A DNA stretch of 64,000 nucleotides from an uncultured candidate division Zixibacteria bacterium (GTDB lineage Bacteria; Zixibacteria; MSB-5A5; UBA10806): NCBI GenBank assembly GCA_963817915.1, contig CAWFQL010000017.1, positions 32,001 to 96,000 on the forward strand. The letters run 5' to 3'. The notes below the pieces were generated by a model. The model saw only the letters and a program-made list of their open reading frames with translations. It was not told the DNA's origin and made no database searches. Position numbers and translations under genes: made by a program. Positions 1 through 64,000 of the stretch are shown here, piece by piece. Numbering within the stretch: position 1 is the first letter of the stretch; every line of letters begins with the position of its first letter.

Positions 1-4
1 TTTT

Positions 5-1108
5 TTGCGAGCCCATCTCTCACCGATGGCCGCGGTAAATAACCCGATCGATGTCATCGCCTCAGGCGGCCCGGAATCCTACGCCGCCGCAGTCGAGGCC
101 TCGCTGAAGGACCCCAATGTTGATGGTCTAATCGTAATCTATGTCCCCCCGATCCTTATTGACCATAAAGTCCTGATCGATTCCGTTATTGATAGGGTGA
201 CGAAATATCAAAATGGCAAGCCGGTGCTGTCGTGCCTGATGGGCTCACCCGGCGGAATTCCCGGCGCGGATGACCTGATAAAAAAGAATATCCCGATATA
301 TACATTCCCAGAGGGCGCTGCCAAAGGTATGGCCGCGATGATGCAATATCGAAAGATACGCCAAAGAATGAACGGCAATATTCGCCAGTTCAATGTCGAC
401 AAAGCAAAGATAGAACGCTTCATCGAAAGTACGCGAAAAGCAAACAAAAATACTATTATCGGCGATGACGCCCTGGCAATTCTAAATGCTTACGGCGTCG
501 GGATTGTAAAATCAATCAAAGCCAAAACCGAAAACGAGCTTTTCGAAGCTTTGAATATCCTCGCCTACCCAATAGCTATGAAAACAGATGACCCCACCAT
601 TCTTCACAAGACCGAAGTTGGTGGCGTAATTTTGAATCTGAATAATAAAGATTCTGTAATTGAATCATTTAATAAAATGAAAGCCAAATTCAGCGGGCCA
701 GACCGGGATTTCGCCGGTGTTGTTCTGCAGGAGATGGTCACCGATGGTGTCGAGACTATCATTGGAATGAACGGCGATCCCTTTTATGGGCCCCTCATAA
801 TGTTTGGACTGGGGGGAGTGCAGGTAGAGCTGATGAAGGATGTCGCGTTCAGAGTTGGCCCGTTGAGTGATATCGAAGCCGATGAGCTTATTAGATCTAT
901 AAAAAGTTTTCCTCTGTTGAATGGTTTCCGCGGATCAACTCCGGTGGATCTCAATCGTCTTAGCGAGACAATTCAACGGTTATCGCAATTGGCCTCGGAT
1001 TTTCACGATATCGAATCATTTGACCTAAATCCATTCCTGGCGTCGGCGAATCCCGAAAAATCGAAAGCTCTGGACGCTCGTTTTATCCTGAAAAATCTAA
1101 GGCGCTAA
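5..1108 (+). CDS. ADP-forming acyl-CoA (acetate-CoA) ligase family protein, C-terminal part; 5' end lies outside the window
   Basis: NPIDV ligase motif, then ATP-grasp region with ILHKTEVGGV, ETIIG..DPFYGPLIMFGLGG and DLNPF..DARF. Confidence 0.9.
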   Translation: MRAHLSPMAAVNNPIDVIASGGPESYAAAVEASLKDPNVDGLIVIYVPPILIDHKVLIDSVIDRVTKYQNGKPVLSCLMGSPGGIPGADDLIKKNIPIYTFPEGAAKGMAAMMQYRKIRQRMNGNIRQFNVDKAKIERFIESTRKANKNTIIGDDALAILNAYGVGIVKSIKAKTENELFEALNILAYPIAMKTDDPTILHKTEVGGVILNLNNKDSVIESFNKMKAKFSGPDRDFAGVVLQEMVTDGVETIIGMNGDPFYGPLIMFGLGGVQVELMKDVAFRVGPLSDIEADELIRSIKSFPLLNGFRGSTPVDLNRLSETIQRLSQLASDFHDIESFDLNPFLASANPEKSKALDARFILKNLRR

Positions 1109-1115
1109 GATAACC

Positions 1116-1776
1116 CTATTGCTCTTCAGCTTGTTTTCCAATTAGTATCTGAATACCAAGATAGATGCTCGTGAAATGCGAGTTGAATTTCGCGAACCGC
1201 CCCGCGCCAATATATTGCTCCAATCCGAATGTATTATCATATTTTAGATTCATGTCGAGGGCCCAGTCGTGCGCTCAGCCAGATTGCCAGCCCACCTGTA
1301 ATACTATATCCGCCCAATACTTGGGATTCTTTTGTTTTATGATCAATAGTTTCATCGTTGGAGTCTTTGAGCCACGATTCAATCATGAACCAGTAGAATC
1401 CCGTCGTCAATTCGCAATAAGGCCTCAAGATATCTCTATCCACCTGGAGCCTGACCCCGATCATGCCGTTGATCGAAAGATTAGCTGTCTCAAGTTTGGC
1501 ATTGCCGATAGATTCAATATTTCTATTTTCTGTTTTGTGGTCAAATCCGCTGCCTGTCAGCCCCAACACCAATCCGACGGTTTTTGTCTCGAATGGCGTA
1601 ATTACGAATTTGCAGTATGCTGAAGGTCCTGTCTTGCTATAATGATTGAATTTTCCCTCGGGAATTACCGGTCCTAATCCCGCTTCCACTGTACCCAACA
1701 TTTCCGCCGCCGCAATATTATTGCATGCCAAGACAGCCACGCTAATTATTAAAAATATCACTCTTGTTGTCCGCAT
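1116..1776 (-). CDS. Outer-membrane beta-barrel-like protein, one frameshift near 1262
   Basis: Signal peptide and alternating beta-strand pattern in ORF 1237..1776; removing one G in ctgggccctc continues as LALDMNLKYDNTFG...SIYLGIQILIGKQAEEQ to a TAG stop at 1116-1118. Confidence 0.6.
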
Positions 1777-1787
1777 ATATTTATATT

Positions 1788-1815
1788 ATTATATTTGCGG
1801 CTGGCGGGGTGTCAA
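1788..1815 (-). promoter_or_regulatory. Sigma70-type promoter TTGACA-N16-TATAAT for the beta-barrel gene; near-leaderless transcript
   Basis: tgtcaa at 1810-1815 and attata at 1788-1793 on the + strand; the ATG at 1776 lies only about 12 nt past the -10 box, with no Shine-Dalgarno. Confidence 0.65.
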
Positions 1816-1841
1816 TCGAAATCAACCATCGGATTCCCGTC

Positions 1842-2046
1842 GTAGGGGTTTGATTCATCAAACCCCATAGCATGGTGCGGTCGGGTCTTCGCACCCGACC
1901 GATAGGGAGCAGTAGGTCGCGGTTTGATCCGGCTACTGCCGGAGAAAACCCGACATCCTTTTACAGTGTATTTCCTGCGAGTCACGGCTTGCCGTGACCG
2001 CATATGGAAGTATTAGGTGGTGCGGTCGGGTCTCCGCACCCGACCG
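1842..2046. repeat. Mosaic cluster of REP-like palindromes
   Basis: GTAGGGGTTTGATTCATCAAACCCC (1842-1866); GTGCGGTCGGGT..ACCCGACCG twice (1875-1901, 2020-2046); GTAGGTCG..AAACCCGAC with nested TCCGGC-TACT-GCCGGA (1912-1954); TGCGAGTCACGGCTTGCCGTGACCGCA (1976-2002). Confidence 0.9.
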
Positions 2047-2073
2047 AAATGACCGCAATTTAACGGAGCAATA

Positions 2074-2649
2074 ATGCGCCAAATGAAAATCAAAATCCCA
2101 ATCTTAATTCTCTTATCCGGAATTTTCCTATTCTCCTCCTGCGGTATCTTATACAAAAAGGAAAAATCTCCCCCGATAACTCCTGATAATCTGACTCAAT
2201 CAATACTCTGGGACATCCATCAGAATATCCGCTATACATATTTCTACTATGCCGATGGCAGCACCGCGTCGGGCTTGATGCTTCGCTGGCAGGGTGATTC
2301 AGTCCTGGTACAGCCGCGCGGCGAAGATAAGGCCAGAAAAATCTCGACATCCGGCGTCAGCAAAATTAAGGTAGTGCTCGGAAACCGGGCTTTTGAATCA
2401 ATGGCTATCGGGATCGCCGCGGCAACCGGTTACTGGCTGGCGGTCGAGGGCTGGCAATTGAAAGGTCTCAGCATCTGGTCGTCTATAAGCAAGATATTTG
2501 TGCCGTTCGGGATTGTAGTTGCGGGCAATCGGGTATGGTTCTTCGAACGAACGGACCCAGGAATTCCTTGTCCCGCCCGATTTCGTCTTCTACTACGACC
2601 GCGCCAAAAAAATCTACGAAGCGCCACAAGAATAAAAAAAATTAAATAA
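2074..2649 (+). CDS. Hypothetical lipoprotein; C-terminus probably frameshifted
   Basis: Lipobox LFSSC after a hydrophobic stretch; C-terminal ~40 aa have atypical Arg-rich composition. Confidence 0.55.
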   Translation: MRQMKIKIPILILLSGIFLFSSCGILYKKEKSPPITPDNLTQSILWDIHQNIRYTYFYYADGSTASGLMLRWQGDSVLVQPRGEDKARKISTSGVSKIKVVLGNRAFESMAIGIAAATGYWLAVEGWQLKGLSIWSSISKIFVPFGIVVAGNRVWFFERTDPGIPCPARFRLLLRPRQKNLRSATRIKKIK

Positions 2650-2700
2650 CCCGAAAAAAGTACTTGACACAATTAATAGTCTTGAGTATCTATAATATGA

Positions 2701-5493
2701 ATGATTAAAAGATATTTGTTCTTGACGGCATTGGTCCTATTATTTTATAGGTCTTTTTCATTTGCTTGCATGGACTGCCCCGGTCATCAAAATTATGATT
2801 GGTGTACTGTTATCGTTTCGCAAGAGGATCCTCAGCAGGGCATATTAATTTTAGCTGTTTCCAGTTTTTGGACCTGCGCTGATGGCTGGGATGAGGGTGT
2901 TCAGGATATTCCGCCGATATTTTATGTCGAATTGTATAATAAATGTACTGACAAATATGAATTTGCCTGGGCCCAGGATCAGGGGAATTTTGATGGAAAA
3001 GAGTGGGGATGCGGCGTAATTTGTCTCCCTGGATGCTCATGTGAATGTGATTGGATACATATGCCACAATGCTGCGATAAAGAAACCCATTTTAGATCAG
3101 ATTACAGTGTAACTTTTGGCCATTTGACGGGCAAATTTAGAGTTTATGCCTTGTGGAAAGGTGGCCAAATCGTTTTTGACCGATATTTTGAATTTGGAAA
3201 CTTAATAATCCCTGGCGAAATTACGGAATTCAGCGGGATAGAAATTTGCGATTTGCGAGGAAATTCGGTGCCTAATTCCGCCACCTTCGATATTGATGAG
3301 CCTATTGGAATTAGGGCATCAGTGAACTGGAGCGACGATCCTTTTCCACTAGAGGATCTTTGGGGAATTGTAAAAACAAATGGGACTCTGGATTCTTTGA
3401 TTGTGCCTTTACAATATGTAAGAGGCGGACCTATCGGAGCTAGTTATTTCGGTACTATAGCAGCGGGAGCATTAAGTCAATTATATTCAAATCCCGAAGG
3501 TCATTTTAATGGTCACGTAAGAGACGTATTAACTGTTTATCCGACTAGAGCGGGATGCAAAATTTCCACACTGCCAGTCCCAAATGACCAAGTCTTTGTT
3601 TCTATTATAACAATCGATGTATTTCAAATTCAGTTTGATAATGATTATCCTATTTGTATTGACGGCGGTCCCTCGGGCCTAAATCCCTGTAAAAATGTGG
3701 GGAAGCCTCAATGGGTTGAAAATGATAAAAACGACCCGGTTTGCTATAAAAGATCGCATTATATTGATATGAAATTATCCTTGAATGCCAATTTTAATCC
3801 CCAACATAATTTTAGATTCCAGCTTGAAGGAGTCCCTGAGGTGACTGATTATTTGGATTATTTTGTCGCGGGATTTTTTGTGACGCTGAATGGGCAATCT
3901 ACAACCATCTCGGGAGTAAGACCCATAAACCCATTGCCCGACACATTATGCGGCTTTGACTTGAGTTACAGATGGCATATTCAAAAATCTCCAATAAAGC
4001 CCTATAAGGCCATGAATAATTCTGGCCCTCACAGAATATATGTGGTCTATGATCAGCCTTGCCAGAATCAATATTCATCTCCAGCGAATACTCTCGGGCT
4101 TGATCTTGTCTGCATAAGATATGCACATGGTTTAAATCAGCCTAATTCAATTTTGAGTGCCATAATGAGTGGTATTTACGGAGAAACAAATATTTATTAT
4201 GATCCAAACCAATCCCCTATTCTCTACATAGACCCTTATAATCTTTACAGGACGGGGATAGGCCAATGTAATTCATTCGCAAGGTTTTTCTTGGTTTTAG
4301 CTCATTCGGTGGGAATTCCCGCCAAAAAGGTTACCGTCTATAGTGGTCGGGAGGAGCTAGGATTAATATATTGGCATTATTGGTTTAATAATTGCAATCC
4401 TCCGGATCTTCGTTGGAGTTTATTATTTTGCCAGAACATTATTGATAGCCAAGGCCATAACGGCGGTTCGCATGGTAGCTTTTGCCCTCCTTACTGGATT
4501 TTTAATTATCATGTGGTAGCTGCATACAGCGACGGCGTAACAAACACAACTTATGATGCTGTTTATAATAAATCAGGTGATTTTAATACCCAATACGGTG
4601 AATGGCTACGATATTATTATACATTTCCCCCGGGTCAAATAGAGCCGCCCGGTGATCTGCCAGGTTTATATAATCACCCTGTCGGCGAAAATCCGTTACC
4701 ATTATGGGGAAATTTTACAGTACGAAAGATATACCATGATGACTTAATTCATCCGCCTTATCCTCTATTAACAGTGGGCGCTGGATCAATTTTATTAAAC
4801 GGTAATTTAGAATATTCTTCGGATGGTGCTGATTCCTTTAGAACTGTGGTAGCGCCTTGGGACCGGGACTATATGATGTTTCTAAAGATGTTTGCGAGCG
4901 AAAAATTGGGGAATCGTTATTTATATCCTGCTATTGATATTCCCGGCGAGAGTCTTGAGAGATCATCCAATAAAAAGGCTCCGGGTGATTATATGGTTGA
5001 AACATCTACTTTATCCCCAATTGTATCCTTGGATATGGCTGATAATAAATGGTTTGATAATTGTCTCAAGACGATATTGACTCCAAATTATTACGATAGA
5101 AATATCAGTGGCTTTATTAAAAAATATGATGATGTGTTAGGTGATTCTTCGAGACATGAGTTTTATGGCAAATACCAATTTAATGGTATTAAATTTTCTA
5201 CAGGCGGCTGGTTCGGGAAATTTACGGATATCGGTGTTTATTCTAATTATAGCAGCGTAGTTGAGTTTTTAAAGCTAGCTCGCCAATACTTTCAACTGCC
5301 CGAAATATCGCAGGACAAGGTCGATATCTATAATGAAGGTGATGATTTTTTCTATTCCGTTCTTGACCGAGATAATATGTTTTGGCTAAGAGGTTATAAT
5401 GTTGTGCTTGATAATCAAAACGATTTAAAAGATATGATTAAAACCAATATTATCCAACTGGCTAAATACTATGACAAGGATTTTGTGCCATGA
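2701..5493 (+). CDS. Large secreted Cys-rich protein with a transglutaminase-like (Cys-His-Asp) domain
   Basis: 930 aa, signal peptide; GQCNSFARFFLVLAHSVGIPA (C523), FNYHVV (H604) and TYDAV (D619) match the transglutaminase-like core pattern. Confidence 0.6.
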   Translation: MIKRYLFLTALVLLFYRSFSFACMDCPGHQNYDWCTVIVSQEDPQQGILILAVSSFWTCADGWDEGVQDIPPIFYVELYNKCTDKYEFAWAQDQGNFDGKEWGCGVICLPGCSCECDWIHMPQCCDKETHFRSDYSVTFGHLTGKFRVYALWKGGQIVFDRYFEFGNLIIPGEITEFSGIEICDLRGNSVPNSATFDIDEPIGIRASVNWSDDPFPLEDLWGIVKTNGTLDSLIVPLQYVRGGPIGASYFGTIAAGALSQLYSNPEGHFNGHVRDVLTVYPTRAGCKISTLPVPNDQVFVSIITIDVFQIQFDNDYPICIDGGPSGLNPCKNVGKPQWVENDKNDPVCYKRSHYIDMKLSLNANFNPQHNFRFQLEGVPEVTDYLDYFVAGFFVTLNGQSTTISGVRPINPLPDTLCGFDLSYRWHIQKSPIKPYKAMNNSGPHRIYVVYDQPCQNQYSSPANTLGLDLVCIRYAHGLNQPNSILSAIMSGIYGETNIYYDPNQSPILYIDPYNLYRTGIGQCNSFARFFLVLAHSVGIPAKKVTVYSGREELGLIYWHYWFNNCNPPDLRWSLLFCQNIIDSQGHNGGSHGSFCPPYWIFNYHVVAAYSDGVTNTTYDAVYNKSGDFNTQYGEWLRYYYTFPPGQIEPPGDLPGLYNHPVGENPLPLWGNFTVRKIYHDDLIHPPYPLLTVGAGSILLNGNLEYSSDGADSFRTVVAPWDRDYMMFLKMFASEKLGNRYLYPAIDIPGESLERSSNKKAPGDYMVETSTLSPIVSLDMADNKWFDNCLKTILTPNYYDRNISGFIKKYDDVLGDSSRHEFYGKYQFNGIKFSTGGWFGKFTDIGVYSNYSSVVEFLKLARQYFQLPEISQDKVDIYNEGDDFFYSVLDRDNMFWLRGYNVVLDNQNDLKDMIKTNIIQLAKYYDKDFVP

Positions 5494-6230
5494 GATACTT
5501 ATTGGCACTGATTGCATTGCTGATATGCTTTAATATCGCTTCCGCTGAACGATTCGTTTATTGGCTTTCTCCGAACCTTCCTATCCCCCCTGATACTACG
5601 GTTGGAGTTAGAGACACGATGTTTATACCGGATAGCATCCTTATAGAGGATTTGAATGTTTATATAGGTATTGACGCTCAAGGTTGGGGCGATCTTCTTG
5701 TAATCCCCATAAAATCGCCTTGGCATCATCAAGTATTTTTGGCTAATAGAAATCTGGATCGCCCCTATTTTAATATCTGGTTTGACACGCAAACCGAGGA
5801 AGACGGCCCCGGTCAATTGGAAGATTATAATGGGCATTATTCTAACGGCAACTGGATTATTAATCCCTCCCAACCTATGGGCCATTTTGATTTTATCTTT
5901 TCGACATGGGCCATCGAGATTTATGGTCAGCTAATGACAGATGTCAAAGACGAAATAAATCAACCGCTCAAATTCGGCATATCGTCCGGCTATCCGAATC
6001 CATTCAATGACAAAACTCAAATCAAATTTTCCCTTAAAGATCCGGGTCAAACGACACTGAAAATCTATAATATTATCGGGCAGGAAGTTTGCACGCTATT
6101 AGATGGCCAACTTCAGCCAGGTACCCATTTCATTGATTGGGATGCCTCCGGGCTTGCTTCCGGCGTTTATCTGTGTGTCTTGAAATCATCTGATAAAGAT
6201 TCCCATCTCCGCCTAACCCTGCTGAAATAG
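5490..6230 (+). CDS. Secreted protein: proprotein-convertase P-like domain plus FlgD/T9SS-like C-terminal domain
   Basis: IEDLNVYIGI..DLLV...LEDYNG..SNGNW..WAIEI resembles a P-domain; GYPNPFN..IYNIIGQEV..LASGVY tail; ATGA overlap with the upstream gene. Confidence 0.7.
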   Translation: MRYLLALIALLICFNIASAERFVYWLSPNLPIPPDTTVGVRDTMFIPDSILIEDLNVYIGIDAQGWGDLLVIPIKSPWHHQVFLANRNLDRPYFNIWFDTQTEEDGPGQLEDYNGHYSNGNWIINPSQPMGHFDFIFSTWAIEIYGQLMTDVKDEINQPLKFGISSGYPNPFNDKTQIKFSLKDPGQTTLKIYNIIGQEVCTLLDGQLQPGTHFIDWDASGLASGVYLCVLKSSDKDSHLRLTLLK

Positions 6231-6257
6231 TAGGCCGGAACCCCCCGTGGTTCCGGC
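6230..6257 (+). repeat. GTAG-tagged REP-like palindrome
   Basis: GTAG-GCCGGAAC-CCCCCGTG-GTTCCGGC directly after the stop codon. Confidence 0.65.
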
Positions 6258-6366
6258 GATATGCAGCCTCTTTATTATTGCTTTATAGTCCCGGCTTGCC
6301 TATATTCACCTCAGGAATGGCACATACTCATTTCAAATAAAATCACATTATACAGGGAGGTCCTAC

Positions 6367-6795
6367 ATGGACATCGAAGTGCGGCTGGCTAAAAAAGGAG
6401 ATATCGATATCATCCACGGTATCCTCGAAGAAATCCAGCCATGCGATATCAAACAGCGCGCCCGGCGGTTCGATCAGGCTATCGACTCCAATTTCTCGAC
6501 CTACCTCGTAGCCGTATCCGGCGAAAAGGTAATAGGTTTCGTCAATATCTGGCATATACCGGATATCGTCGATGGCGGCATTCTGGGTATTATCCTGGAT
6601 TGCTATGTCTCCAAGGAACATCGCCATCGCGGGGTCGGCAAGATGCTCATGAATTCCGCCAATGAAATCTGGAAGAAAATCGGAGTCAATAAAAGCTTCG
6701 GATGGATGAACCCCAATAATAAGAATGCCATCAGCCTGCTGAAAAAATTAGGTTATTCCACCGAAAGCCTGATGCTCGAAAAAAACATGGGCTGA
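6367..6795 (+). CDS. GNAT family N-acetyltransferase
   Basis: Acetyl-CoA motif VSKEHRHRGVGK and N..AISLLKKLGY; RBS GGAGG upstream. Confidence 0.85.
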   Translation: MDIEVRLAKKGDIDIIHGILEEIQPCDIKQRARRFDQAIDSNFSTYLVAVSGEKVIGFVNIWHIPDIVDGGILGIILDCYVSKEHRHRGVGKMLMNSANEIWKKIGVNKSFGWMNPNNKNAISLLKKLGYSTESLMLEKNMG

Positions 6796-6950
6796 CGAAC
6801 AATATATGGATTGGTATATCCATTAAATAATAAAAAAATATTAGATTTTTCTGGCGCAGCGCATTTTCGATAATTATATTATTTACCAGATCAACATCTT
6901 GGCCGGAAACGGGAATTCCTTAATAACCTCAATGATGCGGGAGGTTTCTT

Positions 6951-7340
6951 ATGTACAATAATCTCCAGGGGAGATGCGGGCTATATTGCGGGCACTGCTC
7001 GATTTACATGGCATATTCGACCAGTAACCGAGAGGCCCTGCAAAAAATAGCCTCCGAAATTAATAAAACTCAAGACAAAATGATCAAACCGGAAGATGTC
7101 AAATGCCTTGGGTGCAAAAGCCCAGCTGTTTCCTGCTGGAATTCCACATGCGAAATACGCAATTGCGCCGACGAACGGGGAATCGAATTCTGCTATCAAT
7201 GCCGTGTTTATCCCTGCGATATAATTCAAAACCATCTCGAAAAACACCCTCAAGCCAGGGAAAATATGAGAACTATATCCAAAATCGGCCCATATGCCTG
7301 GCTTACCGAGATGATGACTAAAAGTGTCGAGGGTATGTAG
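6951..7340 (+). CDS. DUF3795-like Cys-rich (metal-binding) protein
   Basis: CGLYCGHC...CLGC...CEIRNCA...FCYQC..YPC pattern; RBS GGAGG. Confidence 0.75.
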   Translation: MYNNLQGRCGLYCGHCSIYMAYSTSNREALQKIASEINKTQDKMIKPEDVKCLGCKSPAVSCWNSTCEIRNCADERGIEFCYQCRVYPCDIIQNHLEKHPQARENMRTISKIGPYAWLTEMMTKSVEGM

Positions 7341-7521
7341 CGTTGATATTCCAGCTTATCCGCACTTGAGGCTATTAGTAACTATCTCGATGTAGCTTTA
7401 TAAATCATTATAATAATTTCTATAGACTTATCATGTCGAATATTTTAAATTTTCGAGTCATGATAGTAAATGTAAGAAATGGTAATTGGAATTTGATTTC
7501 CAGGTAAAACAGGTGGAGTCC

Positions 7522-8304
7522 ATGCAGTACAAAAATATCATATTCGAAAAAAATGAAAAAGTGGCAACAGTAACCATCAACCGTCCTCCGGTTCTGAATG
7601 CACTCAATACCGAGGTCATCCTGGAGCTTCTCGATTGCTTCAACCAGATTGCCGTCGATAGCTCAATCCTTTGCGTAATTATTACAGGCGGCGGCGAAAA
7701 ATCATTTGTTGCCGGAGCCGATATAGCGGAATTAAACAAGCTCGATATTGAAACCGGTCAGATTCTTTGCGATCGAGGCCACGCGCTCTGTGCCAAGATC
7801 GAAAATCTGCCTCAGCCGGTGATAGCGGCCATCAATGGGTTCGCTCTTGGAGGCGGCTGCGAGCTGGCGATTTCCTGCGATATCCGCCTGGCGTCCGATA
7901 AGGCTAAGATCGGCCAGCCGGAAATCAATCTCAGCATTTTGCCCGGGTTCGGCGGCACTCAAAGATTGCCGCGCCTCGTTGGCAAGGGTAAGGCCACCGA
8001 GATGATTCTTACCGGCGATCATATTTCCGCCGAGGAAGCCAAACGGATCGGACTTGTCGACCAAGTATATCCTCATGATGAATTACTGCCAAAAGCTAAG
8101 GAATTGGCGCAAAAAATAGCCTCTAAAGCGCCGCTCGCGGTTATCGCCGCAAAAAAATCCATCAATTATGGCCTCAATGTCGACTTGAAATCGGGCTGCG
8201 AGCATGAAGCGTTGCTCTTCGCCGCCAACTGCGCCACCGAAGATAAAAACGAAGGCACCGGCGCCTTCCTCGAAAAACGTAAACCCGTGTTCAAGGGGAA
8301 ATAG
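7522..8304 (+). CDS. Enoyl-CoA hydratase (crotonase family)
   Basis: NRPPVLNALN, SFVAGADI, INGFALGGGCELA, GQPEINL..PGFGGTQRLPR; likely start ATG 7522 after GGAG. Confidence 0.92.
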   Translation: MQYKNIIFEKNEKVATVTINRPPVLNALNTEVILELLDCFNQIAVDSSILCVIITGGGEKSFVAGADIAELNKLDIETGQILCDRGHALCAKIENLPQPVIAAINGFALGGGCELAISCDIRLASDKAKIGQPEINLSILPGFGGTQRLPRLVGKGKATEMILTGDHISAEEAKRIGLVDQVYPHDELLPKAKELAQKIASKAPLAVIAAKKSINYGLNVDLKSGCEHEALLFAANCATEDKNEGTGAFLEKRKPVFKGK

Positions 8305-8350
8305 CCCTAGGCATTTTACAATATTGGGAAGTTTTCCCGAGGGGGATATC

Positions 8351-8587
8351 ATGGAAGAAATTCTCGGTCAAAACCGTTCGGTCGATCCACTGGCGCTCGG
8401 CGAGGCATACCTCGAATACTGCGTCAAGCAAGGATGGCTGGCCAAAGTGGGGGAGGGCGGAGCCGCTCAATACGAGCTGACTCCCGCGGGGCAAAAGAAA
8501 TTAGCCGATGTGCCATTCAATTTCGATCTTTCGAAACTGACCGGCAAAGGCGAGACTACAAAGAAAAAAAGACAACATCGAAAATAG
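8351..8587 (+). CDS. Small hypothetical protein (possible winged-helix-like)
   Basis: ATG 8351 after GAGGGGG; YLEYCVKQGWL...YELTPAG; lies within ORF 8204..8587. Confidence 0.5.
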   Translation: MEEILGQNRSVDPLALGEAYLEYCVKQGWLAKVGEGGAAQYELTPAGQKKLADVPFNFDLSKLTGKGETTKKKRQHRK

Positions 8588-8690
8588 CAGGACAAACGGC
8601 AATTTACTGATTTACGATTCTGGTCATAGCCATGCCCAAAATCTTTGTATCTCTTGCATTTTTAGAATAATTACTATTTAATAATCCATC

Positions 8691-9689
8691 ATGAAAGTTG
8701 CAGTTACAGGCGCCGGTGGATTTTTGGGGCAAGTCCTCGTCTCGCGCCTTAAACGATCGAACCACGAACCTCTGGCAATTGTCAGAAAAAACACCGATAT
8801 AAGCATTTTCAAAGAACGAGGCATCGCCTGGGTGCAGTGCGATCTCTCCGATCCCAATCCGAAGGAAGACGATCTCAAGGGATGCGACGCTCTTGTTCAC
8901 TGCGCCGCCTATACCCGCCAGCATGGCCGATGGGAAGATTTCAAACGAATCAATATAGACCTTACTCATAATATCATGGATTTCTCGCTCAGAGCCGGTC
9001 TCAAAAAAGTTATTCATATTTCGACTACCTCGGTTTGCGGCAATGAAAGAAATCATTACGGCACTGACGAAGAAGTCGAGTATGGCGAACGAATAGTCGA
9101 TCATTATACTCGTTCGAAAATCGAGGCCGAAAAGGTGGTTGCCAATTTTATCGATCGCTATGATCTGCCCGCGATAATTCTCAGGCCGGGATATATCTGG
9201 GGCCCCGGAGATCAGACGTTAATACCGTTTATCGTTAACGGCCTTAAATCAAACCGGCTGCGGCTTGTCGATGATGGCGATAACATACTCTCCCTTACTT
9301 TCATCTACAACGTTATCGAGGCCATAATGAAATCACTCGCGCTGGTGGATGTACCCGGAAGAATCTATACAATTACCGATGGCTCCAAAATTAAATCTAA
9401 AAGATTCATAGGCGATATTATTAATTTGCTTGGAATAGATTACAAGCTGACCAATATCCGCTATCCGCTTCTATATACCAGCGCCTATTTCAAGGAGCTA
9501 TTCCAGAGTATCATGCCGGGACAAAGACCGGTTCTCACAAGATTCGCCGCCCGATTCCTGAAATACAACGCCATATTCGATATTTCCAAGGCGATCTACG
9601 AACTGGGATATCAGCCAAAAGTCAATTATCAGCAGGGCATGGCTATGATTACTCCGTATATACGTTCATTATACTATGGATTCAGATAA
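8691..9689 (+). CDS. NAD-dependent epimerase/dehydratase (3-beta-HSD-like extended SDR)
   Basis: VTGAGGFLG, VHCAA, catalytic YTRSK, LRPGYIWGPGD. Confidence 0.88.
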   Translation: MKVAVTGAGGFLGQVLVSRLKRSNHEPLAIVRKNTDISIFKERGIAWVQCDLSDPNPKEDDLKGCDALVHCAAYTRQHGRWEDFKRINIDLTHNIMDFSLRAGLKKVIHISTTSVCGNERNHYGTDEEVEYGERIVDHYTRSKIEAEKVVANFIDRYDLPAIILRPGYIWGPGDQTLIPFIVNGLKSNRLRLVDDGDNILSLTFIYNVIEAIMKSLALVDVPGRIYTITDGSKIKSKRFIGDIINLLGIDYKLTNIRYPLLYTSAYFKELFQSIMPGQRPVLTRFAARFLKYNAIFDISKAIYELGYQPKVNYQQGMAMITPYIRSLYYGFR

Positions 9690-9702
9690 TACCAATTCCT
9701 CG

Positions 9703-10050
9703 CTATTGCTTCGGCCCTAATTCCTCCAAAAATTCCACAGCACGTCTCAAATGCGGTATGATTATCGATCCGCCTATTGTTAATGCCACGCTGAATATCT
9801 CGTAAAATTCCTCTTTAGTGACATTGTTCTCATGGCATTTCAGGATATGGTATTTAACGCAATCGTCGCACCGCAAAACCATCGATGTCGCCAGGCCCAG
9901 CATCTCCTTTGTCTTTACCGGCAAGGCTCCTTTTTCATAAGTCAAAGTATCCACTGAATAAAACCGTTTGATAGCCCGGTTATCAGCGTCCAGTATTATC
10001 TTATTCATTCTCGAACGATAATCATTGAAATCATCAACCATTTTTCCCAT
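9703..10050 (-). CDS. Carboxymuconolactone decarboxylase / AhpD-like protein
   Basis: LPVKTKEMLGL...LRCDDCVKYH motif. Confidence 0.85.
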   Translation of the reverse strand: MGKMVDDFNDYRSRMNKIILDADNRAIKRFYSVDTLTYEKGALPVKTKEMLGLATSMVLRCDDCVKYHILKCHENNVTKEEFYEIFSVALTIGGSIIIPHLRRAVEFLEELGPKQ

Positions 10051-10310
10051 AAATTTGCCTCCGTTCTTTTTCTTTTGTCAATAAAATCATTGGACTAATC
10101 TAATCATCAGATTTTCCAAATTACAAATATTAAAATTATTTGCTTAATCCAATATAATGCTTGCTCTAATCGACTGGTTTATTATAAATGAAATCAAAAT
10201 CGGCGCTATTGCTTGCTAATAGCACAAAGATCAAAATTTGCGCCAATTAAGGAACAAAATTATCAGATTGATAGCTTACTAAGAAAAATTTGAATGGTTT
10301 GCGGGGGCGC

Positions 10311-10959
10311 GTGACACAAATCTTTCCTGAATGGACAAATAACTTACCTAAAATCGTAATATTCGGCATTATCTTAATTGCATTCGCGATCGTAGGCTTC
10401 TTTTGGTATTTCGGATCTCCCAAATATACCGATGTCGGCTACCGTCCCTTACAGCCAGTCGCCTATAGTCATAAATTGCATCCCGGCGATTTGGGGATTG
10501 ACTGCCGCTATTGCCATTACGACGTAGAATATTCCGCGGTAGCCAATATCCCGCCTACCCAGGTCTGCATGAATTGCCATAAAATAATCGGCACCGACAA
10601 TACCAAGCTCCTGCCCGTCCGCGAAAGCTTTTCATCGGGCATACCTATCAAATGGGTCCGTGTCCACAAATTACCCGATTATGTCTATTTCAATCACAGT
10701 ATTCATTTATACGCAGGCGTCGGATGTTCGACTTGCCACGGCAATGTTGCTCAGATGGATGTTGTCCAGCAGATGGAGCCGTTAAGCATGTCCTGGTGTC
10801 TGGATTGTCATCGAAATCCGGATATGTTTCTGCGTCCCCATGATCAAATCACGAATATGGATTGGACACCGCCGGAAAATCAGCTCGAATTGGCAGCGAC
10901 ATTGAAAGAAAGATAAAAACATTACTCCACCCGTGGATTGCTCGGGATGTCATAGATGA
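10311..10959 (+). CDS. actA: Alternative complex III pentaheme cytochrome c ActA (frameshift near 10910)
   Basis: GTG start (TQIFPEWTN); CRYCH, CMNCH, CSTCH, CLDCH, and a fifth CSGCH in the shifted frame (NITPPVDCSGCHR*) whose TGA overlaps the actB ATG. Confidence 0.88.
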
Positions 10960-13931
10960 AAAACGATTCCAAAAAATCAGGCAAAAAATACTGGCAAAGC
11001 CTCGAGGAATTGACCTCGAAGCAAGATTCTGCGGAATCTGTTCCAGAAGAATCCAGCTCGCCTTTGCTTGATTTCGATGACGGCCTTTCTCGTCGGAAAT
11101 TTCTGACCCTGATGAGCGCCTCCCTCGCGTTCGGAGGCCTGGCCGGATGCAGACGACCGGTCGAAAAAATAATACCGTATGTTATCGCTCCCGAAGAAAT
11201 CATCCCCGGCGTGGCACAGCATTATGCTACTTCAATGCCATTTGGGCTCAACGCCTATGGCCTGATTGTCGAAAGCCATGAAGGTCATCCCACCAAGATT
11301 GAGGGAAACAAAGATCATCCGACTACATTGGGTATGTCCAATCACCTCATTCAGGCGTCGATTTTGGGTCTATATGACCCTGACCGCTCGAAAGCTGTTA
11401 CTCAAAAAGGCGCCGAGTCCGATTGGGCTGATTTTGTCGCATTCTGGCAATCACCGCTCCCCAAGTTTGTCGAAACAGGCGGCGAAGGACTTGCGATATT
11501 GTCCGAATCATTTTCATCGCCTACATTGGCCAGGCTGAAAGCTGAATACATAAAGGCATTTCCTAAAGCCCATTGGGCGACATACGAACCGGTTAGCGAC
11601 GAAAATATTTACGAAGGCGTCAAAGCCGCTACCGGGAATTATTATCATCAAACATATGCCTTCGAAAAAGCCAAGACCATACTTTCGCTCGATTCCGATT
11701 TCATCTTCTCGGAAAGTAATAGCATAGTCAACGCCAGAGGCTTTACCGATGGCAGGCGGGTGAAATCCGAAAATGATTCAATGAATAGGTTATATGTTGT
11801 CGAGAGCATATTCTCTCTGACCGGTTCGATGGCAGATCACAGGCTGAGACTTCAAAGCGGGCAGATCGGCGCCTTCACTGCCGCGTTGGCATTGGAGCTT
11901 ATCTCACAGGGACTTGATATCCCTCTTTCGGACAATTTGATATCTTATCAAAATCACACCTTCGATAAGAAATGGATTAGCGCTGTCGCCAAAGAACTGA
12001 TTCAGAATAAGGGCCAATCGATTATAATTGCGGGTAGACGGCAGCCGGCCGAAGTCCACGCGCTTGTATATGCGATCAACGAGGCTCTTGGCAATATAGG
12101 CAAGACAGTTTTGCTATACGAACCACTGGATTCCTCGCTTCCCAATCGATCAGAATTAGCTGATCTCGTAAAAAATATTACAGACGGTAAAATATCGACT
12201 CTGATAATTCTCGGAGGCAATCCGAGTTATAATTCACCCTCAGATATAGATTTTTCGTCACTGCTTAAAAAGATCGATCATACAATTCAAATAAGCCCTT
12301 ATGACGATGAAACATCAAGCTTAGTTGAATGGCATCTGCCCGAATCTCATTATCTCGAATCATGGGGCGATGTCCGCGCAATCGATGGTACAATGAGCGT
12401 AGTACAGCCGCTGATTCAGCCATTATTTGGCGGGCACAGCAAATTCGAGGCTCTAAATTTGATTGTTACCGGTAGGGATTTGAATGGCCACGAAATAGTC
12501 CGTCAGAACTGGATGAGCATCATAAAAGAAAAAGATTTTGAAACGGAATGGCGACAAATACTTCATGACGGCCTGCTAAAAAATAGCCAAACTCAATCGG
12601 TAATTCCGATTGAAGATAATCAATTGTTCACTTATTTGGCCAATCATAGACTATCGCCTTCAATTGAAAAAACTCAAAATCTCGAAATCGTATTTTGCGC
12701 CTCGCCTAATATCTTCGATGGCCGTTACTCCAACAACGGCTGGTTGCAGGAATTGCCCGATCCGATTACAAAATTAACTTGGGATAACCCGATTCTGCTC
12801 AGCCCCAAAACTGCCGAAAATCTTAGCCTGCAAAATCAGGACATGACGAATCTACAATATAAAAACCAGAGCCTCGAAATGCCTGTCTGGATTGTCCCCG
12901 GAATCGCCGATAATTCGGCTGTAGTCTATCTTGGCTACAGCAGAAAATCATCCGGCCGGGTAGGCAATGATGTCGGCTTCGATACCTATCGTTTACGTAA
13001 TTCATCCGCGCCCGATTTCGATAGCGGATTGACCATTAAAAAAACAGGATCAACCTATTTATTGGCATCCGCGCAAAATCATGATTCGATGGAAGGCCGT
13101 CCGATAATTCGCGAGGCCACATTGGATTATTATCGCGATAATCCTAATTTCGCGCCCGAAATGGTCGAGACCCCGCCATTGCAATCATTGTGGAAAGAAC
13201 ATGAATATAAAGAAGGGTATCAATGGGGCATGGCTATCGATCTTAATATCTGCATTGGTTGCAACGCCTGCACCACCGCCTGCCAGAGCGAAAATAATAT
13301 CCCGATTGTCGGCAAAGAGCAAATATCGCGCAATAGAAAAATGCACTGGATCAGAATCGACCGATATTTCTCCGGCGATCCCGAAAGTCCCGAAATGCTT
13401 CATCAACCCGTTCCGTGTCAGCATTGCGAAAATGCTCCCTGCGAAGAGGTCTGCCCGGTTGCGGCGACTACTCATGACAAAGAAGGTCTGAATGTCATGG
13501 TGTATAATCGCTGTGTCGGCACTCGTTATTGCTCGAACAATTGCCCGTATAAAGTTAGACGTTTTAATTTCTTCAATTTCACCAAGTCGATGCCCGAAAT
13601 CGAAAAGATGGCGCAGAATCCCGATGTCACAGTCCGTTCGCGCGGGATTATGGAAAAATGCACTTATTGTATTCAAAGAATAAGCCGGGCCAAGATTGAC
13701 GCCAAAAAGGAAGAACGAGTAATTGCTGATGGCGAAATAGTTACCGCCTGCCAACAGGCCTGCCCGACACAGGCGATAATATTCGGCAATATCAATGATC
13801 CCGCAAGTGGCGTTCTCGCGCTGAAAAAGCAAAATCGAAATTATGGAATGCTAGAGGAATTCAATACGCGGCCGCGAACATCATACCTTGCAAAATTGCG
13901 CAATCCCAATCCGGAGTTGGAGAAAAGCTAA
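10956..13931 (+). CDS. actB: Alternative complex III subunit ActB (molybdopterin-oxidoreductase-like domain plus Fe-S domain)
   Basis: KYWQSLEEL, Tat/lipoprotein signal LSRRKFL..LAGC, CIGCNACTTAC, CQHCENAPCEEVCP, CVGTRYCSNNCP, MEKCTYC, CQQACP. Confidence 0.93.
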   Translation: MKNDSKKSGKKYWQSLEELTSKQDSAESVPEESSSPLLDFDDGLSRRKFLTLMSASLAFGGLAGCRRPVEKIIPYVIAPEEIIPGVAQHYATSMPFGLNAYGLIVESHEGHPTKIEGNKDHPTTLGMSNHLIQASILGLYDPDRSKAVTQKGAESDWADFVAFWQSPLPKFVETGGEGLAILSESFSSPTLARLKAEYIKAFPKAHWATYEPVSDENIYEGVKAATGNYYHQTYAFEKAKTILSLDSDFIFSESNSIVNARGFTDGRRVKSENDSMNRLYVVESIFSLTGSMADHRLRLQSGQIGAFTAALALELISQGLDIPLSDNLISYQNHTFDKKWISAVAKELIQNKGQSIIIAGRRQPAEVHALVYAINEALGNIGKTVLLYEPLDSSLPNRSELADLVKNITDGKISTLIILGGNPSYNSPSDIDFSSLLKKIDHTIQISPYDDETSSLVEWHLPESHYLESWGDVRAIDGTMSVVQPLIQPLFGGHSKFEALNLIVTGRDLNGHEIVRQNWMSIIKEKDFETEWRQILHDGLLKNSQTQSVIPIEDNQLFTYLANHRLSPSIEKTQNLEIVFCASPNIFDGRYSNNGWLQELPDPITKLTWDNPILLSPKTAENLSLQNQDMTNLQYKNQSLEMPVWIVPGIADNSAVVYLGYSRKSSGRVGNDVGFDTYRLRNSSAPDFDSGLTIKKTGSTYLLASAQNHDSMEGRPIIREATLDYYRDNPNFAPEMVETPPLQSLWKEHEYKEGYQWGMAIDLNICIGCNACTTACQSENNIPIVGKEQISRNRKMHWIRIDRYFSGDPESPEMLHQPVPCQHCENAPCEEVCPVAATTHDKEGLNVMVYNRCVGTRYCSNNCPYKVRRFNFFNFTKSMPEIEKMAQNPDVTVRSRGIMEKCTYCIQRISRAKIDAKKEERVIADGEIVTACQQACPTQAIIFGNINDPASGVLALKKQNRNYGMLEEFNTRPRTSYLAKLRNPNPELEKS

Positions 13932-13951
13932 TGAGGATTTGATTTAAAGTC

Positions 13952-15346
13952 ATGACAGATCCCAAAGAAAAATCTCTGGTCTTCGAACCGCCTCTTGTCG
14001 ATGGCAACCCGTCATTCGCCGCTATTACGGAGAAGATCAGTCGAATCACCGAAGGCAAGCCTCCATCAGGATGGTTGATCGCCTTTGGCTTTGCGGTATC
14101 GTTGGCGCTGATGTTTCTCGGCGTTATTGCGTATCTGATTTCCAAAGGCATAGGAATATGGGGTCTTCAAATCCCCGTGGCCTGGGGCTGGGATATCACT
14201 AATTTCGTATTTTGGGTCGGTATAGGACATGCCGGGACATTGATATCGGCAATTCTCTTTTTGCTCCGCCAGCGCTGGCGCACTTCGATAAATCGTTTTT
14301 CCGAGGCCATGACATTATTCGCGATTATCTGCGCTTTGATCTTTCCTACAGTGCATGTCGGGCGAATATGGGTCATATATTTCTTCGCGCCTGTGCCCAA
14401 TCAAATGGGAATGTGGCCTAATTTCCGAAGCCCCCTGCTCTGGGACTTTTTTGCGGTCGGCACCTATTTTACCTGCTCGTTGCTATTCTGGTATGTCGGT
14501 CTGATTCCTGATCTGGCAACATTTCGTGATAGAGCAAAAAGCAGAATCAAAAAAATCATCTTCGGTATTCTGGCTATCGGCTGGCGCAATGGTAATCGTC
14601 AATGGAAACATTACGAACTTGCCTATCTGATTCTGGCCGGCATTTCCACGCCGTTGGTTTTGTCGGTTCATAGTATTGTCAGCACCGATTTTGCGGTCAG
14701 CATCTTGCCCGGCTGGCATTCGACTATCTTCCCGCCATATTTTGTCGCCGGAGCGATTTTTTCCGGATTCGCGATGGTCGTGACTCTCTCTATCCTCGCC
14801 AGAAAAGTATTCGGTTTGGAAGATTTAATTACAATTCGTCATTTTGATAAAATGAATAAAATAATATTGGTCACCGGCTCCATGGTGGCCTACTCCTACG
14901 CCACAGAAATATTTATCGCCTGGTATAGCGGCAATCTATATGAACGATACATGACTATGAATCGTATGGTCGGCCCTTATGCCTGGGCATTCTGGACTAT
15001 GATAACCTGCAATGTAGTTGTCCCTCAATTTTTCTGGTTCAAAAAATTCCGCACCAGCATTCCGGCCATGCTGATTATCTGCATTTTAGTCAATGTTGGC
15101 ATGTGGTTCGAACGATTCGTGATCATTGTCACTTCTCTTTCACGCGATTTCATTCCCTCGAGCTGGGCCTATTTTACGCCCACCATTTTCGATATCGCCA
15201 TGCTCGTGGGATCATTTGGACTTTTCTTTTCGCTATTTTTGCTTTTCGTGCGATACCTGCCGTTGATAGCCATGTCCGAGGTCAAGGGCGTCCTGCCTCA
15301 AGCCAATCCTCATATCAGTCATCATGAAAAGGTTTCTAATGGCTAA
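13952..15346 (+). CDS. actC: Alternative complex III quinol-binding subunit ActC (NrfD/PsrC family)
   Basis: [53 protein letters not shown]. Confidence 0.93.
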
Positions 15347-15880
15347 AAAAAGAATAAAAGAGATTATACTGCTGGCCGAATTCGATACCCCCGCGTCCTT
15401 AATGCAGGCGGCTGAGAAGACGCGTGATGCTGGATACAAAAAATTCGATTGCCATTCGCCGTTCCCGATTCATGGTATGGATGATGCCATGGGAGTCAAA
15501 CGATCGCCGCTTGGATACATTGTCGGTATATTCGCGTTCATTGGGCTTTCTGGCGGCATTCTCCTGCAATGGTGGACAAGCACAGTGGATTATCCTCTCG
15601 TGATCTCCGGCAAGCCGTTTTTCAGCTATCAGGCGTACCTGCCGGTAACATTCGCCTTCGCTGTGCTTTTTTCGGCGATTGCTTCGTTCTATGCATGATG
15701 GCATTAAATAAGCTTCCCCGTTATAATCATCCTCTCTTTAATTCGGAACGTTTCAAAAAAGCGACCGACGATCGGTTCTTCATAAGTATCGAGGCCGACT
15801 CTGCTAATTTTGACATCAATAAGGCCATGTCATTCATGGAATCAATCGGTGGAAAAAATATCGAGGTGCTGGAGGGATGA
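15339..15880 (+). CDS. actD: Alternative complex III subunit ActD (DUF3341), frameshift near 15690
   Basis: [27 protein letters not shown]; continues in ORF 15569..15880 as LPRYNHPLF...DDRFFISI. Confidence 0.85.
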
Positions 15881-16500
15881 TGGTTAAGGGTTATAGATTC
15901 ATTATTCTACCTGCGGTTTCTTCGATTGTTATTTTGATATCAAGCTGCTACCGTGGACGGCCCTCCGAAGACCCGCCGATTCATCCAAATCAGGATATGA
16001 TGTACCAGCCAAAATATATGCCGCAATCCCAAAGCAATTTCTTCGCGGATAGCGCCACTATGCGGCCATCGGTGCCGGGTACAGTTGCCAGGGAAGAGCT
16101 TCGAGCCGATGATGCCTATTATCGCGGAATGAATAAAGACAGCAGTTTTGTCAAAATTTCCCCGGTGCCCGTAACTTTATTGGTTCTGAAAAGGGGACAG
16201 GAACGATACAATATATACTGCTCTGTTTGTCATGGACGAGTCGGCGATGGCAAAGGGATAATGGTCGATCGCGGATATATACCTCCGCCAAGCTATCATA
16301 CCGATCGTTTAAGGAATATGCCCGATGGCCAGATATTCGATGATATCTCCAACGGTGTCCGCAATATGCCCGCCTATCGCAATCAGATTCCGGTTTCAGA
16401 TCGCTGGGCAATAGTCGCCTATCTGAGGGCCCTGCAGAGAAGCCAGAACGCGGGTGAAAATGATGTCCCCCTGGAGCAAAGGCAGCAGCTAAGGCAGTAA
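15877..16500 (+). CDS. actE: Alternative complex III monoheme cytochrome c lipoprotein ActE
   Basis: Lipobox LISSC, DMMYQPKY, CSVCH, MPAY, DRWAIVAY. Confidence 0.9.
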   Translation: MMVKGYRFIILPAVSSIVILISSCYRGRPSEDPPIHPNQDMMYQPKYMPQSQSNFFADSATMRPSVPGTVAREELRADDAYYRGMNKDSSFVKISPVPVTLLVLKRGQERYNIYCSVCHGRVGDGKGIMVDRGYIPPPSYHTDRLRNMPDGQIFDDISNGVRNMPAYRNQIPVSDRWAIVAYLRALQRSQNAGENDVPLEQRQQLRQ

Positions 16501-16502
16501 TA

Positions 16503-17693
16503 ATGGCGATGAATATAGATAATAAGACATATCGAATAACCGACAGTAGCAGTCTCGAAAAGAAATTTCTGATAGTTGGTATTATCGGTCTTGCTTTGAG
16601 CGCCATCGGGCTATTTACCGACAGCAAACAATTCTACTTTTCATATTTGGTTTCATTCATCTTCTGGCTGACAATCGGCCTCGGCGCTTTATTCCTCGTA
16701 ATGATGCATCACCTTACCAATTCCACTTGGAGCATTGTCTTGCGCCGCATCATGGAAAATGTCACGATGGTTTTACCTTACGGTGCATATATTTTTCTTC
16801 CCGATTATTTTGGGAGTTACGAGCATGTATCATTGGAGCCACGCTGATATAGTCGCGGGAGACAACGTGCTGAAGGCAAAGTCAGGTTACTTCAGTCAAT
16901 TGTTTTTTATTATGCGGACATTATTCTATCTTGAAACCTGGGCGTATTTATCGAAAGCACTTTTCAAGGTCTCAATCAAACAGGATAGCGGTCATGACGA
17001 TTCTCAAATCAAGAGAATGAGAAGAACCAGTGCCATCGGCATGGTGTTATTCGCTTTAACTCTCACCTTCGCTTCATTCGATTGGATCATGTCGCTCGAT
17101 GCTCATTGGTACTCGACCATATTCGGGGTCTATATCTTCTCCGGCGCGACATCTGTCAGTACTGGCATTTCTAATTCTTGCAGGTTATCTATCTCCAAAA
17201 TAATAATATTCTGAAGAATGAAATCACGGTCGAACATTATCACGATCTCGGAAAACTGACTTTCACATTCGTGATATTCTGGACCTATATCGCGTTCTCG
17301 CAGTATTTTCTTATCTGGTACGGCAATATTCCCGAAGAGACAGTCTGGTATCATCAGCGATGGGACAATTCATTCAAGTATCTCAGCCTGTTGCTTGTAT
17401 TCGGCAATTTCGTAATACCATTTGTGGTGATGATCGCTCGCGGCGGCAAACGGAATCTGACTACCTTGAAAATAATGGCCGTCTGGCTTCTTTTCATGCA
17501 TTGGGTCGATATCTTTTGGCTTATTATGCCGGCATTCAAGCAAAACGGCATCCTTATTTCCTGGATGGATTTCACTACCATGATGGGCACCGGCGGGCTG
17601 TTTTTGTGGTTTTTCTGGAGGAAGATGAAATCCAATCCGATTGTCCCTGTGAACGATCCCAGGCTGGACGATTCGATAAAAATAATCAGCTGA
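16503..17693 (+). CDS. actF: Alternative complex III membrane subunit ActF (two frameshifts)
   Basis: Three overlapping ORFs (16503..16847, 16735..17214, 17178..17693) carry successive ActF motifs: W..V.RR..E, DWIMSL..HWYSTIFG, HDLGKL, SQYFLIWYGNIPEE. Confidence 0.85.
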
Positions 17694-17699
17694 GCCCAA

Positions 17700-18053
17700 A
17701 TGATGACTGAAGAGAAAGACAATAAAAAAGCGCTTTACGAAAAAGAAGAACTGAATGTCGCCAGAATTATTGGAATCGGTCTTCTTAGCGTCGTATTGCT
17801 GGCCGCATCCGTCTTTTCTCTCAATGAATTCTTCTTTGCCGAAAAAGAACAGCAGATCAGCGATGTTGTCCTGAAACCCGAATCCACTCCTTTCAGGGAA
17901 ATGCGCGCCCGTGAGGATGAAATCCTGAATTCCTACAAAATTATAGACTCGGATAAAAAAATCTATCAGATTCCCATCGAACAAGCCATGAAGCTGATGG
18001 CCGATGAGGCTTATCAGGCGAAATTGAAATCATCAGAAACCAAAAAACAGTAG
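17700..18053 (+). CDS. Small single-TM ACIII-associated protein (ActG-like)
   Basis: One TM helix and LNSY...QIPIEQAMKL motif; position between actF and SCO. Confidence 0.6.
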   Translation: MMTEEKDNKKALYEKEELNVARIIGIGLLSVVLLAASVFSLNEFFFAEKEQQISDVVLKPESTPFREMRAREDEILNSYKIIDSDKKIYQIPIEQAMKLMADEAYQAKLKSSETKKQ

Positions 18054-18071
18054 GATAATTGATATACACTA

Positions 18072-18962
18072 TTGATTCAGACTCCCTTTAATATGAATAA
18101 TAATAGATTCCAATTCTTTTTTAAATTCCTCCATCCGAGATTTATCGGAATTCACTTCGCAATGCTGATTATTGTATTAAGTTCAACAGCTTTTTCGCAA
18201 GTCGTAAAGGACAGCGACCCTGAGCTGAAAGGTATCGATGTTATCGAACACCTCGGCAAGAAAATCCCGCTCGACCTATATTTCACTAATGATTCCGGCC
18301 AAAGAGTCCAATTGGGTCAGTACTTCAATCATGGTAAACCGGTCATCATGGTTTTGGCCTACTACACATGCCCCATGCTTTGCACTCTGGTTTTGAATAA
18401 CATCGCCCAAGATATTACTCACTTGCCATTCACTCCTGGCAAGGAATACCAAATACTTACACTGAGTATCGATCCCCGCGATACTCCCGATATCGCCTCT
18501 GCCAAGAAGAAAAACCTGCTGAATAGTATCAACAAACCTGAATATGCCGATGGCTGGACATTATTCACCAGCGAAGAAAGCCAGATCAAACCGCTGGCGG
18601 AATCTCTCGGCTTTCAATATTATTTTGACAGCAAAACTTCGCAATACGCCCACCCGACCGTGATTTTCATTCTAATGCCAGATGGCGAAATATCGCGTTA
18701 TCTCTACGGAGTCGATTTCAATCCGCGCGATCTGCGGGTCGCCCTTTTAGAAGCTGCTGATGGCAAAATAGGCACTACCATAGATAGGATTATTCTGTAT
18801 TGCTATCATTATGATCCGCTGGCCAAAGGGTATGTCCTTTTCGCAACAAATATCATGAAGCTCGGCGGTCTGATTACCCTTATAATCTTCGGGATCATCC
18901 TTGGGTTCTATTGGCGAGCCGAAAAAAGAAAAAAATTAATTAAAACAACGGATATGAAATAG
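18072..18962 (+). CDS. SCO1/SenC copper chaperone (ACIII-oxidase-associated type); start may be downstream
   Basis: CPMLC, YAHP, SRYLYG, LYCYHYDP and a C-terminal TM helix. Confidence 0.88.
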   Translation: MIQTPFNMNNNRFQFFFKFLHPRFIGIHFAMLIIVLSSTAFSQVVKDSDPELKGIDVIEHLGKKIPLDLYFTNDSGQRVQLGQYFNHGKPVIMVLAYYTCPMLCTLVLNNIAQDITHLPFTPGKEYQILTLSIDPRDTPDIASAKKKNLLNSINKPEYADGWTLFTSEESQIKPLAESLGFQYYFDSKTSQYAHPTVIFILMPDGEISRYLYGVDFNPRDLRVALLEAADGKIGTTIDRIILYCYHYDPLAKGYVLFATNIMKLGGLITLIIFGIILGFYWRAEKRKKLIKTTDMK

Positions 18963-18975
18963 AGAGAAATTTCTG

Positions 18976-19923
18976 ATGGATACTACCGGCACATTATTCC
19001 TACCGCCCAGCAGCTCGACAATTTCGGGTCATGTCGATGCCCTATTCTATTTCATCTTGTATGTCTCGATTTTTTTCTTTGCCATTGTAGTAGGATTGGC
19101 CATCTATTTCATGATAAAATATCGCAGGAAAGGCGCCGCCGAAGCGACTTCCGGACCAGATCACAGCCTAAAATTGGAAATAATCTGGACTGTAATACCA
19201 ATCATAATTGTCCTGATTATTTTTTTCTGGGGCTTTAAAATCTATCTGGATCAGGTAGTTGTCCCGAAAGACGCAATGGAAATCAAGGTCACCGGCAAGA
19301 AATGGATGTGGGTATTCGATTATCCCAACGGCGTAAACAGCGTCAATGATCTCTATGTCCCGGCCGGTAAGCCCGTGAAGCTCTTGATGTCTTCCACCGA
19401 TGTCATCCACGGTTTCTATGTCCCCGATTTTAGAATTAAGATGGATGTCCTTCCCAATCGCTACAGCATAGTCTGGTTTAACGCTCCGTCGCCCGGACAG
19501 CATCAAATCTTTTGCACGCAATATTGCGGCAAGGGCCATTCTGAGATGTGGGGAACCGTTCACGTCTTGAGCGAACGTGAATATGCCGAATGGCTCGAGC
19601 AATCATCGATGGCCGGAGGCGCAGGTATGAAGCCCGAGGATTTCGGCAAAAATCTCTATCAAACCAAGCGATGTATCACCTGCCATAGTATCGATGGCAC
19701 TGCCAATGTCGGACCCAGTTTCTTGGGGATTTTCGGAAATCCTGTCCCACTCGAAGGCGGAAATAAGGTTATTGTCGATGAAAATTATATAAGAGAATCA
19801 ATCCTCGATCCTCAGGCGAAAATCGCGCTTGGCTATCAGCCTGTAATGCCTACTTATCAGGGAATTCTAAAAGACAAAGACATCGACGGCCTGATTGCAT
19901 ATATTAAATCATTGCATAAATAA
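18976..19923 (+). CDS. ctaC: Cytochrome c oxidase subunit II with fused cytochrome c (caa3 type)
   Basis: DVIHGF, CuA motif CTQYCGKGHSEM, C-terminal CITCH. Confidence 0.94.
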   Translation: MDTTGTLFLPPSSSTISGHVDALFYFILYVSIFFFAIVVGLAIYFMIKYRRKGAAEATSGPDHSLKLEIIWTVIPIIIVLIIFFWGFKIYLDQVVVPKDAMEIKVTGKKWMWVFDYPNGVNSVNDLYVPAGKPVKLLMSSTDVIHGFYVPDFRIKMDVLPNRYSIVWFNAPSPGQHQIFCTQYCGKGHSEMWGTVHVLSEREYAEWLEQSSMAGGAGMKPEDFGKNLYQTKRCITCHSIDGTANVGPSFLGIFGNPVPLEGGNKVIVDENYIRESILDPQAKIALGYQPVMPTYQGILKDKDIDGLIAYIKSLHK

Positions 19924-19926
19924 GAG

Positions 19927-21549
19927 GTGATGATGGAAACGCTGCCGGAACGAAATTATCTGAATCAGACCAAAGGATGGAAATCCTGGCTGCTGACTCT
20001 GGATCATAAACGAATCGCGATTCTATATATGATTTCAGTATCGGCCTCGTTTATTCTCGGCGGGTTGCTGGCTATGTTGATTCGCCTCGAATTGCTTCAC
20101 CCGTTCGGTCAGCATATAATGAAGGCTCAAACCTACAATGAAGTTTTTACGCTTCACGGCGCCGTGATGATCTTCCTCTTTATCATCCCCGGAATTCCAG
20201 CGATCCTCGGCAATTTTCTTCTGCCGTTGATGATTGGCTCAAAGGATGTCGCGTTTCCTCGGCTGAATCTGGCAAGCTGGTATATATATATGGTTGGCGC
20301 ATTGATGGCCATCTACGCCATGTTTTCAGGATCGGTCGATACCGGATGGACATTCTATACGCCCTATAGCACTACCACCGCCGGTGCGGTCATCCCGATG
20401 ACAGTTGCGGTATTCATACTCGGTTTCTCATCGATCTTCACCGGTCTGAATTTCATAGTGACTATCCACAAGCTTCGCGCTCCCGGAATGGCCTGGTTCA
20501 ATTTGCCGTTATTCGTCTGGGGATTATATGCTACTGCCATTATCCAAGTCCTTGCGACACCGGTATTGGGGATAACATTGATACTACTGATTCTCGAACG
20601 ACTGGCATCAATCGGCATATTCGATCCGGCAATGGGGGGAGACCCGGTGCTATTTCAGCATTTCTTCTGGTTCTATTCGCATCCGGCAGTCTATATCATG
20701 ATTCTCCCCGGCATGGGTATTATCAGCGAATTGATCCCGGTATTTTCCCACAAAAAAATATTCGGCTATAAAGCAATCGCCTATTCGAGTTTCGGAATTG
20801 CCTTCATCAGCTTTCTTGTCTGGGGACATCACATGTTCGTGGCCGGACAATCCGAGCTCGCCGATCTGATTTTCTCATTCCTGACATTCATAGTAGCCAT
20901 ACCTTCGGGCATCAAAGTCTTCAACTGGATTTCTACAATGTATAAGGGCTCCATCAGCCTCCAGACTCCAATGCTTTATGCCTTCGCCTTTCTATTTCTT
21001 TTTTCGATTGGTGGATTGACTGGAATGTTTCTCGGCGCGCTGGCTACCGATATTCATCTGCACGATACCTACTTCGTCGTGGCACATTTCCATTATGTGA
21101 TGATGGGTGGGACTGTCATGGCGATGATTGGAGGTATTCATTACTGGTGGCCCAAAATCTGGGGACGAATGTACAGCGAATACTGGGCGAGGATTTCCTG
21201 GGCTCTGGTGTTTGTCGGTTTCAATATTACATTTTTCACTCAATTTATTTTGGGTTCAAAGGGAATGCCGCGCCGGTCATATAATTATCTTCAACAATAT
21301 CACCCGTTGCATGCCTTTTCGTCATTCGGCTCCTGGATACTCGGACTTGGTTTCCTGATAATGTTCATATATCTGATTTATGCGATCTATAAAGGCAAAC
21401 CGGCGGGCAATAATCCCTGGGGCGGAATGACCCTCGAATGGACAACCACATCTCCGCCGCCGACCGAGAATTTCGCTGAAATTCCGACAATCACTCACGG
21501 CCCCTATGATTTCGATGCCGCACCAAATCCAAACAAACGGGAATCATAA
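19927..21549 (+). CDS. ctaD: Cytochrome c oxidase subunit I, A2 type
   Basis: [43 protein letters not shown]. Confidence 0.96.
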
Positions 21550-22200
21550 TTGACTAACCTTAGCGAAAATCATCCCGATCATCTGGCGCATCATTTCGGC
21601 GATATGCCCCAGCAGCGCGATGCCGCCAAGATGGGTATGTGGATATTTATCGTAACCGAGATTCTGCTTTTCGGCGGTTTGTTTGTCGCCTATGCGATCT
21701 ATCGCGCTTGGAATCCCGATATGTTCTACAATGCCCACAAACAATTGAATCTCACTTTAGGCACAATTAATACCATAGTCCTGATTACAAGCTCACTGAC
21801 AATGGCGCTTGCTATTCGATCCATGCAATTGAATCGAAAAAAACAGACGATTTGGTTTCTGATCACCACTCTATCGTTGGCAGCAGTGTTTTTGGTAATA
21901 AAATACTTTGAATACGAACATAAATTCCATCTGGGGCAGCTGCCAGGCAAATTTTATACATTCACGGGAGTCGCGGGGAATAATCCCCATATCTTCTTCA
22001 CAATATATTTCGCCATGACCGGCCTGCATGCGATTCATATTATCGGCGGCATGTCGGTTATCGGATGGATTCTTAGGCGGACTATTCGCAATGATTTTTC
22101 GGATCAATATTATACGCCGATCGAATTAACCGGTCTGTATTGGCATCTTGTCGATCTTATCTGGATTTATCTATTTCCGCTTTTATATCTGGTAGGTTAA
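21550..22200 (+). CDS. ctaE: Cytochrome c oxidase subunit III
   Basis: GMWIFIVTEILLFGG, NT..LITSS, TGLHAIH, GLYWHLVD. Confidence 0.93.
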   Translation: MTNLSENHPDHLAHHFGDMPQQRDAAKMGMWIFIVTEILLFGGLFVAYAIYRAWNPDMFYNAHKQLNLTLGTINTIVLITSSLTMALAIRSMQLNRKKQTIWFLITTLSLAAVFLVIKYFEYEHKFHLGQLPGKFYTFTGVAGNNPHIFFTIYFAMTGLHAIHIIGGMSVIGWILRRTIRNDFSDQYYTPIELTGLYWHLVDLIWIYLFPLLYLVG

Positions 22201-22204
22201 TGAT

Positions 22205-22588
22205 ATGGAAAATACTGCAAATAAATCTCAAATTCACATAACTCCTCTTAAGACATATATCATTGTCGCCTGCGCCTTATTTGTATTTACAGGAATAACT
22301 GTTGGCGTATCGCTGATACCTCTCGGAGGCTGGAATGCCGTTGTCGCCGTTCTAATTGCGAGTATTAAGGCAACACTCGTCGGCCTTTTCTTTATGCATC
22401 TGCTCTATGATAAGAAAATATACCTGGTAATCGTGATGGTCGCGGTTGTCATATTATTTATATTCCTGACTCTTACCATGTTCGATACGGTGCGCCGCGG
22501 CGATCTCTATCAAATCAAATCCGCCCCCATAGAACAACAATCGAAAATGTATAATAAATCTGTTCAGGACACGGCCAGGCGCTACTGA
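22205..22588 (+). CDS. ctaF: Cytochrome c oxidase subunit IV
   Basis: Three TM helices and KATLVGLFFMHL motif. Confidence 0.88.
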   Translation: MENTANKSQIHITPLKTYIIVACALFVFTGITVGVSLIPLGGWNAVVAVLIASIKATLVGLFFMHLLYDKKIYLVIVMVAVVILFIFLTLTMFDTVRRGDLYQIKSAPIEQQSKMYNKSVQDTARRY

Positions 22589-22623
22589 GCAAAAATAATC
22601 TTAATCATATATAGGGGATTGTA

Positions 22624-23582
22624 ATGGAGATAAAAAATGAATGTATAGTGCGTTTTCGGCGAATCGCGTTGATAACCACTATTTCGACCTATATTCTGAT
22701 ATTCCTTGGTGGTCTCGTCAGAGTCTCAGGGGCCGGACTCGGATGTCCTGACTGGCCTAAATGCTTCGGCCGTTGGTTCCCGCCCACCAATGTCAGTCAG
22801 CTGCCGCCCGATATGGACCCGACATTATTCAATTTCACTTAGCCTGGATCGAATATGTGAATCGGCTTGCGGGCATTATCGTCGGGCTGATGATCTTGTT
22901 TGTTGCCATTATCGCGATAGTAAGATTTCGCAAAATAAAGGCTATCATGTGGCCATCTATCGGGGCCGCTATACTGGTCGCTGTCCAGGGATGGCAGGGC
23001 GGTCAACTCGTGTCATCGAAATTAGCTCCTATAATAGTCTCGCTCCACGCCGGATTGGCATTGATTATAGTCAGCCTTCTGGTCTTTGTTACTCGAAACG
23101 CCTACGCCCTTGAAAATCGTGCCAACGAGCAGAAAGATTCATTCCCGGCCGGCTTTGGTTTCAAGATATCGATACTCTGGCTGTTCAGCATTGTTCAGAT
23201 AGTACTTGGCACTAATGTCCGTTCAACTCTCGAAGAGCTGGCAGCGAAATTCCCATTACTCGATGGCCTCCAGCTTTTGCGGATGGTCGGTGTCGCCGAT
23301 TATCTGCACATGGTTTTGGGACTATTAATAGTAGGTTACGCGGGGCATATCGGACATACTATATTGAAAAACCGCAAATCGCTCTCACGGCATACCGCGC
23401 AGGTCGCGTTGGGCTTGGATATTGTTGCCGCCGCGCAATTAATAGTGGGTCTCTTGCTGGTCCTTGTCGGCATCCCGGAATTGACTCAGGTGTTCCATCT
23501 CTGGCTCGCAAGTTTATTTGTCGGAATATTGCTGATTATTTACGCCAAAACCAGACAGACCGAAGGGGGGATCAATGCGTAA
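22624..23582 (+). CDS. ctaA: Heme A synthase (COX15/CtaA), frameshift near 22835
   Basis: [20 protein letters not shown] in the first [21 protein letters not shown] and QIVLG in the second. Confidence 0.85.
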
Positions 23583-24180
23583 TAATGGCGGATTCATAAA
23601 GCTGATTATTCTCTTTGCCCTGATGGCATTAGTCCTGGCAGTCGTGGCGGTCTTCGTAATAAGGCAGGCCGACGCTTCCCGTTCAAATATACCTGAATTG
23701 GGTAATATAACTCAATTCACGTTCACTGATCAGAACGGTCAGCCATTCGGATCGGACACAATGAAGGGCAAAATAAATATTGTCGATTTCTTTTTCACCA
23801 CCTGTCCCAATGTCTGTCCGGTCATGACCCGGCGAATGGCAGACCTCTATGAAAAATTCGCGGACTCCGATAAAATTCATTTTGTTTCTGTGACCACCGA
23901 CCCAACCAACGATTCCCTGAAGGCATTGCGCAATTACGCTTCAGCTTATGGGGCCAATGATGGCCGTTGGTCGTTTATTCGAGGCACGACAGAGGAAACC
24001 GCCTCGCTATCGGAGACCTGCTTCAAATTATCAGCAGATCAATTGCCGTTAGTGCATAGTGTCATGTTTGTCTTAGTCGATCAAAATGGTGTCATTCGTG
24101 GGTACTATGACAGCAACGACGAAGCCAGCCTCGAGCTTCTGAGCAAACATATTGTGATCTTGGCCAAGAAGCTTTCATGA
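23575..24180 (+). CDS. Second SCO1/SenC family protein
   Basis: DFFFTTCPNVCP, HSVMFVLVD..G.IRGYY. Confidence 0.9.
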   Translation: MRNNGGFIKLIILFALMALVLAVVAVFVIRQADASRSNIPELGNITQFTFTDQNGQPFGSDTMKGKINIVDFFFTTCPNVCPVMTRRMADLYEKFADSDKIHFVSVTTDPTNDSLKALRNYASAYGANDGRWSFIRGTTEETASLSETCFKLSADQLPLVHSVMFVLVDQNGVIRGYYDSNDEASLELLSKHIVILAKKLS

Positions 24181-24192
24181 CATTTATTCTAA

Positions 24193-24444
24193 TGCGGTCG
24201 GGGGCCGTCAGGCCGGCGACCGAATGAGCCGAAGTCGGGTCAGACGCCCGACATCACTGATAATATTAGCTAAGAGACTAGCCATGCCATCCATGACATG
24301 CCCTCAATCAATGCCACGGTCAATTTCGAGTCAGCGGCGACCTGCCCGCGTCGTCAGGCAATCCTGTCCGGACGCATTCCCGTGCGGTCAGGTCTCCGCA
24401 CCCGACCGAAAACCGATGTCGGGTCAGGCGACCCGACATCACAG
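24193..24444. repeat. REP doublets and a degenerate duplicate of the DUF420 gene 5' end
   Basis: GTGCGGTCAGGT..ACCCGACCG plus GATGTCGGGTC..GACCCGACATCAC (24382-24442); a decayed copy at ~24193-24345 continues into ttagctaagaga..ccatgacatgccctcaatcaa, as at 24450-24496. Confidence 0.8.
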
Positions 24445-24467
24445 ACAAAATTAGCTAAGAGATTTTC

Positions 24468-24881
24468 ATGACAATCCATGACATGCCCTCAATCAACGCC
24501 ACGCTGAATTTCATCAGCGGTGTCCTGATATTCCTCGGCCGAATGCAGATCAAGCGCGGCCTCCAGCAACGGCACAAACGATTCATGCTCTCGGCGTTGG
24601 CCATCACAGTTTTATTTCTAATCAGCTATACCATCTATCACAGCCAGGTCGGCTCGGTGCCATATCCGCGTCACGATTGGACTCGCCCGCTCTATTTCGC
24701 GATTCTGATTCCGCACGTAATCTTCGCGGCTCTAAATGTGCCATTCGCCATCTGGGCGGTCTATTTCGCCTTGAAGGGCAAATTCGACCGGCACAAACGA
24801 CTGGTTCGCTGGGTCTGGCCGGTATGGATGTTTGTCTCTATCAGTGGAATCGCAGTCTATATAATGCTCTATCGATTGTAG
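24468..24881 (+). CDS. DUF420 (YozB-like) membrane protein
   Basis: P.INATLN, HKRFM, FLISY..YH, ILIPH, HKRL..W..P.W..VS.SG; typical neighbour of oxidase operons. Confidence 0.88.
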   Translation: MTIHDMPSINATLNFISGVLIFLGRMQIKRGLQQRHKRFMLSALAITVLFLISYTIYHSQVGSVPYPRHDWTRPLYFAILIPHVIFAALNVPFAIWAVYFALKGKFDRHKRLVRWVWPVWMFVSISGIAVYIMLYRL

Positions 24882-24897
24882 AATTTTCCTGCGAATC

Positions 24898-25059
24898 GTA
24901 GGGCAGGAGTCGATAGACTCCTGCCATCATATTCCCCTTCATCGGTCATTGCGAATCCGCCGCAGGCGGATTAGGCAATCTGAAGGCTGATTTTTCCCGT
25001 GCGGTCGGGTCTCCGCACCCGACCGATACGCGATGTCGGGTCGGGGGACCCGACATCAC
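24898..25059. repeat. Mosaic REP cluster between convergent genes
   Basis: GTAGGGCAGGAGTC..GACTCCTGCC (24898-24925); GTCATTGCGA[ATCCGCCGCAGGCGGAT]..GCAATC (24945-24980); GTGCGGTCGGGT..ACCCGACCG (24999-25025); GATGTCGGGTC..GACCCGACATCAC (25032-25059). Confidence 0.9.
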
Positions 25060-25068
25060 AAATAATAT

Positions 25069-26247
25069 CTACCTCAGCAGCGTCACCTTCGAGGTTACTC
25101 TATGATTCGTCCCATTTGCAACCACGAAATACAAGCCCGATGCCGCTTCATTCCCCCGCACATCAGTGCCATCCCACAAAATCTCCGCTGCGGGCGCAAA
25201 TGATTTCACCTTCTGCCCTGTGATACTGTAAATCGCAATATCCTTTAATTCGCTAATATCGCCAGCATAGACAATCCTCGTCTGAGCATTGAATGGATTC
25301 GGATAAGCAGAGAGGGAGATACTTGACGGAGTCAAGGGATTTTCATTTTCAATGCCGGTTATCAAATCGGACACACAAACGAAATTTGCTGGTTCGCACC
25401 ACTGCCCATAAGCCTCAAAATGCGTGAAGTACATTTTTTCTCCATTTAGTGAAAATGATGGAGAAAAGCTTTGGCCGATATGTAAATCGCAGTAGGGGTC
25501 GGGGGAAGAAAAATTAATGTTTCCATTCAAATGAATGGGCGCTTGCCACAATCCATTGACAAAATTACAGACAACCATCGGGGCAGGAACATAGGGAGCC
25601 CCACCCTCACTAAAATACAATCTCAAACCATCGGGTGAAATTTGAGGGATTGGATTTCTATTGTCCGGATCATTTATTATGTCTGGCAAAACGGCTGGCG
25701 TTGTGAATTCACCATTAATAACGTCCGATGCCATTATTACGCTATTTCGTAAAAAAAATAATTTTGTGCCGTCTCGCGTCATTGATGGTGAGGATTCACT
25801 TTCCGATGAATTTATTTCCGGACCTAAATTCCATGGATCCGACCATTCACTATTACTTAGATTAGGTCTAGCGGCCCAGATGTCACTTCCGCCATAACCA
25901 CCATCCATAGCAGATGAAAAATAAATTATCGTATCAACTGCATCGTAGAGAAAAAGTGTTCCAACATCCATATTTTGTATGTAGTACGGTAATGGAACTG
26001 GACATTGCCATTCATTATCAGTGAATGTCGAGTAATAAATGTTGGTTTCGCCCGTAGACTTCACGAACATCAATGAATCATTTGAACCGATGGTCAAGAT
26101 TGAATATCCATAGAGTGCTTGGTTGTCGCAATTTTCTGGATTAAAATCAATGCCTGCCGCCGGCCCCCAATCATCCTGCGCCATCGTGATTAATGGAGCA
26201 TAGACTATCGCAATAACAATCAATGCCGAAATAATCAATCTTTTCAT
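25069..26247 (-). CDS. Secreted protein with PD40/TolB-like repeats and FlgD/T9SS-like C-terminal domain
   Basis: Start MKRLIIS (26247) with signal peptide; GGYGGSDIW, WSDPWNLGPEINS..E.SPS, PQISPDG..LYF; AYPNPFN..WDG.D..G..AASGLYF. Confidence 0.8.
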   Translation of the reverse strand: MKRLIISALIVIAIVYAPLITMAQDDWGPAAGIDFNPENCDNQALYGYSILTIGSNDSLMFVKSTGETNIYYSTFTDNEWQCPVPLPYYIQNMDVGTLFLYDAVDTIIYFSSAMDGGYGGSDIWAARPNLSNSEWSDPWNLGPEINSSESESSPSMTRDGTKLFFLRNSVIMASDVINGEFTTPAVLPDIINDPDNRNPIPQISPDGLRLYFSEGGAPYVPAPMVVCNFVNGLWQAPIHLNGNINFSSPDPYCDLHIGQSFSPSFSLNGEKMYFTHFEAYGQWCEPANFVCVSDLITGIENENPLTPSSISLSAYPNPFNAQTRIVYAGDISELKDIAIYSITGQKVKSFAPAAEILWDGTDVRGNEAASGLYFVVANGTNHRVTSKVTLLR

Positions 26248-26346
26248 GTCAAACCCCCGTCTAAAGAGTCTATTTGATGCATATAATATATGACTATGGA
26301 TATTATTATCCAAGAAAAAAATGCTCAATTTCGAGAAATTCAGTGC

Positions 26347-26372
26347 GTCGTCAGGAACCCCTTCCTGACGAC
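26347..26372. repeat. GTCGTCAGGAA-type palindrome
   Basis: GTCGTCAGGAA-CCCC-TTCCTGACGAC; related copies at ~24348, 37852-37878 and ~52062. Confidence 0.7.
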
Positions 26373-26398
26373 TAGATGGATAATTTATGGAATTGGCT

Positions 26399-27547
26399 TT
26401 ATCGTCCCGGAGGATAATCAGGGCAAAATCGAAGCGCGTCTCCGCCCCTGAAAAAATTCACCATGAATGTAACATCAAGGCCGTTCGCGTGGCAATCGCC
26501 GTTGGCATCGGCCGCCACTAAAAACGGTCCATTGCCTATATCGCATGTATCCGGCGGTGCGGCCCCGCCTTTGAGATAATTGACAAAATAAGTAACATCG
26601 AGGCCGTTGGCGGAACCGTTCCCGTTGACATCCCCCGGCACATAAGGGCAGGAATAAGTCGGAAATAGCTCGCTCATAATTCGCCCCGTGCTCAATGGCG
26701 ATGAGAATCCCAAAAGCTCGCCGGTCGTGCGTGTAATATCGGTTATCGAGGCCCTTGGCGTATTGACATGAATTCCTTGAGCGATATCCGGCCCGATCGC
26801 GAGCATCATTACGTGACGGCATCCAAAACAATTTCCCCCATGATTGGCAAATCCGCCGTGGGCGTCATCGTGACGGCCATGATCATTGGTAACAAACATC
26901 GTTGTCTTACCGGCCATAATCGTATCGGTCTGAATAACATTCCAAATATTATTCACCAATGAATCCGCCTGCCTGATTTTGGCGATATAATCCGCCCAAA
27001 TTCCCAGATGTCCCGCGTGATCGGTATCCGGCAGATATATATAGCAAACCACCGGATGATCACGTCTCAACACCACAACTGCCGAATCATAATCCGCCTG
27101 ATTGTTGTCACTCGATGTCGGCGGCTGAACCATCATCGGCCAGTAATCAGGACCATAGCCGGGATAGAATGACGGCAGCCAGGTGTTGTTGCCATAATCC
27201 GGCGTGATATATATTGCTTTATTTGCCGGGATGCCGAAATCGTGACGAGCGTACTCCCATGATGTCGGGTAACGGCAGAATTGGACGGGGTTGCCTTGAT
27301 AGGTCGTATCCTGCAGGACATTGAAACGGCCCATCCAGGTCGCCGGTATTCCGAATGCGGTAACCGTTACGCTGTCATTGAACGCCGAATCCTGCACCGC
27401 CCCCTGATGCGACAATTCCGTCATTCGCGGACAATAGGTACCTGTAGTATCTCCCAGGCTTTCTGTATAGCGGACACCATCGATCAGGACTACTACAACA
27501 TGCTGAGTCTGGTAGGCAAAGTTCGATACCGAAAGTGCGAAAAACAA
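26399..27547 (-). CDS. Alkaline phosphatase superfamily protein with C-terminal dockerin-like domain; true start probably slightly upstream
   Basis: VVVLIDGVR, DTDHAGH, TNDHGRH metal-site motifs; duplicated GDVNGNGSANGLDVTY / ADANGDCHANGLDVTF dockerin repeats. Confidence 0.8.
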   Translation of the reverse strand: MFFALSVSNFAYQTQHVVVVLIDGVRYTESLGDTTGTYCPRMTELSHQGAVQDSAFNDSVTVTAFGIPATWMGRFNVLQDTTYQGNPVQFCRYPTSWEYARHDFGIPANKAIYITPDYGNNTWLPSFYPGYGPDYWPMMVQPPTSSDNNQADYDSAVVVLRRDHPVVCYIYLPDTDHAGHLGIWADYIAKIRQADSLVNNIWNVIQTDTIMAGKTTMFVTNDHGRHDDAHGGFANHGGNCFGCRHVMMLAIGPDIAQGIHVNTPRASITDITRTTGELLGFSSPLSTGRIMSELFPTYSCPYVPGDVNGNGSANGLDVTYFVNYLKGGAAPPDTCDIGNGPFLVAADANGDCHANGLDVTFMVNFFRGGDALRFCPDYPPGR

Positions 27548-28132
27548 TCCCTAAGGCCAGGGCCATTCGCCGTAAGAATTTAATCTTAATTAAATTCAAG
27601 AAGCCAGCCTTTCGCTTGGTTAAGCCAAAAATCAAGACTCTATTAAATATAGTGCTAATTGGGTTATTGACAAGACAATATTTCCTGCGATTCTCAATTT
27701 AATCGTCTGAAGCGGGCTCGCCGTGACCATATCTTTCCTGAATTTGAAAGTCATTTCCTCTGTGAAATGACATCCTCATTTTAGCTAAGCGAAATAACTT
27801 GTCTCCGTTTTATCATATATTATTGTAACATTCGCTTCAACGGCTTGCATTAATGCTTGACAAATCGAATACGATTTTATTTTATTGATTTTAGCTAATG
27901 TAAACTATCATTCTTGAAAAGTAGGATGATGCTCAAAACGAAATTCAATACTGATTTTCGCCAAACTACTGAAGTGAACAAGAAACATCTTTTATATCGT
28001 AGCTTTAAAAAACATAATAATCTAAAAATCAATAGCCCGGATAGCCGGCCCCAATTCCCAAAATCGCATGAAATCAGGCGGAATTATTATTGACAGGCCA
28101 TTTGGTTGAATAACCCAAAAAGGAGATCGTTT

Positions 28133-29233
28133 ATGAGATGCAGCAAATGTCTAATGCCATCGTTTTTGCCGAATAGCGATTTCAACTCCGAAAAAGAGTG
28201 TTCCTGGTGCCAATCTGGTTATCCTAATTATTCCCCTAAGGGGGCCGACAAATTCCTCAATCAGATTAATCAGTTTAAGAGAAACAACAATAGCGCCGAT
28301 TGTTTGGTTGGGCTTAGCGGTGGCAAAGACAGCTCATATGTATTATTAAAATTGAAGACAGAATTGAATCTTAATATCGAAGCATTCACTTATAATCATT
28401 TTGGTTTAACTGAATTTGCTCTTAACAATGCCAAAACTGTTTGTCAGGATTTAGGTGTGAAGCATCATCTGGTATCTCTGCCAAATGACGAACACCTTAA
28501 ATCTTTTCAGAAGTTCTTTGAAGTATGGATTAATTCGGAAAAGCCCATACCGGCGGCCATGACATGTGTTGCCTGCAAGCATCTTCATACATTAGGTTCT
28601 GAATTGGCTGCGAAACGCAAGATCCCCATGGTTGTCTGGGCAGCGTGTCCGCTGGAAATACCCCCGATATTGCCATTAAAATTACAGTCAAACAAAGAAA
28701 ATCAATTTAAACGGCAGGGAATGATCAAGAGTGCAGTTCAATTGGCAAATGAGACAATTTCTACACCCGGATTTTCGTCAAGTATCATCAAACATTTTCG
28801 GACTAGTCTAATTGGATGTTTAGGTGTCACTCCAACAGCGAAATATCTAAAACTTCGATATCCCTCAGTTAGCCAAATTTTGTATTTTGATTTCTTTGCA
28901 TGGAGTGCCAAACAAATTAGAAAGGATCTAAAAGAAAATACAAATTGGAAATCGCCGGCTGATTTTCCCGATGATTGGCATTCTGACTGCCTGTTCAATA
29001 TATTTAAAGAATATATGTTCCAAAAAATGTACGGGATATCTTATACGGACGCTTTCCTAAGCAATCAGATTCGTTATGGCCTTTTATCCAGAGAAGAATC
29101 GTGGGATATTTTGGTTAATACTAAGAAATTTTATGCTGCCAATATTTTTAAAGTGCTCGACAAAGTGGGACTGGCGCATCTGTCGGATAAAATCGACTCA
29201 TCCTGTTTTGATATGAACGAAGGAATAAATTGA
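28133..29233 (+). CDS. PP-loop ATP pyrophosphatase, N-acetyl-sugar amidotransferase-like
   Basis: N-terminal CSKC..CSWC, PP-loop VGLSGGKDSS, CVAC, HSDC, LSNQIRYG..SREE; AGGAG RBS before ATG 28133. Confidence 0.75.
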   Translation: MRCSKCLMPSFLPNSDFNSEKECSWCQSGYPNYSPKGADKFLNQINQFKRNNNSADCLVGLSGGKDSSYVLLKLKTELNLNIEAFTYNHFGLTEFALNNAKTVCQDLGVKHHLVSLPNDEHLKSFQKFFEVWINSEKPIPAAMTCVACKHLHTLGSELAAKRKIPMVVWAACPLEIPPILPLKLQSNKENQFKRQGMIKSAVQLANETISTPGFSSSIIKHFRTSLIGCLGVTPTAKYLKLRYPSVSQILYFDFFAWSAKQIRKDLKENTNWKSPADFPDDWHSDCLFNIFKEYMFQKMYGISYTDAFLSNQIRYGLLSREESWDILVNTKKFYAANIFKVLDKVGLAHLSDKIDSSCFDMNEGIN

Positions 29234-31042
29234 ATATTTTGGGTGTAAATGCATTCGGCTATAACCCTTCCGCATGTCTGGTTAGAGACGGCAAACTGGT
29301 GGCTTTCTGCCAGGAAGAGCGATTAACAAGATTAAAAGGTTCACACGGATTATTCCCTTCATTGGCGGTGTCATGGTGTTTAAGCAGTCAAAAAATAAAT
29401 CTGCAGGATATAAATAATATCGCCGTCAGTTGGGGATGTGACAAGCATCCCTGGAAAATGATAAGGCATTTAACTAAAGAAAGAATAAAACTATTAAAGT
29501 ACGGCTCATATTATTCGCCATCTTCCATAAATCACAAGGATAGCTTTATTTCTGCTCTGACACATATACGCACTTTCACGCCCAGAAATATAATCAAAAA
29601 TATCCGGGACAATCTTAGGATTTCAGGGCACAAAGGACCAATCCCTCCCATTGAATTCGTTGAGCATCATTTATGCCATGCATTCCAAAGCTTTTATCAA
29701 TCAGGCTTTGATAAAGCATCTGTTCTTGTGGCTGATGGCAGCGGGGAGGAAAATTGTGTTAGCGGCTTCTTGTTCGATAATTACAATCATCAGAGGATAT
29801 TCAATATCGATATTCCGCATTCTCTTGGATGGTTTTACAGCGGTTTTACTTCATATTTGGGATTTAAGCCGATCAGGGACGAAGGTAAAATGATGGGGTT
29901 GGCCGCGTATGGCGAAAAAAGAAAAGAAAATAATATATGGCTGGATAAGCTTGACAATGTACTGAAAATCGGAAAAGAGGGGTTCGAATTAGATCCAACA
30001 TTTTTCAAATTTGGCGGAAATGAATATCATCCTCGATTTACGGATAAAATGGTGAAATTTATAACTTCGAACGAAGCCGAATCTTGAGCCTATTTCATTG
30101 AATGAAAATGTCAGCCAGAATGGGAGCAGTCTCAATAAATATCTTCTTGATGATTATATAGATTTGGCCTATGCCGTACAGTCTCGTCTGGAAGTTGCAG
30201 TCGTAACGTTGGTAAATACGCTGATTAGAAAAACCAAATGTAATGACCTGTGCCTTGCAGGCGGTATATTCATGAATTGCAAGGCTAACGACGTAATTCT
30301 GAATAAAACCGGCATCGATAATATATTTATTCATCCGGCTTCTTCAGACGATGGCTCGTGTATCGGCGCCGCCTTCTATCTTTCCAAGGCGATGGGTTAT
30401 GATCCGCGAAATAAATTGAAAAATACACAGCTCGGACCTTCATTTAGTAATTCAGAAATCGAGAAAGTGCTTAGTACATGCGGGCTGCCTTTTTCGGCCC
30501 CAGACGATATCTGCGCGGAAGTATCAAAACTATTAGCTTCAGGTAAAATGGTCGCGTGGTTTCAAGGCGGATGCGAGATGGGAGCCAGAGCGTTAGGTGG
30601 AAGAAGCATAATTGCATCACCGCTGAATAATGGGATAAAGGCCAAAATTAACGAATATGCCAAAAGGAGAGAACATTGGCGCCCATATTGTCCCTCTATT
30701 ATTCTTGAACAAGCTGAAAAATATATAGATAAGCCGGCAAATACGCCCTTTATGATTTTAGCGAGACAGTCTACAGACCTATTGCGAAAAGCGGCTCCGG
30801 ACGTTGTTCATGTCGATAATTCGGTTCGTCCTCAGATGGTCCAAAAATCAACACTGCCGCGATGGCATAAGTTAATAGAGGATTTTGGAGTTCTCACAGG
30901 GCATCCAGTAATTTTAAATACATCGTTGAATGTCCGAGGTGAACCAATGGCCTGCCGACCCCATGACGCGATTAACTATTTATATTCGACAGGATTAGAC
31001 GCCCTGGCCATAGAAGATTTTCTGGTCATCAAGAATCGTTAA
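29230..31042 (+). CDS. Carbamoyltransferase (NodU/CmcH family), frameshift near 30080
   Basis: EERLTR.K, EHHLCHA, DGSGE, EGKMMGLAAYG in the first ORF; LAGG..MNC, DDG..IGAA, EMGARALGGRSI, RE.WRP, VHVD.S.RPQ, LNTS.N in the second. Confidence 0.88.
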
Positions 31043-31075
31043 CCTGCCAAAATTTATTGCGGATAAAAAGAATAA

Positions 31076-31762
31076 TTGATTTATACAATTAGAAAATTCG
31101 CGACTCTATTTTTAGATAGAGTCATAAGAAGATCAAAAATGCTTACCCGCATTCTATTTGGAATCAAGATTGTTTATAGCGATAAGGCTCATTGGGATTT
31201 CACGACTTTAGTTTTCAAGTATGCTTTGGTTGACACAACCAAGCCGAAAGATGATATACTGGAAATAGGGACTGGTCCTCATGCTATTTTATCTATATAC
31301 CTGGCAAAAAGAATAAAATGCAACATTACGGCCAGCGACATTAACTCGGAATATGTTGAAAATGCCATTAATACCGCGAATAGGAACGATGTAGATATAA
31401 AAATTATCAAAAGTGACCTGTTTGAAAATATCAAGAGTCAATTCGACATGATATTTTGGAATTCCATTTATATTCCGCGAGCTGTCGGAGAAAAAATTGA
31501 TATTGATAAAATTTGCAAATATAAAACAGACTGGTGCGGTGGCGAAACAGGCCTTGAGGGCATCGAAAAGCTGCTGAATAACTCGAAAAGTCATTTAAAA
31601 AATAACGGGCTATTGCTCATTGGATTCAGCAGGGTCTATCTTAATGAAGATGCGGTGATCGAAAAATGCCGAAATTCGGGATATTCCGTTGAGAAGATCA
31701 TCAAACGACCGCTGAATCCCAGTCGAGTGTTTATAGTCAAAAATAAGATTCACCAAGAATAA
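31076..31762 (+). CDS. Class I SAM-dependent methyltransferase (HemK-like)
   Basis: LEIGTGP, ASDIN, SDLF, FDMIFWN, GGETG. Confidence 0.8.
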   Translation: MIYTIRKFATLFLDRVIRRSKMLTRILFGIKIVYSDKAHWDFTTLVFKYALVDTTKPKDDILEIGTGPHAILSIYLAKRIKCNITASDINSEYVENAINTANRNDVDIKIIKSDLFENIKSQFDMIFWNSIYIPRAVGEKIDIDKICKYKTDWCGGETGLEGIEKLLNNSKSHLKNNGLLLIGFSRVYLNEDAVIEKCRNSGYSVEKIIKRPLNPSRVFIVKNKIHQE

Positions 31763-31881
31763 AGCCGCATTTATAAGCAAGACCATTATATCCATACTAG
31801 TATGAAATACGGAGCATTCTGAAGATGCCAGTATAAGTGTATTGATAAAGTGCGTTTACCCCAAAATCCCCCTAAAAACCA

Positions 31882-31909
31882 TTGACTTTCAACCCCAAAA
31901 TCATATTTT
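31882..31909 (+). promoter_or_regulatory. Candidate sigma70 promoter TTGACT-N16-TATTTT
   Basis: Located ~50 nt upstream of the glmL-like start, which has a GAGG RBS. Confidence 0.4.
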
Positions 31910-31957
31910 TAATTTTCTATGGTGAAAAAAGAACGATTAAGATAAAGAGGTCATTTA

Positions 31958-33844
31958 ATGAAAAATATGAAACCGGAAGATATTAAGGTAATTCTGGCCA
32001 CCGATTGCGGTTCCACGACTACCAAAGCTATACTTATAGAATATCACGATGGCGAATATCGGCTGATCGTGCGCGGCGAGGCCCCTACCACAGTCGAGGC
32101 GCCATTCGAGGATGTCACCATGGGTGTCCTCAATGCTATTGGTGAAGTGGAAGAGCTTTCCGGACGAAAAATACTCGATGAGAATAATAAAATTATTTCG
32201 CCTGCCACCGACGGCACTGGCAAAAAGATAGGCACCGACATATACGTATCAACCTCATCCGCTGGCGGCGGCTTGCAGATGATGGTCGCTGGTGTGGTTC
32301 GCTCGATGACTGCCGAATCGGCCGAACGTGCCGCATTAGGTGCGGGCGCAATCGTTATGGATGTTATCGCATCCAATGACAAACGGCTTCCGCATCAGCA
32401 GATCGAACGAATCCGACATCTGCGTCCTGATATGATTCTGCTTTCAGGCGGTATCGATGGCGGCACGACCACCCACGTAGTTGAATTAGCCGAATTGATT
32501 TCGGCAGCGGATCCCAAGCCCCGTCTTGGCTCAGGTTATAAGCTGCCAATCATCTACGCCGGTAATAAGGAAGCCCGCGGCCCGGTCAAAGATTCATTGG
32601 GCAATAAAACGAATTTAGATATAGTCGATAATCTCCGCCCGGTCCTCGAACGAGAAAACCTGCTCCCGGCCCGCGAAAAAATCCATGACCTATTCATGGA
32701 GCATGTTATGGCGCAGGCTCCCGGATATCGCAGATTGATGGAATGGACCGATGCTCCCATCATGCCTACACCCGGCGCTGTCGGCCTTATTATTAAGCGT
32801 GTCGCCGATGAGATGAAGATCGAAGCGGTTGGTGTCGATATCGGCGGAGCCACGACCGATGTGTTTTCGGTATTTCGTCCCGCAGACAAGCCTGAAGGCG
32901 TCTTCAATCGAACCGTATCGGCAAATTTAGGCATGAGCTATTCGGTCTCCAATGTTTTCGCCGAGGCGACCTTGCCCAATGTCATGCGCTGGGTGCCATT
33001 CGATATGGATGAACGCGATCTGCGCAATCGTGTCAAAAATAAAATGATTCGTCCCACAACAATTCCGCAGATGCTTGAAGAACTGATTTTCGAACAGGCG
33101 ATTGCAAAAGAAGCGTTGAGGCTGGCCTTTATTCAGCATAAATCATTCGCCACCGAGCTCAAGGGTGTCCAACAGCAGAGAACCATCGCCGACGCCTTCG
33201 AGCAGACATCAGCCGGTGCGACATTGGTCAATATGATGACTCTCGATATTTTGATAGGTTCCGGTGGAGTGCTTTCACATGCCCCGCGCCGCCAGCAATC
33301 GGCCTTGATGCTTATCGACGCTTTCCAGCCCGAAGGTATCACTCGTCTGGCCGTTGATTCCATTTTCATGATGCCTCAGCTCGGCGTGCTTTCGGTGGTT
33401 CATTCCAAAGCGGCGACCGAAGTGTTCAACAAAGATTGTCTGATTCATCTCGGCAGCTGTGTCGCGCCATCGGGCGAGGGCGGCAAGGAAGGCCGCGAGA
33501 TGATGGATTATAAAATCGAATTCCCCGACGGCAAAGTCGAACAAGGCAAACTGATGTACGGCCAGATGAAACGATTCCCATTGGGAATAGGCCCCGATTC
33601 ATTGCCGCTCAAGGCCAAGGCGACACTCAATCCCGGACGTGCTTTCGATCTCGGCAAGGGGAAAGGCGCTGGATTTACTACCGAGCTTTCCGGCGGCGTT
33701 ACCGGTATTATTCTCGATGGGCGCGGGAGGCCGTTCGACCTGCCGACCGATCCCAAGATAAGGGTCGCCAAGCTCAAGGAGTGGATGATCGAACTTGATA
33801 TCTACCCCAAAGAGGGATTAGAGCATATCACGAAGCAGTACTAA
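31958..33844 (+). CDS. glmL: Glutamate mutase L (GlmL/MutL-like) ASKHA ATPase, putative B12-mutase reactivase
   Basis: DCGSTTTK, EAPTTVE, STSSAGGGL, LSGGIDGG, MPTPGAV, DIGGATTD, RTVSANLG, GSGGVLSH, IILDGRGRP. Confidence 0.8.
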   Translation: MKNMKPEDIKVILATDCGSTTTKAILIEYHDGEYRLIVRGEAPTTVEAPFEDVTMGVLNAIGEVEELSGRKILDENNKIISPATDGTGKKIGTDIYVSTSSAGGGLQMMVAGVVRSMTAESAERAALGAGAIVMDVIASNDKRLPHQQIERIRHLRPDMILLSGGIDGGTTTHVVELAELISAADPKPRLGSGYKLPIIYAGNKEARGPVKDSLGNKTNLDIVDNLRPVLERENLLPAREKIHDLFMEHVMAQAPGYRRLMEWTDAPIMPTPGAVGLIIKRVADEMKIEAVGVDIGGATTDVFSVFRPADKPEGVFNRTVSANLGMSYSVSNVFAEATLPNVMRWVPFDMDERDLRNRVKNKMIRPTTIPQMLEELIFEQAIAKEALRLAFIQHKSFATELKGVQQQRTIADAFEQTSAGATLVNMMTLDILIGSGGVLSHAPRRQQSALMLIDAFQPEGITRLAVDSIFMMPQLGVLSVVHSKAATEVFNKDCLIHLGSCVAPSGEGGKEGREMMDYKIEFPDGKVEQGKLMYGQMKRFPLGIGPDSLPLKAKATLNPGRAFDLGKGKGAGFTTELSGGVTGIILDGRGRPFDLPTDPKIRVAKLKEWMIELDIYPKEGLEHITKQY

Positions 33845-33850
33845 ACTGAC

Positions 33851-33885
33851 AAGCCGCCGGATTGAAAATGAAGGCGGCTTTTTTT
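33851..33885 (+). terminator. Rho-independent terminator after the glmL-like gene
   Basis: AAGCCGCC-loop-GGCGGCTT followed by a T tract. Confidence 0.7.
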
Positions 33886-33891
33886 AATTTT

Positions 33892-33922
33892 GTTGCGTGT
33901 CAAAGCTTGCTTTGACCGCAAC
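33892..33922 (+). repeat. Left REP flanking the RAYT gene
   Basis: GTTGCGTGTCAAAG-CTTG-CTTTGACCGCAAC, a palindrome with one bulged base. Confidence 0.85.
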
Positions 33923-33931
33923 CTTTAAGCC

Positions 33932-34483
33932 ATGAAAAGAAGAAGAAATTTAATAGATGATTCAATTAATCCGATTTTTATTACCACCACTATTACAAAT
34001 TGGATCCCAGTGTTTGGAATTAATGATCTATGCCTTGAAGCACTCCAAATCTTCAACAAGCAATGCGAGGAACTGAAGACAAAGGTCTTCGCCTATGTTT
34101 TAATGCCGAATCATTTTCATTGTATTATTCAATCATCTAACAAGGGTGATGTCTCTTTATTAATGCAGAGATGGAAAAGCCTAACCGCAAGAAAGATTAT
34201 CGCATATTGTTTACACAACAAACGTGATTGGTTGAATAGATTTGCTAATGCGGCAGGCAAATACAAAAGGCAAAAAGATGAGTCTTATCAGGTATGGTTG
34301 CCTAGGTTTGACGATTTCGCTATCAGGGATGAAGATCAATTTCTAACCAAACTCAATTATATTCATGGCAATCCTTTGAAGCATAATTTAGTCGATGAGT
34401 GTAGTAAATATAAATTCAGTAGTTTCTCGAACTATCATGGTGGAGATAATTCCTATATTAAAATTACAAAATTCAGGGAGTAG
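33932..34483 (+). mobile_element. REP-associated tyrosine transposase (RAYT/TnpA-REP, HUH Y1 family)
   Basis: FITTT, AYVLMPNHFH (HUH), VW.PRFDD..IR, LNYIHGNP (catalytic Tyr), YKFSS; flanked by inverted palindromes. Confidence 0.88.
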
Positions 34484-34487
34484 TTGG

Positions 34488-34518
34488 ATTGCGGTCGAAG
34501 TAAACTTCGACACGCAAT
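34488..34518 (-). repeat. Right REP flanking the RAYT gene, inverted relative to the left one
   Basis: ATTGCGGTCGAAG-TAAA-CTTCGACACGCAAT, which reads TGCGTGTC..GACCGCA on the minus strand. Confidence 0.85.
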
Positions 34519-34607
34519 AAAGAATTCTAACCCCAAACCCCACTTCTCATAGGAGAGGGGAGAGTCACATTCGCTTGTTGTGGTGAGGTAATTAATGAAA
34601 GGATATT

Positions 34608-35045
34608 ATGAAATGGATCACACGTTCTAATGTCAAAGTCGATCGGGTTGCGTGCCCATGGCTGATAAAAAAAATCATCGACCCCAAGGCCGAATTCATC
34701 TTTGTGCCTAAGGAGCAGGTTATGGAAACAGCCGCGAAAGAGGGCGCGATCCCATACGACTACCCCGATGTGGAATTAGGGCATCACGAAGGCAAATGCA
34801 GTTTCGAGGCGATTGTGGCGAAATATCAGATCAAAGACCCGGCGATTCTAATGCTGGCGCAGATCGTGCATGGCGCCGATGTCTCCAATGATTTATATGG
34901 CCGCCCGGAGGCTCCCGGCCTGGAGGCGATCGCCCATGGTTTCGCCATGTTAGGTTTGAAGGATGATCACGAGATTCTAGCGAAGGAGTTTATTGTTTAC
35001 GATGCTCTCTACGCCTATTGCCAAAAAAAGATAAGCGAAAAATAA
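34608..35045 (+). CDS. Chromate resistance ChrB C-terminal-domain protein
   Basis: MKWITR..KVDRVACPWLI..IDP.AEF, H..GKCSFE, IVHGAD, PEAPGL, YDALY. Confidence 0.85.
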   Translation: MKWITRSNVKVDRVACPWLIKKIIDPKAEFIFVPKEQVMETAAKEGAIPYDYPDVELGHHEGKCSFEAIVAKYQIKDPAILMLAQIVHGADVSNDLYGRPEAPGLEAIAHGFAMLGLKDDHEILAKEFIVYDALYAYCQKKISEK

Positions 35046-35055
35046 TAATATATAA

Positions 35056-35253
35056 TGCGAGTCAGGGCTTGCCCTGACCGCCCCAAACCTGTCATTCCGC
35101 ATCCGTCGGTCGCCGGACTGAAGACAGCTTGACGCGGAATCCAGTCACATTATCGTCGGGTCAGGCGACCCGACGACATTAATTGGGTGGCAGTCGTACT
35201 CGACTGCCCCGAAGATAAGACGCCTTAGGGGCAGCCAGGGATGGCTGCCGCCC
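35056..35253. repeat. Mosaic REP cluster of four families
   Basis: TGCGAGTCAGGGCTTGCCCTGACCGC (35056-35081); GTCATTCCGCA[26-nt insert]CTTGACGCGGAATCC (35091-35142); CGTCGGGTCAGGCGACCCGACG (35154-35175); inverted doublet GGGTGGCAGTCG..CGACTGCCCC / GGGGCAGCCA..TGGCTGCCGCCC (35185-35253). Confidence 0.88.
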
Positions 35254-35271
35254 AGCGGTACAAGATTTCTT

Positions 35272-35691
35272 TTACACCAATTTCGCGTTCAGTTTTATTT
35301 CAACAGCCGCTAATGCCTGCGAGACCGGGCATCCCTTCTTGGTGGCCTCAGCGATTTCCATAAACTTCTTGTTGTCGATGCCCGGGACATTGGCGACTGT
35401 GTCGAGCTCAATCAATGTAATCTTGAATCCTTCGGGAAGTTTATCCAGATACACCTTTGCTGTCGTCGTCACATTCTTGGGTGTGAATCCGGCTGTAGCC
35501 AGCCCGTGCGACAACGCCATCGAATAGCATCCGGCGTGCGCGGCGGCGATCATTTCCTCGGGATTGGTGCCCTTGCCATTCTCGAAACGTGATGTGAATG
35601 AATACGCGCCCTCGAAACCTCCGAATTTCACTGTCCCTTTGCCCTGGGGTAGATTCCCCTCCCATACCGCATTACCTGTTCGAATCAGCAT
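35272..35691 (-). CDS. osmC: OsmC family peroxiredoxin
   Basis: W.G.L..GKG, YSF.SRFE, GTNPEEMIAAAHAGCYSMALS, KKGCPVS. Confidence 0.92.
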   Translation of the reverse strand: MLIRTGNAVWEGNLPQGKGTVKFGGFEGAYSFTSRFENGKGTNPEEMIAAAHAGCYSMALSHGLATAGFTPKNVTTTAKVYLDKLPEGFKITLIELDTVANVPGIDNKKFMEIAEATKKGCPVSQALAAVEIKLNAKLV

Positions 35692-35795
35692 AATTATCTC
35701 CTTGTTTTCTGAATCATATAATCATTTTTCCATAGAGTCAAAACCTTAATATGGAGCAGGAGGTTCCTGAAAGGGCACGATGCGAAATCTACCCA

Positions 35796-36079
35796 AAGCT
35801 TGTCATTCCGCACTTGTTGCGGAATCTTGCGTGATATATTTTCGGTTTTGAAATCTATTATTTGTATTCGAGCATATGAATTTAGATTCCCGCATTCGCG
35901 GGAATGACAATGTGGGGAAGCTTGTCATTCCGCACTTGTTGCGGAATCTTGCGTGATATATTTTCGGTTTTGAAATCTATTATTTGTATTCGAGTATATG
36001 AATTTAGATTCCCGCATTCGCGGGAATGACAATGTGGGGAAGCTTGTCATTCCGCACTTGTTGCGGAATCTTGCGTGAT
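35796..36079. repeat. 122-bp tandem repeat (two full units plus a partial third) of a GTCATTCC palindrome doublet
   Basis: Palindrome A GTCATTCCGCACTTGTTGCGGAATC at 35802, 35924 and 36046; inverted palindrome B GATTCCCGCATTCGCGGGAATGAC at 35885 and 36007; the two full units differ by one C/T. Confidence 0.95.
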
Positions 36080-36099
36080 CCTTTTCAGTCGAAAAAAAA

Positions 36100-36384
36100 T
36101 TACAATTCATCATATAAGTCATTCCATTGAGGATTAGACCTTTCAATTGTATTGATCTTCCATTGTCTCCGCCATTTCTTCATACGTTTTTCCCGTTGGA
36201 TCGCCGAATACACATCTTCGGTTGCTTCGAAATATACAAGTTTATGAATATGATACCTTTTTGTAAATCCATCAAAAAGGCCATTCTTATGCTCGTATAC
36301 TCGTCTTTTAAGATCGTTGGTCATTCCAACATATAAAATGCCATTTTTAGCGCTTGCCATTATGTAAATGTAATAGGTTTTCGT
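36100..36384 (-). CDS. Small stand-alone GIY-YIG nuclease family protein; the expected start codon reads ACG
   Basis: YYIYIMAS..LYVGMTNDLKRRVYEHK..GFTKRY..LVYFE..AIQREK.MKKW.R.WK..IE..NP.W.DL; the ORF-track extension to 36435 merely translates palindrome B. Confidence 0.88.
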   Translation of the reverse strand, partial: TKTYYIYIMASAKNGILYVGMTNDLKRRVYEHKNGLFDGFTKRYHIHKLVYFEATEDVYSAIQREKRMKKWRRQWKINTIERSNPQWNDLYDEL

Positions 36385-36401
36385 ATAGCCAAATAAAATT
36401 A

Positions 36402-36465
36402 GATTCCCGCATTCGCGGGAATGACAAGGTAGCAAAACCTGTCATTCCGCATTTATTGCGGAATC
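36402..36465. repeat. Palindromes B and A' upstream of the GIY-YIG gene
   Basis: GATTCCCGCATTCGCGGGAATGAC (36402-36425), GTCATTCCGCATTTATTGCGGAATC (36441-36465); a decayed B at ~36900-36924. Confidence 0.92.
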
Positions 36466-36471
36466 TATCTG

Positions 36472-36834
36472 TCACTGTATCCTGATCGGATTTCCGGAGC
36501 CTCTGAAAATAAAATACGCGGCCGCAACCAGGCACAAAGTCGCCCAGAGAAAATCGGTCTTGATCTGCTCTTTCATATAAACAATCGAGAATATCGCGAA
36601 AACACACATCGTAATAATTTCCTGAATCACCTTCAATTGCCCGAGCGAGAAATGCTCACGTCCGATACGATTTGCCGGCACCTGCAGGCAGTATTCGAAA
36701 AACGCCACTCCCCAACTGAGGATAATTACAAAATATAATGGTTTGCTCCGAAAATCCTTCAGATGCCCATACCAGGCATATGTCATGAATAGATTCGAAA
36801 AAGATAGCAATACTATGGTTGTCAGCCCAGTCAT
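36472..36834 (-). CDS. Small DMT-superfamily membrane protein (DUF486-like)
   Basis: SNLFMTYAWYGHLK, SWGVAFFEYCLQVPANRIG, QLKVIQE; RBS GGAGG. Confidence 0.88.
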   Translation of the reverse strand: MTGLTTIVLLSFSNLFMTYAWYGHLKDFRSKPLYFVIILSWGVAFFEYCLQVPANRIGREHFSLGQLKVIQEIITMCVFAIFSIVYMKEQIKTDFLWATLCLVAAAYFIFRGSGNPIRIQ

Positions 36835-36959
36835 ATGTTGTCCTCCAAGTTATTGCGGGATAATTCAAATCTGATAAAATTCGTTTTATTAGCGAATTTG
36901 GATTGCTGTTTTCGCGGGAATGACAGACAACTTGTCTGCCGCCTTGATATGGTCTTGCT

Positions 36960-37843
36960 TTAAACTTAATAGTAAATCACCACTTAGATTGCTGTATTGC
37001 GTCCCAATATTGGTTAGAATGAATCTTCGTTTTTGAAATCGATATAGAATTGGTCTTTACCTTTAATATTCGAGGGCCAATAAGCTACTCAAATAAGCTA
37101 TCTACAAGATCCATCCTGTTCGCATAAAGCATAATTGAAAATTACACGGATAAAATCAGTCGAGGGAAATAAATTTCTTTTGCTAGGGGGTCGTAGTCAG
37201 CTGTTTGTGCTATCATAGGTATTCCAATATAACGCAAATCCTCGGCCGCTCTATTCACTATATAATTCGAAAATTGAAAATTAGCTATTCTGTATTTTTT
37301 GCCGTCCCATTTCCAGATTTGCAGAGGGTGGGGGATTCTGCGCGTTGTTTCTTCCAACAAGTGAACCAGGTATCATAAAATATGATCTCGGGAATCGAGT
37401 CCGTATCCAAATCCGCAAAATCAACATGTGCTCGATCAAAAAATCGACTATCCTTAATTACAATAGAATCGCCCACAGAATAGACATATACATCAGCGCA
37501 GCAATGCTGGCCCCCGTCATTACATTGGAAAATAATTTCCTTTATTCCATCGGAATCAATATCACGACAATACTGATGTTGGATTCCAGATGAGCGGTTT
37601 TCATTGAAGTCGTAAAGCCTAACGAATTCATCCTGTATGTGCTTAATTATTGTATCTCCATTAATTATTTTGAGATCATAAGGAAAAAGCCGTTCGTCAT
37701 AAATTCGGCGATAACTTAAGAATCCGGTATAATTATCTATATTAAAAGTATCTACTGCAACTGTCTTAAAATCAAAATATCATTGTTGATGGATCAAAGC
37801 AGGAAACCAAGATCATAAGTGTAGTATTATTGTCATAAATCAT
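36960..37843 (-). pseudogene. Fragmented hypothetical gene (several frameshifts); boundaries approximate
   Basis: Colinear minus-strand fragments DIDSDGIKEIIF..GGQHCC..FADLDTDSIPEIIF..P..IWKWDGKKY in different frames. Confidence 0.45.
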
Positions 37844-37894
37844 ATTTCCTACGCCGTCAGAAATCCCTTCCGACGGTGACGTTGGCCATTCTCC

Positions 37895-39208
37895 CTACTT
37901 CACCTTCGCGCCTATCATCTCCACCAACTCCGCGATTTTGTGACGGGTCTGCTGCATGCTGTCGCGCTCGCGGACTGTGACGGTATCATCCTGCAAGGTC
38001 TGGCCATCGACCGTGATGCAATACGGCGTGCCTGCCTCATCCATGCGTCTGTACCGACGGCCCACAGCGCCGCCATCATCGTAGAAGACTTTGAAATGCT
38101 TCTTGAGATCGTGATAAATTTTATCGGCTACTTCCGGCATGCCATCCTTTTTCACCAACGGGAACACGGCCGCCTTGATCGGCGCAATCTTCGGCGATAA
38201 CGCCAGAGATACCCGCTGTTCGCCCTTGACCTCTTCCTCGCGATAGGCATCGACCAGACATACCAGTGTCGAACGGTCGGCACCGGCCGAGGTTTCGATT
38301 ATAAAGGGAATATATTTCTCATTGGCTTCCTGATCGAAATAGCTCAAGTCCTTGCCGGACGCGTTGGCGTGGCGTGAGAGATCAAAGTCGGTGCGGTTAT
38401 GGATACCCTCGATCTCTTTCCATCCGAATGAAAACTCGTATTCGATATCATAAGCGGCCTTGGCATAATGAGCCAACTCGTCCTTGCCATGCTCATGCCA
38501 GCGAAGCTTCTGCGTATTGATGCCGATTTCGACATACCATTGCCAGCGCTGTTCTTTCCAATAGTCGAACCATTTCTGGTCTTCGGCGGGCTTGACAAAA
38601 AACTGCATCTCCATCTGCTCGAATTCGCGCGTGCGGAAAATAAAATTGCCGGGCGTGATTTCATTGCGGAAGGCCTTGCCGATCTGGGCAATCCCGAATG
38701 GCACTTTCTGGCGCGATGGCTGAAGGACATTGAGGAAATTAACATAAATTCCCTGAGCGGTCTCGGGGCGCATATAGACAATCGCCGTTTCATCCTCGAC
38801 CGGCCCCATGAACGTTTTGAACATCAGATTGAACATACGCGGCTCTGTCAGCTCGCCGCCGCAATCGGGGCAGGCCTTGGTATCGATCTGATCGGCTCTG
38901 AAACGATGCTTGCATTTTTTGCAATCGACCATCGGATCGGTGAAACCCGCTATATGTCCCGACGCTTCCCAGACCTTGGGATGCATTAGAATCGCGGCAT
39001 CGAGACCCTCGATATCATCGCGGCGGTGAGTCATCGCCTCCCACCAGAAACGTTTGATATTATTTTTCAATTCGACACCCAACGGGCCGTAATCCCAGCA
39101 TGAGCCGAGTCCGCCGTATATTTCGGATGATTGGAATACGAATCCGCGTCGTTTACAGAGCGATACGATTTTTTCCATCAATGGGTCGGTTGTGATTTTC
39201 TTTGCCAC
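37895..39208 (-). CDS. glyQS: Glycine-tRNA ligase (homodimeric type)
   Basis: [55 protein letters not shown]. Confidence 0.96.
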
Positions 39209-39256
39209 GATTATCTCCTAAAGTAAGCGATTATTTTTCCATGTTAACGGCGCGTT

Positions 39257-39476
39257 GCGTCGGTTACGGCGACCCAACGCCACGAATCAAATGGTTTGAA
39301 ATTTGCGTGTCAGGGCTTGCCCTGACCGCAAAACATCATTCTCAGCGTCATTGCGAGGCCGCCAAAGGCGGCCGAAGCAATCTGTGGGTAGCCCATCCTT
39401 CAGATTGCTTCGTCGCCCGGCAGCTGCCGGACTCCTCGCAATGACCATGTCGGGCGAGGGAACCTCGCCTGACTAC
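39257..39476. repeat. Mosaic REP cluster between recO and glyQS
   Basis: TGCGTGTCAGGGCTTGCCCTGACCGCA (39304-39330); doublet CGTCATTGCGAG..GAAGCAATCTG / CAGATTGCTTCG..CTCGCAATGAC (39346-39445); GTAG-type REP on the minus strand (39448-39476). Confidence 0.9.
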
Positions 39477-39500
39477 AGGAATTTATCCAATCTTTCCACA

Positions 39501-40292
39501 TCATTCATGCCTGCCGAAATCGATCAAGGCCTCGAGGAATTTAAACGATTTCAGGTTGCGGGGCAAGCCCAGATGATACCCCGCGAATGATAATATCACC
39601 TCGGCCGCCTCTTTGCCGGTGCGTTTGTCTATGATAATATTCGCGATTTCGGTCAATGGCATGGATTCCATCTGATGCAGCAGTTTTAAAGCAGATTCGG
39701 AAATCATGGCCGTCGGTTCATCCGGCTCGATACATTTGACACAGATCAGCCCGCCTCGTTCGACCGAGATATGCGGCTTTTGGGATTTATCATTGAATTT
39801 TATCTCACTGCCGCATGATACACACGCGTTCAATTGCGGCGCGCAGCCTTCAATGGCAAGCAATCTCATCAACGCGCTCCAGAATAAAAGCCCCGATGAT
39901 TCCGATTTTGATAATTGCAGCGACTTGAAATACTCGAATGTCAACATGAATGTTTGCTGATGGGGTTCTTCGGCGTGCGATATTTTATCGAGTATCTCAC
40001 ACCAGGCCGAGGCGAAACCGTATTTGCGGGGATCGAATGTCAGTCCTCTAAAGTCTTCAATCAGCGATGCGCCGCTTATAATTCCGAGCTCTGTTGTCTC
40101 CTTTTTATAGAAATCGCCTTCAATCAGATTGAATAATTCAATTTTGCCCGTGAGCTTGGATTTTGGCTGAGAGATCCCCTTGGCGACTCCCTTAATTTTG
40201 CCAAGGTCTCTGGAGAAAAAAGTAACCACCCGGGAGGATTCCCCCATCCGGGTGGCTCGTATTATAAATGCCTCAATTTTGAAGCGGCTCAT
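39501..40292 (-). CDS. recO: DNA repair protein RecO
   Basis: GESSRVVTFFS...GKI.GVAKG, zinc finger CVSC...CVKC, LKS..FL C-terminus. Confidence 0.9.
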   Translation of the reverse strand: MSRFKIEAFIIRATRMGESSRVVTFFSRDLGKIKGVAKGISQPKSKLTGKIELFNLIEGDFYKKETTELGIISGASLIEDFRGLTFDPRKYGFASAWCEILDKISHAEEPHQQTFMLTFEYFKSLQLSKSESSGLLFWSALMRLLAIEGCAPQLNACVSCGSEIKFNDKSQKPHISVERGGLICVKCIEPDEPTAMISESALKLLHQMESMPLTEIANIIIDKRTGKEAAEVILSFAGYHLGLPRNLKSFKFLEALIDFGRHE

Positions 40293-40302
40293 CGGATGAA
40301 CA

Positions 40303-40665
40303 CTATCGTGCCCGAGCGGCTCTAACAGAATCGGTCGGCACGAATTGGATTACATTCTGATCCGGGCGGGCATAGCCGTATTTCTGGACAGCATATTTCT
40401 GGATATATTCGGGATCGTTTTTCATTTTATCGATTTCCCAGAGAGCATCCTGCCGTTCGAGCTTGAGAACAAGAATATCTTTCTCCAATTTTTCGATCTT
40501 TTTAGTCAATACCCACATCCTGAAAAATCCGAACTCTCCCCAGAAAAATGATATTGTCAGAAATACCACGGCCACGGTAATCGCGAACATTTTGAATTTT
40601 GATTTGAATCCGGGGCTTTTGACCCGATTGGAAAATCGTTTTGTAACTCTCGGATAATCCGCCAT
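40303..40665 (-). CDS. Septum formation initiator (FtsB/DivIC family)
   Basis: TM helix, coiled coil, DPEYIQKYA...GYARP; directly downstream of eno. Confidence 0.8.
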   Translation of the reverse strand: MADYPRVTKRFSNRVKSPGFKSKFKMFAITVAVVFLTISFFWGEFGFFRMWVLTKKIEKLEKDILVLKLERQDALWEIDKMKNDPEYIQKYAVQKYGYARPDQNVIQFVPTDSVRAARAR

Positions 40666-40669
40666 ATGT

Positions 40670-41980
<1,311 letters not shown>

Positions 41981-42000
41981 TCAATTTTTCTAACAATTCA

Positions 42001-42028
42001 ATTTTATCATCAATTATTGAATAGTCAA
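42001..42028 (-). promoter_or_regulatory. Candidate eno promoter TTGACT-N16-TAAAAT
   Basis: agtcaa at 42023-42028 and atttta at 42001-42006 on the + strand; GGGAGG RBS upstream of eno. Confidence 0.5.
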
Positions 42029-42120
42029 TGGATTTTTGAAATCCAGTTTCTAAAGCGACCGTTATAGTTATCGGATGAAAAAAGTTAAAAGAGATTAATT
42101 ATATCTAAGGCAATCATTGC

Positions 42121-42528
42121 GGTGTCGAGTCGTCCGGCTCCGAAAAAACTTCGGTCGGGTGAGGCCACCCGACCTCACAAACGCAGACAATATTTGTGGC
42201 GTCGAGTCGCCTGGCCCTAAAAAAACTTCGGTCTGGCGAGTCCAAGCCTGTCTCAAACCTCTGTTTTTGCGTCATTGCGAGGAGTTCGGCTTTTGCAGAA
42301 CGACGAAGCAATCTGCGGGCGGCCTCCTTCAGATTGCTTCGTCCGCCTGCGGCGGACTCGCAATGACTTTTATGGCGGCGGAATTTGTCATGGTGACGGG
42401 TCGCTTGACCCGACACAAAAACCTCGGTCGGGTGCGGCCACCCGACCTCACAAACGCAGACAATATTTGTGGCGTCGAGTCGTCCGGCTCCGAAAAAACT
42501 TCGGTCGGGTGAGGCCACCCGACCTCAC
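42121..42528. repeat. BIME-like mosaic: ~77-bp tandem REP units interrupted by a GTCATTGCGAG doublet
   Basis: Identical 55-mers at 42124-42178 and 42474-42528; CGGTCGGGTG.GGCCACCCGACCTCAC three times; CGTCATTGCGAG...CTCGCAATGAC at 42270-42367. Confidence 0.9.
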
Positions 42529-42540
42529 GGAAGAGATCTT

Positions 42541-44689
42541 TTATGGCAGCCTGAATCTCTTTCTAATGGCCCATTCGGTACAAAGACCCAGAAGAAGGAC
42601 TATGAGGACAAACGGCATTCTAAAGAAATTAATCTGCGCCTGGCTTTCCTTGATATAGGGCGAAAGCTTTAATTGATCGGGGAATCCCGAGAAATTGTCT
42701 TTATCAAAGGCCTTGCCGCCTGTAGCGTCGGAGATACGGCGAGTCAAATCATAATCGGGTGATTTCGAGGCCATCTCCAGGCTGAATTGTTCTATTGTGA
42801 AGCTGCCATTCTTCCTGCCAAGGGTGTCATTAAATGATGTCGCCATAGCGCTGAAATCATATTTCCCTGCCGGTAAAGATGAAATATCGGCCGTATATAT
42901 TCCAATGGAAGTAGGGGAAAGGGCCGCAGATTTTAGAGGAATCTTCTCGCCGCGCGGGAAAATCGACAAGGTAACGTAGGCTCCACCTTTCGGACGCCCC
43001 GCTTTGTCATAGAGATAAGCAGTAGTTCGGACAGGCTCGCCCAATCGATAGACTTTTTGATCTGTGAGCACCTTGAACTGCTCCATCTTATCGCTTGCTG
43101 AAAGCCACTTGCTAAGATTTCTCCAGAAATCGGGAATTGCTTTGGAAATCGCTTCATCTCTTACAGATCCGAAATAACTTCTCCATAACGGGAAATCCCA
43201 TGATGGCCACCGAACGGCCCCGTTCCAATGATCCGGCGATCATTACCGGAAGCCCATCGAATGCCCCGCGTGCCGAATGACTCTCAAGCAGCACTTCACC
43301 TGTCGGGTTGATTCCGGTGACGATTTCAGTTAGAGGCGGCAATGAACGCCATATCTGGACGCTGGCCTCGGGATCATCATTGAGCATTACTGCCGCGTGC
43401 TGCTTTTGGGTAGGCGACGGTTCTACAGAGAAATCATTGGATATGATATCGGGTTTTTGAAATTTAATGGGCAAAATATCAGCATACTGGCTGAGATATG
43501 TAGAGCAATCATTTCCCGCGATATAGACAAACGATCCGCCATTCTCGATATAATTTTTGAGGTCAGTAGCGTTTACCCTAAGCGATGCCGGAGAAGAATC
43601 GATAATAAAAACGATGTCATATTGTTTCAGTCCGTCAAGACCCCGAGGAGTTCCGGGATCGGAAAATCTGCCTGCGGCCGATTGATAAACAGCATCAACC
43701 TGAAATTCGTCGAATTTTCCCAGAGCCTGCTTGAGAAATTTGAATTCCCAGTTTAGTTTTGAAACTCCGACAAATATTTTTATTTTGCTTTTTAATATTC
43801 TCATCGCGAATAGCCGGTCATTGTCGATATTATTACTCTCATCCGGAAGAATCGGAGTTGAGACAGTATATTCATAATCGCCCTCAGCCGGGGCCTTAGC
43901 CTGAAATTCGACTGATACCTTCCTGCCCTGCTCGGGCATATCGAATGATTTCTCGGCGATAACATTCGAGCCTTGTTTGAGCAATATTTTCGAGCGGCCG
44001 GGTTTTATTCCAATGGCGCTTAGCTCAGCGGTAACCTCGAAATCCTGGCCGCTATAGGCTACGGCAGGATATATGATATTATCGATCGAAAGGTTTTTCT
44101 CCTCAGTCATATTGCCGACTGTCAAAGTATAGACAGGCATATTCAATCTTGATGCAATTCCAACGGGATCGTCCCCGAGATTTTGCCTGCCATCCGTGAC
44201 AAGCATTACCGCGCCATAATTATCGATATCATTTTTTTGCCCGAATTGTTGTAGGGCTTCGGATATGGAAGTAGCGTCCCCTGTTGAATCAACTTGAGAG
44301 GGGAGCGCGGATGATTTCTTTAGATTACTGGAAAATTGAAAAATTATATATTCGGATTTTATCTTGGTCAGAGCAGAATTCGCAAGACTATCGGCGAGGC
44401 TAATTCGTTTGACCCCATCTTCGGAGACTCCCATGCTTTTGGAAGTATCAAAAATAACGGCCAGCTGCGGTTTTACGATTTTGGATGAGTATAGATTTAT
44501 CAGCGGCTCTATAAGGAGAATTCCCAAGAGCAAAACCATTAACGCCCTGAGCGACGCCAGGACTATTCTCCAACCCTTTTCAAGAGGCGGATAAGTCTTG
44601 ATATAAGATAATATCCCGACTGCGATGCCTATAATGCCGATTAAAGCGTATAAATACCAATATTGGGATAGTATCTGGATATTCATCAA
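42541..44689 (-). CDS. Membrane-anchored vWA / glutamine-amidotransferase-like domain protein, frameshifted near 43090-43200
   Basis: Two N-terminal TMs, DTSKSM and LVTDG (MIDAS-like), Ig-like segment, WEFKFL; the C-terminal ORF ends in the typical EWAIRKR. Confidence 0.75.
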
Positions 44690-44709
44690 TTAATATAATT
44701 ATTTAGGTT

Positions 44710-44748
44710 AAAATAAAGCGCCACTTTGATTAAGACCATCAGTGGCGC
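44710..44748 (-). terminator. Candidate terminator after the polyprenyl synthase gene
   Basis: GCGCCACT..AGTGGCGC stem followed by TTTATTTT on the minus strand. Confidence 0.55.
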
Positions 44749-44773
44749 GTGATTCGATATATCTATCATTATT

Positions 44774-45733
44774 TTATCTATCTCTAACTGCGGCCAACGT
44801 GGCCAATTCCTCTAATGATCTTTTCATCGGCAAGTCATCAATCGATCTCACGATGTTGATCGCTTTTTCAACGAAACCGCGCGCCTTTTGTTCCGCGTAA
44901 ACAATTCCGCCATTATCTCGAACAAATTGTACTACTTCGGATATATCGTTATTCGTAGAATCTCCAAGGATTCCCTTGAAATGACTCTTGGCGTGGCTGT
45001 TACCATTTCGCATGGCGTAAATCAATGGCAATGTAACCCAGCCTTCCCGAATATCCGATCCAAGGCTCTTGCCGGTTTTGCGGGTATCGCCGATCAGATC
45101 GAGAAGGTCATCGGTAATCTGGAATGCCATCCCGATATTTTCGCCGTATTCGCGAAGGCCGCTAAGTACTTTGCCATTCTGCCCGGAACAGATTGCACCC
45201 GCCTCGGCCGAGCACGAGAAAAGGGATGCGGTCTTATCGGCGATAATATTCAGGTAAGTTTCTTCGACGATATCAAAATTGCCGGTATAAAAAACCTGAT
45301 TTAGCTCTCCAATCGATACACGTTCGGTGGCTCTTGAAAATGACGCCAGCAATCCGGGCATATTGGCTTTCACAAGCAAACCGAATGACTTGGCAAATAG
45401 ATAATCGCCCATCAGGACCGCGACCAGATTATTCCATTTGTTGTTGGTAGTCTCACGTCCGCGGCGGACATTGGATTCATCGACTACGTCGTCATGCAAG
45501 AGTGTCGCGGTATGTATAAGCTCAATGGCCAGAGCCGAGTTTAGCGATGATTCGTTGAGCTGGCCGGATGTTAGAAATACCAGCGCCGGCCGGAGCCGTT
45601 TGCCCGACGCGCCATATAAATGATCCGTTATCTGACGGATAATCGTAGAATCGGTCTCAAGAGTCTTTTTCAGCTCTATTTCGAATTGCTCTAATTGATT
45701 GGATACTGAAGAAAGAGCTTTGGAAAAATCCAT
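44774..45733 (-). CDS. Long-chain polyprenyl diphosphate synthase (IspB/HepT-like)
   Basis: GKRLRP, LLHDDVVD..RRG, GDYL, KTASL, FQITDDLLD. Confidence 0.92.
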   Translation of the reverse strand: MDFSKALSSVSNQLEQFEIELKKTLETDSTIIRQITDHLYGASGKRLRPALVFLTSGQLNESSLNSALAIELIHTATLLHDDVVDESNVRRGRETTNNKWNNLVAVLMGDYLFAKSFGLLVKANMPGLLASFSRATERVSIGELNQVFYTGNFDIVEETYLNIIADKTASLFSCSAEAGAICSGQNGKVLSGLREYGENIGMAFQITDDLLDLIGDTRKTGKSLGSDIREGWVTLPLIYAMRNGNSHAKSHFKGILGDSTNNDISEVVQFVRDNGGIVYAEQKARGFVEKAINIVRSIDDLPMKRSLEELATLAAVRDR

Positions 45734-45854
45734 TTTAATTCCTTAAATCAAAATTAAGCCACAAATTAGCCCACCACTTGGCTCAAAATATCGGATGCGT
45801 TATTCGATGTCAACCTTAAAGAAAAATTGAGGCTTATCGGTGTAATATCATCAT

Positions 45855-46610
45855 TTAACCAACAAGTACAGCCCCGCCGTTGACATTGAGAATCTCACCG
45901 GTGATGAAGCTGGCCCATTCCGACGCCATAAATACTATCGGGCTTGCCAATTCTCTCGGCGTGGCGGCGCGTCCTAACGGGATAAGCGAAAGATACTTGG
46001 GGCCATCGGGACTAGTTAAAGCAGGGTGGCTCATATCGGTATCGACCCAGCCGGGAGCGACGCTATTAACCCTGATACCAAAAGGCGCCAATTCCGAAGA
46101 CAATGATTTGGTCAATGATATCAACGCGCCTTTGGATGCTGCGTAATGAGAATGCATCGCCTCACCTCTCTGTCCAGCGGTGGAAGTGATGAAGATGATA
46201 TTGCCTGATTTCTGTTTTTTCATGGATGGGACAACTGCGGATGTAGTATAGAAACAGCCCTTTATATTGATATCGATTGTGCGGTCAAGTATGTCATCGG
46301 TCATTTTCTCGATAGCGGATTCGGTCCAGATACCGGCATTATTGACGAGAATATCGATCTTGCCGAATTCATCCAATGCTTTTTTGACCATCGACTCGCA
46401 ATCCTGACGTTTCCCCATATCGGCCTGAATAATCAGGCATCGGCGGCCGAGTTTTTCAATCGATGATTTGACTTTCCGGGCGGCATCAGGATTTGTGTAA
46501 TAGTTGATGGCGATATCTGCTCCCAATTCGGCGAAAAGTATGGCTGCTTCGGCACCGATTCCCCTGGAACCGCCGGTGATTAGCACAACCTGATTTTTGA
46601 AATTTATCAT
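45855..46610 (-). CDS. Short-chain dehydrogenase/reductase (FabG-like)
   Basis: TGGSRGIG, LVNNAG, YAASK, VAPGWVDT. Confidence 0.9.
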   Translation of the reverse strand: MINFKNQVVLITGGSRGIGAEAAILFAELGADIAINYYTNPDAARKVKSSIEKLGRRCLIIQADMGKRQDCESMVKKALDEFGKIDILVNNAGIWTESAIEKMTDDILDRTIDINIKGCFYTTSAVVPSMKKQKSGNIIFITSTAGQRGEAMHSHYAASKGALISLTKSLSSELAPFGIRVNSVAPGWVDTDMSHPALTSPDGPKYLSLIPLGRAATPRELASPIVFMASEWASFITGEILNVNGGAVLVG

Positions 46611-46649
46611 TGAATTCCTTTCATTAATTTCACATTCGAGGTCAATTTA

Positions 46650-46934
46650 TCATGTTCGAGAGAGTCTCTCCACCGATTTTTTCACTTCCGCCGCTAACGG
46701 CTCGAATTCTTCTTTGGTGAAGCTTTGGATTTGATTTAATCGGCGCACCAGGTCTTTGTTGTTGAGAATCCAGCGGGCGACCTCGACTCCCTGCTCCCAA
46801 ACCATCATGTGGAGAAATTGATTCAGTAACGGCCCCATAGGTTTACCATCGAGGATTTCATTTACGGCAGAATCGGCTTTTTTAACTGTATTGAGGAATA
46901 GCTGCCAGGAATCTTTAGGTAATTGGTAATCCAT
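46650..46934 (-). CDS. Hypothetical protein
   Basis: 94-aa ORF with AAGGA RBS, codirectional with its neighbours. Confidence 0.6.
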   Translation of the reverse strand: MDYQLPKDSWQLFLNTVKKADSAVNEILDGKPMGPLLNQFLHMMVWEQGVEVARWILNNKDLVRRLNQIQSFTKEEFEPLAAEVKKSVERLSRT

Positions 46935-47135
46935 AACAATCCTTTCAAAACATATTTAAGCAACAATTACTAAAATTAACAGTAGCGTGTTATAGTTCCG
47001 GCAACGGAATATGATAATGATTATGCTAATAGATATAAACCGCGAGGCACAGATTTATATTCATGCCTGCGAATAGAATTTCTGATTTCTTTATCCTGTC
47101 GTTTCTCATTTTATTTCGTCTGCGACAGGATTTTT

Positions 47136-47780
47136 CGTCATTTGACCGCGCCACATTAAATCCGCCATCAGGCGGATCCAAAATGTGGCGCTGGATCCCA
47201 GGATCCAAATCGTCACATTGTCCGGCTGTCGCCGGACGAGAAAGCGGGGCCCCCGTCCTTCCACCTTTCGGGGGTTTTCAAAACAAATGCTGAGTGAACG
47301 TGTTTTTGAGATTTGAATTTAGGATGTCGGGTTTCTCATCCGTCATTTGCCGGATTGTAAACTCGCTTCGCTCGTTCGGAACGCCGACCTACTGCTCCCA
47401 TTGGCTGCTGCTCGCAAGATTCCGCGACAAGCGCGGAATGACAAAGCAGGGGACAGGAGGGATGCCTGACGCACGCTTGGAATATAAAGAAAAAAAGTGG
47501 CAGGTCACGCCCGTCTTCGACGGTCTACGACCTGCCATAACTCATATTATTGTAAGGGCGGGTTTGAAACCCGCCCCTACGGAGATATTTGTGGTTTTGA
47601 CAACTGGGATGGATTCCGCATGGAGCCCTATTAATTCCCGCGACCGACGGAAGCGGAATTTCAGGACTGGGGTTTGATGAATCAAACCCCTACAGCGCTA
47701 TCGGGTTTCTCATTCGCTTCGCTCGCTCGGAACGCAGAGCTACTGATCTCGCAAGATTCCGGCTCGGGGGCCGGAATGAC
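47136..47780. repeat. Large mosaic of nested palindromic repeats
   Basis: Nested hairpins at 47136-47211; two related composites at 47324-47442 and 47701-47780; TGGCAGGTC..GACCTGCCA (47498-47537); GTAG-type REPs at 47552-47580 and ~47669-47693. Confidence 0.88.
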
Positions 47781-47817
47781 ATGGAAGTGTTTGGTGGGAC
47801 GTCTACCGCCCATATAA

Positions 47818-49930
47818 TTATTTTAACAGGGTAAGCTGAATACTTTGCGATTGATCGCCTGATTCGAGCCGGGCGAAATAGATACCTGACGCGAATTCTG
47901 ACGCGTTCCAGATAACACTATGCTGACCGGCGTCCTGAATGCCATCGACAAGCAGCGCGACCCGCTGGCCCAGGATATCGTAAATCGAAATATTAATCGA
48001 GCCGCTTTGTGCCAATGAATAATCTATCGTTGTGGAGGCATTGAAGGGATTCGGATAGTTTTGGGATAATGTGAAATCCGAAGGAATTGGCCCGGGATCA
48101 TCGATGCCGATCAAAGTAAATCTTAAAATAGATAAGGCTGTGTTATCGGCGACAAACGAGCGATTGCCAACTAGGTATATTCCGGATGCTGCTCCGGGAG
48201 TCGCAAACGATCCGGCGGAAGTTGGAATCGATGGATTAATAATATTCACTATCCGAAGCCCGGAATTATTATCCGCTATATACGCAAATCCGCCAGAGAC
48301 ATTTATGCCGTAAGCGGCATCGGGGAGATCGAAAGTGCTTTGCAAAGACGGATTTGCGGGATTGCCGATATTACAATTTTGAGAGAGCTATTGTTGGTCA
48401 AATATGCAAAACTGCCCGAAACAGCAGATCGCAGCGAATTGTGCCTGTCAGGCCCAGACTCCCCGTGAGTGAAGGGCTGGCAGGGTTCGATATATTGACA
48501 ATCTGCAGGCCCGTATTTTCACAAGCCATGTAAGCGTAATTACCGGACACGAAAACACCCACCGCCGCTGATGAGGTCGAATATCCTCCCACAAATGACG
48601 GGCTGGCTGGATTGATTATGTTTATTATTTGAAGTCCCAATGATCGATCCGCGATATACGCATAGACTCCCGATATCTGAACATCGACAGAAGCGTTCAT
48701 GGCACGGCTGCCGACTAATGTGGGAATGGCCGGATTGGAAACATTAATAATAAGCAGGCCGGAATTATCGGCTGCCATGTAGGCGTAATTGCCGAAAGCC
48801 GCGACCTTTTTGGCTGAATTTGGTGTCCCGTAACGGCCAACAAAGAAAGGGCTGGCCTGATTGGCAACATCGAGAATCTGGAGCCCTACGGGGCCATCGG
48901 CCACATAGGCATAATTGCCCGAAACAAAAACACTCTTCGAATAACCCTGATTGGGAGTGAGATAGCTGCCCACAAAAGACGGGCTCGATGGACTCGAAAC
49001 ATTGATGATTTGTAATCCTGTGTATTGATCGGCGATATAGGCACTTGATGCCGAAACGAAGACACGATAAGCCAGGCCATTGGTGTCGAAGGTACCGGTT
49101 AATGAGGGACTAGACGGCGTTGATATATTTAGAACTTGCAGACCTGAAAGACCATCGGAAATATAAGCGTAATTGCCGGAGACAAATATGTCTGAGGCTT
49201 CGCCGGGCGTATCGCGGCTTCCCACGAATGCGGGATTGGCCGGGTCTGAAATATTTATGACTTGAAGGCCGGATGAACCGTCGGCAATATAGGCGTATGA
49301 GCCTACAACAAAGACCGCATAGGCATTTCCGGGAGTAGAACGGCTTCCTACAAATGCAGGGGCGCCTGGATTGGAAATATTAATGATTTGCAGGCCGGAG
49401 GAACCATCGGCGATATACGCGTAGCTGCCGGAGACATAGATGCCTGTCGCTTCGCCGGGCGTGTCGCGGCTGCCTGTGAATGATGGGTTAGAGGGATTGG
49501 AAATATTAATTATCTGCAGCCCCGATGCGCCATCGGCAACGTACGCGTAATTCCCCGAGATATAGACCTGGGATGCTTCACCGGGCGTATCGCGGTTTCC
49601 GACAAAAAATGGGTTGCCCGGATTCGCGATATTTACAACCTGCAATCCTGAGTAGCCATCGGCGATAAAGGCATAATTGCCAGATATATCCAATCCTCGT
49701 CCGACACCCTGGAGGGCGAATTCTCCGGCCAATGACGGGGCCGATGGATTGGAAATATTCAAATTCACCAGGCCGAAATCGTACAGGCAATAGGCGTAAT
49801 TGCCCGCGATTTTGGCGTCAACGGTCATTCTCCAATTATATGAGCCGACCTGGACGACATTCTGAGCCTGAAGTATTCCGGAGCTTAAAAGTATTAATAG
49901 GAATGCGACGCCCAATAATCTATTTTTCAT
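47818..49930 (-). CDS. Secreted LVIVD-repeat protein with FlgD/T9SS-like C-terminal domain, frameshifted near 48350-48420
   Basis: Many 42-aa GNYAYVADG.SGLQIINISNP repeats (126-bp period visible at 49197/49449/49575); distal ORF has QNYPNPFN..YDILGQ..ASGIYF. Confidence 0.85.
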
Positions 49931-50038
49931 TTTTCCTCCGGTATTTGAAAATCACTCGAAAATCAAGTTTCAAGACAATCATAGATAAGAACATCAAATT
50001 ACCCTTTTTAGTTTCAATTCATAGATAAAAGCACGGAA

Positions 50039-50414
50039 GGGTTCAAAATTTTGAACCCCCTACGGCGGCATTCGTTATAGTTGCAGGCGGGTTTGATAAA
50101 TCAAACCCCTACAATCGCATTTTTATTTTTGTAGAGACGCAAGATTTTGCGTCTCTACCGGTGATAATGAATTACATATCGGCAGGATTCCAGTAGCCCA
50201 AATCTCGAAGAGATTTGGGAACACGACCCCAAAACCACGGGGGATTTTGGGCTACGGCTCCGACCGCCCATAGTAGGATGCGGTCAGGGCAAGCCCTGAC
50301 TCGCAGGAAAACGCCCATAGTAGGATGCGGTCACAGTAAACTGTGACACGCAGGAATAATGCCAACCTTCGGATTGCTTCGTCGTCCGGCAGCTGCCGGA
50401 CTTCTCGCAATGAC
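50039..50414. repeat. Mosaic REP cluster
   Basis: GTAG/CTAC-tagged palindromes at 50039-50063, 50089-50112, 50131-50158, 50193-50255; 47-bp tandem carrying the RAYT-type REPs (50279-50305, 50326-50352); GATTGCTTCG..CTCGCAATGAC (50372-50414). Confidence 0.9.
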
Positions 50415-50487
50415 CGGAAATGGGGTTTTGAGACAGACTAAGGGATTCATTGACTGCGGCAATAAGCTATGTAAATTGTATAATCGT

Positions 50488-51989
50488 TTATTTGATATAG
50501 ACGAGCTTGATGGTCTTTTGGTTTTGGGACGCTCTTGCTCTGGCGAAATAAATGCCTGTAGAGACTCTATTTCCCATAGCATCCTGGGCGTCCCATTTTA
50601 TTTCTCCCTCCTTTGCCCCAATCAAATTAAATGTCCGTACTTGTCTGCCCATAAGATCATATATTCCTATTTCCAAATCACCTCCTTCCGGATTGCTAAA
50701 TGTTATCATTGTATTTGAATTAAATGGATTCGGATAAGCGGCCATACTTAAATCACTGGGGATATTAAGGTCGCCATAATCATTGATCCCAGTAATATGC
50801 TCGTTGCGAAGATAGTAGTCAGTTGCCGCTATCATGTAGCGTACTCTATCGACCAGGCAATGCAATACGAATCGCATCTCCCTCGTATGAATAATCTAAG
50901 GCTGGAGATCTTTCGATGATTTCCATTGAACCAGTAATTACTTCTGGAGTTGTCCATGATACTCCCCAATCCAATGATTTTGAATACATGATTTTAGGAT
51001 AACTGCAGCCAAATGGCTGACCATCGTTCCAAGGCTACGTAGAGGCATTCATCTAATAATATCCCGGATGTATGCCAGCCGGTTTGAGTATTTGTTAAAC
51101 GCGATTCCGGCAGCCAGCTATTGCCGTTGTCAGTGCTGATACGGGCAAGAATATCTCGCCATAATACCAAAGCAATTGCTTCCATATTTATGGTCAAACC
51201 AAGTGGTAATAATATGGCCATTTGAATCTGAGCGGATGCTTCCGGCAATTGTGAGGCGGCACCATCGTCGATGAAACGCTATTCTTGCCGTCCATCTTCT
51301 TCTCCAGTTAAGGCTTCTTCGATAATAGACTTCGATATTCGACGATCCATCTAACATACCCATTTCATAAATCACGTGAAGTTGGCCGGCCGAATAAAGA
51401 TATTGGGAGGAGTAAGGACATCCCAGGCAATTGGTTCCGCGACCGAGCTATCTCCCCAGGTCTCGCCGCCGTTAAAGCTTGTGAATACCAATATATACGC
51501 ATTGGTATTATTCGAAACCAAACAAGATAAAAACAAGGTATCTCCGTTAGCCGCCAACCTTGGATATTTAAGCAATGGGTTTAGGCGAGTATGAAACACC
51601 TGATGAGGCGCGCTCCAGCTTTGCCCGCCATCACTGCTGGAATTATGAAAGACCTGTACTGTGGCGTTTCTGAAGTAAGCAACCCAACTTATGTGGACTT
51701 TGCCCTTGGAGTAAATAATATCGGGCATTTGACTTCCGTAAAATGTATCGGGCGGGACAATCGGCTCCGACCAGGTATTACCATTATCATAAGAATGGAC
51801 ATAGCTAATAGCGGTGGGAATTGAACCGACGGCATGGATTGTATCTCCGACCGCTGCCACCCGCGTATCCATCCAGCCGATATAGTCGGTTACCTGCATC
51901 GGCTCTGTCCATTGGGCATAAGCCGTTGCAGTTGACAGGGTCACGAAAGCGAATATTGAAATCAAGGACTTGGGCACACAATTCCTCAT
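50488..51989 (-). pseudogene. Secreted BNR/Asp-box repeat protein with FlgD/T9SS-like C-terminal domain, multiple frameshifts (errors or decay)
   Basis: Signal peptide from ATG 51989; SYDNGNTW, SSDGGQSW, SFNGGETW and STDNGNSW boxes in successive frames; terminal AYPNPFN..WDAQD..STGIYF. Confidence 0.7.
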
Positions 51990-52061
51990 TGTTATTTGAC
52001 GAAACTTCTTGCTGTAGTATAACAGAATTTTGGGGAAATGGTATTGTTTATTTTGCGAGAA

Positions 52062-52476
52062 GTCGTCAGGAAGGGATTCCTTACGGGGCGGGGAAAGGAG
52101 GGCACAACATGTTGTGCCCCTACAGGAATAATCGTTCTTTTGCGGGCGGGTTTGATAAATCAAACCCCTACAATCGCATTTTTTATTTTTGTAAAGAGCA
52201 AGATTTCGTTCGGAGACGCAAGATTTTGCGTCTCTACCGGCAATAGCAGTAGGGCAGGAGTCGAAGACTCCTGCCGATCACGGCTTTATGGCAGGAGTGT
52301 ACCACTCCTGCCCTACTCCGACTACAGCGCGGAAAATGGCGGGCAAGATTCCGCATCAAGCCGATTTAGGCCCGCCGTGGTGGGTGCGGAATGACAGGTA
52401 TTACATTTCGGGCGGGTGTGGAGACTACCTTCAGATTGCTTCGGCGACCGACAGGAGCCGGACTTCTCGCAATGAC
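52062..52476. repeat. Mosaic REP cluster
   Basis: GGGCACAACATGTTGTGCCCCTAC (52100-52123); near-copy of 50081-50161 at 52140-52240; inverted GTAGGGCAGGAGT doublet (52249-52316); GATTCCGCATCAAG[24-nt insert]TGCGGAATGAC (52347-52395); CAGATTGCTTCG..CTCGCAATGAC (52432-52476). Confidence 0.9.
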
Positions 52477-52591
52477 ACGCCAAAAGGATTTTGCGGGAAT
52501 ATAGGTGTGTTTGACACCGGCCAAAGAATCATAATTTGATTGCGTCCCTTAATCTTATCTGGTAATTTTTGAATTGGATGGGAGGGCTGAT

Positions 52592-53053
52592 ATGAATTAC
52601 TTGAAGGAATTATTCGGGTACAACGCGAAATTCTCGAATGAGATCATAAAATCGTTGAGGACTGTCGACTCCAGGAAATTTATCGATCAGAAGGTGGGCG
52701 CCTGGGGGTCATTGAGAGATTTGACGGTTCATACGATAGAGGCCGAGGATTACTGGATTAATAAAATAATCCAGGGAAAGGATTTTTCAGGATACGAATT
52801 CGATGATTTCAATGATTACGATGATATCGAGGAGAAATGGAAAGAAGTCGAGGCTGATATATTGATTTATCTCGAAAATCTTACTCCCGCAGAACTGAAA
52901 AAGGAATTGAAGGTGAAATGGGATAAAGAATTTTTATATCCGGTCGAGAAAATTCTTCAACATATATATACCCACACGGTTCATCATAGAGGGCAAATCG
53001 TCAGCGGGATAAACATATTAGGCGGCAAGGCGCCAAGTGTGGATATAATATGA
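52592..53053 (+). CDS. DinB family protein
   Basis: YN, SLRDLTVH...EDYW, HIYTHTVHHRGQ; RBS GGAGG. Confidence 0.88.
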   Translation: MNYLKELFGYNAKFSNEIIKSLRTVDSRKFIDQKVGAWGSLRDLTVHTIEAEDYWINKIIQGKDFSGYEFDDFNDYDDIEEKWKEVEADILIYLENLTPAELKKELKVKWDKEFLYPVEKILQHIYTHTVHHRGQIVSGINILGGKAPSVDII

Positions 53054-53445
53054 CGGATTTCTTAATGACTGACGATGAAATTAAGACCCTTTTGACTGAT
53101 ATTCAGAAAGCTATCGATAATAGGGATATTGAAGCGGCACTTAGCTATTACCATACTGATATAGTCTATATCGGTGCGGCATCTCCAAAGCCGATTGAGG
53201 GGCAAGAAGCGTTGCGGACGGCCTTTGTGGAAAATTTTAAAGGACCCCAGAAGACAGCGATTAAATTCGGCAAGGTTGGAGTAACCAGAATTTCAGAGCA
53301 GGTTTTCGCGGTCTATTGTCAGGTCGATGGCAGGCAGACGATATATTTCAGCACAAGGGAATTTAAGGGATGGCTCAGCAGAATATTCGTAATGATTGAA
53401 AATCGCCCGATGATCATCCATGAGCATTTTACGATAATCACTTGA
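53050..53445 (+). CDS. NTF2/SnoaL-like protein
   Basis: AID.RD.EA..SYY..D, IEG.EAL, C-terminal IIHEH. Confidence 0.75.
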   Translation: MTDFLMTDDEIKTLLTDIQKAIDNRDIEAALSYYHTDIVYIGAASPKPIEGQEALRTAFVENFKGPQKTAIKFGKVGVTRISEQVFAVYCQVDGRQTIYFSTREFKGWLSRIFVMIENRPMIIHEHFTIIT

Positions 53446-53628
53446 TGAAATTCGCTCCTATGAAATTCATAAGCTATTAGATAGCATGGTTCTAAATCAT
53501 TTTATTAGACGCCTGATATCTTCAAATCCGGGAACCCTGGCGTCTGATTTAGGTTTACAATCAATGATGAATGGGTTATATTAAACGCTTTGTGAGAAGA
53601 GAGATTAAGGAAATTAAGGAGGAATGAA

Positions 53629-53949
53629 TTGTTTGAAGGGTTAATTTTAATGGGTGCACAGCCTGGTGGAAGCGCCGGTGGCGGAGCAGCCAGCGGAATT
53701 TCGATGATTATAATGTTCGCCCTGATTTTTGGAGTGATGTACTTTTTCATGATCAGACCACAGCAGAAAAAGGAAAAAGAACGTCAAAAGATGATTGCAG
53801 AGCTCAAAAAAGGGGACAAGGTTATCACGAACTCCGGGATGTATGGGACTATCTGGGGAATGAAAGATAACGTCATTATTTTGAAGGTCGACGAGGAAGT
53901 CAAAATCGAATTCCTCAAGAGCGCGATCGCAGGTAGAGTCACCGAATAA
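53629..53949 (+). CDS. yajC: Preprotein translocase subunit YajC
   Basis: YFFMIRPQQKK, LKKGDKVIT..G.YGTI. Confidence 0.92.
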   Translation: MFEGLILMGAQPGGSAGGGAASGISMIIMFALIFGVMYFFMIRPQQKKEKERQKMIAELKKGDKVITNSGMYGTIWGMKDNVIILKVDEEVKIEFLKSAIAGRVTE

Positions 53950-53959
53950 GTAAAAGGAG

Positions 53960-54484
53960 ATGATCGAATTGCCTCCTCTTCCGATAAAAATTTATGGCGA
54001 ACCGATATTGCGTCAGCAATCATCGGTGATTGAAAATATCGACGGTTCGCTCGTGGATTTTTTCCATGACATGACATTGACAATGAAGACCGCAAATGGT
54101 CTGGGGCTGGCCGCCAATCAGGTTGGCCGCGGCATAAGAGCATTTACGATAGATTTGTCTCACTTCGATGTGCTTGACGATCCTCAGGTGATTATCAATC
54201 CTGTGATCATGGAAACTTCGGGTTCTGTTATCGGGGAAGAAGGATGTTTGTCGTTCCCCGGGCTTTATCAGAATATTGAACGGCCCCAAAAGGTGACTAT
54301 CAAAAGCATAGATATTGACGGCAAAGAATATTTTTATGAGGCCGAAGGATTAATCGCCCGGGTGCTCCTGCATGAAATCGATCATCTAAATGGCGTGTTA
54401 TACATAGATAAGCTCAGCGCGGCGCAGCGGAATATTATTAAAAGCAAACTCACCAGAATAAAGGCTGGTGAGAGGGTAGAATGA
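53960..54484 (+). CDS. def: Peptide deformylase
   Basis: GLGLAANQVG, EGCLSFP, HEIDHLNG. Confidence 0.96.
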   Translation: MIELPPLPIKIYGEPILRQQSSVIENIDGSLVDFFHDMTLTMKTANGLGLAANQVGRGIRAFTIDLSHFDVLDDPQVIINPVIMETSGSVIGEEGCLSFPGLYQNIERPQKVTIKSIDIDGKEYFYEAEGLIARVLLHEIDHLNGVLYIDKLSAAQRNIIKSKLTRIKAGERVE

Positions 54485-55422
54485 GGCTGGTTTTTTTCGG
54501 GACCCCCGAATTTGCATCCAGATGCCTTGAAAAAATTATAGCGTCAGATCACGAGGTATTAGCGGTTGTTACCGCTCCTGATAAGCCTAAGGGCCGGGGT
54601 AAGAAAATTGAACCTCCTGACGTCAAGATTACGGCCTTGAAGCACGGGTTGGAGGTCTTTCAACCTGAGAAGCTGAAGGAAAAAGAATTCATATCAAGGC
54701 TAAAAGCATTAAAAGCCGATTTTTATTGTGTCGTGGCATTCCGGATTTTGCCCGAAGAGGTATTTTCAATGCCCACGAAAGGGTGTGTTAATTTGCACGC
54801 GTCATTATTGCCCAAGTATCGCGGGGCCGCACCAATTAATTGGGCGATTATCAAGGGCGAACATGAGACCGGCCTGACAACGTTTTTTATTCGCAAAAAG
54901 GTTGATACCGGTGATATAATAATGTGGGAAAAGATGAATATCGGGCCCGATGAGACATTTGGCGAGCTTCATGATAGAATGGCGGAAATGGGCGGCGATT
55001 TGATCGTAAAGACCATGAATTTGATTCAATCAGGCGCAATTAAAACAATGACGCAGGACGAGGTTCAAACATCGCCCGCGCCGAAATTGTCTCCTGAATC
55101 AGGCAAGATTAAATGGTTCGATACGGCATTCAATATACACAATCTAATCAGGGGTCTTTCGCCAAGACCCGGAGCCTATACATATAGAAATGGGAAAAAA
55201 CTCTTGATACTACGTTCAAAAATAAAAGAAATTAATAAGGTTATCAAAAATCCGGGCACGATCGTGCTGGCCGATCCTAAAAAAGGGATCGAAATCGGGT
55301 GCGGAAAAGGTGTTCTCGAATTGATCGAGCTTAAGCCGGAATCCGGCAAAGTAATCTCGGGCGCGGAATTGGTGCGCGGCTACCATTTAAAGGCGGGCGA
55401 GGAGTTCGGGGAGGCAAATTGA
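54481..55422 (+). CDS. fmt: Methionyl-tRNA formyltransferase
   Basis: FFGTPEFA, PDKPKGRG, NLHASLLPKYRGAAPI, DTGD. Confidence 0.96.
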   Translation: MRLVFFGTPEFASRCLEKIIASDHEVLAVVTAPDKPKGRGKKIEPPDVKITALKHGLEVFQPEKLKEKEFISRLKALKADFYCVVAFRILPEEVFSMPTKGCVNLHASLLPKYRGAAPINWAIIKGEHETGLTTFFIRKKVDTGDIIMWEKMNIGPDETFGELHDRMAEMGGDLIVKTMNLIQSGAIKTMTQDEVQTSPAPKLSPESGKIKWFDTAFNIHNLIRGLSPRPGAYTYRNGKKLLILRSKIKEINKVIKNPGTIVLADPKKGIEIGCGKGVLELIELKPESGKVISGAELVRGYHLKAGEEFGEAN

Positions 55423-56987
55423 GCGCGAGAATAAGTACTGAAATATATGTCAATGTCACCGATTATGAGACTCGTATAGCGGTAGTCGAGGATACCAAAT
55501 TAGTCGAACTGCTGGTCGAGCGGCCTGAAAAGGAACGGATAGTCGGGAATATTTATAAAGGTAAAGTCACCGCGGTTTTGCCCGGAATCCAGGCGGCATT
55601 CGTAGATATCGGTTTGGAGAAAGCGGGCTTTCTTCATTTTTCGGATACTACTTTTAACCAAGGCGAGCGAAGCATGCTTTTCGATATGGATTTTATCGAT
55701 GAGGAAACTCTTGATACTCCGGTCGTCTCGAAAGTCAAAAGGTCTTCGACCATCACGGACATAATCAAAAAAGGCCAGGAGTTGCTTGTTCAGGTCATAA
55801 AAGAATCTATAGGAAGCAAAGGGCCTCGTCTGACGAGCCAGATTTCTTTGCCGGGAAGATATGTTGTGATGGTTCCCGGCGGAAGCCATATAGGGATTTC
55901 AAAAAAGATATCGAATGTCAGCGAGAAGAAACGTTTGCGAAAGGCTGTGTCGGAATTCAAGCCGCCGAATTTTGGAATTATTGTCAGGACTGTGGCGCAG
56001 GGGAAGGATCAAAAGGAATTCAAGGCCGACATGAGTCTTCTTTCCAAGCTTTGGGAGAAGATGAAGAAGAAGGTTGAATCGACCAAGGCTCCGGCTCTGG
56101 TGCATAAAGACCTTGAATTAACCGGCGGGATTATCAGAGATTTATTGACACCGGATATAAGCAAAGTCGTGATCGATAATAAAAATGAATTTGCCCTTAT
56201 TATGAAATATCTGAAGGCATTAGACCCCAATTTGCGTTCTCTGGTGCAATATTACGGTGACAGGGAGCCACTTTTTGATAAGGCAGGGATCGAGGCAGAA
56301 ATCGAGAAAATGCTTGAAAGGCGTGTCTGGATTAAACGGGGCGCCAATATTGTTATAGATCAAACGGAGGCTGTGGTCGCAATCGATGTCAATACCGGCC
56401 GTTCCAGTTCAAGGGGTAAGGGCGAGGATAATATTTTTCAGACTAATATCGAGGCCGCCAAGGAGATTGCCCGTCAGATAAGGCTTCGTGATATCGGCGG
56501 TATTATCATCATAGATTTTATCGATATGGAAAACCGGGAAAGCCGACGCCGGGTCTATGATGAATTCAAGAATGCCTTATCGCGAGATAGATCGGAAAAT
56601 TATATTTCATCGATCTCGGATTTGGGTTTGGTCGAGATGACCCGTGAACGTATAAGGCCGTCATTCATGCATACATTCTCGGAGCCGTGCCCGGTTTGCG
56701 ATGGTGTCGGCAGAGTCCTTTCGAGTGAGTCGCTGGCAGTCAAGATCGAGAGATGGTTTAAGAGGGTGGCGGCAGGCTCAAGCAATAAGCATTTCCAGTT
56801 GACCGTAAATCCCAGAGTGAGCGAATTACTGTTGTCGGGAAAGCCGTCGCGCGTCAGGAAATTAGAGAAATTCTACGGATTCAAAATCAGCGTGGTAGTA
56901 GATACATCGCTGAAACCGGAGGTCTTTGAGATATTGGATTTGACATCCGATGAGGATATCACAAATAAAATTCAGATAAAGAAGTGA
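55419..56987 (+). CDS. rng: Ribonuclease E/G family
   Basis: GNIYKGKV..VLPG.QAAFVDIG, IDVNTG, RLRDIGGIIIIDFIDM, CPVC.G.G. Confidence 0.92.
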   Translation: MSARISTEIYVNVTDYETRIAVVEDTKLVELLVERPEKERIVGNIYKGKVTAVLPGIQAAFVDIGLEKAGFLHFSDTTFNQGERSMLFDMDFIDEETLDTPVVSKVKRSSTITDIIKKGQELLVQVIKESIGSKGPRLTSQISLPGRYVVMVPGGSHIGISKKISNVSEKKRLRKAVSEFKPPNFGIIVRTVAQGKDQKEFKADMSLLSKLWEKMKKKVESTKAPALVHKDLELTGGIIRDLLTPDISKVVIDNKNEFALIMKYLKALDPNLRSLVQYYGDREPLFDKAGIEAEIEKMLERRVWIKRGANIVIDQTEAVVAIDVNTGRSSSRGKGEDNIFQTNIEAAKEIARQIRLRDIGGIIIIDFIDMENRESRRRVYDEFKNALSRDRSENYISSISDLGLVEMTRERIRPSFMHTFSEPCPVCDGVGRVLSSESLAVKIERWFKRVAAGSSNKHFQLTVNPRVSELLLSGKPSRVRKLEKFYGFKISVVVDTSLKPEVFEILDLTSDEDITNKIQIKK

Positions 56988-57051
56988 CCCCCGGACCATC
57001 GCGCTGTTTACCAACTCTCAAGACATTGGCCGATAATTATAATTTCGAATC

Positions 57052-58306
57052 ATGGGCAAAATAGACCAAAATAAATTATCCTCGATTCTAATCCTGACCG
57101 GAAATCTGATTTTCGCGTCTTCAGTTGTGATAACCAATGTCCCCGCCTATTTAGGATTGCTGATTGCGCTTGTTGGAATTTGTCTTGATATCAATAAAGT
57201 CCGTCAACTGCTCAGCAATAGAATATTTATTCTAATTGTTTCTTTTCTGGTCTGGGGCATGATATTGTCATTAACACTCAAAGATCATAAATCTTTGGCA
57301 TTTACGACAGTATTTTCATTCGCGGGGCATTGGCTGATACCATTTTCATCGGGATTCTGCCTGGAGTCAAAAGATAGAAACCGGCTGAAAATGATATTTA
57401 TCGCGGTTGTAATGATAGTGGGAGTAATGAGTCTCGGGGCATATCTGGGATTATATAATGCGCCTGATCTTAGCAAAGAAGGGATGCTGTGGGGTTTTCA
57501 TCATCATATAGCATTTGCGGCTATTTTGATGATGGCCTTTTTTATTATTTATAATATGGCGTTAGCAAAGGGGATTTCTCGTACGAAAGTTTTCATATTT
57601 TCAGCAATAGCGTTGCTGGCATTTATATTCGTGATTTTAACAGGCAGCCGGAGCTATTGGCTGGCAGGCATTATATCATTTGCGGCGGCCTCTATATATA
57701 ATATCGTAGTCGGCAGGGCGAGGAAGATATCATTGCTGATAATCGGTGTGGGGATACTGGCTATTGTAGTAGTCTCATTAATATTTCCTACAGGTGCAAC
57801 AGCGGTATAAAATGACTAATTTGAATGATAGCAATTATATCTATCGAAGAAATATGGCTATGATGGCATCGTATATTATTCGCGATCACCCAATAGTGGG
57901 TATCGGTCCGGGTCAGATGCCATACGCCAAAGAATATTATGATAAGATGGATTCATTGGGGCTAGTATTGGATTCGGGCTATCTAAAGAAAAAGCATTTG
58001 CATAATATGTATCTTCAAGTCGGGTCGGAATTCGGCTTGATTGGATTATTTATTTTTCTATCAATTTTGGTCATGTCGCTGGTGAAGATTCGTCAGTCGA
58101 TGAAATTCGCTACCAAGGATTCATTCGAAAACAGCCTGGGGTATGGCGTCTTTTGGGGATTCATCACGCTTATGATCGGTGAGATGTTCGATTGTCTATT
58201 GAGGGGCCCGGCCGTCGCGATGATAGCATTCTGGCTGATCGGAGCATCGATATCCTCGAAAGCTCTGGATAAAAGCGATGCCAATAAATTGCCGTTTGAA
58301 AAATAA
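57052..58306 (+). CDS. O-antigen ligase (WaaL/Wzy_C) family protein, frameshift near 57800
   Basis: Multiple TMs and LTGSRS in the first ORF; HPIVGIGPG and HLHNMYLQ..SEFGLIG in the second. Confidence 0.82.
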
Positions 58307-58342
58307 CTGAGGTATGATTTGGGTATATGATGGGAGTATTAA

Positions 58343-58876
58343 TTGACTTACGATAATTCTATTTTGCAGGTCGCTTCGATGATGGAGCTTGCGGCCAGGA
58401 CCGCTCCAAAAGCCAGGGGCGAGGATTTTGTCGAAATATTGGTATTGGGGAGAGACAAGCTGGAAGAGCTTGCGCGGGGCATGGAAAAATTCGGACTCGA
58501 AAGGGGTAGGAAGAATTTCGATCGCGACGCCCAAAATGTCAGAAATTCATCGGCGGTGGTTTTAATCGGGTTGAAGGATGCTACAACCACCGGGCTTAAT
58601 TGCGGCGCATGCGGTTTTTCAACCTGCAAGCAGATGGAATCGTCAAAGCCGATTGACGAGGATTTTAAGGGTCCGATTTGCAGTTATCGGCTTCTTGATC
58701 TCGGAATAGCCCTGGGTTCGGCCGTGAAAACAGCGCAGATACTCAACGTGGACAATCGGATAATGTACAGGATTGGGGTTGTTGCCCGTTGGCTCAAAAT
58801 CGTAAAATGGGATTATTTGATGGGCATACCGCTTTCGGCAACGGGTAAAAACATATATTTTGACCGTCGGGCGTGA
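58343..58876 (+). CDS. DUF2148 ferredoxin-like domain protein
   Basis: AARTAPKARG, FDRDA.NV, NCGACGFSTC, C....DLGIALGSA, VDNRIMY, KNIYFDR. Confidence 0.85.
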   Translation: MTYDNSILQVASMMELAARTAPKARGEDFVEILVLGRDKLEELARGMEKFGLERGRKNFDRDAQNVRNSSAVVLIGLKDATTTGLNCGACGFSTCKQMESSKPIDEDFKGPICSYRLLDLGIALGSAVKTAQILNVDNRIMYRIGVVARWLKIVKWDYLMGIPLSATGKNIYFDRRA

Positions 58877-58928
58877 AACAAAATATGCCATATCGGGTTA
58901 AATGAAGTTGGTGTGGGCCATAATGGGC

Positions 58929-58956
58929 TTGACTGGAATTGGAATATTATTATATT
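58929..58956 (+). promoter_or_regulatory. Candidate rplU promoter TTGACT-N16-TATATT
   Basis: Upstream of the AGGAGG RBS (58980-58985) and ATG 58990. Confidence 0.45.
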
Positions 58957-58989
58957 TGTAATTTTTAATTAGGAGCAGCAGGAGGATTA

Positions 58990-59301
58990 ATGCACGCAAT
59001 AATTGAAACAGGCGGAGAACAGGTACCAGTCGAGCTCAATGGTAAATGCAAAATTCCCCGCCTTGAGTCTGAGGTCGGCAACGAGGTCAAATTCGATAAG
59101 GTACTTCTTATTGCCGACAAAAATGCGCCCAAAATAGGCAAACCATATATAAGTGGGGCCTCAGTAAAGGGTGAGGTTATAAGTCACGGCAAGCTTGACA
59201 AGGTGATAATCTTTAAATTTAAAAGACGCACCAAATATCGCCGTAAAACCGGACATCGACAGGGCTATACCGAGGTTTTAATCAAAGCGATAAATTCTTG
59301 A
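58990..59301 (+). CDS. rplU: 50S ribosomal protein L21
   Basis: MHAIIETGG.Q, IGKPYI.GA.V, FKFKRR..YRRK.GHRQ.YT. Confidence 0.95.
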   Translation: MHAIIETGGEQVPVELNGKCKIPRLESEVGNEVKFDKVLLIADKNAPKIGKPYISGASVKGEVISHGKLDKVIIFKFKRRTKYRRKTGHRQGYTEVLIKAINS

Positions 59302-61619
59302 TAAAAAAAGCCTTATTCATTTCGAACATACTGGTTTTTTGGTTGATTCTGGGCGCGGTATCTGCTCAAGCTCAACAATCCGAGAGCGGCCCCGGCGAAT
59401 CCTGGGGAAAATCCATATTGTCAGTGGCTGTAAGGGGAATCCAAAGCGCTGATTCATTCCTTGTAATAAATTCATCCGGATTAATAACGGGGAATGTTTT
59501 ATCACCTGGGATGGTTCAGGACGCGGTTCGGGGCATATACGCGATCGGAGTCTTTTCCGATGTGGATATCGACGTGGCTGCAATAGGCAGTGGAGTCAAT
59601 GTTACTATTGTAGTTAAAGAATATCCCAAGCTGAGGAAGATAAAAATCAGCGGAAATAAGAAAATTAAAAGATCCAAGATTGACGAAAAATTAACATTAT
59701 TTGAAGGCAGGACAGTTTCCCCAAGCGAAATAAAGAATAATATCGAACGAATAAAGTCGATGTACTCGGAAAAAGGATATTTGCTTGCCACAGTAGATGT
59801 AAATAAAATCCCTGTAGTCGATAATCCTGCCCAAACTGACCTCGAATTCAATATTTCCGAGGGCGGCAAGGTCAAAATCGGCCAAATAACATTCTCAGGT
59901 AATACAATCTATATAGGAAGCAAGCTTCGCGGAAAAATGTCGACCAAGCAGAAATCATTTTTCCGATCCGGCAACTTCGAAAAAGATAAATATCTCGAAG
60001 ACAAAGATAAAATAGTGACATTTTATAAGGATAATGGGTATATCGATGCCGTCGTTCTCGGCGATTCTATCTGGTATTCCAATGATAAAAGCCAGATGTT
60101 TATCAATATCAGGCTAAGGGAAGGAAACAAGTATTATTTTGGCAAGGTGAATTGGGAAGGCAATAATAAATTTACCAATGATCAGATCAAAAGCTGCATA
60201 GAATTCAAAGAAGGCGGCATTTACGACCAGAAAAAATACGATGAGAGCCTGGGTAAAATCAGCGAAATGTATTATGATTTTGGATATTTATATCTTCAGA
60301 TAGATGATAAGGCTTCTCCTCGCGGCGATACAATGGATTTCAATCTGAAATTAACCGAAAACAATCCGGCGAAAGTCCGCATGATCAATATTGTCGGCAA
60401 TACCAAGACCAGGGAAAATGTCATTCGCCGCGAATTGATGATAATGCCGGATACGATATTCAGCCGTCCATTGCTGATAAGATCATTGAGGGAGGTAATG
60501 ACCCTCAATTTCTTTGAAAATGTCACACCAAATATGGAAACATTGCCGAATGGCGATATCGATTTGAATTTGGAAGTCAAAGAAAAACCGACAGGCCAAT
60601 TTTCGGTCGGCGCGGGTTATTCTCAGACTGACAAGCTTGTGGCCAATATCGGCCTTGGCGTACCCAATTTACTTGGAACGGGGCAGACAGCTACCTTGAA
60701 TCTAGAATTGGGCAAGCTTCTTAATAGTTTCGATATTAGCTATCAAGAGCCCTGGCTATTGGGCACCCCGACATCGATATCATTGAATTTCTATCTGCAG
60801 GAGCATTTGTATAATAGTTGGTATACCGAGCAACGTTTAGGGGGAAATTTCCAGGTTGGCAGAAGGCTGAAATGGCCCGATAATTATTTTAGAATTTTCT
60901 CTGGATATAGACTTGAACAGGTTGATTACAGCGGCATTAGCGCAGATTATATAGCCGCGAACGATTCCAATCGATTTTCAGTAGATAAATATAAATGGCC
61001 GTTATCGACTTCGGCAGTATCATTATCTATAATCAGAGATTCCAAGGATTTGCCGCAATTTGCCACCAAGGGTTCTATCTTGTCATGGCATGGAGAAATG
61101 GCCGGAATGTTCCTTGGCGGGAGCTGGGACTATTACAAAGAATTTTATTCTATTGAATATTACAAAACCGTATTCTGGAAATTTGTATTGATGGGCCGTG
61201 CCAAATACGGCGAAATATCAGGCCTTCACGGCGATGCCAGCATACCGTATAGCGACAGGTTCGCGCCGGGAGGGGTTGATCCCGACGGCACGATTCGAGG
61301 TTATGATGACGGTCTGGTTGGCCCATATGATAGCAGGGGAGCGTTCTTAAAAGGGCGATTCGAGTTAATTTATAACCTGGAATTGACATTGCCTATAAGT
61401 GATCAGCAATTCTATATACTTTTATTCTCCGATGCCGGTAATGCATACCGCAATTTGGAAAATATTCGTCTCACCAAAGGGTATATGCGTTCGGTAGGAG
61501 TAGGTTTTAGAGTGATAGTTCCCTATGTTGGTATCATGGGATTTGATTTTGGATATCCCTTCGATGGTCATGAAAAGGGGAAATGGAAACCCCATTTCCA
61601 AATTGGCAGGGGATTTTAG
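59298..61619 (+). CDS. bamA: Outer membrane protein assembly factor BamA
   Basis: POTRA repeats (I..SGN, GNTKTRENVIRRE), IRGY motif, SVGVGFR, C-terminal F. Confidence 0.94.
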   Translation: MIKKALFISNILVFWLILGAVSAQAQQSESGPGESWGKSILSVAVRGIQSADSFLVINSSGLITGNVLSPGMVQDAVRGIYAIGVFSDVDIDVAAIGSGVNVTIVVKEYPKLRKIKISGNKKIKRSKIDEKLTLFEGRTVSPSEIKNNIERIKSMYSEKGYLLATVDVNKIPVVDNPAQTDLEFNISEGGKVKIGQITFSGNTIYIGSKLRGKMSTKQKSFFRSGNFEKDKYLEDKDKIVTFYKDNGYIDAVVLGDSIWYSNDKSQMFINIRLREGNKYYFGKVNWEGNNKFTNDQIKSCIEFKEGGIYDQKKYDESLGKISEMYYDFGYLYLQIDDKASPRGDTMDFNLKLTENNPAKVRMINIVGNTKTRENVIRRELMIMPDTIFSRPLLIRSLREVMTLNFFENVTPNMETLPNGDIDLNLEVKEKPTGQFSVGAGYSQTDKLVANIGLGVPNLLGTGQTATLNLELGKLLNSFDISYQEPWLLGTPTSISLNFYLQEHLYNSWYTEQRLGGNFQVGRRLKWPDNYFRIFSGYRLEQVDYSGISADYIAANDSNRFSVDKYKWPLSTSAVSLSIIRDSKDLPQFATKGSILSWHGEMAGMFLGGSWDYYKEFYSIEYYKTVFWKFVLMGRAKYGEISGLHGDASIPYSDRFAPGGVDPDGTIRGYDDGLVGPYDSRGAFLKGRFELIYNLELTLPISDQQFYILLFSDAGNAYRNLENIRLTKGYMRSVGVGFRVIVPYVGIMGFDFGYPFDGHEKGKWKPHFQIGRGF

Positions 61620-61662
61620 TCTGATAAGCAAAAATAACATATTGTTTGTATAAGGAGACTAT

Positions 61663-62175
61663 ATGAAATGGGTTATTTGCGCCGTACTAATGCTTTTCAC
61701 TCCGGTTATCGCCATGGCGCAGGCAAAGATCGGGTATGTAGATTCACAGAAAATATTTGCCCAATCGCCTGAATTTCAGGAAGCCCAGGCCAAATTGGAC
61801 AAGGAAGTTGAAGACTGGCAAAGCCTGGCAGCTACGATGAACGATGAAATCAAAAAGCTGAAAGAGGATTCCGAAAAGAATTCACTGGTATGGTCATCGT
61901 CGAAGAAGAAGGAATCTGACGCCCTTCTACAAGCGAAACAGGATACATTACAGCAATATCTCGATGCGACATTCGGGCAAAACGGTAAGGCAGAAAAGCG
62001 GATGGCAGAGCTTTCCAAGCCAATTAAGGATAGGATAATTGGTATAATTCGTCGCATCGCAATCGAAAACGATTACGATATAGTTCTCGACGCGGCCAAT
62101 GTAAGTATTGCCTATGCCAAGGAAAGCCTGGATTTAACCGATGAAGTCATGGCGGAATTAGCCAAAGAGAAATAA
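61663..62175 (+). CDS. skp: Periplasmic chaperone Skp/OmpH
   Basis: KIGYVD, coiled coil, YDIVLD, DLTDEV. Confidence 0.92.
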   Translation: MKWVICAVLMLFTPVIAMAQAKIGYVDSQKIFAQSPEFQEAQAKLDKEVEDWQSLAATMNDEIKKLKEDSEKNSLVWSSSKKKESDALLQAKQDTLQQYLDATFGQNGKAEKRMAELSKPIKDRIIGIIRRIAIENDYDIVLDAANVSIAYAKESLDLTDEVMAELAKEK

Positions 62176-63195
62176 ATGTCATTTACTCTCGGCCAGATTT
62201 CCACTGAAATCGGCGCCACCCTTAAAGGCGATGCGGGCTTAGTTATAACTGATTTGGCGTCTATAGAAGCGGCCTCGACGGGCGAGTTATCATTCGTAGT
62301 ATCTCCAAAATATAGAAAAGAAGCAGAATCCTCGAAAGCATCGGCGCTAATCTCGTATCCGAAATTCGAATCAAAATCCAAATCTCTTTTGGTCATGGAT
62401 GATCCATACCTTGGTTTTGCCAAGGCTATGAGGCTTTTTTATCGATGTTTTCCTTCGGTTACTCCTGGAATCGAGAAAACTGCGGTAATAGCAGATGGGG
62501 TCGCAATTCCCTCAGATACTTATATCGGGCATAATGTCGTTATTTCTAAAGGCGCGAAGATTGGCAAGGGAGTAATAATACAGGCGGGAGTGTTTGTCGG
62601 AGAAAATTCGGTAGTTGGCGATAATTGTGTAATTTATCAGAATGTGACTATTCGTGAGAATATCGAAATTGGGAACAGGGTCGTGATTTATCCCAACGCC
62701 GTTATAGGATCGGATGGGTTCGGGTACAGATGGGACGGCGTAACCTATTTGAAAATCCCGCAAATAGGCACGGTCGTAATCGAGGACAATTGCGAAATCG
62801 GAGCAGGAACGACAATAGATCGTGCCACTATGGGCAAGACAATTATCGGCAAGAACACCATAATAGATAATCAGGTTCAAATCGGTCATAACTGCATAAT
62901 CGGTCCTGGGTCAGCAATATGCGCGCAGGTGGGGCTGGCAGGAAGTACGACGCTCGAAAAACGTGTAACTCTCGCCGGGCAAGTCGGAGTGGCCGGACAT
63001 CTGACAATCGGCGAAAATTCATTTATAGAAGCGCAATCGGGCGTGGCATCGGATACTCCGCCTAATTCGATCTATTTTGGCTATCCTGCAAAGGACATAA
63101 AAAAGGCCCATAAAATTGAGGCTATAATCAATCATCTTCCGGAATATGTAATTAGAATTAGAAAATTAGAATCGCTCTTCAATAAAAAAAGCTAA
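62176..63195 (+). CDS. lpxD: UDP-3-O-acylglucosamine N-acyltransferase
   Basis: DPYLGFA, hexapeptide repeats, IGSDGFGY, KIPQIG, TIDRA, IDNQVQIGHN. Confidence 0.95.
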   Translation: MSFTLGQISTEIGATLKGDAGLVITDLASIEAASTGELSFVVSPKYRKEAESSKASALISYPKFESKSKSLLVMDDPYLGFAKAMRLFYRCFPSVTPGIEKTAVIADGVAIPSDTYIGHNVVISKGAKIGKGVIIQAGVFVGENSVVGDNCVIYQNVTIRENIEIGNRVVIYPNAVIGSDGFGYRWDGVTYLKIPQIGTVVIEDNCEIGAGTTIDRATMGKTIIGKNTIIDNQVQIGHNCIIGPGSAICAQVGLAGSTTLEKRVTLAGQVGVAGHLTIGENSFIEAQSGVASDTPPNSIYFGYPAKDIKKAHKIEAIINHLPEYVIRIRKLESLFNKKS

Positions 63196-63271
63196 CAAAA
63201 GCATCAAGGGAACATTAACGCAAAAGGGTTCGTTAAGCTTTCCGAGAGAGAAGAATATTATTTAAGGAGTC

Positions 63272-63604
63272 ATGATGTCAAAAATTATAGAGATTAATGA
63301 GTCAAATTTCGAAGAGGAAGTAAAAAAATCGGATGTGACTGTCATGGTTGATTTTTGGGCCACCTGGTGCGGGCCCTGCCATATGATCGCGCCATTTGTC
63401 GAAGAAGCGTCAACTGTGTATGATGGGAAGTTGAAAGTCGGCAAGATTGATGTTGATAATAACCAGGATCTGGCCTCGAAATTTTCTGTGATGTCGATAC
63501 CGGCATTGATATTTTTCAAAAATGGCAATGTTATTGATCAGATAATCGGCGCGGTACATAAGAAGGTTCTATTCGAAAGAATTGACAAGGTATTGGCCAA
63601 GTGA
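63272..63604 (+). CDS. trxA: Thioredoxin
   Basis: DFWATWCGPC. Confidence 0.95.
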   Translation: MMSKIIEINESNFEEEVKKSDVTVMVDFWATWCGPCHMIAPFVEEASTVYDGKLKVGKIDVDNNQDLASKFSVMSIPALIFFKNGNVIDQIIGAVHKKVLFERIDKVLAK

Positions 63605-64000
63605 AAAACGATTATCAGGATTCCAGTGTAATTGACAAAATTATAAAGGAATCGAAAATAATCGCCGTAGTCGGTCTTTCGGATAAGCCAGACAGGCCGA
63701 GTTATGGAGTAGCCCGGTATCTCCAATCTCGTGGCTATAAAATAATTCCAGTCAATCCCATGCTTCACAGTGTATTAGGCGAAACGTCGTATCCCGATAT
63801 CGGTTCAATTCCCGGCAAGATTGATGTAGTCGATATTTTCAGAAAAAGTGAAGATGTTGGCCCGATAGTAGACGCGGCGATTGCCAAGAAGGCCGGTTCT
63901 ATTTGGATGCAGGAAGGTGTTGTAAATGAAGACGCGGCATCTAAGGCTGCAGCGGCAGGGCTGGATGTGGTCATGGATCTTTGTATGCTCAAGGAACATT
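63601..64000 (+). CDS. CoA-binding protein (YccU-like), truncated by the window end; absent from the ORF track
   Basis: GTG 63601 overlaps the trxA stop; translates MKNDYQDSSVIDKIIKESKIIAVVGLSDKPDRPSYGVARYLQSRGYKIIPVNP...VVDIFR...WMQEG...VVMDLC. Confidence 0.9.
   Translation, partial: MKNDYQDSSVIDKIIKESKIIAVVGLSDKPDRPSYGVARYLQSRGYKIIPVNPMLHSVLGETSYPDIGSIPGKIDVVDIFRKSEDVGPIVDAAIAKKAGSIWMQEGVVNEDAASKAAAAGLDVVMDLCMLKEH

Follow-up and report, generated by a model that had tools for sequence, protein, structure and literature searches.

Recurrent hairpin modules nested in the tip of a probable Ssn-type repeat in a candidate division Zixibacteria bacterium

The window (the whole stretch of 64,000 nucleotides that was analyzed) carries a small single-domain GIY-YIG nuclease gene with short hairpin repeats on both of its flanks. 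The repeats occur in an empty form, with a short loop, and in a filled form, with additional sequence between the arms, and they are accompanied by inverted sister repeats. The features referred to below are as follows.

33893-33922 and 34488-34517: inverted REP pair of the window RAYT gene, unlike the Ssn-type repeat
33932..34483, plus strand: RAYT gene (NCBIfam NF047646, E=3.3e-29), context only
35091..35141, plus strand: filled repeat, type B, overall layout GTCATTCCGCA / TCCGTCGGTCGCCGGA CTGAAGACAG / CTTGA / CGCGGAATC
35091-35101: 5' part of the type B copy, GTC plus 5' arm
35102-35117: mini-hairpin 1 of the type B copy, TCCGTCGGTCGCCGGA
35118-35127: tail or mini-hairpin 2 of the type B copy, CTGAAGACAG
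35128-35132: loop remnant CTTGA of the type B copy
35133-35141: 3' arm plus C of the type B copy, the first base (C) mismatching the 5' arm
35802..35826, plus strand: empty repeat, loop CTTGT, first of three copies at 122 bp spacing
35885..35908, minus strand: sister repeat GTCATTCCCGC GAAT GCGGGAATC, dRS3/NTS-like, 4-nt loop
35924..35948, plus strand: empty repeat, loop CTTGT
36007..36030, minus strand: sister repeat, ATTCCCGC type
36046..36070, plus strand: empty repeat, loop CTTGT, immediately downstream of and antisense to the GIY-YIG gene
36100..36369, minus strand: small single-domain GIY-YIG nuclease gene, Ssn-like (Pfam GIY-YIG, E=9e-16)
36402..36425, minus strand: sister repeat, ATTCCCGC type, immediately upstream of the GIY-YIG gene and oriented in the gene's sense
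36441..36465, plus strand: empty repeat, loop TTTAT, on the upstream side of the GIY-YIG gene
47418..47442, minus strand: empty repeat variant with arms ATTCCGCG/CGCGGAAT and loop CTTGT
47612..47664, minus strand: degenerate type-B-like filled copy, ATTCCGCT TCCGTCGGTCGCGGGA ATTAATAGGGCTCCA TGCGGAATC, 5' tag decayed
47755..47780, minus strand: sister repeat, ATTCCGGC type, loop CCCCGA, empty
52347..52395, minus strand: filled repeat, type A, GTCATTCCGCA, CCCACCACGGCGGG, CCTAAATCGG, CTTGA, TGCGGAATC
52371-52384: hairpin CCCACCACGGCGGG of the type A copy
52361-52370: tail CCTAAATCGG of the type A copy

The empty form reads GTCATTCCGCA CTTGT TGCGGAATC and is found at 35802, 35924, and 36046. As read from the sequence, the plus-strand copy at 35091 contains an insert of 26 nt (35102-35127) and the minus-strand copy at 52347-52395 contains an insert of 24 nt (52361-52384). 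The initial annotation had reported two different inserts at one junction and in one polarity, and we confirmed this to the base: both inserts interrupt the repeat at GCA^CTTGA in the same orientation. Its further description, in which each mini-hairpin is followed by an unrelated 10-nt tail, had to be revised; in each insert family the tail is found repeatedly, it is able to fold into a second mini-hairpin, and its variants keep the pairing (CTC-AAGA-GAG, CTG-AAGA-CAG, CTCC-AAG-GGAG, and CTGC-AAG-GCAG). Both filled copies are intergenic and lie in hairpin clusters, one at 35059-35250 between convergent genes ending at 35045 (plus strand) and 35272 (minus strand), and the other at 52200-52480 between a gene that ends at 52163 and a gene that starts at 52574. 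The repeat exceeds chance on two counts: GTCATTCCGC, with up to one mismatch allowed, had 13 matches in the window versus a mean of 5.31 in shuffled sequences (0 of 100 shuffles reached 13), and ATTCCGC-N0-30-GCGGAAT had 5 matches versus 0.06 expected.

The repeat is very probably of the Ssn type, that is, a CGTC/TGTC-tagged palindrome of the dRS3, NTS, and Ssn-related-motif kind. The 50 empty copies in the genome combine a (Y)TGTC tag, 8-bp arms, and C(Y)AT or CTTG tails; the 8-bp stem begins ATTCC, the loops are 4, 5, or 6 nt long, and the tails read CCA, CTA, or CTT. Head-to-head pairs with the sister repeat occur at 35885-35948 and elsewhere, and each of the three empty copies spaced at 122 bp from 35802 is paired with an inverted ATTCCCGC-type repeat. 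The CGTC families, of which dRS3 is CGTC-1, have a CGTC or TGTC tag, 8-9-bp stems starting with AT, 4-5-nt loops, and a 3-nt tail with the consensus CCA, and they occur mostly as head-to-head dimers (Di Nocera, De Gregorio, and Rocco 2013, BMC Genomics, PMC3733652). The empty copies share the tag, the AT-starting stem, the loop, the short tail, and the dimeric arrangement with these families, whereas the filled copies break the loop-length rule: loops are 4-5 nt in the table of PMC3733652, and odd loops are remarked on in three species only in the portions of that paper considered here. With the NTS/SRM-Ssn system (Chenal et al. 2025, Nat Commun, PMC11893778) the repeat shares an oriented hairpin, a (C/T)GTCAT tag, ATTCC...GGAAT arms, location in intergenic clusters, and the presence of a small single-domain GIY-YIG gene between repeats. 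The two differ in that the search string of the published system allows a loop of 0-5 nt and nested loop modules are not described in the portions of that paper considered here. The SRM string of PMC11893778, as transcribed (HGTCWYN(0-2)YYVSBRHN(0-5)WNVSBRGN(0-2)RNCYNB), matched 14 of the 50 empty copies and 0 of the 21 filled copies; allowing loops of up to 40 nt brought in one of the 21 filled copies. None of the ATTCCGCA-type copies, those of the window included, fits the string as transcribed, so that the status of this type as an Ssn target is argued from layout and adjacency only. Identification of the repeat as a RAYT-mobilized GTAG REP or REPIN was rejected, the tag being TGTC rather than GTAG and the eight Y1-transposase loci being flanked by other repeats. 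The main texts of the literature searched yielded no description of nested loop modules in Ssn-type repeats, and SsnA repeats serve only as a benchmark in the portion considered of a 2026 preprint (10.64898/2026.09.22.753630).

The GIY-YIG product comprises 89 residues when read from an ATG. The open reading frame extends to 36435 from a TTG, and the sister repeat at 36402..36425 is translated as a spurious N-terminus of this longer frame. NCBIfam gave weak matches only, below the cut-off, for the protein, and no PDB relative was found by sequence search. Homologs of the gene are present in 130 of 201 class genomes. Repeat hairpins lie within ~80 nt on both sides of the gene in 11 of 12 loci examined, the exception being the first GIY-YIG gene copy of locus L171, which has a hairpin on the upstream side only; long repeat forms directly flank the gene in L172, L173, L176, and L177. 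An NTS-ssnA-NTS gene layout has been published for the Ssn system, whose nucleases bind the hairpin and cleave on its upstream side (Chenal et al. 2025, PMC11893778); the system is characterized by sequence-specific cleavage of single-stranded DNA, with double-stranded DNA and RNA left uncut. The four homologs tested there spare the loop, cleaving near the hairpin or upstream of it, and have single-stranded DNA as their sole substrate; cleavage does not depend on loop identity and tolerates both removal and extension of the loop (PMC11893778). From the 37-nt and 28-nt oligonucleotides of that paper, we read the cut as lying 3 nt before the 28-nt motif.

By analogy with that system, the repeat would be a single-stranded hairpin bound by small GIY-YIG Ssn nucleases, with recognition carried by the oriented 5' tag and the 8-bp basal stem and with the apical loop dispensable. 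Were the loop dispensable, extra sequence would survive only there, and all inserts would thus be expected between the arms; loop tolerance is likely to explain the insert position. A filled repeat is predicted to fold into the same basal stem plus one or two extra mini-hairpins (the computed fold of type B has the outer stem and two mini-hairpins), and the published loop-extension experiments suggest that it would still be bound and cut upstream. The reading that we prefer, nested hairpin modules in the dispensable tip of an Ssn-type repeat, has as a whole a probability of roughly 60% in our estimation. The initial annotation had placed the insertions at a possible cut site of the repeat's own nuclease. 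Capture of small DNA pieces at such a site would agree with a nuclease gene being tied to the repeat and with the reuse of one junction by different inserts, but it is highly improbable: the four published Ssn homologs cleave outside the loop and only in single-stranded DNA, changes to the loop are tolerated (PMC11893778), the inserts are recurrent families rather than varied fragments, and GTAG REPs, which are tied to another enzyme, show the same nesting.

The genome was searched for all copies of the repeat, and the 95 regular-expression matches were filtered by arm type and gap to leave 50 empty and 21 filled copies. Every insert in this tabulation, which the initial annotation had called for, lies between the arms at a stem-loop junction. 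The inserts fall into three module families, namely type A (24 nt, 4 copies), type B (26-28 nt, 11 copies), and type C (26-27 nt, 6 copies, in sister repeats). Types A and B abut the 5' arm of repeats with 5-nt loops and type C abuts the 3' arm of sister repeats with 4- to 6-nt loops, each family being restricted to its own repeat class; polarity is fixed in 15 of 15 copies for A and B together and in 6 of 6 for C. Loops of the filled copies are 29-33 nt long. Arm spacing is bimodal genome-wide when gaps of up to 150 nt are allowed, with 7 nt in 19 and 29-35 nt in 16 of 41 arm pairs. The source genome is metagenome-assembled (94% complete, with an estimated contamination of 2.74%), which could suggest an assembly artefact or mis-joined repeats, but the 21 filled copies are spread over seven large contigs, their flanks are unique, and each family has variants of its own, and the same architecture is present in at least 123 independent public records; the probability of an artefact is negligible.

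Two local arrays contain otherwise near-identical units between which a module is cleanly present or absent. At C9:355840-356166, the first unit is set apart from the two others by two clean indels, of 27 nt and 24 nt, together with a few substitutions, and at C12:580000-580480 an empty unit differs from two type B units by a clean 26-nt indel, with ~45 nt of right flank shared. Nor is a given module tied to one set of arms or to one loop. Type A was seen with the loops CTTGA and TTTAT, and type C with the arm/loop combinations CTGC/GAAA, CAGC/GAAA, CCGC/GAAG, and CGGC/CCCCGA, and each combination that hosts type A or C is also present empty. The loops GAAA and CCCCGA, which cannot be aligned, are fixed within each repeat subfamily, and type C is ~90% conserved between the repeats that carry them. 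From the clean indels and from the sharing of modules among different arms and loops, we conclude with good confidence that each gain or loss involves an entire module and has exact borders. Site-specific capture, as originally proposed, stands in part: different inserts at one junction and precise, discrete gain or loss (in two arrays and across differing arms and loops) agree with it, whereas the inserts are a few recurrent module families and not arbitrary DNA.

The borders of the modules were also compared. They share only an A before the unit and a G as its last base. Target-site duplications were absent at type A and B borders, and no excision footprint with a duplicated CT core was seen at module borders; type C has GC or GCC on both sides, around the inner hairpin. 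An origin of the inserts as a MITE or insertion sequence was rejected on the grounds that A and B lack target duplications and C has only GC or GCC at its borders. Searches of the genome with up to three mismatches allowed found no copies of types A and C outside the repeats.

The filled repeat could be a functional structured RNA, terminator, or stabilizer that was selected for its three-way junction, its likeness to an insertion being incidental. The intergenic position of both window copies in hairpin clusters and the preservation of pairing among the tail variants agree with this proposal. Such a function is nevertheless very unlikely, because the fold z-scores are weak (-1.2 and -0.7), the covariation is thin, no Rfam family matched, and the copies lie on either strand relative to neighboring genes. 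Within the inner hairpins, a single pair of 16 shows changes on both sides, in 2 of 11 sequences, and 20-27 of 500 shuffles attained the observed values; this thin covariation also weighs against our preferred reading. A known Rfam RNA was rejected for the region 34000-54000, which gave two matches (E=0.05 and E=0.22) that fell well short of the gathering scores, neither of them on the elements.

The exact repeat had 13 matches in the 200 other class genomes, 12 of them short and one filled with a different palindrome. Reuse of the junction extends to a related genus (G005), which has a third, different 20-nt palindrome at GCA^CTTGA. The type B module was found in none of 40 relatives; the type C core had one match among them (G007), in a non-repeat and apparently coding context, which we took as chance. 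Metagenome loci of the neighboring ChrB_C protein, with identities of no more than 78%, had no repeat at the corresponding place in any of 80 cases. In many phyla, at least 123 loci have fills of 12-40 nt between the same arms, at least 106 of the fills being unique. Classing by perfect stems of at least 5 bp left 76 of 127 foreign fills unclassed and DNA folding was used instead; among the matches listed, the outer stem was kept in 99 of 106 folds of unique fills. Of the fills listed, 17 close with CTTGA and 19 follow the pattern CTTG...A. These correspond to mirror-image layouts, with either a hairpin at the 5' arm and CTTGA kept or CTTG, a hairpin, and A at the 3' arm.

These comparisons bear on whether a single ancient insertion occurred per repeat class, such that the long form is ancestral, A and B diverged from one insert, filled repeats spread only as whole repeats, and empty copies arose by recurrent precise loss of the apex. 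The occurrence in several phyla of a hairpin at the 5' arm followed by CTTGA would fit this history, as would the tail CCTGAAGCAG of one type A copy, which is close to the type B tail CTGAAGACAG, the GC or GCC borders around the inner hairpin of type C, a classic substrate for slippage deletion, and the confinement of each module type to one repeat class. The last point also tells against our preferred reading, since class specificity fits within-class inheritance with repeated loss. We nonetheless regard the ancestral long form as quite unlikely, given that what relatives have in common is the short CTTGA form, which accounts for 12 of the 13 matches outside this genome in the class, neither module B nor module C was found in the 40 relatives, type C is conserved across unalignable and subfamily-fixed loops, and A and B have no border repeats for slippage.

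Similar hairpins are common elsewhere in the genome. TCCG[GT]C-N4-GCCGGA has 49 copies and YCCGCC-N2-5-GGCGGR has 54 copies versus 0-2 in five shuffles, and at least six repeat families, among them GTAG REPs and the GTCATTGC...GCAATC family, are capped by these GC-rich hairpins. The GTAG REPs form a size series, taken from 44 closing hits among 125, of 25 nt (7 copies), 40-47 nt (28 copies), and 59-68 nt (9 copies), two apical modules being read only in the four of 66-68 nt. Short and long "complex" loops coexist in published GTAG REPs, where the inner parts are self-complementary, the longest in Bradyrhizobium measuring 27 bp, and families can have loop types in common (PMC3733652); the portions of that paper considered here give no evidence of unit-wise gain or loss or of module sharing between CGTC and GTAG repeats. 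In type B, 18 of the first 21 nt match the apex and flank of a REP adjoining the RAYT gene at C16:409k. The genome has eight Y1-transposase matches, and the repeats on either side of its RAYT genes are the REPs of those genes rather than Ssn-type repeats.

The modules might be the smallest mobile DNA: hairpin units of 15-27 nt that an HUH tyrosine transposase (a RAYT) or another strand-transfer enzyme excises from single-stranded DNA and pastes into the stem-loop junctions of other hairpin repeats, in the IS200/IS605 peel-and-paste manner. In IS200/IS605 and RAYT/REP systems, "peel and paste" moves single-stranded hairpin DNA by precise excision and insertion, with no target duplication and with fixed polarity. 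The exact presence or absence of modules, the lack of duplication for A and B, and the fixed polarity resemble these systems, and RAYT genes and REPs are abundant in the genome. To our knowledge, however, the modules are far smaller than any known IS200/IS605 end pair, they have no associated transposase, and the Ssn-type repeats flank a GIY-YIG gene and not a RAYT. Both systems are named in the discussion of PMC11893778. Occurrence of the same module in repeats with different arms and loops, the capping of at least six repeat families by the same hairpins, the match of the type B hairpin and five further bases to a RAYT-adjacent REP, and the mirror layouts elsewhere, which are expected if either strand of the palindromic arms is hit, also favor micro-mobility. 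We consider it unlikely, in view of the lack of an enzyme linked to the modules, the absence of types A and C from sites outside the repeats, the limitation of each module to one repeat class, and the lack of a common target motif beyond the A and G at the borders.

The phage enzyme that acts at dRS3 in Neisseria is of the IS110 type. An IS110-type recombinase was rejected as the inserter here, since the genome (94% complete) has no PF01548 match. The integrase of Neisseria filamentous prophages targets dRS3 at a conserved CT (Kawai et al. 2005 and Meyer et al. 2016, cited in PMC7058167), which we read as lying between the arms, and the A/B site in the present repeat is directly 5' of a CT. 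The cases differ in that a whole phage with its own integrase is inserted in dRS3, whereas 24-27 nt with no flanking CT duplication are inserted here.

Within the preferred reading of modules nested in a dispensable tip, we tentatively favor copy-choice as a possible route of gain. A nascent strand would stall at the stem-loop junction of a folded single-stranded repeat, switch to another folded repeat, copy its apex, and return; loss could occur by slippage across the inner hairpin. Slippage is not favored for types A and B, which have no flanking direct repeat. Against copy-choice, switching by arm homology would bring the loop of the donor, whereas modules adjoin the recipient's own loop (CCCCGA or TTTAT), so that switch points would need homology of only 0-2 nt.

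Ssn-type repeats number in the hundreds in many bacteria, and a nuclease was linked to them only in 2025. As many copies carry apical modules of 12-40 nt, published search patterns that allow loops of 0-5 nt give too low a count and overlook entire subfamilies. Unit-wise gain and loss, together with module sharing across GIY-YIG-served and HUH-served repeats, point to an unrecognized process on folded single-stranded DNA. A speculative and rather doubtful extension is that GC-rich 15-27-nt hairpins are autonomous single-stranded-DNA passengers, copied or cut and pasted at stem-loop junctions across phyla; their hosts would include Ssn-type repeats, RAYT-type REPs, and even tRNA-derived stems, and they would be the smallest mobile DNA units known and a second selfish layer inside selfish repeats. 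By analogy with the engineered substrates, the natural loop-extended copies would attest to in vivo tolerance of insertions by the recognition hairpin, which is relevant to Ssn enzymes as single-strand DNA tools.

To look for a link to the replication strand, orientation was compared with local GC skew, which is noisy and often near zero, giving ratios of 25:25 for empty copies, 2:2 for type A, 3:8 for type B, and 0:6 for type C. Four other small GIY-YIG genes in the genome lie at tRNA-Met and tmRNA 3' ends, away from these repeats.

The two inserts and the empty form of the repeat described in the initial annotation were borne out by the sequence at 35091, 52347, and 35802. The relevant features of the window are as follows.

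35091-35141, plus strand: filled repeat, type B (GTCATTCCGCA, 26-nt insert, CTTGA, CGCGGAATC)
35102-35127, plus strand: type B insert, 26 nt (TCCGTCGGTCGCCGGA + CTGAAGACAG)
35802, 35924, and 36046: empty copies, loop CTTGT
36100-36369, minus strand: GIY-YIG gene (Pfam E = 9e-16)
36441: empty copy, loop TTTAT
52347-52395, minus strand: filled repeat, type A (GTCATTCCGCA, 24-nt insert, CTTGA, TGCGGAATC)
52361-52384, minus strand: type A insert, 24 nt (CCCACCACGGCGGG + CCTAAATCGG)

The repeat is more frequent than chance: GTCATTCCGC with at most one mismatch gave 13 matches versus a shuffle mean of 5.31 (0 of 100 shuffles reached 13), and ATTCCGC-N0-30-GCGGAAT gave 5 matches versus 0.06 expected. 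The GIY-YIG gene lies between repeat pairs, with a ATTCCCGC copy upstream in sense and a ATTCCGCA copy downstream in antisense. As described in PMC11893778 (Chenal et al. 2025), dRS3 of Neisseria forms part of the NTS, an oriented hairpin of 28 nt within a wide class of Ssn-related motifs (SRMs) flanking small single-domain GIY-YIG genes. According to the same paper, the hairpin is bound by the Ssn proteins as single-stranded DNA, cleavage falls upstream of it, and the identity of the loop is dispensable, its removal or replacement by extensions being tolerated. Such repeats had earlier been classed by Di Nocera et al. 2013 as CGTC-tagged REPs (dRS3 being CGTC-1), with a CGTC/TGTC tag, an 8-9-bp stem starting with AT, a 4-5-nt loop, and a short tail (PMC3733652). 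Of 201 genomes of the class, 130 had a homolog of the GIY-YIG gene, and such hairpins occurred on both sides of the gene in 11 of the 12 loci examined. The window fits this Ssn-repeat/CGTC-REP picture, although the published degenerate SRM string, as transcribed here, matches 14 of 50 empty copies, none of them from the ATTCCGCA subfamily. No solved structure was related by sequence to the GIY-YIG protein of the window. A 122-bp unit is present three times at 35802-36070, each time with a head-to-head pair of the two sister repeats, in a series that ends at the GIY-YIG gene; these repeats are also translated in spurious ORFs (e.g., ...SFPRMRES... and ...CHSRECGN...). Five different hairpins occupy 35059-35250 between the convergent ChrB_C-domain (end 35045) and OsmC (end 35272, minus strand) genes, a mosaic of repeat families that we liken to BIMEs and NIMEs.

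The source genome (G000) is a metagenome-assembled genome of 3.33 Mb in 22 contigs, 93.9% complete with 2.74% contamination. Of its 41 pairs of exact arms, 19 have a gap of 7 nt and 16 a gap of 29-35 nt, a bimodal distribution. A broader pattern, made up of the tag, an 8-nt arm, and the reverse complement of that arm with at most one mismatch, gave 95 matches; those with a recognized type of arm and a gap of either ≤6 nt or 29-33 nt were retained, and 24 others were excluded as non-family hairpins, leaving 50 empty and 21 filled copies.

Retained copies in the source genome, by class
5-nt loop class, arms ATTCCGCA and near variants: 23 empty; filled by type A (4 copies, 24 nt) or type B (11 copies, 26-28 nt)
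Sister class, arms ATTCC-N-GC: 27 empty; filled by type C (6 copies, 26-27 nt, GCCCGTCAAGGGCCGGGCCnCTGACnG)

Each module type has several copies; therefore, the inserts are recurrent families and not two unique events. Two more copies, at 47612-47664 (minus strand) in the window and at 195012 of contig C6, are decayed and B-like. Types A and B adjoin the 5′ arm and type C the 3′ arm. Type C is hosted by four arm variants (CTGC, 3 copies; CAGC, CCGC, and CGGC, 1 each) and by loops GAAA, GAAG, and CCCCGA, and type A by loops CTTGA (3 copies) and TTTAT (1 copy); every arm/loop combination hosting type A or C is also present empty.

Two arrays indicate that the modules are gained or lost as units. 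The three tandem double-repeat units of G000:C9:355840-356166 align near-perfectly, with a 27-nt type C module in the first repeat of units u1 and u2 but not u0 and a 24-nt type A module in the second repeat of u0 but not u1 and u2. At C12:580000-580480, one empty and two type B units with ∼45 nt of right flank in common differ by a sharply bounded indel of 26 nt at GCA^CTTGA. Divergence from a single insertion is unlikely because the module is ∼90% alike between GAAA-loop and CCCCGA-loop repeats, whose loops are unalignable and each constant within its own subfamily. A search of 200 further genomes of the class gave 13 occurrences of the exact repeat, 12 short and 1 filled. The filled one, in a related genus (G005), has a different insert at the same junction, a perfect 20-nt palindrome, and lies ∼260 bp from the Ssn-like gene of that genome. 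The type B module gave no match in 40 relatives, and the type C core gave a single chance-like match in relatives. Together, the array, host-repeat, and relatives data favor gain in the lineage of the source genome, with repeated loss as a possible alternative.

The data show the position and exact borders of the modules, their recurrence, their specificity to a repeat class, and their sharing across families. The initial interpretation is partly supported: different inserts occupy one junction, and their insertion or loss is discrete. Capture at the cut site of the repeat's own nuclease is not supported, given the cleavage position upstream of the hairpin in PMC11893778. The nuclease presumably needs the tag and basal stem, which would explain why inserts persist in the loop alone, and modules may be transferred while the repeats are folded and single stranded. 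Our preferred, tentative route is copy-choice between folded repeats (probability about 0.3), although the switch points would have just 0-2 nt of homology. Enzyme-driven peel-and-paste by a RAYT-like enzyme appears less likely still: no enzyme was linked to the modules, and Ssn-type repeats flank 0 of 8 Y1-transposase loci. An IS110-type route was rejected, as the gene was not found in the source genome and there were no CT duplications. Loss of type C could plausibly occur by slippage between its GC/GCC borders, which are absent from types A and B. The filled repeats are variants of a known repeat type, and their module-level turnover merits comparative and biochemical follow-up; long forms may already be among the SRM matches listed in the supplements to the cited papers.

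On the basis of DNA folding, the outer stem is preserved in the filled forms, and type B forms two extra mini-hairpins (TCCG...CGGA and CTG-AAGA-CAG). Pairing is preserved across the tail variants (CTC/GAG, CTG/CAG, CTCC/GGAG, and CTGC/GCAG), but the formal count behind it is weak, with two-sided change in 1 of 16 pairs, seen in 2 of 11 sequences, and the observed values reached by 20-27 of 500 shuffles.

A scan for GTCATTCCGCA-N12-40-TGCGGAATC, using one genome per species, returned at least 127 matches at 123 or more loci, with at least 106 unique fills; labels for 80 of these loci were Nitrospirota, Planctomycetota, Bacteroidota, several proteobacterial groups, candidate phyla, and one archaeal bin. 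Among the matches listed, the outer stem was preserved in 99 of 106 folds of unique fills, 17 fills ended in CTTGA with the module at the 5′ arm as in the source genome (a second half-site accounting for 5 of the 17), 19 had the form CTTG...A with the module at the 3′ arm, and others had a central hairpin. These mirror arrangements are expected if either palindromic-arm strand receives the module with fixed polarity. Within a single genome, the same position can carry different hairpins (L072 and L085). In other phyla (L054, L075, L079, L091, L092, L119, and L127), a solo 5′ half-site and spacer precede a complete repeat (GTCATTCCGCA ... GTCATTCCGCA CTTGA TGCGGAATC), with the upstream flank repeated in the spacer, as though by tandem duplication of the 5′ half. 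Near-identical arms (20 specified bases) occur, among the matches listed (L046-L168), in records labeled as more than 10 phyla and one archaeal bin; this likeness suggests either that the repeat-nuclease pair has often spread horizontally or that some contigs are mis-binned.

Module nesting extends beyond the Ssn-type repeat. In the source genome, the type B core hairpin (TCCG[GT]C-N4-GCCGGA) has 49 copies and YCCGCC-N2-5-GGCGGR, near the type A core, has 54 versus 0-2 in five shuffles; both lie at the apex of GTAG REPs, the GTCATTGC...GCAATC family, and several other hairpin repeats. A copy of a third tagged family (GTCATTGCGAG ... GCAATC), with a TCCGGC-type apical hairpin, lies beside the type A copy at 52430-52477 of the window. 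For the 44 of 125 GTAG REP matches closed by the rule used, 7 (25 nt) had no apical module and 28 (40-47 nt) had one on the same basal stem, 4 (66-68 nt) had two joined by TTTACAA, and 5 (59-65 nt) were a REP continuing into an adjacent repeat. Short and long forms of the GTAG REPs, which occur genome-wide (e.g., C16:408582-409410), flank the RAYT gene near 409 kb of contig C16, and type B matches the apex and flank of this REP at 18 of its first 21 nt. The coexistence of short and long self-complementary loops in GTAG REPs, and the sharing of loop types by several families, were already known from Di Nocera et al. (PMC3733652). The window has a RAYT (REP-associated tyrosine transposase) gene at 33932-34483 (NCBIfam NF047646, E = 3.3e-29), flanked by an inverted pair of hairpins of its own (GCGTGTCAAAGC..GCTTTGACCGC type, 33893-34517), and the eight Y1-transposase matches of the source genome each have different flanking repeats.

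Other GIY-YIG genes appear to be small nuclease genes inserting at the 3′ ends of tRNA and tmRNA genes. At G000:C16:333700-334800 (L010-L012), three tandem units lie downstream of a tRNA-Met gene, each combining a GIY-YIG gene with a partial copy of the 3′ part of the tRNA. At G000:C12:473800-474250 (L013), a GIY-YIG gene likewise lies downstream of a tmRNA gene, together with another copy of the tmRNA 3′ end. The partial tRNA copies carry a TCCGCC-N5-GGCGGA hairpin in place of the 3′ half of the anticodon stem.

Follow-up and report, generated by a model that had tools for sequence, protein, structure and literature searches.

Ssn nucleases are GIY-YIG enzymes that cut single-stranded DNA (ssDNA) just upstream of NTS/SRM hairpins (Chenal et al. 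2025; PMC11893778). The family, cd10448, comprises 94-aa single-domain proteins whose genes are flanked by these hairpins, 71% on one side and 42% on both. SsnA of Neisseria meningitidis (NMB0047) binds the hairpin solely as ssDNA, cuts a few bases upstream, and requires Y6, Y17, and E64; binding depends on the C after the stem, and cutting on the three bases before it. Ssn cutting is Mg-dependent, confined to ssDNA with no action on dsDNA or RNA, and orientation-dependent, and four purified homologues cut their own hairpins. In N. meningitidis, SsnA reduces the integration of repeat-bearing incoming DNA, and Ssn enzymes have been proposed as ssDNA tools. The NTS-ssnA-NTS arrangement has been likened to IS200/IS605 and REP-associated transposases, with domestication proposed, and the results and discussion of the same paper present cutting, not transposition, of the repeats (PMC11893778). 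Our literature search, which covered few subscription papers, returned no follow-up showing Ssn mobility.

The hairpins have a counterpart in the CGTC class of REPs, in which CGTC-1 is dRS3 and for which no dedicated transposase is given in the main text of Di Nocera et al. 2013 (PMC3733652); GIY-YIG has 0 occurrences in that main text. The CGTC-1 and CGTC-2 families, numbered as in the text of that paper, are set by stem and loop length.

Here we describe a locus within a 64,000-nucleotide stretch of DNA from an uncultured Zixibacteria bacterium (the window). With a probability of about 0.85, it is an SRM-ssn-SRM locus, in which a gene for a single-domain GIY-YIG protein of the Ssn family, likely an ssDNA nuclease, is bracketed by inward-facing hairpins with TGTC tags. 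The pairing of Ssn genes with hairpins is real but already published, in a paper that also sets out the family itself, its association with hairpin flanks, and the comparison with RAYT and IS200 (PMC11893778). The locus adds one such pair from a little-studied lineage, and its two hairpin types could have distinct cutting preferences.

Results

An Ssn-family nuclease gene

The gene lies at 36100–36384 on the minus strand and comprises 94 codons from an ACG at 36382–36384. Its product matches Pfam GIY-YIG at E = 9e-16, and PF01541 is the sole family found (residues 21–95 of the 111-aa form); at 94 aa from the ACG, it falls in the size class of the small single-domain Ssn proteins (about 94 aa, <150). 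The open frame extends upstream to a TTG at 36435, giving a 111-aa product that reads through hairpin B3, and the first ATG falls after the first tyrosine motif. The gene has no match to Y1_Tnp or NF047646 and thus does not qualify as an HUH/Y1 transposase.

The window protein matches an N. gonorrhoeae homologue by tblastn (E = 2e-22 over 94% of its length) and by blastp, with 41/86 positions identical (48%; pairwise E = 2e-32). With this homologue standing in for N. meningitidis SsnA, the match exceeds the thresholds for Ssn similarity (E < 1e-10, >75% of length). The N. gonorrhoeae ORF encodes 94 aa with tyrosines 6 and 17 and glutamate 64, and lies among 16 tagged hairpins; it is unannotated in its record, and we infer from its length, residue numbering, and flanking NTS copies that it is ssnA. 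When 105 of 112 proteins (those of 80–125 aa) were aligned, Y6, Y17, G19, H31, E64, K68, R72, and K75 were invariant in 105/105 homologues, the window protein included; the latter has Thr at a position where Leu is kept in 97/105. A quick tree (105 rows, 96 columns), which carried a long-branch warning and many open forks, places the window and Neisseria proteins together and sets 10 distant GIY-YIG rows apart, with an SH-aLRT of 94.

Like the described Ssn system, the window has a 94-aa single-domain protein with Y6, Y17, and E64 at the same spacing and hairpins on both sides. It differs from that system in having two hairpin types in A-B pairs and an ACG start; it also differs from the Neisseria and Azospirillum loci, whose nearest hairpins face outward, whereas those of the window face inward. 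Searching PDB sequences with the window protein returned two UPF0213 proteins only (E = 6e-4 and 4e-3) and no Ssn structure. In a protein cluster look-up, the 111-aa product forms a one-member cluster, and the 86-aa and 94-aa forms are absent from the collection. A promoter scan of the locus gave 4 sites, with 4.3 expected.

The 122-bp array and its hairpins

Next to the gene lies a tandem duplication (35796–36079) of 2.3 copies of a 122-bp unit. The two full units, 35796–35917 and 35918–36039, are 122 bp each and 99% identical, with a single difference (C35873 versus T35995), and the repeat runs 40 bp further at 100% identity to 36079; one mismatch in all points to a recent event. Each unit consists, in order, of hairpin A, a 56-bp AT-rich spacer, an inverted hairpin B, and a 15-bp linker. 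These are represented in unit 1 by hairpin A1 (35802–35826, plus strand), the spacer (35828–35883), and hairpin B1 (35885–35908, minus strand), and in unit 2 by hairpins A2 (35924–35948, plus strand) and B2 (36007–36030, minus strand). Hairpin A3 (36046–36070, plus strand) lies 30 bp past the stop of the nuclease gene and hairpin B3 (36402–36425, minus strand) 18 bp ahead of its expected start, both with the tag directed away from the gene. Head to head with B3 is hairpin A4 (36441–36465, plus strand), a variant (A′) in which GCATTTATTGC replaces GCACTTGTTGC and whose sequence is found in A′-B pairs elsewhere in the genome. A decayed B-type hairpin lies at 36901–36924 (minus strand), upstream of the DMT gene.

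An earlier sequence-only reading of this DNA had described the unit anatomy and the near identity of units 1 and 2, and had placed the GIY-YIG gene after a third A, closed by B and followed by another A. Its coordinates and order hold, with the one mismatch between units and with the last A a variant, and it had missed the decayed B-type hairpin. It had further proposed that the gene replaces the spacer of a third unit. A followed by TTGCGTGAT is indeed present there, but TTGCGTGAT belongs to the 0.3 copy of the duplication and does not demonstrate a replacement. The TTGCG flank that it had also noted is the commonest repeat tail genome-wide and likewise does not demonstrate one.

Searched against the 3.33-Mb assembly (94% complete), the spacer has no copies other than those in the two neighboring units. 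The 122-bp unit was considered as a dispersed non-autonomous element (REPIN/MITE) and rejected, there being no spacer copies at unrelated sites in that assembly; the unit is a recent local duplication, not a dispersed element. With the spacer confined to two adjacent copies, the suggestion that the empty units are non-autonomous derivatives is weak. At both of its ends, the interval that bears the gene does show a weak resemblance to the spacer; once the 8 bases shared beside A are taken out, this alignment beats 993/1000 shuffles (p = 0.007). The match to the interior of the nuclease gene is nearly as strong (16/1000 shuffles, p = 0.016). Because the interior match is about as good, and AT-richness may explain both, the likeness to the interval ends is suggestive only; it would fit an internally deleted copy.

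Assignment of the repeats

Hairpin A1 represents a TGTC-tagged, SRM-like REP with an 8-bp stem and a 5-nt loop that follows the published SRM pattern at all positions but one. The dRS3 core is present in all three B copies, as the sequence-only reading had stated, and 19 such cores occur in the genome; B1 agrees with the Neisseria NTS motif at 25/28 positions, with the same stem. The published SRM pattern has 27 genome sites at zero mismatches versus 4–9 in five shuffles, and no exact site in the 64-kb window, where A and B copies are each one base off; with one mismatch allowed, A3, B3, and A4 all match, whereas the definition of an Ssn locus looks for an SRM no further than 500 bp away on each side. 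In both types the GTC that precedes the stem and the C that follows it are kept, and these are the critical positions in PMC11893778. Unlike the SRM, whose tail is CYRG, the repeats here have a tail that is mostly CTTG or CTAT.

CGTC-tagged REPs have an unpaired CGTC/TGTC tag, an 8–9-bp stem opening with AT, and a 4–5-nt loop. A and B share these features, with a TGTC tag, an 8-bp stem starting with AT, a loop of 4 (B) or 5 (A) nt, and occurrence in pairs, and the repeats show the dispersed, multi-copy, often paired habit of such REPs in this genome. The tagged-hairpin pattern has 50 matches in the 3.33-Mb assembly, as opposed to 0 for a reversed control pattern, and dispersed A′-B pairs occur at four sites with 17–19-bp spacers and, as a longer composite, at a fifth. 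The genomes of described Ssn systems hold hundreds of repeats, in contrast to the roughly 50 here. These data support assignment of the repeats to the CGTC/TGTC-tagged REPs of the dRS3 class. They depart from that class as the text of PMC3733652 describes it, with no dedicated enzyme, in having a likely GIY-YIG partner.

All four further A-type copies noted earlier in the window are present. The copy at 47418–47442 (minus strand) carries one compensatory stem change from an A-T to a G-C pair, and that at 47755–47780 (minus strand) has a third loop type and departs from the SRM pattern at more than one position. The other two, at 35091–35142 (plus strand) and 52347–52395 (minus strand), are long-loop members of the family and do not fold more stably than shuffled sequence (z = –1.25 and –0.67); the short hairpin copies do, at z = –2.6 to –3.8. 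Following the long-loop copy at 35091, the interval 35150–35260 holds two more palindromes of other families. Because similar palindromes flank RAYT-like genes on contigs C3 and C21, several repeat families share this intergenic region. A REP-associated tyrosine transposase (RAYT) is encoded at 33932–34483 (NF047646 above cut-off); its flanks have no GTC-tagged hairpins, and a different palindrome lies downstream at about 34530–34565. About eight RAYT-like loci occur in the genome, with their own palindromes.

Hairpins beside homologous genes

The sequence-only reading had set, as a check, that such palindromes should be enriched in the 200-bp flanks of homologues. We assembled the best 80 of 413 confirmed homologous GTDB stretches and 29 relatives' loci besides the window genome's own, together with a hand-picked control set of 20 loci with weaker, 30–40% identical GIY-YIG matches. 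To be scored, a hairpin within 200 bp on each side had to show GTC, no fewer than 6 pairs in its 7-bp arm, and C after the stem; loci with short flanks (6 GTDB, 3 relatives, 1 control) were dropped. Tagged hairpins stood on both sides of the gene at 54/74 GTDB loci (among the best 80 of 413) and 14/26 relatives' loci, as against 0/19 of the distant GIY-YIG control genes, and single 200-bp windows further from the gene held hairpins in 23/274 and 2/94 cases. The check thus came out positive. Relatives' loci missed by this strict detector carry imperfect-stem variants. A relaxed detector, defined after the flanks had been seen, gave hairpins on both sides at 56/74 GTDB loci (again among the best 80 of 413), 25/26 relatives' loci, and 0/19 controls, with far windows at 37/415, 10/141, and 0/59. 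In the commonest layout, both tags point away from the gene (35/74 GTDB loci among the best 80 of 413), as they do in the window. The pairing of gene and hairpin is general.

Local arrays beside ssn genes are common. At one locus (L088, G044:C7:54355-54910), about twelve tagged hairpins follow the ssn gene downstream in tandem at roughly 42-bp spacing. By eye, two sub-clades of relatives have distinct hairpin types, with kin sharing labels.

Repeat number and chromosomal history

Among 60 relatives, the median number of repeats is 24 where an Ssn match at E < 1e-20 is present (n = 29) and 8 where it is absent (n = 31). The set consists mostly of incomplete bins, its kin do not count as independent, and two genomes whose matches are intermediate were assigned to the group lacking the gene. 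The difference has a Mann-Whitney p of 9e-5 and a within-family permutation p of 0.0085, and the gene is present in 6/6 genomes with at least 40 repeats. Relatives without a detected ssn gene nonetheless reach 37 repeats.

In three genera of one family, ssn lies downstream of the glycine-tRNA ligase gene, the distances being 1.5 kb for the window genome (G000), 1.3 kb for G003, and 2.1 kb for G005. Two relatives assembled as a single contig, G006 and G013, have ssn at some other site; in the remaining family genomes, the two genes are on different contigs or one is missing. In G001, ssn has another neighbor in common with the window, and both ssn and the glycine-tRNA ligase gene are near contig ends. 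The osmC-DMT junction was sought as a candidate empty site in 13 family relatives, of which 2 only had a DMT match, neither at a locus with osmC or ssn. Relative to its syntenic orthologues, ssn has a pN of about 0.2 and a pS of 0.8–0.96; dS against G000 is saturated, so no dN/dS ratio can be given. The window genome has a single Ssn-level match, with its own hairpins on both sides. That three genera share this position relative to the glycine-tRNA ligase gene points to long residence, and ssn appears to be a long-term, single-copy, vertically inherited resident, comparable to a domesticated RAYT.

G001 carries a tandem duplication of the ssn cassette (L082, G001:C66:74125-76800) that spans 504 bp with 97% identity and encodes two identical proteins 758 bp apart. 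In the window, the glycine-tRNA ligase and DMT genes are separated by a minus-strand gene (about 37000–37800) that is in two frames and is thus frameshifted or misassembled; its homologue adjoins ssn in G001.

Start codon of the window gene

At 112 loci, start codons were sought over the stretch 3–15 codons ahead of the first motif's second tyrosine, yielding ATG at 103, TTG at 5, GTG at 3, and none at 1, the window gene. There, the expected start is occupied by ACG, which the earlier reading had missed. ACG is reported to be able to initiate translation in E. coli (10.1101/063800). With its catalytic residues intact, the window copy of ssn may be expressed at a low level or have begun to decay, and given the ACG and the Thr it may be silent; the ACG probably depresses expression strongly or reflects early decay in this lineage.

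Discussion

By flank enrichment and by analogy with the purified homologues of PMC11893778, the small GIY-YIG protein is the likely cognate nuclease of the hairpin repeats. The sequence-only reading had it cutting or propagating GTCATT palindromes; homology favors cutting, and propagation is unproven. In ssDNA, the Ssn protein probably binds the tagged hairpin strand and cuts a few bases 5′ of the tag, as its homologues do. With the tags directed outward, each strand would be cut once within the 15-bp linkers that separate B from the following A. The recent 122-bp duplication, a BIME-like local array, would then likely have arisen through slippage or repair at these cuts. The locus resembles REPtrons, RAYTs with REPINs, and BIMEs in its single-copy gene flanked by its own hairpins, its conserved position, and its local tandem arrays, and Ssn shares with RAYTs an ssDNA hairpin substrate. 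It differs from RAYTs in that the enzyme is a GIY-YIG rather than an HUH/Y1 protein and the tag is GTC rather than GTAG.

The Ssn explanation can be extended, compatibly, to an active RAYT-like mobile system in which Ssn cuts start the copying of hairpin pairs and gene-less A-B pairs, the 122-bp units among them, are passengers. We consider this conceivable, at clearly less than even odds. The greater repeat number of relatives with the gene (24 versus 8, with all 6 genomes of at least 40 repeats carrying it), the origin of near homologues from many phyla, the tandem 504-bp, 97% duplication with two identical Ssn proteins in G001, and the five dispersed A′-B pairs with 17–19-bp spacers or a longer composite would all fit such activity, as would the alignment of the 122-bp spacer to the interval that bears the gene, at each of its ends (ahead of 993/1000 shuffles), and the report of CGTC repeats without a transposase in the main text of PMC3733652. 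Yet the spacer is not dispersed and matches the gene interior about as well (16/1000 shuffles), the ssn position is conserved across genera, and genomes without a detected ssn hold up to 37 repeats; the repeat-number comparison itself draws on mostly incomplete bins and non-independent kin. Moreover, GIY-YIG nucleases cut by hydrolysis, so that, unlike for a tyrosine transposase, no joining step is evident, and Ssn is not known to join strands. The results and discussion of PMC11893778 likewise present cutting, not transposition.

A very different account makes the GIY-YIG gene a bystander beside landed hairpins, the repeats having been spread by the RAYT at 33932–34483 or by host recombination. 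An NF047646 RAYT does lie 1.6 kb away, and the genome holds about eight RAYT-like loci, but none of these (0/8) has tagged hairpins on both sides, their flanks holding other palindromes instead. Across phyla, hairpin enrichment sets the Ssn clade apart, and cutting of their own hairpins is reported for four purified Ssn homologues (PMC11893778); we regard the bystander account as very improbable. The neighboring RAYT was specifically considered as mobilizer and rejected, as RAYT-like loci have GTC-tagged hairpins on both sides in 0/8 cases and on one side in 1/8. It is also possible, though we doubt it, and would be compatible with the Ssn explanation, that the window copy is decaying, with its start lost, no functional nuclease made, and the array grown by ordinary replication slippage. 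Such decay would account for ACG in place of the ATG found in 103/112 homologues and the TTG or GTG in 8, for a branch slightly longer (0.25) than those of the syntenic orthologues (0.08–0.18), and for the frameshifted look of the neighboring gene at about 37000–37800. Set against it are a frame without stop or frameshift, the retention of all catalytic residues, a pN far under pS relative to orthologues, the reported ability of ACG to initiate in E. coli (10.1101/063800), and an in-frame TTG at 36435 that would give a 111-aa product; the ACG could also be an assembly error.

Returning to the SRM-ssn-SRM reading, a bolder form of it would make Ssn the missing mobilizer of CGTC REPs, resembling a domesticated RAYT that stays at a fixed site and seeds hairpin pairs around the genome. 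We offer this tentatively and think it rather unlikely. Were it true, the locus would display a life cycle comprising the gene cassette, an internally deleted and just-duplicated copy, and an ACG start turned down to limit cutting. Propagation of REPs by a hydrolytic GIY-YIG nuclease, if real, would account for how a large repeat super-family reported without an enzyme arose. To the question whether Ssn spreads repeats, a hypothesis already in print, our comparison brings modest support from repeat number and a long-kept, RAYT-like position, and no proof. The window genome has dprA and comEC matches; because 10/14 control genomes have them as well, they say little about competence.

Other GIY-YIG loci and additional observations

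The distant small GIY-YIG control genes (L112, G000:C16:333747-334618; L111, G000:C12:473891-474106; L113-L130) form a different clade associated with RNA genes. By ARAGORN, 16/20 of these loci have a tRNA and two more a tmRNA. In 8 of 12 loci with an RNA gene called in a further scan, the 3′ 17-mer of the RNA gene recurs downstream at steps of about 320–520 bp. In the window genome, tRNA-Met is followed by three such units of gene plus fragment and tmRNA by one; our literature search found no description of these RNA-linked elements.

Separately, the 2.17-Mb record of L131 (NZ_CP119140.1) is labeled a plasmid and is chromosome-sized. In the window, two consecutive ORFs of 285 and 314 aa at 29230–31042 look like halves of one gene, which we take to be carbamoyltransferase-like, split near 30090.
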